Below, piece after piece: positions 1-64,000 of a DNA stretch of 64,000 bases; position 1 is the first letter of the stretch, and each line of letters begins with the position of its first letter. Below the pieces are notes generated by a model. That model saw nothing but the letters and a program-made list of their open reading frames with translations, was not told the origin of the DNA and made no database searches. Location of the stretch: contig DASSNE010000034.1 of NCBI GenBank assembly GCA_035688265.1, forward strand, positions 6,055 through 70,054. The letters are read 5' to 3'. The DNA is from Gammaproteobacteria bacterium. Its GTDB lineage: Bacteria > Pseudomonadota > Gammaproteobacteria > Natronospirales > DASSBR01. The position numbers and the translations under genes were made by a program.

Positions 1-1268
1 TGCACGATAAATGCCAGCGCCACCGCCAGCATCGTCGGCATGATGAGCTGAAAGCCGCTGGTCATCTCGATCACCATCACCATTGACGCAATCGGCACCC
101 GCGCGGTCCCGGCGAATACCGCGGCCATGCCGACCACAGCCAGCCACGAACCGTCGATGTGAATGTGAAACAGGTGCAAGAGCGCCGCGAATGACGCGCC
201 CAGCATCGTGCCGATGAAGAGCGTCGGGCCGAACACGCCGGCCGACCCGCCCGAGCCGACCGTCAGCGACAACGTCACAATCTTGCCGAGCGAGAACAGC
301 AGCAGCAGCCCCATCGCGAGCCCCGAGCCGCCCTGCAACGCAAACTGCATGTAGCCGTAACCGCCGCCGATGACCGGCGGCACCGCGATGCCGATCAGCC
401 CGACCGCGAGCCCGCCGATCGCCGGTTTGAAGTAGCGGGGAATCTTAAGTGCCGCGAACCAGTCGCGAATGCGGTAGTACACCGCCGGCATCAGCGCCCC
501 GAGCGCGCCCGCGAGAACACCGAGCAGGCCAAACCAGACGAGATCCAGCGGCTGAATCACGCGCGTGCTTGGCGGCAGCAGAAACAGCGGCGTATAGCCC
601 GAAAAGGCGCCAATGACAGCATAGGCGACCGACGCCGAAATCAGCGTGAAGATCAGCGCGCCGCCCTCGAACGCCATGCGCGAATACAAAATTTCGACGG
701 CGAAGATCGCGGTCCCGAGCGGACTCTTGAAGATCGCCGACAACCCCGCCGCCATGCCGATCAGCACCACGGTCCGCCGTTCCTCGTCAGGCAGATTAAA
801 GATCTGCCCGAAAATCGCCCCCGCCCCGGAAGCAATCTGCGCCGTCGGCCCCTCGCGCCCGCCGGACCCGCCACTGCCAATCGTGAGTGCGCTCGCCAAT
901 GTCTTGACGAACGGCACCCGCGCCCGCATCCGCCCGTTGTTGCGATGAAACGCGTTCAGCGACGCGTCGGTGCCGTGCCCCTCGGTTTCCGGTGCCAGCC
1001 CGTAAATCAGGAACCCGACAACCAGCCCGCCCAGCGTGGTCGACACCGGCATCCACCAATACCAGTGCGAAAAAGGCTCGGGCGCGACGCCCGCCGCGTG
1101 CGCCGCCGCGACATGAATGGTCGGATAATGACCGATAAAGCCGAGAATGTAGACATCGCCCCAATGCAGCAGCAGCAGAAAGAGCTGCGCCCCGAACCCG
1201 CCGATAATGCCGAGGACGATACTAAGGATGATCAGTCGCGGCGTGCGATCGAGTTTGAGCAACCACAT
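1..1268 (-). CDS. ClC-family chloride channel / H+-Cl- antiporter (C-terminal part lies beyond the left window edge)
   Basis: The reverse frame is open from the ATG (complement of 1266-1268) to position 1. It is absent from the ORF track because no stop lies in the window. My translation starts MWLLKLDRTPRLIILSIVLGIIGG. It contains the ClC motifs GSGGSGGREGP and GVFGPTLFIG, plus GTARVPIASMVMVIEMT. Confidence 0.85.
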   Translation of the reverse strand, partial: MWLLKLDRTPRLIILSIVLGIIGGFGAQLFLLLLHWGDVYILGFIGHYPTIHVAAAHAAGVAPEPFSHWYWWMPVSTTLGGLVVGFLIYGLAPETEGHGTDASLNAFHRNNGRMRARVPFVKTLASALTIGSGGSGGREGPTAQIASGAGAIFGQIFNLPDEERRTVVLIGMAAGLSAIFKSPLGTAIFAVEILYSRMAFEGGALIFTLISASVAYAVIGAFSGYTPLFLLPPSTRVIQPLDLVWFGLLGVLAGALGALMPAVYYRIRDWFAALKIPRYFKPAIGGLAVGLIGIAVPPVIGGGYGYMQFALQGGSGLAMGLLLLFSLGKIVTLSLTVGSGGSAGVFGPTLFIGTMLGASFAALLHLFHIHIDGSWLAVVGMAAVFAGTARVPIASMVMVIEMTSGFQLIMPTMLAVALAFIV

Positions 1269-1437
1269 AAGAGCAGGAAAACCTTGGAATTCCGACAGCA
1301 GCAGGTATTATAGGCAGCCGACAAGCACGTTCCGGCGCAAACGACAAATTATACGCCGCGCGGCAGCATCGGAGAGCGTAAACGGAGGGCTGCCGCGCCG
1401 GTTTCGCGCCATGATGGCGACAGCGCCGATCGAAGCC

Positions 1438-1851
1438 GGGCCTGTAGCTCGGGGGTGAGCCGAGACCGGAATGCCAGTGGCATTCCGCAGCGGAGCCGAA
1501 CGCGAGACAGGAAGTCGAGCTGGTCACGGCACCAAGGACGGTTGAACACGACAGAAATTATTTTGGTTACAGCGGGCCTGTAGCTCAGTTGGGTGAGCCG
1601 AGACCGGGAATGCCAGTGGCATTCCGCAGCTCAGGCGAACGCGAGGCAGGAAGCCGAGCTGGTCATCGCACCACGGACGGTTGAACGCGAAAAGATTAAT
1701 TTTGGTCACAACGGGCCTGTAGCTCAGTTGGGTGAGCCCCGACCGAAATGCCAGTGGCATTTCGCAGCGGGAGCGAACGCGAGGCACGGATGCCGAGCTG
1801 GTTACGGCACCACGGACGGTTGAACGCGAAAAGATTAATTTTGGTCACAAC
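1438..1851 (+). repeat. Three tandem 136/139/139-bp units, each starting with a diverged tRNA 5' acceptor/D-arm segment followed by a conserved hairpin
   Basis: Units start at 1438, 1574 and 1713. Each begins GGGCCTGTAGCTC(A/G)..GGGTGAGCC, resembling the first ~26 nt of the tRNA at 1852. Next comes the hairpin GGAATGCC-AGT-GGCATTCC, which is GAAATGCC-AGT-GGCATTTC in unit 3 (a compensatory pair). Each unit ends ..GGACGGTTGAACGCGAAAAGATTAATTTTGGTCACAAC. Confidence 0.85.
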
Positions 1852-1929
<78 letters not shown>

Positions 1930-1948
1930 CAACTCAACCTCCACTCAT

Positions 1949-1985
1949 CCTTGCAATTATGGCGTAGCGTGCCATAATTGCAAGG
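1949..1985 (+). promoter_or_regulatory. Perfect 15-bp inverted repeat (7-nt loop) abutting the start codon of the AAA+/DUF4143 gene; tRNA terminator-like or RBS-sequestering hairpin
   Basis: The arms are CCTTGCAATTATGGC and GCCATAATTGCAAGG around loop gtagcgt. The 3' arm ends at 1985 and the ATG is at 1986, so any SD (AAGG) is inside the stem. No T-run follows. Confidence 0.4.
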
Positions 1986-3152
1986 ATGCTAATACAGCGT
2001 CAAAAAGCTGAGGCCATCCGCGCGCGGCTGGACCAGTTCCCCGCTGTGGCCCTGCTTGGCCCGCGACAGGCCGGCAAGACAACGCTGGCCGAACAAATCG
2101 CGGAAGAGCGGCCGAGCGTTTATCTCGATCTCGAAAACCCGGCGGACCGAGAGAAGCTGAGCGACGCCCTGCTGTACCTGTCCGGACACGAAGACAAGCT
2201 CGTGATCCTGGACGAGGTCCAGCGCATGCCCGAGTTGTTTCAGACGCTCCGCGGGCTCATCGACCAAGGGCGCCGCCGTAACCGCCCCCACGGGCGGTTT
2301 CTGTTGCTGGGCTCCGCATCCATCGATCTTCTCAAGCAGTCAGGCGAAACTTTGGCCGGCCGCATTGCCTACTTGGAGCTTGGACCTTTCGACACGCTCG
2401 AAGTCGACGGCGACCAGCAGGAAAAGCTCTGGATCCGGGGCGGCTTCCCCGACAGCTTTCTGGCGGCATCTGATGAGGCCAGCGCCGTCTGGCGCGAAAA
2501 CTTTATTCGCACCTACCTGGAGCGGGATATTCCGCAACTCGGACCGCGAGTGCCGGCCGAAACGCTGCGCCGCTTCTGGACGATGCTCGCGCACATGCAG
2601 GGCGGAACGCTGAACGCGGCGCAACTCGCACGCGGCCTCGGCGTCGACGGCAAAACCATCGCCCGCTATCTCGACCTGCTGGTCGACCTGTTGCTGGTGC
2701 GGCGATTGCAGCCGTTCCACGCGAACGTGGGCAAACGGCTCGTGAAATCGCCGAAGGTTTACGTGCGCGACAGCGGCATCGTTCACGCGCTGCTGGGTCT
2801 CAATGATCGGGAAGCAGTGCTCGGCCATCCAGTCGCCGGCGGAAGCTGGGAAGGGTTCATCATAGAAAATCTGCTAAGCGCGGCGCCGGAAAGAACCCAA
2901 GCCTGCTTCTATCGCACCTCGGCCGGCGCGGAAATTGACCTGGTGCTGGACCTGCCTGGCGGCAAGCGCTGGGCTATAGAAATCAAGCGCAGCCTTGCGC
3001 CGACACTCGACAAGGGCTTCCACCATGCGCGCGCAGATCTGAAACCGGACGGCAGTTTCATCGTTTATTCAGGCGAGGAGCGCTACCAGAAAGCCGAAGG
3101 CGTCGCCGTCATCGGTTTCTCCGAACTGACTTCACTGCTTGGCGGCGCTTAG
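1986..3152 (+). CDS. AAA+ ATPase with C-terminal DUF4143-type PD-(D/E)xK nuclease-like domain
   Basis: 388 aa. It has Walker A GPRQAGKTTLA and Walker B LVILDEVQ. The C-terminal AEIDLVLD...WAIEIKRS fits the D...ExK restriction-endonuclease-fold motif typical of AAA_14/DUF4143 proteins. GC is host-like (sample line 2401-2460: 63%). Confidence 0.75.
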   Translation: MLIQRQKAEAIRARLDQFPAVALLGPRQAGKTTLAEQIAEERPSVYLDLENPADREKLSDALLYLSGHEDKLVILDEVQRMPELFQTLRGLIDQGRRRNRPHGRFLLLGSASIDLLKQSGETLAGRIAYLELGPFDTLEVDGDQQEKLWIRGGFPDSFLAASDEASAVWRENFIRTYLERDIPQLGPRVPAETLRRFWTMLAHMQGGTLNAAQLARGLGVDGKTIARYLDLLVDLLLVRRLQPFHANVGKRLVKSPKVYVRDSGIVHALLGLNDREAVLGHPVAGGSWEGFIIENLLSAAPERTQACFYRTSAGAEIDLVLDLPGGKRWAIEIKRSLAPTLDKGFHHARADLKPDGSFIVYSGEERYQKAEGVAVIGFSELTSLLGGA

Positions 3153-3495
3153 GGCACATCAGAGTAGCCTGAGATGGCTGGATATAACGCCTGCCATACA
3201 AGCGGCCGCGACAGGCGTCGGAAGTGCAAGGTCAAGCTCCGACCCCTACGCCCACATGAAGGGGGACCGCATCGGCTACGTCAACCGTGTGCAAGCACAG
3301 GCTTTCCATTACTGGCTGCGCAATATGTCCATCAATTCTTGGGTGGAGCGCCTCAATGGACGTCCCGAGCGACCTTTAGTTTATCTTTTCGTAGAAGTTC
3401 GCGCCTCCCAGCCGTTGTGGCAAGCCGCTGGCTTAGATTGACGGCCCCAGGGGCTTGGCGAAGTCGCCTGTGAAATCTTAAAACCTGCGGGTGAT

Positions 3496-5025
3496 TCAAG
3501 CTCCTTCTTCGGCGGTTTCAATAGCATGCATTTCAATCTCAAAGGGCACGCGCAGCAGCTGATCCTTTAGTAGCTTAATTGTATCCGGGTCAACCCGCCC
3601 TGCTTTTTGCCGAGCTCGCCATTCCGCGATACCGTCATAGGTGCATTCGCGCAAGTAATTCAACACTCCGTCGCTACCTTTTAGATGCGCCCAGTGCGGA
3701 TGCGCTTTGTTAATAAGTACGATTACATGGTCGGCTGCTGCGGTGTCTATCACAACATAAGGATCGTTTGTCGACAGATCGCCCTCTATATAGCCTTTGA
3801 CAGCCAAGTCGCCGATGTTAGCGCCGAATGTCGTCGGCCTGTCCACTGTAGACTTCGTTATCCGCTCGAGCGATCCTCGCACAACTTCGTAGGGAGGGAT
3901 GACCTCACTTATTTCGAGGCGATCAAGCATCTCCGGGGACTCGAGCTCCTTTCGGAACTCATCAACCGCCACATCGACGTCGCTTTGCGACGGTCCTCTT
4001 CCATCATCTGTTTCTTTCCAAGGCTTTTTAGCTATTTCTCGATAGTAACTGCAGTGCTTGTATAGCTCCTCCTCCACTCGCTCTTCTTCATCTCCGAGCC
4101 ATAAAATGTCATCCTTCGTGTGGCTTACTTCGAAAGCATCGAGATTGATTTCACCTACCAGCCGCTGATTCGTAAGGTCATTGCTGCCGTGTATCTGCCC
4201 ATACAAACTGCTTGGCCGCCAAGCATCAGGCCAGCCTCGTACAACGCGACCACAATGTAGAACTGAAAACCCCGCGTTAGCACGACTTCCTCGTTTCAGG
4301 ATCCCAACCCACCCGTCAACTTTGCTCCCGTTTACGTCGAAGGAAAAATCTTTACGATATTCATTTCCGTCTCGGTCAGCCAGCATCGGAAAGTCGACCC
4401 ACTCCAACGGTTCGTGTTGCCACTCCAGTACGAGACCATTCGACCTCAGATCCACACGGTACATCGACCGCAGATAGTCTTTTATTTTTCCAAGCGTGCG
4501 GCCTTGGAATATCCGGTTGTGCTTGCGAATTTCTAATATCGTATAATGCTTCCCCGGGTCTACGCCCTCTGTCGCCGAATAGGGCAGCGCGCCGTTTCCG
4601 CCTTTCGACACAACGTCAACGTCTATTGTTACTTGATGCTCTACGGTCTCGCCTAGCTTTTTTGTACGGACACTCCAGATGTTGCCTATCCATGAAGCGG
4701 CCGTTTTGAGACCCATACCGTATTTCGACCGTCCCGAAGTGTTTTCTGGTGGAAGACCGACGTGTAACGCCCTCTCCAGTTCTTCGTAGGACATACCCAT
4801 AGCATTGTCGAATACGCGCAGCAAGCCACCGTTATCCCGCTCATATACTATTCGAACCTCTAGGCGCTCATTCTCACGTGCCAACGCGTCATCTAATTCT
4901 TGGCGGCAGTTGAAATACGACTGAGTCGCGTTGTCCACGAATTCAGCAATAGCGTGCCATGGGCTGTAAGCAAGCCGTCGATAAGATGTAATTGAGTCTA
5001 GTCCTATCTTTAGTTCAAGTGCCAC
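3496..5025 (-). CDS. GHKL-superfamily (MORC/HATPase_c_3-like) ATPase, last gene of the four-gene R-M-like cassette
   Basis: 509 aa, GTG start preceded by a GGGGAGG SD. Bergerat-fold motifs: N-box AEFVDNAT, G1 FDNAMGM, G2 SKYGMGLKTA. The C-terminal ~300 aa has no motif I recognise. The gene is AT-richer than the flanks (line 4501-4560: 47% GC). Confidence 0.75.
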   Translation of the reverse strand: MALELKIGLDSITSYRRLAYSPWHAIAEFVDNATQSYFNCRQELDDALARENERLEVRIVYERDNGGLLRVFDNAMGMSYEELERALHVGLPPENTSGRSKYGMGLKTAASWIGNIWSVRTKKLGETVEHQVTIDVDVVSKGGNGALPYSATEGVDPGKHYTILEIRKHNRIFQGRTLGKIKDYLRSMYRVDLRSNGLVLEWQHEPLEWVDFPMLADRDGNEYRKDFSFDVNGSKVDGWVGILKRGSRANAGFSVLHCGRVVRGWPDAWRPSSLYGQIHGSNDLTNQRLVGEINLDAFEVSHTKDDILWLGDEEERVEEELYKHCSYYREIAKKPWKETDDGRGPSQSDVDVAVDEFRKELESPEMLDRLEISEVIPPYEVVRGSLERITKSTVDRPTTFGANIGDLAVKGYIEGDLSTNDPYVVIDTAAADHVIVLINKAHPHWAHLKGSDGVLNYLRECTYDGIAEWRARQKAGRVDPDTIKLLKDQLLRVPFEIEMHAIETAEEGA

Positions 5026-5043
5026 AGGGACCTCCCCAAGTAT

Positions 5044-5820
5044 TTAAGCGTCTTGAATAGAAAGTGAGTCGTCCGAGTTGCGGATCATCATGTAGCAGCG
5101 TCTAGCATCCAATGGATTTGCCCGTTCTGGTATAAGCCATACTTTGTCTTCCGCATCAAGCCTTCGCCAGTATGTCATGGCGCCAGCATATCTGATCTTT
5201 AGTATCTCGTCCGTCCTCGGAAGAATGGCAGGCGATTCGACCACCATAAATCCGGGCAGTATCTTGTCGAATAGGCAGCGCGAGATCAGTTCGGTTGGGC
5301 ACGTCGGATGATATCCGTTGACACGAAAAACCGCTCTGTTAGTCTCCGACCGAAAGATTTCCACCACTGCCATTTCGGCATCATGCTGCCGGAGGAGCGG
5401 CTCCCATTTAGGCTGTAAGCGATTCACCACCACCAATATGCGCGGTGGTGCACCCTTCAGCATCTCTTCCACTTTTGTTCTGTCTAAATAGGTGTTCTTG
5501 TCACAGAGATAGCCAGCCTCTTCCGATCCATAGCGAGCGCGGGAAAGTGTCCGTACCTGAGGTAACACGTGGCCGTTGAGCGAGTGCGTAGCTGTCTCGA
5601 CTTCAATGATCCACCAATCGCGATAATCCCGATTTATCAATGCTAAGTCAGGTTTCGCTGATGAGTCGTCCGAATAAACAGTTTTTTTGAAAGGACAAAC
5701 GTGGTATTCGGGGTAAATCGAATCGGCGTGTTGAACCAATATGCGCTCGTACTCCGACTCGTAGAGCGCCCCCGGGCAGACCTCGTCATACCACTCGTTG
5801 TTAATGAGCAGCCTGGCCAT
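5044..5820 (-). CDS. Hypothetical protein, putative PD-(D/E)xK-fold nuclease
   Basis: 258 aa. The N-terminal half has the pattern YESEYERIL...KPDLALI...WWIIEVETATH, consistent with alpha-E / PD / ExK-like restriction-endonuclease-fold elements, although the lysine position is not canonical. Its start overlaps the upstream helicase gene by 20 nt. Confidence 0.45.
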   Translation of the reverse strand: MARLLINNEWYDEVCPGALYESEYERILVQHADSIYPEYHVCPFKKTVYSDDSSAKPDLALINRDYRDWWIIEVETATHSLNGHVLPQVRTLSRARYGSEEAGYLCDKNTYLDRTKVEEMLKGAPPRILVVVNRLQPKWEPLLRQHDAEMAVVEIFRSETNRAVFRVNGYHPTCPTELISRCLFDKILPGFMVVESPAILPRTDEILKIRYAGAMTYWRRLDAEDKVWLIPERANPLDARRCYMMIRNSDDSLSIQDA

Positions 5821-7042
5821 CAGCTAATAGATCCACTTTAAGCCACTTGGATGTCGCAGTGTCCTGAAGTCTTTCTTCTTCACGCTTAAGGCGCCCACGT
5901 TCCGCATTTGTAGCGAAGACCGTGTATATGATCGCATGATCTTTGCCTGGGGCGGGACGGAGGACGCGGCCAAGGCGTTGTATTCTCTGCCGCGAGCTAC
6001 CTGACGCGCTGGCGATGATGGCAATCTGTGTTTCCGGTACGTTCATACCCTCGTCCAGCGCACGGCATGAAACGAGAACATCGAAAATGCCTCGGCGGAA
6101 GAGCCGGAGATTGTCTCTCCGGACTGGCGGGCTTATTCCAGAATGGTATAAGGTGGCTCGATGTTGTCGTGACTTCAGTATTTCGAAAATCTTTTCGGCA
6201 GCATCCACCCGCTCATGAAACACGATGATTCGGCTGCCCCTTAAGCTGTCTACAAGTTTGGCTGCGACGGGTATACGCATTGTGGCGCTAGACGCTAACC
6301 GTGCTCGGCTTATTAGGATGTTTTTTAATCGGTCCTGCAGCGGCTCGCCTTTCTCTATTTGCTTCTGAACACGAACCGCGCTGCCGGTCAGTTTTCGGTA
6401 CTCGGCATCTTCATCGGGAAGTAAGCTCACCTCAACATTAACTAATTCGAATGGGCAAATGACGCCATCTCTAAACGCATCCCGATAGTCATACGCATAA
6501 ATGATCTTTCCTAGTGCAGGCTCCACATATTGTTGAAAACCTTCATCATACTCACGAACAGGCGTTGCCGAGAGTCCTAAAGTTCCTGCAAACGAACCTT
6601 CCATCGCGCGAGCATTAACAGGGCTACCAGCTCTGTGACATTCGTCGACAATTAACAGGGTTCGCTCCTCATCTTGCGGCACATGCTTCAGATGGCGAGC
6701 AGTGTTTATCACAGCAATATTTATGATCGTGAGGGAATCCGGGTGTTCCTCACCAGAAAAGCACGATATGGAGTCAGGACTGACACCCAAATCGTCGACA
6801 AGAGATACATACCATTGATCCAGCAGCGTGAGGGTAGGAACAACAATTAGAAATCGAGCACCTTCAATGCGTTCACAAAATTTAACCATACACATCAGGG
6901 CAAAGGTTGTTTTGCCACCGCCTGTGACGACGCTCGCAACTCCGCAGTAGCCATTGCGTATCCACAGGTCTAGAGCTTCCTTTTGCCAAGTACGCGGCCG
7001 CAGCTGTAGCGACCAAGATGATGTGGCGTCGCTGTTGCTCAC
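5801..7042 (-). CDS. SF2 helicase (ResIII/XPB-RAD25-like, DECH box)
   Basis: 413 aa. Motifs: I TGGGKT, II DECH, III SAT, VI QRLGRVLR. The GTG start overlaps the methyltransferase TGA stop (GTGA at 7039-7042). Confidence 0.85.
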   Translation of the reverse strand: MSNSDATSSWSLQLRPRTWQKEALDLWIRNGYCGVASVVTGGGKTTFALMCMVKFCERIEGARFLIVVPTLTLLDQWYVSLVDDLGVSPDSISCFSGEEHPDSLTIINIAVINTARHLKHVPQDEERTLLIVDECHRAGSPVNARAMEGSFAGTLGLSATPVREYDEGFQQYVEPALGKIIYAYDYRDAFRDGVICPFELVNVEVSLLPDEDAEYRKLTGSAVRVQKQIEKGEPLQDRLKNILISRARLASSATMRIPVAAKLVDSLRGSRIIVFHERVDAAEKIFEILKSRQHRATLYHSGISPPVRRDNLRLFRRGIFDVLVSCRALDEGMNVPETQIAIIASASGSSRQRIQRLGRVLRPAPGKDHAIIYTVFATNAERGRLKREEERLQDTATSKWLKVDLLADGQAAH

Positions 7043-7965
7043 ACAAGAGCCATCTGTTCTTCAGCCAGAAACCGTCCGTAAGATCCGCTGACGTATTCTG
7101 GATTAGCCTCGATACTTAGCCATGACCGACGGAGGATTTCGGCCGCGTAACCTGTGGTGTTGCTACCCCCAAAGGGATCCAATACGACATCATCTTCATC
7201 CGTTAGGAATTTTATGAAAAACTTCGGGATCTCAAGTGGCATCCGCGCCGGATGGGTCGAAAGGCCTTGTTTGCGACAGTATTGCTGATAACTGTCGGTG
7301 GCACGCGTATTCGGCACTACCAGCACACTCGGCGAAATAGCGCCCCCATGATCTGTAAGGAATGAATGTTCGCCGATGTTGTGTTCTGACGGCCGCCGGC
7401 CGCCGTTATAGACCTTAGTCTTCAATAACCGCTTCATGCCGGCACTGTAAGGTTGTAAAACTCGCTTGTTGTCGGCCTTTGGCCTAGCTGATTTCGAGAG
7501 CCACCAAAATCTCGTGTGACTGTCTTTTAAGCGAATCCGCTCAACTGTTACCCACTGCGCCGGACCAGGCAGGCGTGCAGGATTGTGCCAGACAAGCTCT
7601 TGACACAAGTGGAAATCGCCAGCTTCTTGGAACGCAAGAAGCGATCGTAGAGGTAGAGTTGACATTGTCGGGCTGCCTTGCACCCAAGCATTGCCTAACT
7701 CAATGACAACCGAGCCTGAGTCCGCAAGCAAATCCCGAAAGACTGGTGCGAACGACGCCAACCAATTGACGTAGTCGGCACCGGTAAGGTTTCCGTACCG
7801 CTTCTTTCGATTCAACGGAAAGGGTGGCGACGTGAAAATGAGCTGGACCTTACCTTTGAGAGTCTCAAAGTACGATGACTTCAAGACTTCTTCCGACTTA
7901 CCATGAAAGAGCCGGCCCCGTGAGGTCTGATATGCTACATATTTAGGTGGACGCCCCTTAAACAT
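7039..7965 (-). CDS. Beta-class N4-cytosine/N6-adenine DNA methyltransferase
   Basis: Catalytic motif IV, IFTSPPFPL, lies near the N-terminus. AdoMet motif I, VLDPFGGSNTTG, lies near the C-terminus, giving the beta-class order. I place the start at ATG 7965 (MFKGRPPKY...). The track ORF extends to 8151 only by reading antisense through the ligD fragment. Confidence 0.8.
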   Translation of the reverse strand: MFKGRPPKYVAYQTSRGRLFHGKSEEVLKSSYFETLKGKVQLIFTSPPFPLNRKKRYGNLTGADYVNWLASFAPVFRDLLADSGSVVIELGNAWVQGSPTMSTLPLRSLLAFQEAGDFHLCQELVWHNPARLPGPAQWVTVERIRLKDSHTRFWWLSKSARPKADNKRVLQPYSAGMKRLLKTKVYNGGRRPSEHNIGEHSFLTDHGGAISPSVLVVPNTRATDSYQQYCRKQGLSTHPARMPLEIPKFFIKFLTDEDDVVLDPFGGSNTTGYAAEILRRSWLSIEANPEYVSGSYGRFLAEEQMALV

Positions 7966-8059
7966 CGATGATCGCTTTGCCGCCCCACTTAGCTTGATGC
8001 CGCATTTTACATGCCGAAGGGATCTACTGCATCTGCAATTCTGATCGGGCCGTACTAGC

Positions 8060-8136
8060 GCCGGCTGCATTTCGATCTGCGGCTGGAGGAGCACCGCGTG
8101 CTGAGGAGTTGGGCGGCGCCGAGGTGGCCGGGCCTG
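8060..8136 (+). pseudogene. 77-bp diverged fragment of the ligD phosphoesterase-domain coding sequence
   Basis: Aligned by eye to 9859-9935 of intact ligD: the first 32 nt are identical, with 7 mismatches in 77 nt overall. It would translate [25 protein letters not shown], against LigD [25 protein letters not shown]. No similarity is visible on either side of the 77 bp. Confidence 0.8.
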
Positions 8137-8152
8137 GACGCGGACAGGCAAC

Positions 8153-9547
8153 TCACCGCCAACCCAGCCGCCAAGACTGAAATTCCGACGGCCGCAACTG
8201 ATAGCGAGCGATATTCCCCTCGTGCAGGCTCATCAGTTCGGTTTCGGCAATTTCGACGAATCGCGCCCGATCCATCTCAGGCACCTCATTCCCGGCGTAG
8301 CTACGAATCAGCGCACTCGCGGCCCTCTTGTCCATTCGGCGGCTCACTACGGCCGTGACAATTTCCGCAACCTGCGCGCGGTACCGCAGCCGGAACGGGT
8401 CCGGCTCTCCCAGCGACTGCCGAATTGCAGAATAGCGGGCGGACGAGCGTTCATAAGCCCAAACGAATACGTCTCGCAACAGGTCCACGCGGTTCAGTTC
8501 GTAAACTCCCAGTATGCCCTCGATATAGGCTCGTTCGGGCATATCGACGAATGACAACGGGCACAGATTCCGGCGCACGAGCGGAATGTTTGCCGCGAGT
8601 CGTGAAACGCGCTTGTTCACGTCAGCGAACGGTTGCAGATATGGCAGGTGCACCATGGCAAAGAAGGCTTGCTCTAGCGGATCCTCGATTGCAGAAGCCT
8701 TGGTGAGCATCTGCTCAAACGATTCCTCGATCAGTTGCGGCACTGCGAGCGGGTGATAGACAGACCCACCGATTTCGACGCCGTGCGTCCGGAGCCGGCC
8801 GCCGGCTTGTGGATCGGAAAGCAGATTTTCCGACAGCAGGGCATGCAGGTTGAGGATGGTGTATCGATTGAACCCGATCTCCGCCGCCTGATCGACAAGA
8901 AGCTCAATCGCTCGCTTGTGGTTCAGGATCATCTGCGACTCGCGCGCATCTTTACCCTCGGCGGACTCGCCTAATTCCAACAGTCGTTCGGTTTCCAGCA
9001 GCGAATAAGTGTTGCCTTCCAACCGACTCGAGTTCCAGGACAGGTCGATCAGCATCCGGCTGAAAATCTGCCGGGCGTAGGTGCCGGCCGGCCTTTCACC
9101 GTCGGGCGAGCGACCGACCTCGGCAAGGTGCCGGCGGAGATCATGAGCAAGATAAAATGTGGCGTTCGGCCGATAGGCGTCGAGGAAGTCCCTGTTATAG
9201 CCAACCGGCTGGCGGGCCTGGATCGGCTGGCGGACCGCCCTTTTGGTCATCTCTCCGTCTACTGAGAGCGGGACATAAACTTCGCCCTCTTCGCGCACTT
9301 CTACGCGCCGGGCGAGCGCGCCGGCTGCATTCGCGTAGTCAGCCAGCCGATACTGGCGGCCTCGTCCCCGTCCGTCGGCGATCAGGCGATTCTGGCGGAC
9401 GAGCAGCGCCAGCCAACGCTGTAACGTTCGGCGGGGCGCTTTGGGCGCCAATGCTTGATCGATCTCCTCAAGCCTGGCTCCGTCAGGGAAGCGCGAAACC
9501 GCTGCCAGCACTGCTTCAAGTTGATCCTGGGACGTTTGTCGTGGCAT
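8153..9547 (-). CDS. Winged-helix + Fic/Doc-fold protein with degenerate active-site motif
   Basis: The N-terminus is wHTH-like (RRTLQRWLALLVRQNRL). SSRLEG fits the (S/T)xxxE(G/N) inhibitory-helix motif. The Fic core reads LQPFADVNKRVSR, against the consensus HxFx(D/E)GNGRxxR and the Doc variant HxFxD(A/G)NKR. I prefer the start at ATG 9547 (MPRQTSQ...); the track start is 9631. Confidence 0.7.
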   Translation of the reverse strand: MPRQTSQDQLEAVLAAVSRFPDGARLEEIDQALAPKAPRRTLQRWLALLVRQNRLIADGRGRGRQYRLADYANAAGALARRVEVREEGEVYVPLSVDGEMTKRAVRQPIQARQPVGYNRDFLDAYRPNATFYLAHDLRRHLAEVGRSPDGERPAGTYARQIFSRMLIDLSWNSSRLEGNTYSLLETERLLELGESAEGKDARESQMILNHKRAIELLVDQAAEIGFNRYTILNLHALLSENLLSDPQAGGRLRTHGVEIGGSVYHPLAVPQLIEESFEQMLTKASAIEDPLEQAFFAMVHLPYLQPFADVNKRVSRLAANIPLVRRNLCPLSFVDMPERAYIEGILGVYELNRVDLLRDVFVWAYERSSARYSAIRQSLGEPDPFRLRYRAQVAEIVTAVVSRRMDKRAASALIRSYAGNEVPEMDRARFVEIAETELMSLHEGNIARYQLRPSEFQSWRLGWR

Positions 9548-9550
9548 TTT

Positions 9551-9580
9551 AGTGGCGCAATAATTGTTTTGCGCGCCACT
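9551..9580. promoter_or_regulatory. Imperfect inverted repeat just upstream of the Fic-like gene start (candidate operator)
   Basis: The sequence is AGTGGCGCAA-taattgtt-TTGCGCGCCACT. The TGGCGCAA half-site recurs at ~9593-9600. It lies in the divergent Fic/ligD intergenic region. Confidence 0.35.
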
Positions 9581-9731
9581 ATACGCCAGAATCTGGCGCA
9601 ATTCCAGGTATCGCGCCAGTAAACGGCACATCAGGTCGAGAGCAGCGCTACTCGTTAATCGTGTTCCCTGCTACGATCAATAATATTCGAGCCGTCGCGC
9701 CCATATCGGCGGGTCGAACCGGAGTCCAAGG

Positions 9732-12254
9732 ATGGATAACCTCACAACATACCGCCAAAAGCGCAACTTCAAGCGCACATCGGAGCCGGCCGGCGCTGAC
9801 GGCGCTTCGCGGCCCGGCAGCGACGATCCCATTTACATCATCCACAAGCACGACGCGAGCCGGCTGCATTTCGATCTGCGGCTGGAGGAGGACGGCGTGC
9901 TGCGGAGTTGGGCGGTGCCGAAGGGGCCGAGCCTGAAGGTGGGCGAGAGGCATCTGGCCGTGGCCGTCGAGGATCATCCGTTCGAGTACAAGGATTTCGA
10001 GGGGACGATTCCCGAGAAGGAGTACGGCGGCGGGACCGTGATGCTGTGGGATCGGGGGCATTGGCGCGCGAAGAAGGAGAAGACCGGGCATATCGATTTC
10101 GAGTTGAACGGCGACAAGCTGGCCGGTTCCTGGACGTTGGTGCAGATGCAGGGCAAGGCCGGCGAGGGCGGCAAGAACTGGCTGCTGATCAAGCGCCGCG
10201 ACCGCAAGCAGACGCGCAAGCCCGCGCCGCCCGGCGATGACGATGTGAGTGTCGCCAGCGGGCGCACGATGGAGGAGATCGCGCGCGGCGCGAAGCCGAA
10301 GGCGCACGAGGAGGTGGCGGCGGAGCGCGCGGCGAAATTGAAAGGCGCACGCAAGGCCGCGCTGCCGCGCGAGCCTTCGCTGCGGCTGGCAACGCTGGGC
10401 AAGCAGGCGCCCGACGGAGACGACTGGCTGCACGAAATCAAGTTCGACGGCTACCGGCTGCTGGCGCGCCTCGACCACGGCAAAGTGCGTCTGCTGACGC
10501 GCAACGCGAAGAACTGGAGCGAGCGCTTCCCGGCGTTGGGCAAGGCGCTGGCGAAGCTCCAGGTCGACAGCGCGCTGCTCGACGGCGAGCTGGTGTCGCT
10601 GGATGCCGCCGGCGTCAGTCGCTTCGGTGCGCTGCAGGAGGCGATCAGCGAGCGGCGCACCGATGCGCTCGTCTATTTCGTCTTCGATCTGCTGTATCTC
10701 GACGGCTACGATCTCAAGAAAGTGATCCTGCGGGACCGCAAGCGGCTGCTCGCCGAGCTGCTCGGCAGTGACCCGCCCGCGCTGATCCGCTACACCGATC
10801 ACGTCGCCGGCAACGGCCCGGCATTTTTCGAGAAGGCCTGCGAAAGCGGCCTCGAAGGCATCGTCTCCAAGCGCGTCGACAGCCCCTACAGCGGCGGGCG
10901 CAGCAAGCAGTGGCGCAAGACGAAGTGCGTGAAGGATGCGGAGTTCATCGTCGGCGGCTATACGGACCCGGCCGGCTCGCGCACGGGCTTCGGCGCGCTG
11001 CTGCTGGGCGCGTATGACGACGACGGCAAGCTGGCCTACGCCGGCCGCGTGGGCACCGGCTTCTCGGACCGCCAGCTCGCGGCGCTGCACAAGACGCTCA
11101 AGGAGCTGGAGATTGGCAAACGGCCGTTCCGGGAGGCGGTGCCGGATTCGGCGGGCGTGCATTGGGTGCGCCCGACGCTGGTGGTGGATGTGACATTCAC
11201 CGAGCGCACGCGCGACGGCCGGCTGCGTCATCCCAGCTTTCGCGGGCTGCGCGAGGACCGCAACGGGGACGAGATTCGGCTGCATCCGCGACCCGCGGCG
11301 AAGCCGGCGCCGAAGCGGAGTTCAAAACGGCGAACCACAACGCGCGCCCGCGGCAAGGGCGAAGCGGTCGCCGGCGTGCGCCTCAGCAATCCGAACCGGG
11401 TGTTGTACGAACAGATGGGCATCACCAAGCTCGATCTCGCGCACTATTACGAGTCGATCGCCGACTGGATCCTGCCGCAACTCGCGGACCGGCCGCTGTC
11501 GCTGCTGCGTTGCCCTTCGGGTGCGGGCAACTGCTTTTTCCAGAAGCATCCGGGCGAGGCGCTGGTGCCGGGAATGCCGCGCATCGACATCACTGAAAAC
11601 AACGGCGACCTGCGAACTTACGTCTACGTTCACGCGCTGCCCGACCTGATCTCGCTGGTGCAGGCGGGTACGCTGGAGATTCATCCGTGGGGCAGCCGCG
11701 TCGATAACGTCGACAAGCCGGACCTGATCGTGTTCGATCTCGACCCGTCGCCGGAGGTCGGCTGGGCGGAAGTGCTGCGCGTCGCGGGGACGCTGCGCGA
11801 GCGGCTGGAGCAGCTGGGCCTGACGCCGTTTGTGCGGCTGACCGGCGGCAAGGGGCTGCACCTGGTGGTGCCGCTGCGGCGCCGCGATGGCTGGGACGAG
11901 ATCAAGGCTTTTGCGCGCGCGGTGTGCGAGGCGCATGTGCACGATGAGCCGAAGAAGCTGACCGCAACGATGTCCAAGGCGAAGCGGCGCGGGCGGATTT
12001 TCCTCGATTATCTGCGCAACGGCCGCGGAGCGACGGCGATCGCCAGTTATTCGACCCGCGCCCACCCGCATGCGCCGGTTTCGGTACCAGTTCGCTGGGA
12101 TGAACTCAGCGAATCGATACAATCGGACTATTATCGAGTCGATAACCTGCCGCAGCGGCTGGCGGCGTTGAAGGCAAATCCGTGGGCGGACTTCGAGTCG
12201 GCACGGCGGCAGATTACCAAGGCGATGCGTAAGGCTGTCGGGATGAAGACTTAG
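9732..12254 (+). CDS. ligD: ATP-dependent DNA ligase D (phosphoesterase - ligase - polymerase/primase domains)
   Basis: 840 aa. The N-terminal PE domain shows YRQKRNFKRTSEP and HFDLRLE. The ligase adenylation motif is EIKFDGYR. The C-terminal LigD polymerase domain shows LTGGKGLHLVVPL. Confidence 0.92.
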   Translation: MDNLTTYRQKRNFKRTSEPAGADGASRPGSDDPIYIIHKHDASRLHFDLRLEEDGVLRSWAVPKGPSLKVGERHLAVAVEDHPFEYKDFEGTIPEKEYGGGTVMLWDRGHWRAKKEKTGHIDFELNGDKLAGSWTLVQMQGKAGEGGKNWLLIKRRDRKQTRKPAPPGDDDVSVASGRTMEEIARGAKPKAHEEVAAERAAKLKGARKAALPREPSLRLATLGKQAPDGDDWLHEIKFDGYRLLARLDHGKVRLLTRNAKNWSERFPALGKALAKLQVDSALLDGELVSLDAAGVSRFGALQEAISERRTDALVYFVFDLLYLDGYDLKKVILRDRKRLLAELLGSDPPALIRYTDHVAGNGPAFFEKACESGLEGIVSKRVDSPYSGGRSKQWRKTKCVKDAEFIVGGYTDPAGSRTGFGALLLGAYDDDGKLAYAGRVGTGFSDRQLAALHKTLKELEIGKRPFREAVPDSAGVHWVRPTLVVDVTFTERTRDGRLRHPSFRGLREDRNGDEIRLHPRPAAKPAPKRSSKRRTTTRARGKGEAVAGVRLSNPNRVLYEQMGITKLDLAHYYESIADWILPQLADRPLSLLRCPSGAGNCFFQKHPGEALVPGMPRIDITENNGDLRTYVYVHALPDLISLVQAGTLEIHPWGSRVDNVDKPDLIVFDLDPSPEVGWAEVLRVAGTLRERLEQLGLTPFVRLTGGKGLHLVVPLRRRDGWDEIKAFARAVCEAHVHDEPKKLTATMSKAKRRGRIFLDYLRNGRGATAIASYSTRAHPHAPVSVPVRWDELSESIQSDYYRVDNLPQRLAALKANPWADFESARRQITKAMRKAVGMKT

Positions 12255-12304
12255 GAACGAATCATGAGCAATGGAATGCGCGACAAGACCGGGCGGTGGG
12301 CGCC

Positions 12305-13081
12305 ATGACCGCCCGGGCGATGTGGAAGGGCGCGATCTGCTTTGATGGCGTACGTGTGCCGGTCAAGTTCTATGCGGCGGTCGCCGATCGGGACGTGCAT
12401 TTCCGCCTGCTGCACGCCAAAGACCGGGTGCCGGTGAAGCAGGCGATGGTGAAGCCCGATTCCGGCGACATCGTGCCCTACGCCGAGGCGCGGCGGGCCT
12501 ATGTGACCGAGGAGCGCGACTGGGTAGTCCTGAACGATGAGGATCTGGCCGCCGTCGAGCCGGAGGAGTCCCGCGATGTCGAAATCCTCGAATTCCTGCC
12601 GCCGCGGGTGATCGATCACCGCTGGTATCTGCGCCCGTATTATCTCGGCCCCGACGGCGCCGACAAGGCGTACGCGGCGCTGATTGCCGGCCTCGCCAAG
12701 TCCGGCCAGGAAGGCCTCGCCCGCTGGACGATGCGCAAGCAGGAGTACGTCGGCGCGCTGCGCCTGCACGCGGGCTACCCGGTGCTGGTGTCGCTGCGCC
12801 ATGCCGGCGAGGTGATTGCGGTCGAGGAGCTGGAGGCGCCGGGCGGCCGCGAGCTCGACAAGCGCGAAATCGACATGGCGAAGCAGTTGATCGGCATGCT
12901 GGAGGCGCCGTTCGAGCCGGCCGACTACCGCAACGAGCATCGCGCCCGCATTCTCGACCTGATCGAGACCAAGCGCCGCGGCGGCAAGGCGAAGATCATT
13001 CCGTTCAAGCGCCCCAGGCCGACGCAGGATCTGTCGAAGGCGCTGGAAGCCAGCCTCAAGCGGGAGCGCAAGAGTGCTTAG
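12305..13081 (+). CDS. ku: Ku DNA end-binding protein (paralog 1)
   Basis: The N-terminus MTARAMWKGAICFDGVRVPVKFYAA is typical of bacterial Ku. ATG 12305 is preferred over the GTG at 12296. Confidence 0.88.
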   Translation: MTARAMWKGAICFDGVRVPVKFYAAVADRDVHFRLLHAKDRVPVKQAMVKPDSGDIVPYAEARRAYVTEERDWVVLNDEDLAAVEPEESRDVEILEFLPPRVIDHRWYLRPYYLGPDGADKAYAALIAGLAKSGQEGLARWTMRKQEYVGALRLHAGYPVLVSLRHAGEVIAVEELEAPGGRELDKREIDMAKQLIGMLEAPFEPADYRNEHRARILDLIETKRRGGKAKIIPFKRPRPTQDLSKALEASLKRERKSA

Positions 13082-13100
13082 GGAATTCAGTAATTCTTTT

Positions 13101-13190
13101 GTCATTCCCGCGAAGGCGGGAATCCAGTCTAATCAGTGGCGGCCTTGGGCCGCATCCATCTGACTGGGTTCCTGCCTCCGCAGGAACGAC
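13101..13190. repeat. 90-bp palindromic MITE/REP-like element, copy 1
   Basis: It has terminal hairpins (ATTCCCGC-gaag-GCGGGAAT and GTTCCTGC-ctcc-GCAGGAAC) and a central GCGGCC-ttg-GGCCGC. The two halves are reverse complements of each other. A second copy lies at 35287-35375. Confidence 0.8.
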
Positions 13191-13213
13191 GAGGAAAGCA
13201 GACAGGACATCAG

Positions 13214-14221
13214 ATGCCACGTAAACACCACGACAGCGAGCAACAGTCGCGCCGCCCCGGGCCGCGGCCGTTCTGGTCGGGCATCATCGCCTTCGGTCTC
13301 GTCAGCCTGCCGGTCAGCCTGTACGTGGCGACACGTTCCAATAAAGTGTCGCTGCGGATGGTCGACGAAGATGGCGAGCCGCTCGCGCGGCGCTATTTCT
13401 GCCCCAACGAGGAGCGCCCGCTGGAGCCCGATGAGATCGTGCGCGGCTACGAGGTCGAGAAGGACCAGTTCGTGGTGGTGAGCGACGACGAACTGGACGC
13501 GATCGCGCCGCCCAAGTCGCAGGAAATCGACCTGCGCCGCTTCGTGCCCGCGGACGACATCGACCCGATGTACTTCGAGCGTGCCTACTTCCTCGCGCCG
13601 GACAAAGGCGCAACCAAGCCCTATCGCCTGCTGGCGAAGAGCATGGAGGACACCGGCCGCGCCGGCATCGCCACCTGCGTGATTCGCGGCAAGGAGTACC
13701 TGATCGCGATCCTGTCCAGCCACGGCATCCTGCGCGCCGAAATCCTGCGTTTCGCCGACGAGCTGCGCACGCCCGACGACGTGGGCCCGCCCGAGCCGAA
13801 GAATCCGGACGCGGCGGCCGTCAAGCGCATCGAGCAGGCGATCAAGTCGAATAGCCGCAAGACCCTCGACACCGACAAAATGGCCGATGCCCGCGCCCAG
13901 CGCCTGTTGAAGCGCGTCGACGAAAAGCTCAAGGCGGGCGAGGACGTGATTCACGAGCCGGAGTATGTCGAGGACGAAGAAGAGGCGGAAGGCACCGAGC
14001 CGGTGGACCTGATGGCGGTGCTCAAGGCGAGCCTCGAACAGGAAAACGATGGGCAACGGGCGCCGAGGCGGCGCGCCGCGAAGCCGAAGCCCGGCGGCGG
14101 CCGGAGCCGGAAGGCGGGGCGCTCGCGCGAAGAACTCTACGAAGAAGCGCAAAAGCTCGATATTCCCGGCCGCAGCAAGATGACCAAGGATGAACTCGCC
14201 CGCGCCATCCGCCACCACTAG
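13214..14221 (+). CDS. ku: Ku DNA end-binding protein (paralog 2) with basic tail and Rho_N/SAP-like C-terminal motif
   Basis: Ku core: RPFWSGIIAFGLVSLPVSLYVA. The C-terminus is Lys/Arg-rich and ends in ELYEEAQKLDIPGRSKMTKDELARAI, a Rho-N-type helix-extended-helix pattern. I place the start at ATG 13214; the track start at 13136 reads through the repeat element. Confidence 0.85.
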   Translation: MPRKHHDSEQQSRRPGPRPFWSGIIAFGLVSLPVSLYVATRSNKVSLRMVDEDGEPLARRYFCPNEERPLEPDEIVRGYEVEKDQFVVVSDDELDAIAPPKSQEIDLRRFVPADDIDPMYFERAYFLAPDKGATKPYRLLAKSMEDTGRAGIATCVIRGKEYLIAILSSHGILRAEILRFADELRTPDDVGPPEPKNPDAAAVKRIEQAIKSNSRKTLDTDKMADARAQRLLKRVDEKLKAGEDVIHEPEYVEDEEEAEGTEPVDLMAVLKASLEQENDGQRAPRRRAAKPKPGGGRSRKAGRSREELYEEAQKLDIPGRSKMTKDELARAIRHH

Positions 14222-14303
14222 CGGTCCCCAGCGGCGGTTAGGGTCATCCCTAGACCGCATTTCCCCCAGACCTTGCTACAATCGAATCCATTTTTGCAGA
14301 GAT

Positions 14304-15944
14304 ATGCGCCCATTGGAGTCGGAAACAGCAATCTCGCCGCAACGGGAGCGCGCGGCAAATCCACCGTCCGCGGACATCCTCGTCGTCGACGACAACAAGC
14401 CGAACCTCGCCGCCATCGAGGTGGCGCTCGGCGACATGGGCCGGCACCTGGTCAAGGCGGAATCCGGTCAGGCGGCCCTGCGCGAACTGCTGACCCGTGA
14501 CTTTGCGCTGATCATCCTCGACGTACAAATGCCGGGCATGGACGGCTTCGAGACCGCGCGACTGATTCGCAACCGCAAGCGCACCCGGCACGTACCGATC
14601 ATCTTCGTCACCGCCTACACCCGCAACGACGCCGAAATCCTCAAGGGCTACCGCCTCGGCGCGGTCGACTTCATGTTCAAGCCGATCGTCCCCGAGGTGC
14701 TGCGCGCCAAGGCGCGCGTCTTTGTCGAACTGCAGGAGCGCACCGCCGAGGTGCAGCACCAGGCCCAGCGCCTGCGCGAGCTGGAGCGCCGCGAGAGCCT
14801 GCGCCAGATCGCGATCGAGCGCGAACGCTGGAAGGCGGAAACGGCACGGCGCGAAAACCGGCAGAAAGATGAGTTTCTCGCCGTGCTCGCGCACGAGTTG
14901 CGCAATCCGCTGTCGCCGATCGTCACCGGCATCCAGCTGCTGGAAACCTACGGCAAGGACAACGCCGGCGTGTGTCGCGTGCGCGGCATGATGGATCGCC
15001 AGGCGCGCCACCTGATGCGGCTGATCGACGACCTGCTCGACGTGGCACGCATTACCAGCGGCAAGATCAACGTCGAGATCGGCCGGGTGAATCTGGCCGA
15101 GGCCGCCGAACAGGCCGCCGACAGTGTCGCCGAACTGATTGCCGAGAAGCACCACACGCTTACCGTGACGCCACCGGACGAGGCGCTGACGGTGGCGGCC
15201 GACCCGGTGCGCCTGACGCAGATCATCGCCAATCTGCTGAACAATGCCGCGCGCTACACCGACGACGGCGGCAAGATCGAGTTGACTTGGCTGCGCGACG
15301 GCGACGAAGCGCTGATCCGCGTCAGCGACAACGGCCAGGGGATTTCGCCCGAAATGCTGGAGCGCATCTTTGAGCAGTTCGTGCAGGAAGACAGCCGCGG
15401 CCGCGGGCTGGGCCTGGGCCTCGCGCTGGTGCAGCGGCTGGTGGCCATGCACGGCGGGCGCGTACGCGCGGCCAGCGACGGCCACGGTCGCGGCAGCGAA
15501 TTCAGCGTCTGGATTCCGCTGGCGGAGCCGGCCGTGGCGGAAGACGGTGCCGTGTCGCCGGCAGCGGCCACCGGAAAGTGTGCGCCGCTGAACATCGTGC
15601 TGGTCGAGGACGAGGCGGACATCCGCGACAGCATTCAGGCGCTGCTCGAAGATTGGGGACACCACGTCGACACCGCCGCCGACGGCAGCGACGGCGCCAT
15701 GCTGATCGCGCGGTGCAAGCCCGACGTGGCGATTGTCGATATCGCAATGCCCGGGCTTGACGGCTACGCAGTGGCGCGCCAGGTGCGCCGCGATCCGGGC
15801 GGCGAGCGCATCCGGCTGATCGCGATGACCGGCTTCGGCCGCGACCACGACCGCCGCCGCGCACTGCAGGCTGGATTCGACCAGCATCTGACCAAGCCGG
15901 CACGGCCGGAAGAATTACAACAGGCGTTAATCGCCCATAACTGA
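14304..15944 (+). CDS. Hybrid sensor histidine kinase/response regulator (REC - coiled coil - HisKA - HATPase - REC)
   Basis: N-terminal REC: [10 protein letters not shown]...[11 protein letters not shown]-box: [14 protein letters not shown]. HATPase: DNGQGI and [10 protein letters not shown]-terminal REC: [10 protein letters not shown]...[10 protein letters not shown]...LTKP. The start is set at ATG 14304, after the ku stop. Confidence 0.88.
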
Positions 15945-15954
15945 GGACGAGAGG

Positions 15955-21666
<5,712 letters not shown>

Positions 21667-21683
21667 CCGCTCGTATCTTCTTA

Positions 21684-21799
21684 CCCCCTCTCCCTTCGGG
21701 AGAGGGCTGGGGTGAGGGTGCCCGGTCGAACGCTTTTGGCCATCCCATCCTTCTCGACTTCCGACCTCACCCCTAACCCCTCTCCCGAAGGGAGAGGGG
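21684..21799. repeat. Composite REP-type palindromic element (two inverted ~35-nt hairpin modules)
   Basis: The left module is CCCCCTCTCCCTTCGGGAGAGGGCTGGGGTGAGGG. The right module, CCTCACCCCTAACCCCTCTCCCGAAGGGAGAGGGG, is its near reverse complement. The element sits between the kinase stop (21666) and the ubiE start. Confidence 0.8.
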
Positions 21800-21843
21800 A
21801 ATGAAGAAGCGCAAAGCTGCGTAATTGAGCGTAGGCGGCTACA

Positions 21844-22608
21844 ATGCCCGGTATGGATCAGGACGCTCCGAACCAGACGCATTTCGGCTTTCAGCAAGTC
21901 CCGGTCGCCGACAAGGCGCGCCGGGTCGGCGCGGTATTCGACTCGGTCGCGACACGTTACGACCTGATGAACGACCTGATGTCGTTCGGCCTGCACCGAA
22001 TCTGGAAGCGCTTCGCACTGTCGCAGACGGGCCTCAGGCCCGGCGGCCGCGCGCTCGACATTGCCGGCGGCACCGGCGACATCGCCCGCGGACTCGCGCG
22101 CCAGGTCGGCGATGCTGGCAGCGTGACGATGGCCGACATCAATCGCGCGATGCTCGACGAGGGCCGGCGCCACCTGGTCGATGCCGGATTCGGCGCGCGC
22201 GTGGCGCTGTGCCAGGCCGACGCCGAAGCGCTGCCGTTCCGCGATGACTGGTTCGACTGCGCGACGATCGCGTTCGGCCTGCGCAACGTCACGCGCAAGG
22301 AGAATGCGCTCGCGAGCATCTACCGCGTGCTGCGGCCGGGCGGCCGCCTGCTGGTACTGGAATTCTCGCAGCCGACGCTCGCCGCGATCGAGCCGCTCTA
22401 CGATCTGTATTCGTTCAGGGTGCTGCCGTGGCTCGGCAAGACGATTGCCCACGACGCGCCCAGTTACCAATACCTGGCCGAGTCGATTCGCATGCACCCG
22501 GACCAGCTTACGCTCAAGGCGATGATGGAAACGGCCGGCTTCGAGCAGTGTCGCTATTTCAACCTGAGCGGCGGCATTGTCGCGTTGCACGTCGGCTACA
22601 AGTTTTGA
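21844..22608 (+). CDS. ubiE: Ubiquinone/menaquinone biosynthesis C-methyltransferase UbiE
   Basis: 254 aa. [45 protein letters not shown] is the characteristic UbiE N-terminus, and the SAM motif is LDIAGGTGD. Confidence 0.92.
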
Positions 22609-22619
22609 TTCGGACGCCT

Positions 22620-23270
22620 ATGCAGGAACAACTACAGACGCCTTCTCCCGCCCGCACGCACACCGGCGAAAAGCGCGCGCCGGCGCCGATCGCCGGCGTC
22701 GTCGACCGTGCGCTCAATGCCTATCTGCGCCGCCTCGACGATCCTGAGCGCAGCTTGAACGGCCTCGCCGGCCGGGTGCTGATCGTCGAGCTGACCGACC
22801 TCGGCTGGGTCTTCCAGATCATCTTCTCGATCGACCGCGTGCACGTGCGCGGCCGCGGCGAACTGCCGCCGGACACGCGTCTGTCCGGCAGCGTGATTGC
22901 GTTCGGCGATGCCGCCGCGCATCGTTTCCGCGAGCTGCCCACCGGCATCGAGGTTCACGGCGACGCTGAAGTCGCGCAGCACTTCACCCGCCTGCTCGCC
23001 GAGGCGGACATTGACTGGGAAGAGGCGCTCGCGCGGCGCATCGGCGACTTCCCGGCGCACCAGATGGGCCGGCTGACGCGCAGCGTCGCCGCCTGGAGCC
23101 GGCGCGTGGTCAAGACGCTGACCGCCGACGTGGGCGAATACCTGCAGGAAGAAGCGCGCTACCTGCCGAGCCGGGCGGAGATCGACGCGTTCCTGGGCGA
23201 CGTCGACGCGCTGCGCAATGATTGCGATCGGCTCGAAGCACGCATGAAGCGACTCCAAGAAACACCCTGA
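22620..23270 (+). CDS. ubiJ: Ubiquinone biosynthesis accessory factor UbiJ (SCP2 domain)
   Basis: The position between ubiE and ubiB, the size (~216 aa from ATG 22620) and a C-terminal amphipathic helix fit UbiJ/YigP. The track ORF start at 22428 overlaps the ubiE coding region. Confidence 0.7.
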   Translation: MQEQLQTPSPARTHTGEKRAPAPIAGVVDRALNAYLRRLDDPERSLNGLAGRVLIVELTDLGWVFQIIFSIDRVHVRGRGELPPDTRLSGSVIAFGDAAAHRFRELPTGIEVHGDAEVAQHFTRLLAEADIDWEEALARRIGDFPAHQMGRLTRSVAAWSRRVVKTLTADVGEYLQEEARYLPSRAEIDAFLGDVDALRNDCDRLEARMKRLQETP

Positions 23271-23277
23271 CAGCCGT

Positions 23278-24921
23278 TTGATCACCCCCCGCCAAGCCCT
23301 GCGGCTGCTACAAATCAACCTCGTGCTGGCCCGCCACGGGCTGGACGAGTTGATCCTGGCGCTGCACATCCTGCGCCCGGTACGCTTCCTGATGTACCTG
23401 TCGCCGTGGCGCTGGTTCAAGACATTCAAATATCCGCCGGCGGTACGGCTGCGCCTCGCGTTCGAAGACCTCGGGCCGGTATTCATCAAGTTCGGCCAGG
23501 CACTGTCGACGCGGCGCGACCTGCTGCCGCCGGACTTTGCCGCGGAGCTGGCGCGGCTGCAGGACAAGGTGCCGCCGTTTCCCGGCAAGCAGGCGCGCGC
23601 GCTGATCGAACAGGCGCTCGGCCAGTCGGTCGAGGCGATCTTCCGCGAGTTCGATGAAACGCCGCTGGCGTCGGCGTCGGTCGCGCAGGTACACGCGGCG
23701 ACGATGCAGGACGGCACGGCGGTCGTGGTCAAGGTGCTGCGCCCGGACGTCGGCAAGATCATTCGCAGCGATATCTCGGTCCTGCACCTGCTCGCCGATC
23801 TCGCCGCGCGCTACTGGCCTGAAAGCCGGCGCCTTCGGCCGCGCGAGATCGTCACCGAATACGAAAAGACGCTGCTCGACGAACTCGACCTGATGCGCGA
23901 GGCCGCCAATGCCTCGCAACTGCGGCGCAACTGGCTCGGCTCCGACGAGCTGTACATCCCCGACGTGTACTGGGATTACATTCGCCGCAACGTGATGGTC
24001 ATGGAACGCGTCGACGGCATTCCGATCAGCGCGGTCGAAACGCTGCACGCGCGCGGCGCCAACATGGAAGTGCTGGCCGAGCGCGGCGTGGAAATCTTTT
24101 TCACCCAGGTGTTCAAGCACAACTTCTTCCACGCCGACATGCACCCGGGCAACCTGTTCATCGACCTCGCGGAACCGGAAGCGCCGCGCTACATTGCGGT
24201 CGATTTCGGCATCGTCGGCTCGCTGAGCCCGAACGATCAGGCCTACCTGGCGAAGAACTTCCTCGCGTTCTTCAACCGCGACTATCACCAGGTCGCCGAG
24301 CTGCACGTCGAATCAGGCTGGGTGCCGCGCGGTACGCGCGTCGATGAATTCGAGGCCGCGATCCGCACTGTCTGCGAACCGATCTTCAACCGCCCGCTGA
24401 AGGACATTTCGTTCGGCCAGTTACTGGTACGGCTGTTCCAGACCGCGCGCCGTTTCAACATGGAAGTGCAGCCGCAGTTGGTGCTGCTGCAAAAGACGCT
24501 GCTGAACATCGAAGGCATCGGCCGCGAGCTGTACCCGGAACTCGACCTGTGGCGCACCGCGAAGCCGTTCTTCGAGGAGTGGATGCACGAGCAGCTCGGG
24601 CCGATGTCGGTGCTGCGCGATGCGAAGAACGACGCTCCGATGATGATGCAGATGTTCAAGGATCTGCCCGAGACGTTGCACGACGCCCTCGACCAGGCGC
24701 GCCGGGGCACCATGAACATCCAGTTTCGCAGCCCCGAACTGACGGAAATCAAGCACCGCATCGACCGCATCGAGCATCGCCTGCTGGGCGCCGCTGCGTC
24801 CGCCGGATTTCTGATCGCCGGCTCCCTGCTGCTGGCGCTTCACTTTCAGCCGCTATGGGTGGGCGCCTGCGCCACCGCGATCGGCGGCGCTATTCTGCTC
24901 ATCAACTGGGTTCAAGGCTGA
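23278..24921 (+). CDS. ubiB: Ubiquinone biosynthesis regulatory protein kinase UbiB (ABC1/ADCK family)
   Basis: 547 aa with a TTG start. ABC1 motifs: PLASASVAQVHAA, VVVKVLRP, FFHADMHPGNLF, VDFGIVG. There are two C-terminal TM helices. Confidence 0.9.
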   Translation: MITPRQALRLLQINLVLARHGLDELILALHILRPVRFLMYLSPWRWFKTFKYPPAVRLRLAFEDLGPVFIKFGQALSTRRDLLPPDFAAELARLQDKVPPFPGKQARALIEQALGQSVEAIFREFDETPLASASVAQVHAATMQDGTAVVVKVLRPDVGKIIRSDISVLHLLADLAARYWPESRRLRPREIVTEYEKTLLDELDLMREAANASQLRRNWLGSDELYIPDVYWDYIRRNVMVMERVDGIPISAVETLHARGANMEVLAERGVEIFFTQVFKHNFFHADMHPGNLFIDLAEPEAPRYIAVDFGIVGSLSPNDQAYLAKNFLAFFNRDYHQVAELHVESGWVPRGTRVDEFEAAIRTVCEPIFNRPLKDISFGQLLVRLFQTARRFNMEVQPQLVLLQKTLLNIEGIGRELYPELDLWRTAKPFFEEWMHEQLGPMSVLRDAKNDAPMMMQMFKDLPETLHDALDQARRGTMNIQFRSPELTEIKHRIDRIEHRLLGAAASAGFLIAGSLLLALHFQPLWVGACATAIGGAILLINWVQG

Positions 24922-25704
24922 CTTCGATTCCGGCGATTCCTGCCGCGCGATCACCTGCCGCACGCCGACCAGCCGCACGCCCTGTCCCGCAAGCCTCGGC
25001 AACTGCCGTGCCAGCACCGCTAATGTGACCGCGTAAGGATGGCCGATTGCGACCGCCGTTCCGTGACGCTTGGCGATCGCGATCAGCTCCTGGAGCTGCC
25101 GGTTGATGGCTGCCTTCGTCTGTACGTCGTCGAGAAACACGTCGCGCGATGTGGCCGGCACGCCGTATTCGCGTGCGATCCGGTAGGCGACGGTGCGCGG
25201 CGTGGTGCGGCTGTCGACGAAAAACAGCGGCGCGGCGAACTGCTTCAGCGTTTCCATCAACCACGCCATGTCGCCCGGGTGCTGCGTCAGGAGGCTCCCC
25301 ATGTGATTGTTGACGCCGTCGACGTCCGGGATCGCGGCGAGATCCGCGCGCACGGTGGTTACGAATTCACGTCGCGTCATCGGCAGCGTCAGACCGCCCG
25401 GCCCCAGCTTTTCGTGCCCGAGCGCTTCAAGCGGCAGATGCAGCAGGACCTCCTTGCCGGCGTGATGGGCGACACGCGCAAGCCGCGCCGCATACGGCGT
25501 GTCCGGCAGAAACGAGCACGCGACGGGCCCCGGCAGCGCGATTGCCTGCTTGTCGAGCGCGAGGCTGTTGCCGAGGTCGTCGATGATGATCGCGACGACG
25601 GGATGGGTATTGGCCAGCGCCGACCGAGTCGGCATGAGCAAGAGCAGCGGTAGACAGAGAAAGAATATGCGATGCATGCGGCATTGTACCTGCCTGTTGT
25701 GCAA
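24853..25704 (-). CDS. yibQ: Divergent polysaccharide deacetylase family protein (YibQ-like)
   Basis: The sequence VAIIIDDLGNS...PGPVACSFLP...EVLLHLPLE...VNNHMGS is typical of YibQ/DUF610. The gene lies downstream of envC, as in E. coli. The start may instead be the internal ATG at 25677, which would begin the signal peptide MHRIFFLCLPLLLL. Confidence 0.8.
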   Translation of the reverse strand: MHNRQVQCRMHRIFFLCLPLLLLMPTRSALANTHPVVAIIIDDLGNSLALDKQAIALPGPVACSFLPDTPYAARLARVAHHAGKEVLLHLPLEALGHEKLGPGGLTLPMTRREFVTTVRADLAAIPDVDGVNNHMGSLLTQHPGDMAWLMETLKQFAAPLFFVDSRTTPRTVAYRIAREYGVPATSRDVFLDDVQTKAAINRQLQELIAIAKRHGTAVAIGHPYAVTLAVLARQLPRLAGQGVRLVGVRQVIARQESPESKSALNPVDEQNSAADRGGAGAHP

Positions 25705-25707
25705 TCA

Positions 25708-25834
25708 AAGGAATCCCCCTCTAGCTCCCCCTTCCTCGCTACGCGAGCAAAGGGGAGGATAAGAAGGGTTGCAAGCTTTTTGCCCTCCCCTTTGCGGCCG
25801 CAGGCCGGAAGGGGGAGCTGGAGGGGGATTTCTT
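25708..25834. repeat. Nested palindromic element (28-nt outer arms, 11-nt inner arms)
   Basis: The outer arms are AAGGAATCCCCCTCTAGCTCCCCCTTCC (25708-25735) and GGAAGGGGGAGCTGGAGGGGGATTTCTT (25807-25834), with 2 mismatches. The inner arms are CAAAGGGGAGG / CCTCCCCTTTG. It fills the gap between the trx-like gene stop and the yibQ start. Confidence 0.8.
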
Positions 25835-27038
25835 ACTGCGTCGCGTTTGATGGCCTGTAGCTGCCGAACGTAAATGAATACAACCGCACCCCGTCCGGCA
25901 CGATGAACCGGATCGTGTGGCGCCCGTACGGCGCCCGGTTGGCAATCAGCCAGTACAGCCGCGGCTCGTTGACAGTCATCCACGTTTTGCCGTCCTTGAC
26001 ATTGATGTCGGCACCGCGAAACTGCGGCGGGACCGGCTTGCCGTCGAGCGTCACTTCGATGCGCTTGGCACCGCCCGCGGTATCCATCACTACGTAGGGG
26101 GCTTGGGCGAGATAGTTCAGCCCGATCTTGCCCGCGCCGACGCTTTCGACGTAATCGTGCGTGCCCTTCCAGCGGCCATCGAGATAAATTTCGTCCTCGT
26201 CGAGTTGTGCCGGCATGTGGAAAGTGACCGTCTTGCCTTCCTTCGGCTGTGCGCTGTTGCCGAGCGATTGGCGCAAAAATCCGGGTCCGGCATACAGCTC
26301 GCCGGTCTGCGGCTGGCCGGATGGGATCAGATCAAGTTTTGGATCGAGCGGCTCATCAGGCGGCAGATCCTTGTGGCCCGCCAATTCGAGCTGGCGGCGA
26401 ATGACCTGCTCCTCGTGCTCATAGTCGCCCTCGCCGAACTTGTGATAGACGATCTCGCCGGCCGGGTTGATCAGATACTTGCCGGGCCAGAAGTGGTTGC
26501 CGAAATTGCGCCACACCTGCATGTGCGCATCCATCAGAATGGGATAGGTCAGGCCCTCGCGCTTCACGCCGAGCAGCACGTTGGCCGGCACACCTTCGAA
26601 GTGGAACTCGGGGCTCGCGACGCCGATGATGACGAGGCCGTGGTCCTTGTAGCGCTGCCAGTACACCTCGTCGAACGGATTGGCTCGAATGCAGTTGATG
26701 CAGCTGTAAGTCCAGAAGTCGATCAGGATGACCTTGTTCTGCTTTTCAAGCTGTTGCAGGTCGAGCGGCTTGGAGTTGATCCAGCCGCCTTCAGCCGGCA
26801 CCTGCTGAATCGTCGGCACGAGATGCTCGCGGTTCGCTAACAGGCGCTTGCCCGCATTCCCTGCCGGTCCGGAAGGCTTCTCCTTATTACTGCTGCCAAG
26901 CAGGCTCTTCGGCGCCGGCGTCGCACCCGTGATCGGCATCAGGTAATAGCGCACCACCGGAATGGTCGCGTAGGCAAGCGCTCCCGCCGCGACGAGTGCC
27001 AGAACGATGATGACGGCAATGGCCAGTCCGCGTTTCAT
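25833..27038 (-). CDS. Membrane-anchored thioredoxin-fold protein (DipZ C-terminal-like, CxxC)
   Basis: 401 aa with an N-terminal TM helix. The redoxin motif is LIDFWTYSCINCIRA, followed by a beta-rich C-terminal domain. It is inserted between envC and yibQ relative to the E. coli gene order. Confidence 0.7.
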   Translation of the reverse strand: MKRGLAIAVIIVLALVAAGALAYATIPVVRYYLMPITGATPAPKSLLGSSNKEKPSGPAGNAGKRLLANREHLVPTIQQVPAEGGWINSKPLDLQQLEKQNKVILIDFWTYSCINCIRANPFDEVYWQRYKDHGLVIIGVASPEFHFEGVPANVLLGVKREGLTYPILMDAHMQVWRNFGNHFWPGKYLINPAGEIVYHKFGEGDYEHEEQVIRRQLELAGHKDLPPDEPLDPKLDLIPSGQPQTGELYAGPGFLRQSLGNSAQPKEGKTVTFHMPAQLDEDEIYLDGRWKGTHDYVESVGAGKIGLNYLAQAPYVVMDTAGGAKRIEVTLDGKPVPPQFRGADINVKDGKTWMTVNEPRLYWLIANRAPYGRHTIRFIVPDGVRLYSFTFGSYRPSNATQ

Positions 27039-27092
27039 GTCAGCCTCCGGCTTTTTAAACCATAATACGCGCGAATGGTGGAGGCTGTTGCG

Positions 27093-28241
27093 CTACCGCT
27101 TGCACCACCGCGCCGGATTGACCGGCTGCTTGTCGTGACGAATTTCGAAGTACAGCGCCGGCCGGTGCTGGCCGCCGCTGTCGCCGAGCGTGGCGATGGT
27201 GTCGCCGGCGTTGACCCAGTCGCCCACCTCTTTGTACAGGCTCTGGTTGTGCGCGTAGAGGCTGAGATACCCGCCGCCGTGGTCGATGATCATGAGCAGG
27301 CCGAAGTGCGGCAGCCAGCCGGCGTAAACGACGCGGCCGTGGGCGATCGCATGCACCGGCTCGCCGGCCTTGCCGCCGATCAGCACGCCCTGCCAGTGCA
27401 GGCGGCCGTCGGCGCGCAGCGAACCGTAAGTCGCAACGTGCGGCCCGCTTACCGGCCAGGCGAGTTTGCCGCGCAATGACGCGAACGAGCGGCTGTCGAG
27501 GTTGTCGGGGATGTCGGCGAGCGCATTCGTCAGGCTGGCGATCAGGCGCTCCAGGCGCTGCTTGCTGCGCTTGAGCGTCGCCAGTTCGCTGTGATGCTTG
27601 TCGATTGATGCATCGACTTTCGTCAGCACGGCCTTGCGCGCGTCGCGGCGTTGCTCGATCGCGGCGAGCGCCGCATGGCGTTGCTCCTTCAGGTCGGCCA
27701 GGTGGGCGAGCTGATCGCCTATGGCCCGTTTTAATTGCGCGAGACGTTCGAGGCGTGCGTTGAAATCGGCGATGCGCGTCGTACGCGCCTGATTGAAATA
27801 ATCGTAGTAGGTCAGCATGCGCTCGACGCGCGCCGGGTCCTGCTGGTTGAGCATCAGTTTCAAGCGATCCTGCCGGCCGGCGACGTAGGCGGCGCGAATT
27901 TGTGCGCCGAGTGCCTGCTTTTCGGAATCCAGCTTGTCCTGTTCGCTCGCCTGCTCCCCTTTCAGTTTTGCGAGCTTCGCCTGGGCGGCATTAATCTGCC
28001 GTTCGACGTCGTGCAATGCCGCGCTGGCCTTGCCCAGCGCACGTTCGCTGGCGCGCAACTGCGCGGCGAGCTGGTCGTGACGCGCGACGGCCTGGTCCAG
28101 AGCTTGCTTGACGGCGGCGATCTTCGCCTTGATGGCGGCCAGTTGCTGCTTTTTGGCCGCGGCCTGATCCCGGGCGTAGACGTTCGGCGCCGCGGCGAAC
28201 GCGAGGCTCGCCGCCACCATTAGCAAGGCGACGAATCTCAT
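27093..28241 (-). CDS. envC: Murein hydrolase activator EnvC-like (coiled coil + LytM/M23 domain)
   Basis: It has a signal peptide, a long Q/A/K-rich coiled coil and a C-terminal M23 domain ([24 protein letters not shown]...[14 protein letters not shown]). Its stop overlaps the gpmI region, and synteny matches gpmI-envC. Confidence 0.85.
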
Positions 28242-29785
28242 CCGGCTCCGAGCTTGATCAGCGAATGCCCCGTCATCTCGGCCGGCTGATCGAGGCCCAG
28301 CAGCGCGAGCAGCGTCGGTGCGACGTCGGCGAGCACGCCGTCGGTCAATGTCGCATCACGGCCGAAGTAGACGAACGGCACCGGCCCGGTGGTGTGCGCG
28401 GTGTATGGTTGGCCGGTTGTCGGGTCGCGCATGATTTCGACGTTGCCATGGTCGGCAGTGACCAGCAGCTCGCCGCCCGCTTTGTCGAGCGCGGCGGTGA
28501 TGCGGCCGAGCGCGGCATCGACTGCTTCGACAGCCTTGATCGCGGCTGCCTCGTCACCGGTGTGCCCGACCATGTCGGCGTTGGCGTAATTGCAGATGAT
28601 CAGGTCGTAGTGCCCGCCGCTGATCGCCTCGACCAGCCGATCGGTCAATTCAACCGAACTCATTTCCGGCTGCAGGTCGTAGGTCGCGACCCTCGGCGAC
28701 GGAATCAGCGTGCGGTCCTCGCCCGGGAACGGGCGCTCCTCGCCGCCGTTGAAGAAGAACGTGACATGCGCGTATTTTTCGGTCTCGGCGATGCGCAGTT
28801 GCTTCAAGCCGCTTTGCGCGACGATTTCGCCGAGGATGCGCTTGGGCGTTTCAGGCTCGAACGCGACAGGAATGTCGAAGTCGCGCTGGTATTGCGTCAG
28901 GCTGACGAACGCCGCGAGCCGCGGGCGGACTTCGCGCTTGAAGCCGTCAAAATCGTCTTCGATGAAGGTGCGCGTCAACTGGCGCGCGCGGTCGGCGCGG
29001 AAGTTCATGAAGACGATGGCGTCATGGTCGCCGACGGTAATGGCCTCGCCGCCCGGTGGCACGATGCGCGTGGCTTTGACGAATTCGTCGGTTTCGCCGC
29101 GGTCGTAGGCGGCGCGCAGGCCACTGACGCCGTCCGGCGCTTCGTAGTCGGCCTTCGCTTGCGTCATCAGCTTATAGGCGGTTTCGATCCGGTCCCAGCG
29201 CTGGTCGCGATCCATCGCATAGTAGCGACCGATCAACGAGGCGAGTCGCCCGCGGCCGCAGTCGGCGAAGACTGCGTCAAGCGCCTTGAACGACGCCTCG
29301 GCACTCTTCGGCGGCGTGTCGCGCCCGTCGGTGATGGCGTGAACGAACACCCGCTCGGCGCCACGCGCGACCGCAAGACGCACCATCGCGTGAATGTGCG
29401 ATTCGTAGCTGTGCACGCCGCCGGGCGACAGCAGGCCGACGATATGTACGGCACCGCCGGCGGCCTTCGCCGCATCGACCGCGCCGGTCAGCGCCGGGTT
29501 ATCGTTGAACGAGCCGTCCTCGATCGCGCGGCTGATGCGCATCGAATCCTGGTACAGCACGCGCCCGGCGCCGAGATTCAGGTGGCCGACCTCGGAGTTG
29601 CCCATTTGCCCCTCGGGCAGGCCGACGGCCTTGCCGGAGGTGCGCAGCAGCGAATGCGGGCAGTCGCGCCACAGCCGGTCCCAATTGGCCGTGTCGGCGA
29701 CAGCAATGGCGTTGTCGGTGGTGTCTTCGCGATAGCCCCAGCCGTCGAGGATCGCGAGCACGACGGGGCGCGGCCGGTCGGGCAT
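28238..29785 (-). CDS. gpmI: 2,3-bisphosphoglycerate-independent phosphoglycerate mutase
   Basis: 515 aa. [24 protein letters not shown] and TADHGN are signatures of iPGM. Confidence 0.93.
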
Positions 29786-29825
29786 TGAATTCCCTTTGGA
29801 AAACCAGTTCGTGAATTGGATTGTC

Positions 29826-29937
29826 CTAGTCGCTAGTCGCTAGTCGCTAGTCGCTAGGCACTAGGCACTAGGCACTAGGCACTAGGCACTAGGCACTAGG
29901 CACTAGGCACTAGGCACTAGGCACTAGGCACTAGGCA
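29826..29937. repeat. Heptanucleotide tandem array: (CTAGTCG)x4 followed by (CTAGGCA)x12
   Basis: Counted directly: CTAGTCG units run 29826-29853 and CTAGGCA units 29854-29937. The array lies in the divergent gpmI / yibN intergenic region, 41 nt from the gpmI ATG. Confidence 0.95.
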
Positions 29938-29983
29938 TAGTTTAGAGGCTTTGCCCGGCCGCCACAAAGCGCGCGGACCGGCC

Positions 29984-29992
29984 TGTTATAAT
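29984..29992 (+). promoter_or_regulatory. Extended -10 element (TGTTATAAT) for the yibN-grxC-secB-gpsA operon
   Basis: TGT-TATAAT lies at 29984-29992, 34 nt upstream of ATG 30026. No good -35 is visible. Confidence 0.45.
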
Positions 29993-30025
29993 GTCGCGCT
30001 TGTCCGCCAGCCGTTCCCGGAATTT

Positions 30026-30448
30026 ATGGATCAAATTGTCCCCTTCATCCAGCGTCATCCTTACCTGATTCTCGCCGCCGGCGCGCTGATCGTCGCGCTG
30101 ATCGTCGACGAGCTGGTGCGCCGCGTGCAAGGCAAAAACGACATCGGCCCGAACGATGCGATCCGGCTGATCAACCAGGGCGCGATCGTCATCGATCTGC
30201 GCGGCGCGGACCAATACAAGCAGGGCCACATCGGTGAGGCGCGCAACGTGCCGATGGCGGAACTCGACACGCAGCTCGACAAGCTCGGCCGCAAGGGCGA
30301 TCAGGGCGTGCTCGCCTACAGCGCCGACGGCAAGGAAGGCGCCCAGGCGATCAAGCGGCTGGCGGCGCGCGGCGTCGAGAAGGCCTTCAACCTGAAGGGC
30401 GGGTTTGCCGCGTGGCAGCGCGAAAACCTGCCGGTCGTGAAGGGCTGA
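30026..30448 (+). CDS. yibN: Rhodanese-like domain protein (YibN-like), N-terminal TM helix
   Basis: It has a TM segment (HPYLILAAGALIVALIV) and a rhodanese fold (VIDLRGADQYKQGHIGEARNVP). Synteny with grxC-secB-gpsA matches E. coli. The start is set at ATG 30026. Confidence 0.75.
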   Translation: MDQIVPFIQRHPYLILAAGALIVALIVDELVRRVQGKNDIGPNDAIRLINQGAIVIDLRGADQYKQGHIGEARNVPMAELDTQLDKLGRKGDQGVLAYSADGKEGAQAIKRLAARGVEKAFNLKGGFAAWQRENLPVVKG

Positions 30449-30452
30449 GCTG

Positions 30453-30725
30453 ATGCCGGACGTGACGATTTATCTGACGTCGTGGTGCGGCTTCTGCCGG
30501 CGCGCCAAGGCGCTGCTCGATCAGAAGGGCGTCGCGTATCATGAAATCGATGTCGACGCCGAACCGGGCGGCCGCGCCGAAATGATGGAGCGCTCCGGCC
30601 GCCGCACGGTCCCGCAGATTTTCATCGGCGACCTGGCCGTCGGCGGCTGCGACGACTTGTACGCGCTCGACGCAACCGGCCAGCTCGACAAGCTGCTGAA
30701 CACTTCGAACCACGAACCCGATTGA
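30453..30725 (+). CDS. grxC: Glutaredoxin 3
   Basis: 90 aa, with VTIYLTSWCGFCRRAKALL (a CxxC-type active site, here CGFC) and TVPQIFIGD..GGCDDL. Confidence 0.9.
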   Translation: MPDVTIYLTSWCGFCRRAKALLDQKGVAYHEIDVDAEPGGRAEMMERSGRRTVPQIFIGDLAVGGCDDLYALDATGQLDKLLNTSNHEPD

Positions 30726-30737
30726 CAGGACGTTTCA

Positions 30738-31238
30738 ATGACTGACGAATCCAGACCCAATGGCAACGGCGCCGGCCAGGGCGGCCAGCCGGAACAGAAC
30801 TTCAAGCTCGAAAAGATTTACCTGAAGGACACGTCGTTCGAGTCGCCGCGCTCGCCTGCGGTGTTTTCGCAGCAGTGGCAGCCGGAGATCGCGCTCAACC
30901 TGCAGACGAAGGTCGAGCAGGTCGCCGAGACAGCTTATGAAGTCGTGCTGACGGTGACGGTCGAGGCCAATGCCGAGAGTCAGCCCATTTTCCTGGTCGA
31001 ACTGCAACAGGCGGGCATCTTCACCGTCGCCGGCTTCGACGACGAGCAGCGCGGCCAGTTGCTCGGCGGCTTCGCGCCCGGCGTGTTGTTCCCGTATGCG
31101 CGCGAGGCGATCGGCGAACTGGTCGCCAAGGGCGGTTTCCCGCAACTGCTGTTGCAGCCGGTCAATTTCGACGCGCTCTACCAGCAGCAGCGCCAGCAGG
31201 CGGATCTTGCCGCGGGCGGCACCGCCGGCACTGCATAG
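30738..31238 (+). CDS. secB: Protein-export chaperone SecB
   Basis: 166 aa. FKLEKIYLKDTSFESP and LFPYAREAI are conserved SecB blocks. Confidence 0.9.
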   Translation: MTDESRPNGNGAGQGGQPEQNFKLEKIYLKDTSFESPRSPAVFSQQWQPEIALNLQTKVEQVAETAYEVVLTVTVEANAESQPIFLVELQQAGIFTVAGFDDEQRGQLLGGFAPGVLFPYAREAIGELVAKGGFPQLLLQPVNFDALYQQQRQQADLAAGGTAGTA

Positions 31239-32246
31239 ATGGCGGGCGAGCGCCAGCCGATCGCCGTTCTCGGCGCCGGCGCCTGGGGCACCGCGCTCGC
31301 CTGCCAGCTCGCCCGCAACGGCCGCGACGTACGGCTGTGGGGGCGGGATGCGGCGCAGATCGACAAGCTGCGCGCCACCGGCCGCAACACCCGCTATCTT
31401 CCCGACATCAAACTGCCGCCGAACGTATGCCCGCAGGCATCGCTCAAAGACGCGGTGGCGGGCAGCGGCGACATTCTCGTCGCCGTCCCCAGCGGCGCCT
31501 TTCGCGAGACGCTGGCGGCGCTGGTCGATACCGTCCGACCCTTTCGGCTGGCCTGGGCGACCAAGGGTCTCGAACTCGACAGCGGCAAACTGCTGCACCA
31601 GGTCGCAGCGGAAGTGCTGGGCGGCGAGACAATCATGGCCGTGCTCTCCGGCCCCAGCTTCGCGCGCGAAGTCGGGGCAGGACTCCCCACGGCCGTTACC
31701 GTCGCGAGTACGGACCAGGCCTTTGCCGACGCGCTGGTCGACGCCTTTCACGGCGAGCGTTTCCGCGTATATACCGCGACCGACGTCATCGGTGTGGAAA
31801 TTGGCGGCGCGGCCAAAAATGTGATCGCGATCGCCGCCGGCATTGCCGACGGCCTGGCCTTCGGTGCCAACGCGCGCGCCGGACTGATCACCCGCGGCCT
31901 CGCCGAAATCATGCGTCTCGGCGCCGCGCTCGGCGCGCGGCCGGAAACGCTGATGGGCCTCGCCGGCCTCGGCGACCTCGTCCTGACCTGCACCGGCGAC
32001 CTGTCGCGCAATCGCCGGCTGGGGCTCGCGCTTGCCGCCGGCAAATCCCGCGAAGCGGCCGTGGCGGAGATCGGCCAGGCCGTGGAGGGCATCGGTGCGG
32101 CCAAGGCGGTGCATCGCCTCGCCGCCGAACGGGGGATTGAAATGCCGATCACCGAGCAGGTCTATCGCGTGCTGTACGAGGAGCTCGCGCCGCGCGAGGC
32201 AGTGGAAACCCTGTTCAATCGCGCGCCAAAAAGCGAATTCGAATAG
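31239..32246 (+). CDS. gpsA: NAD(P)H-dependent glycerol-3-phosphate dehydrogenase
   Basis: 335 aa, with IAVLGAGAWGTALA (Rossmann), GPSFAREV, NVIAIAAGI and SRNRRLG. Confidence 0.93.
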   Translation: MAGERQPIAVLGAGAWGTALACQLARNGRDVRLWGRDAAQIDKLRATGRNTRYLPDIKLPPNVCPQASLKDAVAGSGDILVAVPSGAFRETLAALVDTVRPFRLAWATKGLELDSGKLLHQVAAEVLGGETIMAVLSGPSFAREVGAGLPTAVTVASTDQAFADALVDAFHGERFRVYTATDVIGVEIGGAAKNVIAIAAGIADGLAFGANARAGLITRGLAEIMRLGAALGARPETLMGLAGLGDLVLTCTGDLSRNRRLGLALAAGKSREAAVAEIGQAVEGIGAAKAVHRLAAERGIEMPITEQVYRVLYEELAPREAVETLFNRAPKSEFE

Positions 32247-32324
32247 CGGGAAACCATAGCTTGCGCGGGCTGAAAAGTTCGGCTAGTGTCGAGTTGAACA
32301 TCGCCCACACAAGGAACACGCATC

Positions 32325-33926
<1,602 letters not shown>

Positions 33927-33951
33927 TTCACTTGCACAGGAAGCCATAGCC

Positions 33952-35322
33952 ATGGACGACTTCGCTTCGATCGAAACCCTCAAAGAGGACTGGGCCCACA
34001 ACCGCCGCTGGCGCGGGATTCGCCGCGACTACAGCGCCGAGGATGTCGCGCGCCTGCGCGGCAGCGTGCCGATCGAGTACACGCTCGCGCGCCGCGGCGC
34101 CGAGAAACTCTGGCATCTGCTGCGCACCGAAAAGTTTGTCAACGCGCTCGGCGCGATGACCGGCAACCAGGCGATGCAGCAGGTCAAGGCCGGCCTCAAG
34201 GCGATCTACTGCTCCGGCTGGCAGGTCGCGGCCGATGCCAATACCGCCGGGCAGATGTATCCGGATCAGTCGCTGTATCCGGCCGACAGCGTGCCGGACG
34301 TGGTGCGCAGCATCAACAACGCATTCCAGCGCCTCGACCAGATTCTCTGCGCCGAAGGCCGGCCGATGGAGGACGTCTACGCGCCGATCGTCGCCGATGC
34401 CGAGGCCGGCTTCGGCGGCGTACTGAATGCATTCGAACTGATGAAGAACATGATCGCGGCCGGCGCGGCGGGTGTGCATTTCGAGGATCAGCTGTCGGCC
34501 TACAAGAAGTGCGGCCACATGGGCGGCAAGGTGCTGGTGCCGACCAGCGAGGCGGTGCAGAAGCTTGTCGCGGCGCGGCTGGCGGCCGACGTGCTGGGCG
34601 TGCCGACGGTGCTGATCGCACGCACCGATGCGAATGCGGCAAGCCTGCTGACTTCCGACATTGACGAACGCGACGCGCCGTTCCGTACCGGCGAGCGCAC
34701 GCCGGAGGGGTTCCACGTCGTCAAGGCCGGCATCGATCAGGCCATCTCCCGGGGACTTGCGTACGCGCCGTACGCCGACCTGGTCTGGTGCGAAACCGCG
34801 CACCCCGATCTGACCGAAGCGCGCCTGTTCGCCGAGGCGATTCGCCGAGAGCATCCGGACACGCTGCTCGCCTACAACTGCTCGCCGTCGTTCAACTGGC
34901 GGCGCCATCTTGACGACACCACCATCGCCAGCTTCCAGAAGGAGCTCGCCGCGATGGGCTACAAGTTCCAGTTCGTCACGCTGGCGGGATTCCACGCGCT
35001 CAACTACTCGATGTTCGACCTCGCGCATCGCTATCGCGACCACCAGATGGCGGCCTACGTGCAACTGCAGCAGGCGGAGTTCGATGCCGAGGAACGCGGC
35101 TACACGGCGACCAAGCACCAGCGCGAAGTCGGCGCGGGTTACTTCGACCAGTTGACGCAGGTGATCAGCGGCGGCGCGTCCGGGCTGACGGCGCTGGCCG
35201 GGTCGACCGAAGAAGCGCAGTTTGATCCGGCGGCAGACGTGGCGATGGCTACAGCCAAAACGCCAGCCTTGACGGATTCTACTCCCGTCATTCCTGCGAA
35301 GGCAGGAATCCAGTCAGAATGA
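33952..35322 (+). CDS. aceA: Isocitrate lyase with a ~32-aa C-terminal extension
   Basis: It carries the catalytic KKCGHMGGK motif. The canonical C-terminus GSTEEAQF is followed by [32 protein letters not shown]. The last codons and the stop lie inside the repeat element at 35287-35375. The start is set at ATG 33952. Confidence 0.9.
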
Positions 35323-35375
35323 GCGGCCGCAGGCCGCAACTGATTAGACTGGGTTCCTGCCTGCGCAGGAACGAC
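35287..35375. repeat. MITE/REP-like palindromic element, copy 2
   Basis: It has the same terminal hairpins as 13101-13190: ATTCCTGC-gaag-GCAGGAAT (compensatory C>T/G>A) and GTTCCTGC-ctgc-GCAGGAAC. The central stem is GCGGCC-gca-GGCCGC. Confidence 0.8.
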
Positions 35376-35386
35376 AAAATCGAGCG

Positions 35387-35851
35387 CTAGGCGCCGCCGC
35401 TGAAACCCTGCTGCCGCCATGCCTCGTACACCACCACCGCCACCGAATTGGATAAATTCAGGCTGCGGTTGTTGGGCCGCATCGGCACGCGCAGTACCCG
35501 CTCCGGCCCCAGTTCGTCCAGCAGCGCCTGCGGCAGGCCGCGGGTTTCGGGGCCGAACACGAACGCATCGCCGGGCTGGAAATCGACGTCGGCGTAACCT
35601 CGGCGCCCGCGCGTCGACAGCGCAAAGAAACGGGCGTCGGGCAACGCTGCGCGGCAAGCGGCAAAGTCCTGATGCTCGGCCACGTTCGCGTACTCGTGAT
35701 AATCCAGCCCCGCCCGCCGCAACCGGCGCTCCTGCAGCGTAAATCCCAGCGGATGCACGAGGTGCAACGTCGCACCGCTGTTCGCGCACAGGCGAATGAT
35801 ATTGCCGGTATTGGGCGGAATTTCCGGCTGATACAATACGACGTTAAACAT
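35387..35851 (-). CDS. trmL: tRNA (cytidine(34)/5-carboxymethylaminomethyluridine(34)-2'-O)-methyltransferase TrmL (SpoU family)
   Basis: 154 aa. [26 protein letters not shown]...LHLV.PLGF is the typical YibK/TrmL sequence. Confidence 0.9.
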
Positions 35852-35869
35852 TTCGCCCTGGACGCTGAC

Positions 35870-36817
35870 ATGCCGAAGGATAGTTCGCTCAACCCGTCGC
35901 TTGCGCTCGAGTTCGCCGGGCTGAAGCTCTCAAGCCCGATCGTGCTGCTGTCGGGCTGCGTCGGGTTCGGCGAAGAATATACGCGCGTCGCCGGCTTTTC
36001 CAACCGCGACGCCGGCGCGGTCTGCCTCAAGGGCACGACGCTCAAGCCGCGGCTCGGCAACCCGCCGCACCGGATCGCCGAAACGCCCATGGGCATGCTG
36101 AACGCGATCGGCCTGCAGAATCCGGGCGCGCACGCGGTAGTCAACGACATCCTGCCGCGACTCGACTTCGAGGAAACGCGCTTCATCGCCAACGTCTCCG
36201 GCTCGACGGTCGAGGAGTACGTCGAAGTTACGCGCATCTTCGACGACTCGCCGATCGACGCCATCGAAATCAACATCTCGTGTCCCAATGTCAAGGAAGG
36301 CGGCGTCGCGTTCGGCAACGATCCGGACATGTCGGCGCGCGTGGTCGAAGCCTGCCGTGCAGTGACGAAGAAGCCGCTGATTACCAAGCTGTCGCCCAAC
36401 CAGACCGACATCGCCTATAACGCCGAGCGTTGCATCGAGGCAGGTACCGATGCGTTCGCCGTGATCAACACGCTGATGGGGATGGCGATCGACATCAACA
36501 CCCGCCGGCCGGTCATCGGCAACATCCAGGGCGGCCTGTCGGGCCCGGCGATCAAGCCGATTGCTTTATTAAAGGTTCGCGAAGTGGCCTCGGTCGCGCG
36601 CCGCCACAACATTCCGATCATCGGCCAGGGCGGCATCGCCAACGCCCACGACGCGATCGAGTTCCTGATCGCCGGCGCAAGCGCGGTCGGCGTCGGTACA
36701 GCCCTGTTTTACGACCCGCTGATCTGTCCGAAGATCAACGAGGGCGTGGCGGCTTATCTTCACCTGCATGGCTTCACCAGCGTCAGCGAACTGACCGGCG
36801 CCCTTGAGAAGGACTGA
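35870..36817 (+). CDS. pyrD: Dihydroorotate dehydrogenase, class 1 (PyrD catalytic subunit type)
   Basis: It shows [35 protein letters not shown] and [13 protein letters not shown]. The start is set at ATG 35870; the track start at 35672 overlaps trmL. Confidence 0.85.
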
Positions 36818-36960
36818 GTCCTTAGTCCTAGTTTCTACCGCATATCGTCCCAATAACCCCTTGTATCCACAAATATTGTTTACACGGAGGATGAGGTAAC
36901 TTATGCTGTCGCACGTTGCCCGGACTACGGGTAAGCCCTATATTGCAGCTATTCCGCGGA

Positions 36961-37953
36961 ATGGTTGTTCGCTGGCTGCGGCCGGCAGGGAGCTGGGGAT
37001 TGCTTTCAATACTAAAAACTCGGCGGCCGGCAACCGGACTGGCCGGCTTTGCTTACGACGCGGACGGCCTCGGGGTGGCCCGTATTGACCGCGACAAGGC
37101 GCGCCGGCCGCACCTGGCGAGCTGCCGGTACTTCCCTTGCATTGACGAACCCGGCCGCGCCGCCGCGGCGGAAGCGGCGATGCACCAACTCGGCCTGCAA
37201 CGTCTCAAGGCAACGACAGTCATCGACGCGGCCGCGTACCAGCTTCTGCTGGTGGAAACGCCGGACGTCCAGCCGGACGAATTGCGCGGCGCGGTGCGCT
37301 GGCGTATCAAGGACCTGATCGATTTCCACATCGACGATGCGGCGATCGACGTATTCGAAGTGCCGGGCCAGCACAGCACCGCCGCCGGCGGTCACCTGAT
37401 GTACGCGGTGGCGGCGCGCAGCCAGGCGGTGCAGACCAGTATCCGCCGGCTCGAAGGCGCCGGCATCGATCTCGCCAGCATTGACATTCCGGAAATGTGT
37501 CTGCGCAATGTCGCCGCGCTGTTGCCGGAGGACGTGGAAGGCGTGGCGCTGCTCTATCTTGCCCGCAACACCGGGTGGATCGTGCTGACCCGCCAACACA
37601 CCCTGTATCTCGCCCGCCGGATCGACACCGGCTATGCCGAGTTCGAGGCTGCGGCGAACGATCCGGCGCAGTTCGAAGCGCTCGCCAACAGCATTGTGCT
37701 CGAATTGCAGCGTTCGCTCGACTATTACGAAAGCCATTTCACGCAGCCGCCGGTGCGCCACGTCGCCGTCGCGCCCGTCGCCGTGCCGCTGCACGACCTC
37801 GACGCCTTCCTGGGCCGCAGCCTGAATGTGCAGGTGATCGGCTGCGACCTGAACACGCTGCTCGATGTCGACGAACCCTGCGACGCCGAGTTGCAGGGAC
37901 GCTGCCTGCCGGCGCTAGGTGCCGCACTGCGCGTGGAGGCGACCGCGCTATGA
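36961..37953 (+). CDS. MSHA-type pilus biogenesis protein, MshI-like (PilM/actin-like ATPase fold)
   Basis: It is the first gene of the pilus cluster. The size, the position and the 4-nt overlap with the next gene fit MshI. The start is uncertain (TTG 36916 in the track, ATG 36961 preferred). Confidence 0.55.
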   Translation: MVVRWLRPAGSWGLLSILKTRRPATGLAGFAYDADGLGVARIDRDKARRPHLASCRYFPCIDEPGRAAAAEAAMHQLGLQRLKATTVIDAAAYQLLLVETPDVQPDELRGAVRWRIKDLIDFHIDDAAIDVFEVPGQHSTAAGGHLMYAVAARSQAVQTSIRRLEGAGIDLASIDIPEMCLRNVAALLPEDVEGVALLYLARNTGWIVLTRQHTLYLARRIDTGYAEFEAAANDPAQFEALANSIVLELQRSLDYYESHFTQPPVRHVAVAPVAVPLHDLDAFLGRSLNVQVIGCDLNTLLDVDEPCDAELQGRCLPALGAALRVEATAL

Positions 37954-38492
37954 GCGCCGTGCTGCACCAGCAGATCAATCTCTACCAGCCGATCTTTCGT
38001 AAGCCGCGCAAGGTGTTTTCGGTCCGCACCATGGCCGAAACCGCCGGCGTCGTGGTGATAGCGCTGATCCTGCTGTACGGCTGGGCGCTGTGGCAGACGC
38101 ATCAACTGAATGGCCGACTTACGGCATTGCGGGCGGAACAGGCTCATGACAGCGAACTGCTCGACCGCCTGGGCAAAAAGCTTGCCGCGCGTCAGCCGAG
38201 CGCGGCGCTGGTTCAGGCGTTGGCGACCGCCGAAGCGGACCGCGATGCGAAGCGGGCGCTGCTGAAAACCCTGACCGCGCCGAACCACGTCAACACGACC
38301 GGATTTGCTCCGGCGCTTACGGGGCTCGCGCGCACGCCGATTGCCGGCCTTTGGCTGACGGGCATCACGCTGGCCGACGGTGGCCACCAGGTCCGGCTTG
38401 CCGGTGCGACGACGCGATCGGCGCAGGTACCGAACCTGGTTCGCAAGCTGGCCGATGCACCGCTTTCGCCGGCGTCGAATTCAAGCAGTTGA
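37950..38492 (+). CDS. PilN-like bitopic membrane protein (corresponds to the C-terminal half of Vibrio MshI)
   Basis: From ATG 37950 it reads MSAVLHQQINLYQPIFRKPRKVFS, then a TM helix (AGVVVIALILLYGWALW), then a coiled coil. The INLY/P motif is typical of PilN/GspL-C proteins. Confidence 0.55.
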   Translation: MSAVLHQQINLYQPIFRKPRKVFSVRTMAETAGVVVIALILLYGWALWQTHQLNGRLTALRAEQAHDSELLDRLGKKLAARQPSAALVQALATAEADRDAKRALLKTLTAPNHVNTTGFAPALTGLARTPIAGLWLTGITLADGGHQVRLAGATTRSAQVPNLVRKLADAPLSPASNSSS

Positions 38493-38574
38493 AGATCGAA
38501 CGCGATACCAGCCGGTCGGGCCCCGCGCGGCTAGACTTCCTCCTGTCCACCACGGCCGAAAAGGCGACGCGCTG

Positions 38575-39231
38575 ATGCGCGCGCGGCTGGAGCTGTGGAT
38601 CGCGCGTATCGACGCGCTCAGCCTGCGCGAGCGCGGCCTGTTAATGCTGGCGGTGCTGGCGGTGCTGGTCGGCGTGTGGGAGGTGATTTTCTTTGGTCCG
38701 CTGCAGCGCGAGCAGGCTACGCTGCAAAAGCAGATTGCGACGTTGCGCGGCTCCATCGCCGACCTGAACCGATCGATCACCCAGGCCGCGACCAAAAGCA
38801 GCGAAGATCCCAACGTCGCGTTGCGCGCGCAACTGGCTGCCGCGAAACAGGCCGAGGCCCAGGCCGATCAGCGGCTCAAGGCGCTTACAGCCGGCCTCAT
38901 CGCGCCTCAGGAGATGGCGGCCGTGCTGGAAAAGATGCTCAAGGCGCAGCATGGCCTCAAACTGATCAGCGTGACGAACCAGCCGGCCGCGCCGGTCATG
39001 CTGGAGGCGGCAAGCAGTCCGCCGGCGAAGGCCAGGGTCTTCCGTCACGGACTGACGCTCACGTTCGAAGGCAGCTACCTCGACACGCTGAAATATCTCG
39101 AAGCGCTGGCCAGGCTGCCGTGGCATTTCTATTGGGACAAGCTGGAACTGAAAGTGAAGCGGTATCCGGTGAGCAGGGTGACGCTGACGGTGCATACGCT
39201 GAATCTGAAAGAGGGATGGATCGGTGTCTAG
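38575..39231 (+). CDS. MshJ-like (PilO-type) pilus assembly protein
   Basis: From ATG 38575 it reads MRARLELWIARIDALSLRERGLLMLAVLAVLVGVW, a TM helix followed by a coiled coil. The position after the PilM/PilN-like genes fits. Confidence 0.55.
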   Translation: MRARLELWIARIDALSLRERGLLMLAVLAVLVGVWEVIFFGPLQREQATLQKQIATLRGSIADLNRSITQAATKSSEDPNVALRAQLAAAKQAEAQADQRLKALTAGLIAPQEMAAVLEKMLKAQHGLKLISVTNQPAAPVMLEAASSPPAKARVFRHGLTLTFEGSYLDTLKYLEALARLPWHFYWDKLELKVKRYPVSRVTLTVHTLNLKEGWIGV

Positions 39232-39601
39232 CGCGGCGGGATTCGGGGTTCGAAGTTCGGGGTTCGGGTGGAATGCCTGGCTCATCGCGCTCGTGCTGGC
39301 GAGCGGCTGCACGTACGGTGGTACGCTGCACGATCCGACGCGGCCGGATTTCGGATCGCCGGCGAAGGCGGCGCACGCAACAGCCGGCTGGCAGCTCAAT
39401 TCGACGCTGATTTCCGCGCATCGCCGCCTCGCGATGATCAACGGCAAGACCGTCGGCGTCGGCGACCGGGTCGATGGGGCGACCGTGATCGCGATTCGTC
39501 CCGGGGCCGTGCGCCTCCGCCGCAGCGGCCGCCAGTTCACGATCCACTTGATCGCCACCACCATCAAGACCCGCAAAGCCGCGGACAGGGGTTCGTCATG
39601 A
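39224..39601 (+). CDS. MshK-like lipoprotein (PilP-like)
   Basis: 125 aa with the lipobox LVLASGC. The C-terminal block INGKTVGVGDRVDGATVIAIRPGAVRL is typical of MshK/PilP. Confidence 0.55.
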   Translation: MSSAAGFGVRSSGFGWNAWLIALVLASGCTYGGTLHDPTRPDFGSPAKAAHATAGWQLNSTLISAHRRLAMINGKTVGVGDRVDGATVIAIRPGAVRLRRSGRQFTIHLIATTIKTRKAADRGSS

Positions 39602-41310
39602 CCGGCCGCATCGTCTTCTTGCTCGTCATCGCCGGTACGGTCGCCGGCTGCACCACGCTGGCAGGTCCCACTGCGCGCGACAGCGCGCACCAGGCGCTCA
39701 AGGAGGCTGCGACACAGCAGCACGCGCCGCCGCCGCCCTCCGCCGCGGTCAGCGAGGCACTGCTGCCGACGCTGACGGCACCGCAGCCGGAGGCCGGCGC
39801 ATCCGAAGAGCACTTCGACGTGGCGGTTAACGAAGTGCCGGCAAGGACGTTTTTCATGGGGCTTGTCAAAGGCACGCACTACAACATGGTCGTACCGCCG
39901 AAACTCGAGGGAAAGATTTCGCTGCGCCTCAAGAATGTGACCGTGCCCGGCGTGATGGATATCGTGCGCAGCGAATACGGCTACGAATACCAGCGCCACG
40001 GCAACACGTTCCTGGTCTTGCCGGAAACCCTCAAGACGCGCATCTTCCAGGTCGATTACCTCAACATCAGCCGCAAGGGCACCTCGCAGACGCGGGTGAC
40101 TTCGGGCGAGACCACGGAGCGTCCGTACGGCAACCGGGAATATGGCGCCTACGGCCGCGGCGGCCTGTACGGCAACGGCGGCGCGCCCTATAACGGCAAT
40201 GACAATAATCGCAACGCCGACATGTCGACGTATATTCACACGCAGACCGAGTCGGACTTCTGGACCGACCTGAAAAAATCGCTGACCGCGATCATCGGCA
40301 ACGCGGACGGGCGACAGGTTGTCGTCAATGCCGATTCCGGCGTTATCGTGGTACGCGCGCTGCCGGGCGAATTACACAACGTCGCGATGTACCTGCAACA
40401 GGTCCAGGGCAGCGTCAGCCGCGAGGTGGTGCTGGAAGCCAAGATCATCGAGGTGGTACTGAACAACGGCTTCCAGTCGGGCATCAACTGGGGCGCGCTC
40501 GGGCACCCGGCGAAAGGCGAAAGCATCTTCGGCGGCCAGGTCGGCGGCAGCGGCCTGTTCGACAGCGGCCACACCGATCTGCAGGGTAATCCGTTGACTG
40601 TGTCGCCGGGCAACGCCGTCACCAGCCTGCCGAGTTCGGCGTTCGGCGGAACATTCGCGCTGGCGCTTAACCTGACCGACTTCAACGCGTTCATTGAACT
40701 GCTGCAAACGCAAGGCGAAACGCACGTGCTGTCGAGTCCGCGCGTTGCGACGCTCAACAATCAGCAGGCGGTAATCAAGGTCGGCTCCGACGAATTTTTT
40801 GTCACCGGCATTTATCAGAACACGTTCGTGTCGACGACCACGGCAAATACCAGCAACGTTATTATTCAGCCGTTCTTTTCAGGCATCGCGCTGGACGTGA
40901 CGCCGCAAATCGACAGCGACGGCGAGGTGACGCTGCACATTCATCCGGTCGTCAGCGAAGTACAGGATCAGCAAAAGACGTTTACCGTCAGCGGCGAGAC
41001 CAACAGTCTGCCGCTGGCACTGAGCCAGGTACGGGAATCGGACAGCGTTGTGCGGGCGAAGAGCGGCCAGATCATCGTCATAGGCGGCCTGATGAAGAAC
41101 GAAAGCCACGACCAGGAGTACAAGACGCCGGTCCTTGGCGATATCCCGATACTCGGCAATCTGTTCAAACAGAAGAAAACGGTATCGCAGAAAACCGAGC
41201 TGGTGATTCTGCTGAAGCCCGTCGTCATCGACAGCCCGGACCAGTGGTCGAAGATCGGGCAGAGTTCGTTCGACCGGCTGCAGGCGATCGACCCGGGGAA
41301 CCGGCGCTAG
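39598..41310 (+). CDS. mshL: MSHA-type secretin MshL (lipoprotein secretin)
   Basis: From ATG 39598 the lipobox is IAGTVAGC. The secretin C-domain shows VLSSPRVATLNNQQAVIKVG and GGLMKN...TPVLGDIPILGNLFKQK...ELVILLKP. Confidence 0.88.
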   Translation: MTGRIVFLLVIAGTVAGCTTLAGPTARDSAHQALKEAATQQHAPPPPSAAVSEALLPTLTAPQPEAGASEEHFDVAVNEVPARTFFMGLVKGTHYNMVVPPKLEGKISLRLKNVTVPGVMDIVRSEYGYEYQRHGNTFLVLPETLKTRIFQVDYLNISRKGTSQTRVTSGETTERPYGNREYGAYGRGGLYGNGGAPYNGNDNNRNADMSTYIHTQTESDFWTDLKKSLTAIIGNADGRQVVVNADSGVIVVRALPGELHNVAMYLQQVQGSVSREVVLEAKIIEVVLNNGFQSGINWGALGHPAKGESIFGGQVGGSGLFDSGHTDLQGNPLTVSPGNAVTSLPSSAFGGTFALALNLTDFNAFIELLQTQGETHVLSSPRVATLNNQQAVIKVGSDEFFVTGIYQNTFVSTTTANTSNVIIQPFFSGIALDVTPQIDSDGEVTLHIHPVVSEVQDQQKTFTVSGETNSLPLALSQVRESDSVVRAKSGQIIVIGGLMKNESHDQEYKTPVLGDIPILGNLFKQKKTVSQKTELVILLKPVVIDSPDQWSKIGQSSFDRLQAIDPGNRR

Positions 41311-41319
41311 GTCGCCATC

Positions 41320-42183
41320 ATGTATCTGGAACACTTCGGTCTCAAGGCCTACCCGTTCTCGCTGACGCCGGACACCGAGTTTTTCTTCGCGAGCCGCAGC
41401 CATCAGGAAGCGCTGAACGTGCTGCTGGTCGCGCTGCGCGAGGGCGAAGGGTTTATCAAGGTGACGGGCGAGGTCGGCTTGGGCAAGACGCTGCTATGCC
41501 GGCAATTGCTGAACGCGCTCGATGATCGGTTCGTAACCGCCTATGTGCCGAACCCGCATCTGTCGGCGGCCTCAATGCGCCTCGCGCTGGCGTGCGAACT
41601 GGGACTGAAGCGGCCGCGTAGCGGATACACGCAGCAGGACCTGCTGACATGGCTGAACGCGGCGCTATTGACTTTTGCCGCTGATCGGAAGCAGGTGGTT
41701 GTGTGCATGGATGAAGCACAGCAATTGCCGGACGCCACGCTTGAAGCCGTGCGACTGCTGACGAACCTCGAAACCGAAAAGCGCAAGCTGCTGCAGGTTG
41801 TACTGTTCGGTCAGCCGGAACTCGATCGGCGGTTGGCCGATCAGCAGTTCCGCCAATTGAAACAGCGCATCACGTTCTCCTACAAGCTTTCGCCGCTGGA
41901 CCGCGAGACGGTGGAAGCTTATGTGGCGCATCGCCTGCGTATCGCGGGCTATCGCGGCCCGAAATTATTCACCACGGCTGCCATGAAGCGGATGTACCGC
42001 GCCAGTGGCGGTACGCCGCGGCTCGTCAATGTTCTCTGCCACAAGGCGCTGATGGCCGCTTACGGCCCCGGCGCCGACTGCGTTGATGGCCGGGCGATGC
42101 AGCTTGCCATCGACGATACCGAAGGCGCCGTGAGACGCTGGCACTGGCGCGGTCACCGTTCGACGTCGAGTCTGCGCCCATGA
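41320..42183 (+). CDS. mshM: MshM (ExeA-like AAA ATPase)
   Basis: It begins MYLEHFGLKAYPFSLTPDTEFFF and has Walker A GEVGLGKT and Walker B VVCMDEAQ. Confidence 0.82.
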   Translation: MYLEHFGLKAYPFSLTPDTEFFFASRSHQEALNVLLVALREGEGFIKVTGEVGLGKTLLCRQLLNALDDRFVTAYVPNPHLSAASMRLALACELGLKRPRSGYTQQDLLTWLNAALLTFAADRKQVVVCMDEAQQLPDATLEAVRLLTNLETEKRKLLQVVLFGQPELDRRLADQQFRQLKQRITFSYKLSPLDRETVEAYVAHRLRIAGYRGPKLFTTAAMKRMYRASGGTPRLVNVLCHKALMAAYGPGADCVDGRAMQLAIDDTEGAVRRWHWRGHRSTSSLRP

Positions 42184-43286
42184 GCCTCGTGAACCAGATG
42201 CTGCGCGACCTGGAAATGCGCCGCGAACGGGAGCAGGCGGAGGCGCGCACGGATGTGCAGGCGGTACATGTCGTTGCCGCTAAATGGCGCTGGCCGCTGG
42301 TGGCGGCCGCGGTCGCCATCATTGCAGCCGGCGCAGTCTACGCGGCGACCGTAATGCGAGCCGCGCATCGGCCGGAGACCGTTACCCGGACAGTACGTGC
42401 GGTACCGGTGAAGGTAAATACGACCGCGATTGCGCGCGAGAAGGCGTCGGCAACAAAGCAGCCAGCGGAAGCAAGGCGGGCCAGCGCGCACGACGATCTC
42501 AAGCCGGCAGAAGTTGGCCGGCCCACTCTGGCGCGAATCGCGGCCGTCGAACCCCATGCACCGGCGAACCAGGTCCGGCACGTCGATCACGCCAAGACTG
42601 CACCGGCACCGGCACCGGCACCGGCACCCGTACAAAAACCGAAACCCGCCGTGCATCGCGTCGCCCGTCATGCCGAACCGGCCATGATCAAAAAACCGCG
42701 CCCGGCGACGCCCGCGCAACGCGCGGCAGCGACCTATGCGGCCGGAATGTCGGCGGCACAGGCGGGCGATATCGTCCGCGCCGAGACTGAATTTCGGGCC
42801 GCGCTCGCCGCCGATCCGACCGCCTATGGTGCGCGCGAGGCGCTCGCCGCGCTGTTGAATCAACAGGGCAAAATGAAGCTGGCGATTCAGCTGTTCGTGA
42901 CCGGCATGCAGGCCGATCCGGCCCATCGAGAGCGATTTGCGCGCGCTTACGCGCGCCTGCTGGTCGCGCACAACCAGGTCGCGCAGGCGGTGACGATACT
43001 GAAGGACACGCTGCCGCCGGCGGCGCAAGCGCCCGAGCATTACGCGTTTCTCGCGGCGCTCGAGGAACGACAGGGCCAGCACCAGGCGGCTGTGACGAAT
43101 TATGCGAAAGCGCTCGCGGTCCAACCGGCGCAGGGCCGCTGGTGGGCGGGGCTGGCGGTGGCTTACGACCAGCTTCGCGAGCCGGACAAGGCGCTGGCGG
43201 CGTACCAACGCGCGCGGGATGCCGGGGGACTCGGCGTGACGCTGGCAACCTACGTCAATCAGCGCATTAGCGCGTTAAAACCATAA
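42180..43286 (+). CDS. MshN-like TPR protein with Ala/Pro-rich linker
   Basis: It has an N-terminal LVNQMLRDLE motif, a TM helix, an APAPAPAPAP linker and C-terminal TPR-like repeats. The position after mshM fits MshN. Confidence 0.6.
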   Translation: MSLVNQMLRDLEMRREREQAEARTDVQAVHVVAAKWRWPLVAAAVAIIAAGAVYAATVMRAAHRPETVTRTVRAVPVKVNTTAIAREKASATKQPAEARRASAHDDLKPAEVGRPTLARIAAVEPHAPANQVRHVDHAKTAPAPAPAPAPVQKPKPAVHRVARHAEPAMIKKPRPATPAQRAAATYAAGMSAAQAGDIVRAETEFRAALAADPTAYGAREALAALLNQQGKMKLAIQLFVTGMQADPAHRERFARAYARLLVAHNQVAQAVTILKDTLPPAAQAPEHYAFLAALEERQGQHQAAVTNYAKALAVQPAQGRWWAGLAVAYDQLREPDKALAAYQRARDAGGLGVTLATYVNQRISALKP

Positions 43287-43306
43287 TTTAGGGGGAGTCT
43301 CGATTC

Positions 43307-45046
43307 GTGAGACGTGAACGTCACAAACTGCGTATTGGCGATCTGCTGGTCAACCATCGACTGATTTCGGAAAATCAGTTGCAGCAGGCACTCGCCGAAC
43401 AGAAGCGCAGCGGCCGTAAACTCGGTCGCGTGTTGATCGATCTAGGCTTCGTCGAGGAAGACGACCTGCTGCAACTGCTGTCGCGCCAGCTCGATATCCC
43501 GGTCATCGATCTCAAGCATTACCAGTTCAACCCGGACACGGTGCGGCGCCTGCCGGAAATGCATGCGCGCCGCTACCGGGCAATGGTGCTGGAGTTCAGG
43601 CCCGATCATGCGCTGATCGGCATGGCCGACCCGACCGACATTTTCGCGTTCGACGAACTGTCGCGTATCCTCAAGACGCCGATTCACCAGGCGCTGGTGC
43701 GCGAATCCGATCTGCTGCGGGCAATCGACCTGGTATATCGGCGCACGTCGGAAATCACCTCGCTGGCCGAGGCGCTGGGCGAGGAACTCTCGTCGAGCGA
43801 TTACGATCTCGAGCAGCTGGTCGCGCAGCACCAGATCGTCGATGCACCGGTCATCAAGCTGCTGCAGTCGATGTTCGAGGATGCGGTACAGATTCGCGCG
43901 TCGGACATTCATATCGAGCCGGACGAAGGCTCACTGCGCGTGCGTCAGCGCGTCGACGGCGTGCTGCAAGAGCAGATCATCGAGGGCGCGCGCGTGACGC
44001 AGGCGCTGGTCACACGGCTCAAGCTGATGGCGGGCCTCGACATTTCGGAAAAACGGCTGCCGCAGGACGGCCGTTTCAACATCAAGGTCAACAACCGCAA
44101 CCTCGACGTGCGTGTCGCCACGATGCCGGTGCAGCACGGCGAGGCGGTGGTGATGCGACTGCTCGACGAGTCGGCGAGCCTGCTGGCACTCGATGAGCTG
44201 GGCATGCCACAGGACATGCTGCCGGCATTCCGGCGACTGATCAGCCGGCCGACGGGCATGCTGCTGGTCACCGGCCCGACCGGCAGCGGCAAGACGACGA
44301 CGCTGTACGCGGCGCTCAACCGGATCAATACGCCGGCGCGCAAAATCATCACGGTCGAGGATCCGGTCGAATATCGCCTGCCCCGCATCAACCAGGTGCA
44401 GGTCCAGCCGCGCATCGGGCTCGATTTCGCGCGCGTGCTGCGCACCGCCCTGCGCCAGGATCCGGACGTGATCATGGTCGGCGAAATGCGCGACGGCGAA
44501 ACGATGGAGGTCGGCCTGCGGGCGGCAATGACCGGCCACCTCGTACTGTCGACATTGCACACCAACGACGCCATTTCTACCGTCAACCGGCTGCGCGATA
44601 TGGGTGCGCCCGGTTACCTGGTCGCCGCGGCGCTCAACGGTGTGATCGCGCAGCGGCTCGTGCGCCGCGTTTGTGACGCCTGCTCCGAGCCGCATCAGCC
44701 GAGCGGCCAGGAACTGGCGTGGCTGCGTGCGCTGGCCGGCGGCCGCAGCTTCAACCTGAGGCGCGGCCGCGGCTGCGCCTACTGCAACAACAGCGGCTAC
44801 CGCGGGCGTATCGGAGTGTATGAACTGCTGGAGATCGATGCCGAACTCGCCGATGCACTGCGTCGTGACGACGCCGCCGGCTTCGCGTCTGCCGCCCGCA
44901 ACCGGCCGACATTCAAGCCGCTGCTGGCGTGCGCGCTCAACTATGCGATCGCCGGCGTCACGTCGCTCGACGAAGTGCTGCGCCTGGCCGGCGGTCTCGA
45001 CGAACTGCGCGATGTGCCCCCGGCGGAGGAAGCCGAGGTCGGCTGA
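43307..45046 (+). CDS. mshE: MSHA pilus extension ATPase MshE (GspE family) with N-terminal MshEN c-di-GMP-binding motifs
   Basis: It has Walker A GPTGSGKT, Asp box, Walker B MVGEMRD, His box LSTLHTN and tetracysteine CxxC...CxxC. The N-terminus RIGDLLVNHRLISENQLQQALAEQ-KRSGR-KLGRVLIDLGFVEEDDLLQLLSRQ matches the tandem 24-aa MshEN motif. Confidence 0.92.
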   Translation: MRRERHKLRIGDLLVNHRLISENQLQQALAEQKRSGRKLGRVLIDLGFVEEDDLLQLLSRQLDIPVIDLKHYQFNPDTVRRLPEMHARRYRAMVLEFRPDHALIGMADPTDIFAFDELSRILKTPIHQALVRESDLLRAIDLVYRRTSEITSLAEALGEELSSSDYDLEQLVAQHQIVDAPVIKLLQSMFEDAVQIRASDIHIEPDEGSLRVRQRVDGVLQEQIIEGARVTQALVTRLKLMAGLDISEKRLPQDGRFNIKVNNRNLDVRVATMPVQHGEAVVMRLLDESASLLALDELGMPQDMLPAFRRLISRPTGMLLVTGPTGSGKTTTLYAALNRINTPARKIITVEDPVEYRLPRINQVQVQPRIGLDFARVLRTALRQDPDVIMVGEMRDGETMEVGLRAAMTGHLVLSTLHTNDAISTVNRLRDMGAPGYLVAAALNGVIAQRLVRRVCDACSEPHQPSGQELAWLRALAGGRSFNLRRGRGCAYCNNSGYRGRIGVYELLEIDAELADALRRDDAAGFASAARNRPTFKPLLACALNYAIAGVTSLDEVLRLAGGLDELRDVPPAEEAEVG

Positions 45047-46278
45047 TGGGTGTCTTTCACTACAAGGGACGCACCGCGCGCGGCGAACTGGTCAACGGCC
45101 GCCTGGAAGCCGATACCGCCGAGGCGGTCGCCGACCAGTTGTTCAATATCGGCGTCACGCCGATCGACATCAATCCCGCCGCCCGCACAACCAGTCGCGA
45201 AATCGACTTCAGTACCTTCAAAAAGCTGCTGTCGCGCGACCGCCCGGCGCTCGACGACCTGATCCTGTTCAGCCGGCAGATGTACAGCCTGACGAAAGGC
45301 GGCGTACCGCTGGTGCGCGCACTATCGGGGCTCGCTGCGTCGACGCATAATCCGATGCTGCGCGAGACGATCCGCGCAGTGGTCGAATCGCTCGCGATGG
45401 GGCGGGATCTGGCCGGCACGCTGGCACGTCATCCGAAGGTGTTCTCGCAACTCTACGTCAACATCGTTCGGGTCGGCGAGAATTCCGGCAAGCTGGAAGA
45501 GGCCTTTCAACGGCTGGCGCAGTACCTCAGTTTCGACAAGGACACGCGGCGGCGCATTCGCACCGCGTTTCGCTATCCGCTGATCGTGATCTGCTTTGTG
45601 TCCGCGGCGATCGCGATTCTGACGACGTTCGTGATCCCGAAGTTCGCCACGCTGTTCGGCCACTTCAATATCGCGCTGCCGTGGCCGACGCGGGTGATTC
45701 TCGCAATATCCGATTTCGCCAGCCATGAATGGCCCATCGTGCTCGCCGTACTGATTGGCGCGGCGGCGGGCCTCAGGCTGTGGCGCAACACCGAGGCCGG
45801 GCGCTACCGGTGGGACAAGTGGATGCTGAAAATGCCGATCGTCGGCGACATCGTGCTGCGCTCCGCGCTCGCGCGGTTCGCGCGCGGCTTCGCGATGGCC
45901 TATCGCGCGGGCGTACCGCTGATTTCCACGCTGACGCTGACCGGCCAGGCGCTCGGCAACCACTGGCTGAGGGAGCGCGTGCTTGCCATGCGCACCGGCG
46001 TCGAGCGCGGCGAATCGCTCAGCCACACGGCGGCAGCCGCGGGCCTGTTCCCGCCACTGGTACTGCAGATGCTGATGGTCGGCGAGGAAACCGGCACGGT
46101 CGATGACATGCTCGACGAAGTCGGCGACTTTTACGAAAGCGAAGTCGAATACAAGCTGCAAACGCTGAGCGCGGCAATCGAGCCGGTCCTGATTGTGGTA
46201 CTCGGCGCGATGGTGCTGATCCTGGCGCTGGGCGTCTTTCTGCCGATGTGGGATATCAGTCGGCTGGCGCACCACTGA
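45046..46278 (+). CDS. mshG: MSHA pilus platform protein MshG (GspF/PilC family)
   Basis: From ATG 45046 (overlapping the mshE stop) it is ~410 aa with two GspF repeats and 3 TM segments, including ALAEPVLIVVLG-type motifs (AAIEPVLIVVLGAMVL). Confidence 0.9.
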   Translation: MGVFHYKGRTARGELVNGRLEADTAEAVADQLFNIGVTPIDINPAARTTSREIDFSTFKKLLSRDRPALDDLILFSRQMYSLTKGGVPLVRALSGLAASTHNPMLRETIRAVVESLAMGRDLAGTLARHPKVFSQLYVNIVRVGENSGKLEEAFQRLAQYLSFDKDTRRRIRTAFRYPLIVICFVSAAIAILTTFVIPKFATLFGHFNIALPWPTRVILAISDFASHEWPIVLAVLIGAAAGLRLWRNTEAGRYRWDKWMLKMPIVGDIVLRSALARFARGFAMAYRAGVPLISTLTLTGQALGNHWLRERVLAMRTGVERGESLSHTAAAAGLFPPLVLQMLMVGEETGTVDDMLDEVGDFYESEVEYKLQTLSAAIEPVLIVVLGAMVLILALGVFLPMWDISRLAHH

Positions 46279-46323
46279 TCCGCCTGCCGAACGTCGCCAG
46301 GGACAGGACTGGGGGAGACAATA

Positions 46324-46893
46324 ATGACAAACGCGCAATTCGATAAGGCACTGGCCGCGCGCCGCCGGCGGCGCCAGTTGTCGCGGCTGGAGCTTGCAAT
46401 CGCCGTCGTCATTGTCGGCGTGCTGATCGGTATCCTGATCGAGCGCGGCAACGCGTTGATGGTGCAGGCGGAGCAAACCGGGGTCGAGCAGGTCGAGGGG
46501 CAGATTCGCGCGGCGATCGGCCTGGCGGTTGCCAGCCGGGTGGCAAAGGGCCAGCTCGCCGCCGCCGCCGGCCTCGCCGCCAGCAATCCGATGAACCTGT
46601 TGCAGACTCCGCCGCCGAACTACCTCGGTGCGCTCAGCGATGCGGATCCGGCGCAGATCGCGCCGGGCCACTGGTATTTCGACATGCGCTCCGGGTATCT
46701 GGTGTATCGGGTGCAACATGCCGATGATTTCGCAACGTCGCTGCGGGGGCCGGCCCGTGCGGAGTTCGAGATCCGGCTGCGCTACCGCGATGCCAACGAC
46801 AACGGTCGCTACGACGCCGGCGAGGACATCCTTTACGGGGTCAATTTCACGCGGGTCGCCCCATTCAGCTGGGAGGGGGGCAGCGAGAAGTGA
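46324..46893 (+). CDS. MshF-like pseudopilin-like protein
   Basis: 189 aa. The N-terminus RLELAIAVVIVGVLIGILI resembles a pilin hydrophobic helix without a clear G/F cleavage site. The position after mshG fits MshF. Confidence 0.45.
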   Translation: MTNAQFDKALAARRRRRQLSRLELAIAVVIVGVLIGILIERGNALMVQAEQTGVEQVEGQIRAAIGLAVASRVAKGQLAAAAGLAASNPMNLLQTPPPNYLGALSDADPAQIAPGHWYFDMRSGYLVYRVQHADDFATSLRGPARAEFEIRLRYRDANDNGRYDAGEDILYGVNFTRVAPFSWEGGSEK

Positions 46894-47498
46894 TAGCGAC
46901 GCCCTGGATTTCGGCGGCCGAATTGACGTTCGCCCAGGCAACGCTCACGTTGCTGTCGCTGGGCGCTGCGGCGGCCCTCGTCGTCGGCCTCGGCTTGCTG
47001 TTTGCACCAGCGCGTACGATTGCGTTGGCCGTCCGGTTCGATCGGTATTACGACATGGAGGAAAAGCTCGAGCCGTTGCAGAAGACGTGGTACTGGGAAC
47101 GCTTTTTCTATCGTCACCACCGGGCGCTTGGCAGCCTGATGCTGATCGGCTCGGCATACATCATCGTCGTGTTGATGACGCTCGGGGACAGCCGCCACAT
47201 TGCCGGTGCGCTGGGTCTGACGCTGCGTGAGTACGTTGTGGTGCTGATTGAAAGCTGCCGGGCGATGTTGATGTTCGCCAGCGTCTTTACGTTCGCGTTC
47301 GGCTGGATCGTGCTGATCCGGCCGAGTTTGCTCAAACCGATCGAACAGGGGGCAAACCGATGGGTGAATCCGCCCAGGCGCAGGCTTCCGCCGCGGCCGA
47401 AGCCGCCGCTTGCCCATCCGCGCCGGGTGGGGCTGTTCCTGACCGCCGGGGGGCTGTATACGCTCGGCAGCCTCGCATTGGCGTTGCTGGTGAGATAG
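46890..47498 (+). CDS. Hypothetical polytopic membrane protein (not part of the canonical msh gene set)
   Basis: 202 aa. The GTG start overlaps the previous gene's stop. It has about 4 hydrophobic helices and a proline/arginine-rich loop (PPRRRLPPRPKPPLAHPRR). I recognise no motif. Confidence 0.5.
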   Translation: MIATPWISAAELTFAQATLTLLSLGAAAALVVGLGLLFAPARTIALAVRFDRYYDMEEKLEPLQKTWYWERFFYRHHRALGSLMLIGSAYIIVVLMTLGDSRHIAGALGLTLREYVVVLIESCRAMLMFASVFTFAFGWIVLIRPSLLKPIEQGANRWVNPPRRRLPPRPKPPLAHPRRVGLFLTAGGLYTLGSLALALLVR

Positions 47499-47547
47499 CC
47501 ATTTGTCCGGAAAAACAAACCGTTGCCGCAAAGACCGCTGAAAAAGC

Positions 47548-47576
47548 TTGACATATGGTAGTCAGTCTAGTATTTA
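47548..47576 (+). promoter_or_regulatory. Sigma70-type promoter for the pilin genes
   Basis: TTGACA (47548-47553), a 17-nt spacer, then TATTTA (47571-47576). It lies ~125 nt upstream of the pilin ATG at 47702. Confidence 0.5.
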
Positions 47577-47701
47577 CCCTATGCCGCTTTCTTTCTGAGT
47601 TGAAGCGGTTGGTCCGGGCAGCACGGCGGCGAACTGCGGTTCGCACGGTCGGCCAACCCGGAGAATTTCGGGAGCTGCGGCTTCCATCCAAGGGGTTAAT
47701 C

Positions 47702-48154
47702 ATGAAGAAACAAACGGGTTTCACCCTGATCGAACTGGTCACGGTGATTATCATTCTGGGGATATTGGCGGCCTTTGCGGTACCGCGGTTTATCGATCTT
47801 TCCACGCAGGCACGTGCCGCGACGGTGCAAGGGATCGGCGGTAGCGTCGAAGCCGCTGCGGCGCTTGCCCATTCTGTCGCGGTGGTCAAGGGTGTGCCAA
47901 CGACCAGTTCGCCGGTATCGATGGATGGCGCCACCGTCACCATGATGAAGGGCTATCCATCGGCGGATGCCGCCGGAATCGTTGCGGCGCTACAGAGCGT
48001 GAGCGGGTTTACTACCACCACGAGTGGCAGTGACCTTTTGTTCGTTCCGGATCCGGCGCCAAGCGATTCGACCAAATGCAATGTCACCTACGCGCCGGCA
48101 ACAAGTACGAGTTCCCCGGCGGTCACGACGATCACCGTCGACGATTGCAGCTGA
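47702..48154 (+). CDS. Type IV (MSHA-type) pilin 1
   Basis: It begins MKKQTG/FTLIELVTVIIILGILAAFAVPRF, a class III signal with Glu5. There is a C-terminal Cys pair (KC...DDCS). A terminator hairpin follows. Confidence 0.88.
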   Translation: MKKQTGFTLIELVTVIIILGILAAFAVPRFIDLSTQARAATVQGIGGSVEAAAALAHSVAVVKGVPTTSSPVSMDGATVTMMKGYPSADAAGIVAALQSVSGFTTTTSGSDLLFVPDPAPSDSTKCNVTYAPATSTSSPAVTTITVDDCS

Positions 48155-48167
48155 TAACTTGCGACTG

Positions 48168-48201
48168 AAAGGGGCCGACGAATTTTTTGGTCGGCCCCTT
48201 T
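48168..48201 (+). terminator. Rho-independent terminator-like hairpin after pilin 1
   Basis: The stem is AAAGGGGCCGAC / GTCGGCCCCTTT around a T-rich loop, ending in TTT. Confidence 0.6.
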
Positions 48202-48257
48202 ATGCAAGTCAAGACGCCATTCAAGGGAGCACAACCGCAACTCCGGGGCACGGGCAC

Positions 48258-48701
48258 ATGAGCAAACAAAACGGCTTTACCCTTATCGAGCTGGTCACGG
48301 TAATTATCATTTTGGGGATACTGGCGGCGTTCGCCATTCCACGTTTTATCGACCTGAGCGGTGATGCCCGCGCAGCCGCGACCGATGGCCTGGGCGGCAG
48401 CGTCAAGGCAGCGACCGCGTTGGCGCACGCCGCCTATATCGTCAAGGGCGATGCTCCGTCGGCGGTTACCATGGACGGTGTCAGCGTTACCATGTCGAAC
48501 GGCTACCCGGCACCGAATGATACCGGAATTTTCAAGGCGCTGAACGGCGGCAGCGACTTTGCTCATGCCGCTTCCGGAACCAACGCCTACGTCTTTTCAT
48601 TGACGGGCGACAGTCCCGCCAAAACCGTCGATTGCAAAGTTGTTTACACAAACGATGGCACCAACCCTGCAAGCGTCGAAGTCAAGGATGACTGCAGCTA
48701 A
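48258..48701 (+). CDS. Type IV (MSHA-type) pilin 2
   Basis: It begins MSKQNG/FTLIELVTVIIILGILAAFAIPRF, a paralog of pilin 1 with the same C-terminal DC...DDCS disulfide pattern. Confidence 0.88.
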   Translation: MSKQNGFTLIELVTVIIILGILAAFAIPRFIDLSGDARAAATDGLGGSVKAATALAHAAYIVKGDAPSAVTMDGVSVTMSNGYPAPNDTGIFKALNGGSDFAHAASGTNAYVFSLTGDSPAKTVDCKVVYTNDGTNPASVEVKDDCS

Positions 48702-48742
48702 TAGCAAGGGTAGCAGGCGGTGAGCCGTCAAGGTGCGAAGGT

Positions 48743-48775
48743 ACAGGGCGGCCGACGGCCGCCCTGTTTCGTTTG
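48743..48775 (+). terminator. Rho-independent terminator after pilin 2
   Basis: A perfect 11-bp stem, ACAGGGCGGCC-gac-GGCCGCCCTGT, is followed by TTCGTTTG. It lies inside the 5' extension of track ORF 48733, which supports the start at 48781. Confidence 0.7.
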
Positions 48776-48780
48776 AAATC

Positions 48781-49242
48781 ATGAGAACCCGGATGCGGAT
48801 TCACGGCTTCACCACGATCGAGCTGATCGCCGTGGTCATTATTGTCGGCATCCTGGCTGCGTTCACCGTTCCACATTTTCTCGGTCGCGCCGCGTTCGAC
48901 GCCCGCGGCGTCCACGACAGCCTGGCAAGCGCGCTGCGCTATGCGCAAAAAGTCGCGATCGCGAGCAACTGCCCCATTCAGGTGCAAATCCGGACCGGCG
49001 GTTACAGCGTCAAACAACAGCCATCGCCTTGCAGCAAGACCGGATCGTTCACGCTGCCGGTGACTGACCCGGCCGGCAACACACCGCTACAACTGACGGA
49101 CCTGCACGGCGTCACCTTGACGCCGGCAACAGTCACCTTTTCCCCGTCCGGTGCTGCCGGCAGCGCCGACACCACGATTGCCGTCTCGGGCGCGGCGAGT
49201 ATCCCAGTCATCGGCGCAACCGGATACGTGGATGCACGATGA
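48781..49242 (+). CDS. Minor pilin, MshC-like (GspH/FimT-type)
   Basis: It begins MRTRMRIHG/FTTIELIAVVIIVGILAA, a prepilin N-terminus, followed by SLASALRYAQKVAI, typical of the FimT/GspH family. Confidence 0.7.
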   Translation: MRTRMRIHGFTTIELIAVVIIVGILAAFTVPHFLGRAAFDARGVHDSLASALRYAQKVAIASNCPIQVQIRTGGYSVKQQPSPCSKTGSFTLPVTDPAGNTPLQLTDLHGVTLTPATVTFSPSGAAGSADTTIAVSGAASIPVIGATGYVDAR

Positions 49243-49718
49243 TGTCTTCCCGAATCCCGAACCCCGAGTCCCGGACCCCGTTCCACCAATCCGGCGTCAC
49301 GCTGATCGAGCTGATAATCGCCATCGTTATCATCGGTATCGCGCTCGTCGGGGTATTGCTGGTGCTGAACCGCGTTATCGCCAGCAGCGGCGACCCGATG
49401 ATACAGCAGCAGGCCGTGGCAATTGGCGAGGCGTATATCGAGGAGATCAGCGGCAAGGCCTATACCGATCCGGACGGCACCGACGTCGGCGAAACGCGGG
49501 CGACCTACGACGATTTGGCGGACTACAACCGTCTGCCCGACGACGTTGTGCGCGACCAGACCGGCACCGCGGTTGCCGGCCTCGCCGGTTACCGGGTCCA
49601 GGTCTCGGTGACGCCGTCGACACTCGACGGAGCACCGGCGAAACTGATCACCGTGACGGTCTCGCACAGCGGCATGGCCGACGTGGTGCTGGCAACGTAT
49701 CGGCTGGACCTGTCATGA
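49239..49718 (+). CDS. Minor pilin, MshD-like
   Basis: It has a long leader, MMSSRIPNPESRTPFHQSG, followed by VTLIELIIAIVIIGIAL. Its 4-nt overlap with the previous gene fits. Confidence 0.68.
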   Translation: MMSSRIPNPESRTPFHQSGVTLIELIIAIVIIGIALVGVLLVLNRVIASSGDPMIQQQAVAIGEAYIEEISGKAYTDPDGTDVGETRATYDDLADYNRLPDDVVRDQTGTAVAGLAGYRVQVSVTPSTLDGAPAKLITVTVSHSGMADVVLATYRLDLS

Positions 49719-50584
49719 TCGGTGCGGGTTCAGGGCGGGTTTCTTCCCGAATTCCGGCCGGGCATTCCGGCTTCACGCTGATCGAAATCATCATCGTGAT
49801 CATCGTGCTCGGCATCATCGGGGCGATCGGCGCGACGTTCGTCACCTATACGGTCGAAGGCTACGACGCCCAGACACGTCGGGCCGCACTCGTTGACGAC
49901 ACCACGCTGGCGCTGTCGCGCATGGGCCGCGACATTCGCGCGGCGCTGCCGAACAGCGTGCGCGTCACCAGCAGCGGCAGCCGCATCGCGATCGAGATGA
50001 TCAACGTCGTCGCCGGCGAGCGTTACCGTGACGGGCCGGGACCGAACCACAACGGTGACAACGCGATATTGAAGTTCAATAAGCCGGACGACCAGTTCAA
50101 CGTTCTGCCGGCAATGACGCAAACGCTGCCGGCGAACACGCGGCTGGTGATTTACAACGTCGGTGTCAGCGGCGCGAACGCCTATGACAATGCGAACGTC
50201 ATAACGCCGGCGTCGACGGCCGTTTCCCTGGCCGCGGATACCGATGAAACGCACGTGATACTGAGCGCGCCGTTCCGGTTCGCATACCGGTCTCCTCAGC
50301 AGCGCATCTATTTTGTCGATGGGCCGGTCTCGTACGTTTGCGATACGGCGCAGCACACGCTCACGCGTTACAGCGGCTACAGCCTGATGGCGACGCAGCC
50401 GATCGGGGACAGCGATTTCGGCGCAACCGGCGCCCTCGCCGCGGACGACGTCGCCGGCTGCAATTTTGCCTACAGTCCGGGTACAGCGCAGCGCGCCGGG
50501 GTCGCAACATTAAGCCTGACGCTGGCGCGACGGGGCGAGTCGGTTCATTTGCTTGAACAGGTGCACGTCGTCAATGCGCCCTGA
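49715..50584 (+). CDS. Minor pilin, MshO-like
   Basis: From ATG 49715 the leader is MIGAGSGRVSSRIPAGHSG, followed by FTLIEIIIVIIVLGIIGA. It is ~289 aa. Confidence 0.65.
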   Translation: MIGAGSGRVSSRIPAGHSGFTLIEIIIVIIVLGIIGAIGATFVTYTVEGYDAQTRRAALVDDTTLALSRMGRDIRAALPNSVRVTSSGSRIAIEMINVVAGERYRDGPGPNHNGDNAILKFNKPDDQFNVLPAMTQTLPANTRLVIYNVGVSGANAYDNANVITPASTAVSLAADTDETHVILSAPFRFAYRSPQQRIYFVDGPVSYVCDTAQHTLTRYSGYSLMATQPIGDSDFGATGALAADDVAGCNFAYSPGTAQRAGVATLSLTLARRGESVHLLEQVHVVNAP

Positions 50585-50993
50585 GCAGCAACAGGGGTTC
50601 GCGCTCGTCATCGCGGTCTTCATTATCACCGTGCTGGCCGCGCTCGGTGCCTACATCCTGACCGTCAGCTCAGTGCAGCATCAGACAACGGTGCTGACGC
50701 TGCAGCAGATGCGCGCGCTGAACGCGGCCCGGAGCGGGGTCGAATGGGTCGGTTATCAGGCTCTCAAGTCGCATGCCTGCCCGCCGGCACCGATCGCCGA
50801 TTTCAAGCCGGGTGCGCCAACGCTGTCGGGCTTCACTATTACCGATCTGACGTGCAGTTCGACAACACACATCAGTCACGGCAACGACATCAATATCTAC
50901 ATCATAGATGCGACTGCAACTGCCGGAACCTATGGAACATCGGACTATGTGTCGCGGCACGTCCGCAGCATCATCAGCGGGCCGGCGGCATGA
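50574..50993 (+). CDS. MshP-like (PilX-N-type) pilus protein
   Basis: It begins MRPEQQQGFALVIAVFIITVLAALGAYIL. ATG 50574 overlaps the mshO-like stop; the track start is 50553. Confidence 0.55.
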   Translation: MRPEQQQGFALVIAVFIITVLAALGAYILTVSSVQHQTTVLTLQQMRALNAARSGVEWVGYQALKSHACPPAPIADFKPGAPTLSGFTITDLTCSSTTHISHGNDINIYIIDATATAGTYGTSDYVSRHVRSIISGPAA

Positions 50994-53900
50994 AATTGTG
51001 CCGGCGATATCGGCGAGCAATCGCCTCAGAGTTCATCGCCGTCCTTGGCTTGATATTGCTTTTGCCCGGGATTGCGAAGGCGCAAGCACCACAGTACGTC
51101 AATTCCTGGTTCACCAACGCCCAGGGCGCCGAGGTTCTGTGCGTCGGACTGAAAACGCCGCCCGAGACGGTGCCGGGCGACCTGATGTTGGCCGTTTTTA
51201 CACTTGCCGATGGCACCCCTAACAAGGTCGGCCTGACGAGCATCGCCGCCCCCGACGGCTGGGCCCTCGTCAGCGATTCAGGTGGAACCGTGTTGGATCA
51301 GAATTCTACCGATTCAACGGGCTTCGGCATCCGCCAGGCTGTCTACTACCACATCGCGACCAGCAGCGAACCGGCGCAAGTCGCTGATCCGGATTGCTCG
51401 AAGCTACCCGGCAACTACATCTGGCACTTCAGCAATGACAACCCCGCAAATGCGAACAAAGGCATCCGCATCATGGCCGGCATTGTCGTCTATCATGGTG
51501 TTGATGCAGCGGACCCGTTTGATGCCGTGAGCAGTGCGGCCGCCGTCAGCAGTAATTCCATTACCGCCCCGTCGATCACGACCACCTCGTCGAACGACAT
51601 GCTTGTGGGCATTTTCGGCTCCGCCTCCAATGTCGGAAATGCGGGTTTTACGGCACCGGCGACAATGACAAGCCCGACCGGTTACAACGATAGTGCCGAC
51701 GTCGTCACGGTCTACAATGAGCAGAGCGGCGCGGGACCGAACGGGGTGTCGCAGATGCTCGCGGACGAATTGTTCGCGGGGCCGGGCCCAACCGGCAATC
51801 GAATCGCGACGGGCATTTTCAGCAACGAGGCGGTTGCGGGGCAAATGCTCGCAATCCGCGGCTCGCGCCTCGATCATTTCGTAATAGAAGCGACCGGCGG
51901 CGGCGCTATCGGCCAGCAAACGGCGGGGCAGAGCTTCGACGTCAGGATACTGGCCGTTGATTCCAGCGGCAACGTCGTCACCGGATTTTCGGGCAGCGTC
52001 AACCTTACGTCCACCGGGACGCTGAGTGCGGGCGGCGGCACGACACCTGCCTTCAGCGACGGCGAGCTTGATAATTATTCTGTCACGATCAGCAATACCG
52101 GCACCTTTGCACTGACGGTGACCGCGAGCGGCGACAGCACGATGACCGGCGTCAGTAATAACTTCAACGTGGTCGCGGGTGCGTTCGACCACCTGGCGTT
52201 GGTGATGCCGGCTGCGACCAATGCGGGCGCGATCTTCCCGGTTACCGTTAGTGCAGTGGATTCGAATGGCAATATCGTTGCGGGCTTCAACGATGTTGTG
52301 GCATTGAGTTCGACCGATCCGGACGCAATACTGCCGCCTCCAACAGCATTGGTTGATGGCACCGCGACGTTCTCCGTGGCGCTTTATTCGGCGCCTCAAC
52401 AAACGACCATTACTACGTCGGACACGACGAATTCGGGGGTCAGTCCGGCTTCCGGCGTGATTACCGTCAATGTTTTGACGAGTGGATTCAACGCCTTTGA
52501 TACGGATACCCCCGCCGGAAATACGGTCGGATCCATCAAGACCAAGATAGCAGGTCAGCCAGTATCGCTCGACATCATATCGCTGGCGAACGGCAACTAT
52601 AACGGGACGGTTACCGTTGAATTGATTGGCGACAATACCGGTTTCCCGACCGGCTGTCCGGCGGGCGTCGTTCCGGCAGGTACAACTGATTCAACCGGCT
52701 GGGTCGGGCTGCAGCAGTGGACCTTCGATTTCAAGGCCGTGAGCGGCAACCGTGCGACGATGCCGGCTTTTACCGAAACCAACGCCTGGCGCGAAGCGCG
52801 CATTTTGATATCCGACGGCAATCAGACGTATTGCTCCAACGACCTGTTTGCCATCCGGCCGGACCATCTGGGACTGGTGCAGGTGCAGGATGCCACGAGA
52901 ACCACGACAGGAACCGTCAACACGCTGAATGTCGCGTCGGTGGGTAACACGCACGTTCACAATGCGGGCAGGCCCTTTCGAATTGCGGCGACCGGGATGG
53001 ATGTCAACGGCAATGTTACCTCGAATTACGACGGTAGCCCGGAGCCCGTTCTTCCTCTGCAGCCGGCAATAGCCGGTTGTTCAAGTTGCGTGCCGGGCAC
53101 GCTCGACGTCGGCATTTGGAACGCGAGCGGCGGAACCGTCGTCACGACAACGGCAACCTACAGCGAGGCGGGGGCCTTCGCCACCAGGCTGGTCGACAAG
53201 CATTTTGCGGACATCGATCTTGGCGACGGTTCGACCGAGGCGCAACGCTATATCTATTCCGGCACGCTGACCATCGGCCGCTTTGTACCCGACAAGTTTG
53301 TCGCGACATTTACGCAGGCACCCCGATTCGCGACCGGTTGCACCGCGTTCACCTATCTGGGCCAGCCATTTACCTTTGACACCGCGCCGGTGATTACCGT
53401 CACCGCACAAAATGCCGCCGGCGAGCCCACCATGAACTACGCGGCCATTAAGGCCGATCCGGCCGATCCGTTCGGTCGATTGACCAGTTCGAGCCTGTCG
53501 GCGGCGAACGCCGGGTGGCCCAGTGCCGGCGCAGCAAGCGGCGGCTACAGCGAGACCGATAATTCCGCCGGCGGCAGCCACCTGCTTGATCTGGCCGCGG
53601 TGCCGGCGATCAACGCGATTACGATAGTGTCCATCAGCGGCAGCACTGCCACGCTCACATTTCCCGCCGGTACGACACTGGATGTCGAAAAAATCAGCAA
53701 CGGTGCCGGCGCGTCGGGCGAGCCGCCGTTCAACGCCGATATCGACCTGAGCCTTTACGTAACGGATGCCGACGCGGTGCAGACGACAACGGCGCCTGTT
53801 CTCTACGCCGACATTCCTTTCAGCGGAGGAAGTGAAATGCGCTATGGACGCGTGTTCATGAATACCGCCGTCGGTTCGGAACTGTTGCCGCTGCCCGTAG

Positions 53901-54256
53901 AGATGGTGGCGCAATACTACAAGGCGGCCGACACCGGCTTTGTCACCAACGCCGCCGACGGTTGTACCACGGTGACAATGCCCGGTACGTTCGCGGTGAA
54001 CAAGGGAGCAACCGAAACCGGCAGCACCACGCCGACATTTACCACGGCCGCCGCCGGCAGCTTCGGGCTGGTGTTGTCGGCGCCGGGCGAAGGGCATGAC
54101 GGCGGCGCCGATCTGACAGCTACTGTACCGTCATGGCTTCGATTCGACTGGAACGGTGACGGCATTTACAGCGACAACCCGACGAGCCGTGCCACTTTCG
54201 GTCTATACGAAGGAACCCCGCACCGCGTCTATCAGCAAGAAGTGGTGGGCCCGTAA
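50990..54256 (+). CDS. MshQ-like large secreted pilus-associated/adhesin-like protein
   Basis: 1088 aa from ATG 50990, with the signal peptide IAVLGLILLLPGIAKA. It is beta-rich and Thr/Ser/Gly/Asn-rich with Ig-like repeat character. It is the last gene of the msh-type cluster. Confidence 0.6.
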   Translation: MKLCRRYRRAIASEFIAVLGLILLLPGIAKAQAPQYVNSWFTNAQGAEVLCVGLKTPPETVPGDLMLAVFTLADGTPNKVGLTSIAAPDGWALVSDSGGTVLDQNSTDSTGFGIRQAVYYHIATSSEPAQVADPDCSKLPGNYIWHFSNDNPANANKGIRIMAGIVVYHGVDAADPFDAVSSAAAVSSNSITAPSITTTSSNDMLVGIFGSASNVGNAGFTAPATMTSPTGYNDSADVVTVYNEQSGAGPNGVSQMLADELFAGPGPTGNRIATGIFSNEAVAGQMLAIRGSRLDHFVIEATGGGAIGQQTAGQSFDVRILAVDSSGNVVTGFSGSVNLTSTGTLSAGGGTTPAFSDGELDNYSVTISNTGTFALTVTASGDSTMTGVSNNFNVVAGAFDHLALVMPAATNAGAIFPVTVSAVDSNGNIVAGFNDVVALSSTDPDAILPPPTALVDGTATFSVALYSAPQQTTITTSDTTNSGVSPASGVITVNVLTSGFNAFDTDTPAGNTVGSIKTKIAGQPVSLDIISLANGNYNGTVTVELIGDNTGFPTGCPAGVVPAGTTDSTGWVGLQQWTFDFKAVSGNRATMPAFTETNAWREARILISDGNQTYCSNDLFAIRPDHLGLVQVQDATRTTTGTVNTLNVASVGNTHVHNAGRPFRIAATGMDVNGNVTSNYDGSPEPVLPLQPAIAGCSSCVPGTLDVGIWNASGGTVVTTTATYSEAGAFATRLVDKHFADIDLGDGSTEAQRYIYSGTLTIGRFVPDKFVATFTQAPRFATGCTAFTYLGQPFTFDTAPVITVTAQNAAGEPTMNYAAIKADPADPFGRLTSSSLSAANAGWPSAGAASGGYSETDNSAGGSHLLDLAAVPAINAITIVSISGSTATLTFPAGTTLDVEKISNGAGASGEPPFNADIDLSLYVTDADAVQTTTAPVLYADIPFSGGSEMRYGRVFMNTAVGSELLPLPVEMVAQYYKAADTGFVTNAADGCTTVTMPGTFAVNKGATETGSTTPTFTTAAAGSFGLVLSAPGEGHDGGADLTATVPSWLRFDWNGDGIYSDNPTSRATFGLYEGTPHRVYQQEVVGP

Positions 54257-54373
54257 GCCTTCATTGACAGGCGGCCAATCTTCACCCCCAAGTGGCCCCA
54301 TTTGGGGTTTCAGACCGGTTGTTGCCGCGAACGGCGACGGTCATAATCCGCCCAACAACAATGGGAGTACGCG

Positions 54374-55042
54374 ATGAAAGTTATCGCAGGTTTCGTTTGT
54401 CTCGCGGTATTCGCCGGCGCGCCCGCGCTGGCATCGGCACAGGACATCCACGAGCCGTTGTTCGAGAACGGCTCGTATATCAGCTTTTTCGGCGGCGTCA
54501 CCGACCTGCACCACCACAGCTTTACGGTGCCGGCCGGCCATGTGGGCGTGTCGCCTGAAAACGGTGCCGCTTTCGTTCTAAGCGGCGGGCACGATTACGG
54601 CCGCGTCTGGCCACTCGGTCACGTGCGCGTCGAGATCGGGCTGGGTTATCGATTCAATGCGGTCGATACGCTGTCGTTGCCCGGCGGCATCGAGATGCCG
54701 AATCCGTCCGGCCGGGCGCGCGTCTGGAGCCTGACCTACAACGTCATCAATGATTTTCGCTCCGGTACCGGCTTCGATCCGTACATCGGCCTCGGCATCG
54801 GCTACGGTCACGTCGAAATGAACTACACGGCCAGCGGCGGCAACCTGCTGAAAGGTAGCGACAACGGCTTTGCGTGGCAGGCCATGATCGGCTTTCGCTC
54901 CGCACTGACGACGCATCTGAATCTGGACGTGAGCTGGCGATATTTCACCCTGGGCAACCTGCAGATCGATACGTCAGCCGGCTCTGTCTCTCCGAGTTAT
55001 CAATCCGACGCGGTGCTGGTTGGTCTGACCTACACGTTCTAG
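54374..55042 (+). CDS. Outer-membrane beta-barrel protein (OmpA-like/OmpW-like 8-stranded barrel family)
   Basis: It has the signal peptide MKVIAGFVCLAVFAGAPALASA, alternating amphipathic strands and the C-terminal VLVGLTYTF with a terminal Phe. Confidence 0.7.
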   Translation: MKVIAGFVCLAVFAGAPALASAQDIHEPLFENGSYISFFGGVTDLHHHSFTVPAGHVGVSPENGAAFVLSGGHDYGRVWPLGHVRVEIGLGYRFNAVDTLSLPGGIEMPNPSGRARVWSLTYNVINDFRSGTGFDPYIGLGIGYGHVEMNYTASGGNLLKGSDNGFAWQAMIGFRSALTTHLNLDVSWRYFTLGNLQIDTSAGSVSPSYQSDAVLVGLTYTF

Positions 55043-55058
55043 GGATTTCCTGCCGGGG

Positions 55059-55652
55059 TTACGGCGGATTTTTGCCGCGCGGAAAGTTGAACGCGCCGCT
55101 GCGGTGATTGCCGTTGGGGAACTGCGAGGCCGAATTCTGCTGATTCAGCACCGACCGGTGCCGCACGTAGAACGTCACCGGCGCCGCCTGCGCCACGGTT
55201 TTGCCGTCGCCGGCGACGATGCTGACGTTCAGCGTGTGTGTCCCGCGAACGACATGGGTCAGCGTGATCGACGTCGCGCGACTGTTGCCGATGTGCTTGC
55301 CGTCCAGCGCGTAGACGATCGTATCGCCGCGGCGCAGCGGCGGATCGACCACCACGGCCACCGGCACCTTGCCGTCATTGGCGTGAACGGTTGCCTTCGG
55401 CGCGGGCGACGTGACCGCGAGCTTGTCGTACGGCTTGGCCGCGGTTGTTTTGCCGTTCGCAGTCGGTGACGGCGGCGGCGCGGCAAAACTCGACAGGCCG
55501 GGCAGGTCGACCTTCCTGGCGCCGGGATGCGGTTGGTCCGAGTAGTGCACCACGCCGTTTTTGTCGGTCCACTTGTACATCGTGGTGTGGGTGGCGGCGT
55601 AGGCCGGCGCCACCCACAGGGCCGCGAACAGAATTAACGTAATCTGCTTCAT
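55059..55652 (-). CDS. DUF4124 domain-containing periplasmic protein
   Basis: A signal peptide is followed by MYKWTDKNGVVHYSDQP, the DUF4124 signature. Confidence 0.7.
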   Translation of the reverse strand: MKQITLILFAALWVAPAYAATHTTMYKWTDKNGVVHYSDQPHPGARKVDLPGLSSFAAPPPSPTANGKTTAAKPYDKLAVTSPAPKATVHANDGKVPVAVVVDPPLRRGDTIVYALDGKHIGNSRATSITLTHVVRGTHTLNVSIVAGDGKTVAQAAPVTFYVRHRSVLNQQNSASQFPNGNHRSGAFNFPRGKNPP

Positions 55653-55673
55653 GCGCCCATTATAGGCGAGCGC

Positions 55674-57083
55674 TCAGGCGCTGTAGTACATCTCGAATTC
55701 AATCGGATGAGTGGTCATTCTGAGGCGCTGTACGTCGTGCGACTTGAGCTTGATGTACGAGTCGATCAAATCGTCGCTGAACACGTCGCCCGCCTTCAGG
55801 AAGTCGCGGTCGCGATCCAGCGATTCCAGCGCCTGTTCGAGCGAAAAACACACCTGCGGCACGTTCTTTTCCTCTTCCGGCGGCAGGTTGTAGAGATCCT
55901 TGTCCATCGGCTCGCCCGGGTGAATCTTGTTCTGAATGCCGTCGAGGCCGGCGAGCATCATCGCGCTGAACAGGAAGTATGGATTCGCCATGCCGTCCGG
56001 GAAACGCACTTCGATGCGGCGCGCCTTCGGGTTGGTAATGTGCGGAATTCGGATCGATGCCGAGCGGTTGCGTGCCGAGTAGGCCAGCATGACCGGCGCC
56101 TCGAAGCCCGGCACCAGGCGCTTGTAGCTGTTGGTGCTGGGATTGGCAAACGCGTTCAGCGCGCGCGCGTGGCGGATGATGCCGCCGATGTAGTACAGCG
56201 CCGTCTCGGACAACCCGCTGTAGCCGTCGCCGGTGAACAGGTTCTTGCCGTCCTTTGCCAGCGACTGGTGCACGTGCATGCCGCTGCCGTTGTCGCCGAC
56301 CAGCGGCTTGGGCATGAAGGTCGCCGTTTTGCCGTAACTCGCCGCGACGTTCATGACCACGTACTTGAATGCCTGCACTTCGTCGGCCTTGCGCACCAGC
56401 GTGTTGAAGGCCACGCCGATCTCGCACTGGCCGGCGGTCGCGACCTCGTGGTGGTGCACCTCGGTTTTGAGGCCGAACTCCTCGAGCGCGATGCACATCG
56501 CGGCGCGGATGTCGTTCAGCGAGTCGACCGGCGGCACCGGATAATAGCCACCCTTGAGCCCGGGCCGGTGGCCCAGGTTGCCTTCCTCGAACCGGCGCCT
56601 GGAACTCCAGAAGCCTTCCTGCGAATCAATCTCGTGGAATGCGCTGTTGATCGACGAGCCCCAGCGCACGTCGTCGAAGATGAAGAATTCGTTCTCGGGG
56701 CCGAAGAAGGCGGTGTCCGCAATGCCGGTTGACTTGAGGTAAGCCTCGGCGCGGCGCGCCAGCGAGCGCGGGTCGCGGTCGTAACCCTGCATCGTCGCGG
56801 GCTCCACCACGTCGCAGACCAGGCTCAGCGTGGGCTCCTCGCAGAACACGTCGAGCGCCGCGCTCGCCGGATCCGGCATCAGGATCATGTCGGACTCGTG
56901 AATGCCCTTCCAGCCGGCGATCGACGAGCCATCGAACATCCGGCCTTCCTCGAACAGCGATTCGTCCAGGCTGTGCGCCGGCGCGCTCAAATGCTGTTCC
57001 TTGCCTTTGGCGTCGGTGAAACGAAAGTCGACGAAACGAATGTCCTTGTCCTCGATGAGCTTCAGGACTTCTTTGGGTTGCAT
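55674..57083 (-). CDS. glnA: Glutamine synthetase type I
   Basis: It shows [47 protein letters not shown], the adenylylation-site region MDKDLYNLP and a C-terminal [10 protein letters not shown]. The start is set at ATG 57083. Confidence 0.94.
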
Positions 57084-57130
57084 GGGACGGCGAGCCTCCG
57101 AGGTGGGAGTGGATGGGGGCAACGGCGCGT

Positions 57131-57138
57131 ATTATACA
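57131..57138 (-). promoter_or_regulatory. Extended -10 element (TGTATAAT) upstream of glnA
   Basis: The reverse complement of ATTATACA at 57131-57138 is TGTATAAT. It lies 48 nt upstream of the glnA ATG. Confidence 0.4.
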
Positions 57139-57230
57139 GAAGGCCGCGGCCGCAAACGCGCCTCGAACGTGCATCAAAGGCGTGCGCCGGGCTATACTGC
57201 GGCGTTTGTTTGCGGGCGAAAGCCTTGCCG

Positions 57231-58145
57231 ATGACGACCATAAACCCGACACCGCCAGCCGATTTCCAAAGCGTGATCTTCGCCCTGCAGCAGTACTGGG
57301 CGGCGCACGGCTGCGCCATTCTGCAGCCGTACGACATGGAAATGGGCGCCGGCACATTTCACACCGGCACCTTCCTGCGCGCGATCGGCCCGGAGCCGTG
57401 GGCGGCGGCCTACGTGCAGCCGTGCCGGCGGCCGACCGACGGGCGCTACGGCGACAATCCCAACCGGCTGCAGCGCTATTACCAGTTCCAGACGGTGATC
57501 AAGCCGTCGCCGCTCGATATCCAGGACCTGTACATCGGCTCGCTGGCGGCGCTCGGCATCGATCCGCTGGTGCACGACATCCGCTTTGTCGAGGACAACT
57601 GGGAGTCGCCGACGCTGGGCGCCTGGGGACTCGGCTGGGAGGTCTGGCTGAACGGCATGGAAATCAGCCAGTTCACCTACTTCCAGCAGGCGGGCGGCCT
57701 CGAATGCCGGCCGGTGACGGGCGAACTGACTTACGGTCTCGAACGCATCGCGATGTATCTGCAGGGCGTGGACAGCGTGTACGACCTTGCGTGGAACGAC
57801 CGCGGCCTGTCGTATGGCGACGTGTTCCACCAGAACGAAGTCGAGATGTCGAAGTACAACTTCGAGGAAGCCAATGTCGCCGCGCTGTTCGCCGCGTTCG
57901 ACACCTGCGAAAGCGAATGCCGGCGGCTGCTCGAAGACGCGCTGCCGCTGCCGGCCTACGAGATGGTGATGAAGGCCTCGCACGCCTTCAATCTGCTCGA
58001 TGCCCGCCACGCGATCTCGGTCACCGAGCGCCAACGTTTCATCCTGCGCGTGCGCGCGCTGTCGCGCGCCGTCGCGGAAGCCTGGTACGCGAGTCGCGAG
58101 GCGCTGGGTTTTCCGCTGTGCGATCGGGAGGCAGCGAATGGCTGA
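57231..58145 (+). CDS. glyQ: Glycine--tRNA ligase alpha subunit
   Basis: [39 protein letters not shown] is near-invariant GlyQ sequence. The start is ATG 57231. Confidence 0.94.
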
Positions 58146-60228
58146 GGACTTCCTGGTCGAAATCGGCACCGAGGAGCTGCCGCCCAGGCGGTTGCGCGCA
58201 TTCGGGCGCGATTTTCACGAACGCGTGGTCAAAGCGGTGAGCGCGGCCGGGCTGATCGATGCGGGTGCCGCATCTGAGTGGTACTGCTCGCCACGGCGCC
58301 TCGCGGTGCTGATTCCGGACGTGCGCTCCGCTGAACCGGACCGGGTCGAGGAGCGACTGGGGCCGGCGGTCACCGCGGCCTTTGATGCCGGCGGCAAGCC
58401 GACCAAGGCGGCCGAAGGCTTCGCGCGGTCCTGCGGCGTGGCCGTCGATGAACTTAAACGGCGGCAAACCGATAAGGGCGAGCGGCTGGCATACCGGCAG
58501 CAAGTCAACGGCCGGCCCGCGGCGTCCGTGCTCGCCGAAGCAGTCGCGACGGCCGTCTCCGGCATGTCGATTCCGCGGCGGATGCGCTGGGGCGCGGGCG
58601 ACGCCGGTTTCATCCGCCCGGTGCACTGGCTGGTCATGCTGCATGGCAACGAAGTTGTCGAGTGCGAATTACTGGGCGTCGCCGCCGGCCGCGAAACCCG
58701 CGGGCATCGCTTTCATCATCCCGAGCCAATCAAGGTCACCTCGCCGTCGGACTACGCGGCGCTGTTGCGCAAGTCGGGCCACGTCGAGGTGGATGACAGC
58801 GCCGGCCATCTGGCGGCAGTCATTCAGGGACAGGCCATTGGCGCGGCGCAGCGAGCCGGCGGCCACGCGGCCGAAGCGCCTGATCTGGCCACCGAAGTCG
58901 CGGCGCTGGTCGAGTGGCCGGTACCGATTGTCGGCAGCTTCGCGGCCGACTTTCTGGCGCTGCCGGAAGAGGTCGTGGTCGCCGTGCTCGAAGGCCAGCA
59001 GCGCTACTTCCCGATCCGCGACGCCGACGACCAGCTGATGCCGCACTTCGTCGCGATCGGCAACATCGACAGCCGCGATCCCGACGCGATCCGCCGCGGC
59101 AATGAGCGCGTCGTGCGCCCGCGCCTGGCGGACGCGATGTTCTTCTGGCAAACGGACCTCAAGACGCCACTGGCGAAACGCGCGGCCGAGCTCGAGGAGA
59201 TCGTTTTTCAGGCCGGCCTTGGCAGCCTGGCGGACAAGGCGCAGCGTATCGCAGCGCTCGCGGCCGAGGTGGCGCCGGGCGATGACGTTGATGCTGCGTT
59301 GCTCGCGCGGGCGGCAAGCCTGTGCAAGTGCGACCTGGTGACCGACATGGTGGGCGAATTCCCGGAGCTGCAGGGCATCATGGGCGGCCACTACGCGGCC
59401 GCCGACGGCGAGCCTGCAGCGGTCGCCGAAGCAATTCGGGAGCATTATCTCCCGCAGCAGTCCGGTGACCCGATTCCCGCCAGCGCCATCGGTCAGCGAC
59501 TCGCAATCGCGGACAAGCTCGACACGATCGCCGGCGTTTTTGCACTGGGGAAGCGGCCGAGCGGCGACCGGGACCCGTTTGCACTGCGCCGCGCGGCAGC
59601 GGGCATCGTGCGTATCGCACTCGAAGCGCCGCTGGACATTGAGCTGGCGAAGTTGATCGGCGCCGCCGTCGCGGCACAACCGGTGCCGGTAAAGGACCGG
59701 GCCGCGCTGATTGCCGACATCCGCGCGTTTATCCTCGACCGGCTGCGCAGCCAGTACGACATCCGCATCGACGTGGTCGATGCCGTGCTGGCGCTCGAGC
59801 TGGATAATCCGGCGGATATCGATGCGCGCATCACGGCGCTCGCCGCGTTCGTCGATCAACCGGCGGCGCAATCGCTGGCGGCTGCCAACAAGCGTTGTGC
59901 GAATATTTTGCGCCAGGCTGACATGACGGGCGACCGATCGCCAAAGGCCGAAGACCTGATAGAAGCCGCGGAAGTCGATTTGTATGACGCCATCGAGGCG
60001 TCGCGCGATGACGTGGCCGCGCGGGTCGCGGAGCGCGATTACAAGGCGGCGCTGGCGACGCTCGCCACACTGCGCGAGCCCGTCGACAAGTTCTTCGACG
60101 ACGTGCTGGTGATGGACGAGCGCGCCGACGTGCGCCTCAACCGGCTCGCGCTGCTCGATTCGCTGCACCGCCTGTTTTCAACCACGGCGGATTGGGCCCG
60201 CATTCAAGTCGAAAGTGAACGAAGCTAA
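58138..60228 (+). CDS. glyS: Glycine--tRNA ligase beta subunit
   Basis: From ATG 58138 (overlapping the glyQ end) it begins [16 protein letters not shown]. It also shows [29 protein letters not shown]. Confidence 0.93.
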
Positions 60229-60760
60229 AGCCGTCATCCTCGACCGGGACGGCGTCATCAACCACGACTCGCCGGACTACATCAAGAGTGCCGACGAGTG
60301 GCGCCCGATTGCCGGCAGCCTGGAAGCCATCGCGCAATTCAAGCGCGCGGGCTGGCGCGTCGCGCTCGCCACCAACCAGGCCGGTATCGCGCGCGGCCTG
60401 TTCACGCAGGCGGCACTCGACGGCATTCATGAGCGCATGCTCGCGGCCATTCGGGCGGCAGGTGGCGACATCGACGTGCTCGTTTACTGTCCCCACCGGC
60501 CTGAAGACCATTGCGACTGCCGCAAGCCGGCGCCGGGCCTTTTGCACGAGATCGGCCGCCGCCTGCAAATTGATTTGCACGACGTCCCGTTCATCGGCGA
60601 CACGCTCAAGGACATCGACGCCGCGCGCGCGGTCGGGGCACGGCCGCTGCTGGTGCGCACGGGGCAGGGCGAGGCCGCTCTCGCCGCACTCGGCGATGCG
60701 CCGGACGTGAGAATATTCGCCGACCTCGCCGCCGCGGCTTCCTATCTGACTGGGCAATAA
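60215..60760 (+). CDS. gmhB: D-glycero-beta-D-manno-heptose-1,7-bisphosphate 7-phosphatase
   Basis: It has HAD motif I (ILDRDGVIN), TNQAGIARG, the zinc-finger insert CPHRPEDHCDCRKP, and FIGDTLKD. GTG start. Confidence 0.88.
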   Translation: MNEAKAVILDRDGVINHDSPDYIKSADEWRPIAGSLEAIAQFKRAGWRVALATNQAGIARGLFTQAALDGIHERMLAAIRAAGGDIDVLVYCPHRPEDHCDCRKPAPGLLHEIGRRLQIDLHDVPFIGDTLKDIDAARAVGARPLLVRTGQGEAALAALGDAPDVRIFADLAAAASYLTGQ

Positions 60761-60766
60761 CCACCG

Positions 60767-61561
60767 ATGCTGTTTCTTCGTTCCCTGGTGTTTACCGTCT
60801 TCATGCTCGTCTCGGTCGTCATCTACGCGATCGGCGTGCTGTTCAGCCCATTGCTGCCGGCGGCGTGGCGCGAAGCGATTCCGCCCGCGTGGGCGAACCT
60901 CGCCCTCGGCGCCCTGCGGATCATCTGCAAGCTCGATTACCGTGTCGAAGGCGTGGAAAACATTCCCGCGCAAGTGGGCGTCGCATTCTGGAAGCACCAG
61001 TCGATGTGGGAAACCGTCGCGCAAATCGTCGTGTTTCCGCGCCAGTGCTGGGTGCTGAAGAAAAGCCTGATGTCGATTCCCTTCGTCGGCTGGGCGCTCC
61101 GGTTCTACCAGCCGATCGCCATCGATCGCGGCGCCGGCCGCCGCGCGGTCGAACAGGTCATCGAGCAGGGCCGCGAACGGCTCGCGGCCGGCCGCTGGGT
61201 CATGATCTTCCCGGAAGGGACACGCATGCCTCCCGGCACCACGCGTCGTTACGGCATGAGCGGCATTCTGCTGGCGGAAAAGACGGGCCGGCCAATCGTG
61301 CCGGTCGCCCACAACGCCGGCGACTTCTGGCGCCGCAACGGCATCCTGAAGCGCCCCGGCATGATCGTGGTGCGGATCGGCGAGCCGGTCTATACGAATG
61401 GCCGGCCGCTCGAGGTCGTCGCCAGGGAAATCCAGAACTGGATCGAGGCGCAGATGCGGGACATCAGCCCTGATTATGCCGGAACCTTTCTGGCTACAAA
61501 CGGCAACCGACGTCGCAGCACTAAAAATCGCGTCAACGGAGACACGCGGTGTGGTGATTGA
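60767..61561 (+). CDS. plsC: 1-acyl-sn-glycerol-3-phosphate acyltransferase
   Basis: It has an N-terminal TM helix and acyltransferase motifs KHQSMWET (HxxxxD/E variant) and IFPEGTR. Synteny after gmhB fits. Confidence 0.82.
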   Translation: MLFLRSLVFTVFMLVSVVIYAIGVLFSPLLPAAWREAIPPAWANLALGALRIICKLDYRVEGVENIPAQVGVAFWKHQSMWETVAQIVVFPRQCWVLKKSLMSIPFVGWALRFYQPIAIDRGAGRRAVEQVIEQGRERLAAGRWVMIFPEGTRMPPGTTRRYGMSGILLAEKTGRPIVPVAHNAGDFWRRNGILKRPGMIVVRIGEPVYTNGRPLEVVAREIQNWIEAQMRDISPDYAGTFLATNGNRRRSTKNRVNGDTRCGD

Positions 61562-61615
61562 TTTCACGGCGTCCCTGAAAGCGATTACCACACCGCGGGG
61601 CGTGTCGAAGCCAAG

Positions 61616-64000
<2,385 letters not shown>

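Follow-up and report, generated by a model that had tools for sequence, protein, structure and literature searches.

A small structured repeat family, probably mobile, forms a tandem array directly 5' of a tRNA(CAT) gene in a gammaproteobacterium

Organization of the array at the tRNA(CAT) gene

The window (the whole 64-kb stretch of DNA analysed) contains three tandem units of 136–139 bp at positions 1438–1851, which directly abut an intact tRNA gene with the anticodon CAT (Table 1). Tandem Repeats Finder reported a single array at positions 1437–1872, with a period of 139, 3.2 copies, 88% matches, and a score of 656. The three-unit array noted in a preliminary description of this DNA is therefore real, and the unit length of ~139 bp given there holds for the period but not for unit 1, which is 136 bp long and has a decayed D-loop (CTCGGGGG). 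The only tRNA(CAT) called by ARAGORN and Rfam was that at 1852–1929 (RF00005, 72.1 bits). No tRNA was called in 1438–1851, even at an E-value of ≤10, which agrees with the earlier view that the units are not tRNA genes. When the window was shuffled, the tRNA-5'-like 26-mer and the hairpin segment of the units were each expected 0.00 times.

Each unit is composed of the 5' end of the tRNA (17–19 nt) up to the GG of the D-loop, a segment of ~88 nt, and a 3' extension of 32 nt whose end falls precisely at tRNA position −1. The ~88-nt segment is a dispersed structured element, here named E. The start of the units had been read as an acceptor strand plus a complete D-arm, but this "D-arm" is a chimera: only GGGCCTGTAGCTCAGTTGG is derived from the tRNA, whereas the GTGAGC that closes it, found at sites with no tRNA as well, belongs to E and forms its 5' end. 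In an alignment of units 2 and 3, the element parts differed at 14 of 89 positions, compensatory changes included, whereas the extension and fragment were identical over 51 nt. Given this contrast within a single unit, it is likely that the two units arose in independent events.

A sigma-70-like promoter predicted upstream of the whole array is a candidate for the native promoter of the tRNA. Its hexamers can also be read in two relatives (L001 and L018; the compared loci are designated by L numbers), and a third, L012, has TTGGGC-18-TATACT at the equivalent place, directly 5' of its first tRNA fragment. The consensus scan detected no promoter-like or terminator-like site on the + strand of 1438–1851, and so did not bear out the suggestion that each unit carries its own promoter in its AT-rich tail; a sigma-70 promoter within each unit was rejected, as the hexamers TTGAAC and TAATTT are merely 10 nt apart. 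Judged from its weak to moderate similarity, the tail would be at most a diverged copy of the native promoter/leader region. Just downstream of the tRNA lies a low-GC3 defence island (1986–9631), and no record was found for the exact product of the downstream ATPase gene.

Table 1. Features of the tRNA(CAT) locus, with positions in the window
Feature	Position	Strand	Remarks
Sigma-70-like promoter (predicted), TTGGAA-16-TATTAT	1284–1311	+	Consensus scan; upstream of the whole array
E0, old degenerate 5'-truncated E copy	about 1353–1437	+	Local alignment to unit 3
tRNA 5' fragment 1	1438–1454	+	+1 to D-loop GG, decayed to CTCGGGG
Element copy 1	1455–1541	+	Core GTGAG...CTGG 1455–1523 and second GGA hairpin 1524–1541 (ACC-AAGGAC-GGT); P1 degraded; P2 1468–1486; P3 loop CAGGAAG
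3' extension 1, TTGAACACGACAGAAATTATTTTGGTTACAGC	1542–1573	+	Ends at −1 of the next tRNA fragment
tRNA 5' fragment 2, GGGCCTGTAGCTCAGTTGG	1574–1592	+	
Element copy 2	1593–1680	+	Core 1593–1662, tail hairpin 1663–1680; P1 GCCGAG/CTC-A-GGC; P2 1607–1625
3' extension 2	1681–1712	+	32/32 identical to extension 3
tRNA 5' fragment 3	1713–1731	+	
Element copy 3	1732–1819	+	Core 1732–1801, tail hairpin 1802–1819; P1 GCCCCG/CGGG-A-GC; P2 1745–1763; P3 loop ACGGAU
3' extension 3	1820–1851	+	Abuts tRNA position +1
Intact tRNA, anticodon CAT	1852–1929	+	ARAGORN: Met; could be tRNA-Ile2

Structure and covariation of the element

Element E folds into an irregular long hairpin, in which helix P1 encloses helix P2, followed by two hairpins with ANGGAN loops. 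Its 5' end is exact, at a GG/GTGAG junction, and its 3' end is ill-defined and can bring flanking sequence along. A covariance model of 75 positions (R1) was built from 16 copies, with the three copies of the window in the seed, and it matched the window over model positions 1–75 with 72.4 bits (1453–1525), 78.8 bits (1591–1664), and 82 bits (1730–1803). R1 also matched copies outside the seed, in L008 (at 1857, 2061, and 2164), L018, and L017. The search yielded 21 full-length copies at an E-value of ≤1e-11, and variants as well: the copy in L016 is a mini form, that in L012 is nested, and that in L010 is truncated.

The three helices have strong covariation support across the 21 copies, confirming that a conserved structured element lies within the units. 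In an alignment that was fitted to R1 itself, standard pairs occupied 93.3% of cells, compared with 78.9% in shuffles and 30–44% in slid-partner controls, and 16 of 22 pairs had changed on both sides; none of 500 shuffles reached the observed values. RNAalifold independently recovered P1, P2, and P3. In L016, a GAAA loop closing P1 stands in place of P2. The P3 stem is closed by an ANGGAN loop in 20 of the 21 copies, and long-form copies have a second ANGGAN hairpin ~26 nt downstream, the stem of which also covaries (ACC/GGT, GGC/GCC, and GCC/GGC). Only 2 of 419 stem cells are G-U, so that the stems are almost purely Watson–Crick, and a comparison of G-U with A-C mismatches revealed no strand asymmetry. 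When single units were folded, the z-scores were weak (−0.9 to −2.3) and the global folds inconsistent; only the hairpins recurred.

The two-sided hairpin change described previously was confirmed, with GGAATGCC/GGCATTCC in units 1 and 2 and GAAATGCC/GGCATTTC in unit 3. Its direction was probably the reverse of that proposed: across the family as a whole the GAAATGCC form prevails, 16 of 19 distinct copies having A-U at this position, so units 1 and 2, rather than unit 3, probably carry the derived state.

To the left of unit 1, E0 lacks GTGAG, P1, and P2, and has no tRNA fragment on its left side. Its local alignment to unit 3 scored 23, a value equalled or exceeded by 10 of 500 shuffles. The equivalent region of L001 scored 34, which was reached by none of 500 shuffles, and L018 has a well-preserved E copy (52 bits) at the orthologous position.

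Distribution and association with tRNA genes

The E family is present in several uncultured soil gammaproteobacteria and in Xanthomonas sacchari. A hairpin scan of one genome per species identified eight loci in five MAGs, and a metagenome scan for the tail added one further locus. X. sacchari has four tandem copies (NZ_CP010410.1, 11,700–12,120) scoring 21–43 bits with the model R1, and the first 50 kb of its replicon contained just this one four-copy array and no tRNA. A match in a beta-proteobacterium (L009) was rejected as a partial palindrome in a coding sequence. No match was found to the window units in a plasmid collection, to the consensus element in a phage collection, or, as exact matches, to the tRNA-like 26-mer and hairpin in viral contigs, and Rfam returned only tRNAs and chance matches, both for the units at an E-value of ≤10 and for seven related loci at ≤1. 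Distant ClC orthologues (L003–L006 and L019–L022) showed neither synteny with the tRNA nor an E copy, and S6 orthologues (L024 and L025) were found without the tRNA-Ala/Arg pair.

At tRNA-Met, tRNA-Arg(CCT), tRNA-Pro(TGG), tRNA-Lys(CTT), tRNA-Thr(CGT), and tRNA-Trp genes, E follows a fragment of the local tRNA. The units had been suggested to belong to a family of RNAs that begin like a tRNA 5' half; since this start depends on the locus and is missing from the non-tRNA copies, it does not define the family. The arrangement at tRNA genes always consists of the native flank, a 5'-truncated E, n repeats of a GG-ending fragment plus a full E, and the intact tRNA. Because the array always ends in an intact tRNA, the gene survives each event. 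The direct repeats end exactly at the GG/GTGAG junction, with identities of 39/40, 59/59, 28/34, and 85/91, and the non-tRNA copies had no flanking direct repeat.

The insertions are polymorphic among relatives. In L011, 153 nt are inserted exactly between positions −1 and +1 of tRNA-Arg, whereas the close relative L023 has no insertion and gave no match to the covariance model; this was the one clean filled/empty pair obtained. At the tRNA-Met locus, the window has three units, L001 one, L012 two, and L018 none, and L007 encodes a ClC protein identical to that of the window, yet its first unit is different. Copy number and content therefore vary freely among close relatives (0–3 units). The preliminary description would have counted such variation against its claim only if covariation support were missing as well, and that support is present. 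The assembly of L007 stops within the array. Most of the sequences are MAG or metagenome contigs, in which repeats can be mis-assembled, and the independent assemblies agree.

Origin and spread of the arrays

The preliminary description offered scars of recombination as one origin of the array, and a purely local tandem duplication by slippage or unequal crossing-over, with no mobile element, would account for a head-to-tail repeat with 88% matches and for a unit number that varies among relatives. As the sole explanation it is contradicted by the recurrence of the 75-nt core in other genomes, where it lies beside five further tRNA species and also away from tRNA genes, by the differences between units 2 and 3, which are confined to the element, and by the empty tRNA-Arg site of a close relative, and it is very unlikely to suffice. 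Recombination between repeats almost certainly contributes to the gain and loss of units, and the broader proposal that the array was produced by repeated recombination or insertion at the 5' side of the tRNA stands.

It is scarcely credible that the units are att-site scars of an integrase-driven integrative element or prophage, and they were not identified as such. A truncated tRNA copy in direct repeat with the intact tRNA, and a defence island directly downstream of that tRNA, are what such an element might leave. However, the duplicated part is the 5' end of the tRNA and not the 3' end, which occurs once in the 64 kb; the island encodes no integrase domain; only ~120 nt lie between the repeats; and E accompanies six different tRNAs. 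The negative viral-contig and phage-collection searches also argue against this origin.

The data show that E exists as a family with a conserved structure and exact junctions, that one site occurs both filled and empty, and that units turn over in number and content among relatives. We consider it probable that this small, mobile-looking element built the array in successive insertion events, with spread by copy and paste and transcription as part of the tRNA leader. The oldest event would lie leftmost (E0, followed by units 1, 2, and 3), with gains and losses through recombination between the repeats superimposed on the series. Copies most likely spread by template switching, in which a nascent strand would run off the 5' end of E and re-prime on an end reading ...GG-3', with either RNA or single-stranded DNA as the intermediate. 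The array would be transcribed from the candidate promoter as a long tRNA 5' leader, which RNase P would release and which would bear six GGA-loop hairpins. Such co-transcription is plausible because the units contain no promoter-like or terminator-like site and the promoter-like site upstream is conserved. What speaks against this reading is that the 64-kb window has no gene for a transposase, a reverse transcriptase, or an integrase, and so offers no candidate for a mobilizing enzyme.

Two other routes to the same arrangement were rejected. If E had inserted upstream first and a duplication had then followed through GGGTGAGC/GGTAGAGC homology, elements should not be as numerous as fragments, as they are in L011 and L012; the model fails for these loci and is possible for the window. 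A composite transposon of E, flank, and fragment with the D-loop GG as its insertion site cannot account for L011, where an extra 18-nt segment, x, separates the native flank from the first fragment.

The nature of the intermediate divides the evidence. Two observations favour duplication at the DNA level over an RNA intermediate: the extension at the tRNA-Met locus is similar to the native promoter region (z = 1.6–3.9), and the repeat at the tRNA-Lys 3' site takes in at least 75 nt of the native downstream flank. For the −1/+1 junction at tRNA-Arg, RNA ends are the better fit. A narrower variant of template switching, resembling the spread of SINEs, would place E in tRNA 5' leaders, with its 3' end set at −1 by RNase P, and have it reverse-transcribed. 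The reverse transcriptase would jump end to end among leader RNA, GG-ending tRNA 5' fragments, and full tRNAs, and the concatemeric, 5'-truncated cDNA would be incorporated at a tRNA gene. This version is possible but doubtful. It is favoured by L011, in which all internal junctions fall at RNA ends: segment x stops where a tRNA leader would stop and abuts tRNA-Arg +1, the fragment begins at +1, and the insertion, compared with the empty site, lies precisely between −1 and +1. Segment x has no counterpart in the native flank (z = −1), and its resemblance to tRNA-Met leaders is weak (z = 2.1); the tRNA-Trp copy has a tail that matches the extension at tRNA-Met (z = 4.0–4.6). The left-most copies are 5'-truncated at differing points (E0 in the window, L010 3518–3577, x in L011, and L018), the 5' junction of E has GG microhomology, and E is co-oriented with the flanking tRNA or gene in 9 of 11 contexts (by manual reading). 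One E hairpin also matches the consensus of the TwoAYGGAY RNA motif, and, by term counts, a 2026 preprint (10.64898/2026.09.22.753630) has 52 mentions of TwoAYGGAY, 14 of "reverse transcriptase", and 24 of cDNA. The same preprint, however, has 18 of DRT and 0 of retrotransposition, pointing to defence rather than mobility.

The reverse-transcription version is further weakened by the duplications at the tRNA-Met and tRNA-Lys 3' sites, which appear to hold promoter or terminator DNA that would be expected outside a processed RNA. No reverse transcriptase is present in the window, and none was noticed in an unsystematic look at the other loci compared. We know of no precedent for a bacterial target-primed element of the non-LTR type. 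The fullest form of the proposal can be advanced only tentatively: E would be a bacterial SINE-like retroelement of tRNA leaders, using the strong tRNA promoter, an RNase P-generated 3' end, and a reverse transcriptase acting in trans, which would jump onto tRNAs and tRNA fragments with a 3' end reading ...GG; its concatemeric cDNA would be pasted precisely at tRNA +1, so that the essential gene is never lost; and its ANGGAN hairpins would be recognized by the reverse transcriptase or by a CsrA-like protein.

Alternatively, E could be a hairpin element transposed as DNA, as a PATE of the IS200/IS605 type or a REP/RAYT-type element, inserting 3' of GG in single-stranded DNA with no target duplication; the tRNA fragments would then be secondary, and only insertions that restore the tRNA would survive. 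The absence of target duplications at non-tRNA copies and of terminal inverted repeats, the hairpins near both ends, and the near-purely Watson–Crick stems, as expected of DNA hairpins, are consistent with this mechanism, and an element that both follows GG and ends in GG could form head-to-tail arrays. Nevertheless, the two end hairpins are unlike each other, the sequences of P1 and P3 covary freely, which fits poorly with sequence-specific recognition of the TnpA type, and the 3' end is variable and carries flank along. The L011 insertion would require three steps, compared with one under a concatemer model, and no HUH transposase gene was seen in the window. On balance, DNA transposition is unlikely.

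Possible regulatory role of the GGA hairpins

A separate question concerns function, and its answer is compatible with any origin. A CsrA/RsmA-type role of the GGA-hairpin RNA in the tRNA leader is possible. The specific proposal, which we regard as improbable, is that E is an RNA useful to the host, in which the GGA-loop hairpins of an array derived from the tRNA leader would act as a sponge for a CsrA/RsmA-type protein or subject nearby genes to control by Csr. Each long E has two ANGGAN-loop hairpins, the second with a covarying stem, and loops in the window read CAGGAAG, the repeat motif of CsrB. All six GGA motifs of the array are on the + strand and none is on the reverse strand, but their count alone does not exceed that in shuffles (3.5 ± 1.7). 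E copies also occur in 3' UTR positions directly after stop codons. Rfam gave weak matches to two members of the Csr/Rsm clan CL00106, TwoAYGGAY and RsmW, with every score far below threshold (19 versus 43 bits), and the proposal leaves P1 and P2 with no role. RsmU is the only sRNA of Xanthomonas reported to sequester RsmA (PMC7694677). It was itself rejected as a family member, as its primer sequences showed no resemblance to E.

Significance

Small non-coding repeats are common in bacteria, but we know of no bacterial small repeat that behaves like E. Its insertion at GG is directional and its 5' end exact; it lies beside six or more different tRNA genes, and in every case the tRNA gene is intact and has a truncated copy of its own start next to it. 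Confirmation of an RNA intermediate would make E a rare bacterial counterpart of SINEs or target-primed retrotransposition, and a new route in the evolution of tRNA loci. If the GGA hairpins bind CsrA/RsmA, E copies would act as transferable modules connecting genes and tRNA leaders to the Csr/Rsm network. Little is known of antagonist RNAs in the Xanthomonas lineage. E arrays also account for "tRNA pseudogene fragments" that are otherwise hard to understand 5' of tRNA genes, and for assembly breaks at such places, as in L007. A cultured strain, X. sacchari R1, carries the family, which makes experiments feasible.

Comparison with known systems

We found no description of such an element in Rfam or in the literature searched, in line with the preliminary description, which knew of none with this architecture. 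The closest RNA motif in form is TwoAYGGAY (RF01731), reported from gamma-proteobacteria (Weinberg et al. 2010, PMC2864571). It is defined by AYGGAY-loop hairpins, and long-form E has two ANGGAN hairpins; the loops in the window are AGGAA or ACGGAU, and AAGGAC or ACGGAC, and so are only partly AYGGAY. The hairpin consensus in Rfam, gccCggaCAuGGAUGuccGggc, is almost identical to P3 of the Xanthomonas/MFD-type copies (GCCCGGCCAUGGAUGGCCGGGC). However, the best match was one Xanthomonas hairpin with 19 bits against a gathering threshold of 43, covering 22 of 168 model positions, and the window units gave no match to TwoAYGGAY at an E-value of ≤10. Moreover, E has an additional P1/P2 domain, and the Rfam description of TwoAYGGAY, as far as it could be checked, mentions no dispersal, tRNA association, or duplicated tRNA fragments.

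The sponge sRNAs of clan CL00106 (CsrB, RsmY, and RsmZ) resemble E in their repeated stem–loops with GGA in the loop, and the ~26-nt spacing of the sites in E would suit a CsrA dimer. Nonetheless, no family of the clan reached its Rfam threshold for E, and a CsrB-type sRNA is a single-locus gene with its own regulated promoter and terminator, whereas E is a dispersed multi-copy module.

Among DNA repeats, REP/BIME and REPIN sequences are, like E, short GC-rich intergenic hairpin repeats that form mosaic or tandem arrays and often lie just after stop codons. E lacks their GTAG head and inverted-doublet organization, and differs in having three freely covarying helices, a directional GG/GTGAG junction, and duplicated tRNA fragments. 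MITEs are also small, non-coding, multi-copy, and insertion-polymorphic, but the ends of E (GGGTGAGCC and ...GCTGGGG or ...GGAYGG) are not complementary and form no terminal inverted repeats, and its flanking repeats are 0 nt or 24–91 nt rather than a short target duplication of fixed length. Like E, the PATEs of IS200/IS605 lack inverted terminal repeats, have sub-terminal hairpins, insert 3' of a short specific sequence, and leave no target duplication at ordinary sites (in E, after GG at non-tRNA sites). The left and right hairpins of PATEs resemble each other and are recognized by TnpA, and their insertion site is 3' of a fixed tetra- or pentanucleotide. E differs from them in its dissimilar, covarying end hairpins and variable 3' end, and no TnpA was found in the window.

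Integrative elements that target tRNA genes likewise leave an intact gene and a truncated copy in direct repeat. They span kilobases, encode an integrase, carry a single tRNA segment that does not vary, and as a rule replace the 3' portion of the gene, whereas E is ~120 nt long, has no integrase, and is preceded by a 5' fragment matching whichever tRNA is local. Finally, eukaryotic SINEs and non-LTR retroelements, and the tRNA chimeras of the Neurospora Mauriceville retroplasmid, are small, structured, and non-autonomous, with one exact and one variable end. Like E, they include copies truncated at the 5' end and carry 3' flank along, their target duplications vary or are missing, their junctions lie at RNA termini, and tRNAs are involved. 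E differs in being bacterial, in having no A-rich tail and no identified reverse transcriptase, and in that some of its duplications resemble untranscribed DNA.

Tandem units adjacent to the tRNA gene

Tandem Repeats Finder recovered the units of the preliminary description as a single array with a period of 139, 3.2 copies, and 88% matches (score 656), in which the three units (u1–u3) measured 136, 139, and 139 bp, respectively. ARAGORN identified one tRNA, directly after the array, and Rfam agreed (72 bits), and neither called anything within the units, even at E ≤ 10. With 0.00 occurrences each of the tRNA-like 26-mer and the hairpin segment expected from window shuffles, the units are genuine tandem repeats adjoining the tRNA and are not tRNA genes, as had been proposed, and the hairpin with its two-sided, compensatory change was present as described. 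The "complete D-arm" ascribed to each unit is instead a chimera. Its closing GAGC comes not from the tRNA but from E, an ~88-nt dispersed structured element, the start of which (GGGTGAGC) is similar to the tRNA sequence (GGTAGAGC).

The tRNA carries C4–G69 and C5–G68 in its acceptor stem, which, together with the CAT anticodon, we take to suggest tRNA-Ile2 (lysidine-modified) rather than elongator Met. The D-loop of the tRNA in a relative, L018 (CAGTTGG/TTAGAGC), is the exact sequence retained in the tRNA fragments of the window. Relative to these fragments and the L018 tRNA, the window tRNA has one more C in the D-loop and a T6-to-C difference, which point to later changes in the window's own tRNA. 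The gene block downstream of the tRNA looks like a defence island; neither an integrase nor a repeat of the tRNA 3′ end was found in it.

Features of the window and of E-bearing loci from other MAGs and metagenomes
Sequence	Position	Feature	Details
Window	1284–1311	Conserved promoter-like site	Upstream of the entire array (scan)
Window	~1353–1437	E0, degenerate E copy	Strongly decayed
Window	1437–1872	Array	Tandem Repeats Finder
Window	1438–1851	u1–u3	Each tRNA 5′ fragment, E, and 32-nt 3′ extension
Window	1852–1929	tRNA, anticodon CAT	ARAGORN, Rfam
Window	1942–1992	Long inverted repeat (CATCCTTGCAATTATGGC...GCCATAATTGCAAGGATG) between tRNA and ATPase gene start	Also kept in L012; promoter-like hexamers on both strands; only chance miRNA matches in Rfam
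Window	1986–9631	Low-GC3 gene block directly downstream of tRNA	DUF4143/AAA ATPase (PADLOC PDC-S01), HATPase_c_3 protein, unknown 258-aa protein, PbeA-like helicase, type II N6/N4 methyltransferase, Fic protein (SoFic/PDC-S04)
Window	9732–14221	Complete NHEJ set	LigD (phosphoesterase, ligase, primase-polymerase domains), then two Ku genes
Window	14190–15944	Second hybrid kinase	Before the 1903-aa kinase
Window	15955–21666	Hybrid histidine kinase, 1903 aa	~Seven HAMP repeats, GAF domain, two receiver domains
Window	39268–54256	MSHA-type pilus or T2SS-like cluster	Secretin, AAA ATPase, T2SS-E/MshE ATPase, GspH-like pseudopilin; 1170-aa DUF6701 protein follows
L008	750–1330	Second abundant repeat of MFD02416 MAG (...CATCGCGCCGAGGGCGGCGCTCCCACAGG...)
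L008	1330–1855	Two small reverse-strand ORFs between two E arrays	Start codon of the first ORF coincides with the beginning of one array
L012	1260–1357	E copy interrupted after GG of its P2 loop	Nested insertion
L013	3540–3900	Second abundant repeat of MFD02416 MAG
L015	2040–2176	E copy interrupted after GG of its own P3 loop	Interrupted by an E variant

Distribution and structure of E

A scan of one genome per species with the hairpin segment AATGCCAGTGGCATTNCGCAGC identified eight loci in five MAGs, and a tail-segment scan of metagenomes one further locus. A covariance model based on 16 E copies detected 21 full-length copies at E ≤ 1e-11 as well as variants, namely a 5′-truncated copy in L010, a mini copy in L016, and the L012 copy interrupted after its P2 loop; in the 64-kb window, it matched only the three array copies. 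E adjoins tRNA-Arg(CCT), Pro(TGG), Lys(CTT), Thr(CGT), Trp(CCA), and Met, and at every tRNA site a fragment of that same tRNA lies directly 5′ of E, with the intact gene after it. Copies away from tRNAs often directly follow a stop codon, and occur in tandem and nested arrangements. The evidence comes mostly from MAG and metagenome contigs. In a BLAST search of plasmid records, the consensus E matched a replicon (508 kb) from a cultured strain, Xanthomonas sacchari R1; four tandem copies (21–43 bits with the covariance model) lie there directly after an ABC-permease gene. The second repeat of the MFD02416 MAG is interspersed among E copies and also occurs in tandem arrays of its own (period, ~60–90 nt).

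The 5′ end of E is GTGAG, always immediately 3′ of GG. Helix P1 encloses P2, the hairpin of the preliminary description (apex GCC-AGU-GGC), and these are followed by a conserved CGAACG, P3 (a stem with an ANGGAN loop), and CUGG; in the long form, a second ANGGAN hairpin comes next, terminating in ...GGAYGG. Standard pairs occupied 93.3% of the cells, compared with 78.9% in shuffles and 30–44% with slid partners, and two-sided changes occurred in 16 of 22 pairs, values reached by none of 500 shuffles, in counts that rest on a model-guided alignment. RNAalifold recovered P1, P2, and P3 independently. P2 occurs as GAAAUGCC, GGAAUGCC, GAAGUGCC, and GAUCGUCC, all with a matching 3′ strand, and the change first noticed in the window is one of these; a mini copy (L016) has a GAAA loop in place of P2. 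G–U pairs (2 of 419 cells) and A–C mismatches were similarly rare, so the stems do not discriminate between folded RNA and DNA strands. Since nested insertions follow the GG of P2 or P3 loops, E's own loops serve as targets; the nested variant in L015 has a fully covarying P2 (GATCGTCC/GGACGATC). The family, its structure, and its insertion signature are well supported.

Junctions and an empty site

Fragments of tRNA-Met, Arg, Lys, and Thr stop in the D-loop GG, whereas that of Pro stops in the anticodon loop (...TTTGGG) and that of Trp in the anticodon stem (...GCGG); one reverse-oriented case stops within the complement of the 3′ end of tRNA-Lys (...CAGGG). At the tRNA sites, a direct repeat stops exactly at the GG/GTGAG junction (39/40 identical in L011, 59/59 at L010-Pro, and 28/34 and 85/91 at the 5′ and 3′ sites of L010-Lys), whereas the non-tRNA copies have no direct repeat ending at the junction. 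Because GG is common to E and its target, it works as microhomology. The general architecture at tRNA sites runs from the native flank through a 5′-truncated E and a series of fragments, each with a full E, to the intact tRNA. The left-most copy starts at CAGC, just 3′ of P2, in the window (E0) and L010, starts at P2 in L018, and comprises only the last 18 nt in L011.

One clean empty site was obtained. L011 contains tRNA-Ala, a terminator, a tRNA-Arg fragment, E, and intact tRNA-Arg, whereas L023 contains tRNA-Ala, a terminator, and tRNA-Arg, with no E seen and no covariance-model match. L023 belongs to a close relative: the S6 proteins are 99% identical in the aligned part, and the flanking DNA is ~90% identical by reading. 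The alignment of the two loci shows one 153-nt insertion in L011, exactly between tRNA-Arg positions −1 and +1, composed of an 18-nt segment, x (GGTTACTATTGTCACCAC), a 19-nt tRNA-Arg fragment, 98 nt of E, and x again. As the insertion contains both copies of x, x is not native flank, and recombination between repeats is ruled out as the origin of L023, because one x would remain. The segment x showed no likeness to the native tRNA-Arg flank (z = −1), and a weak likeness to tRNA-Met leaders (z = 2.1).

The 32-nt end of each window unit adjoins tRNA position +1. A match to the tRNA-Met extension (z = 4.0–4.6) was found in the tail of the tRNA-Trp copy (TTGAACGGGACAGAG...), so E copies carry extension sequence between loci. 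The earlier suggestion that this AT-rich tail may hold the tRNA promoter is partly borne out in terms of origin, in that at the tRNA-Met locus the extension resembles the native promoter/leader region (z = 3.9 in L012, and a weaker 1.6–2.4 in the window), but the scan found no promoter in the units, where TTGAAC and TAATTT are just 10 nt apart. Ahead of the entire array, the scan placed a promoter-like site that is conserved, and it detected no terminator-like site on the + strand of the array; we infer that the array would make up a long leader at the 5′ end of the tRNA precursor.

History of the tRNA-Met locus

The gene to the left of the array encodes a ClC chloride channel, whose closest database relatives are from uncultured "Gammaproteobacteria bacterium" soil MAGs. 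The window has a degenerate partial copy and three units before the tRNA, whereas L001/L014 (ClC 97% identical) have a degenerate partial copy and one unit, L018 (95%) has one E copy without a tRNA fragment, and the more distant L012 has two units, the older interrupted by a nested insertion. In L007, from another sample (ClC 100%), the contig ends within a first unit unlike u1. The differing states indicate a fast turnover of unit number and content.

Units u2 and u3 are identical in the 3′ extension (32/32) and tRNA fragment (19/19), and match at 60/71 positions in the E core and 15/18 in the tail hairpin. Thus, their E parts differ at 14 of 89 aligned positions, some of them compensatory changes in P1, P2, and P3, compared with none of 51 nt outside E, a split with a roughly estimated chance of ~0.001. 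Between u1 and u2, the matches were 64/70 (core), 15/18 (tail hairpin), 26/33 (extension), and 16/19 (fragment). In the simplest reading of these sequences, the array would represent a series of separate events, the oldest leftmost, the last of which brought a different E lineage, similar to the single unit of L001, with unequal crossing-over then gaining or losing units.

Possible mechanism

Five traits, the exact 5′ junction at GG, the variable 3′ end with carried flank, the 5′-truncated left-most copies, the preserved tRNA, and the insertion polymorphism, are compatible with copy-and-paste by template switching. A nascent strand would copy E as far as its 5′ end, re-prime on a ...GG-3′ end, and copy back into the target. 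For this spread, an RNA intermediate would be attractive: all junctions in L011 coincide with RNA ends (leader −1, tRNA +1), release of a leader by RNase P would yield the very 3′ end observed, and the majority of E copies are co-oriented with host transcription. However, promoter or terminator DNA seems to be part of what was duplicated at the tRNA-Met locus and the tRNA-Lys 3′ site, and no reverse transcriptase, transposase, or integrase gene was found in the 64-kb window. The NHEJ set of the window could have a bearing on insertions mediated by microhomology in this genome.

Comparison with known families

The units record repeated events that spared the tRNA gene and involved a structured element not catalogued before. 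The preliminary reading is partly supported: it holds for the repeated events and for a structured element with covariation, but not for the complete D-arm or, by the scan, for the promoter per unit. Rfam has no family for E; the nearest match was to one hairpin of TwoAYGGAY (consensus gccCggaCAuGGAUGuccGggc), a member of the Csr/Rsm clan, at 19 bits against a threshold of 43. For CsrA/RsmA, the classical site is an ANGGAN loop. Given this clan and these loops, a role of E as a protein sponge or Csr-wiring module is a testable possibility. By its term counts, a 2026 preprint (10.64898/2026.09.22.753630) mentions TwoAYGGAY together with reverse transcriptase, cDNA, and DRT, and serves here as a lead only. 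The units are not integrase att scars, as they involve the wrong end of the tRNA and lack an integrase and an island-bounding repeat, and E, as read, does not appear to show the defining features of REP elements. Unlike MITEs, E does not have inverted ends, so it was rejected as a MITE. Some traits of E are shared with the IS200/IS605-derived PATEs, and some with SINE-like retroelements.
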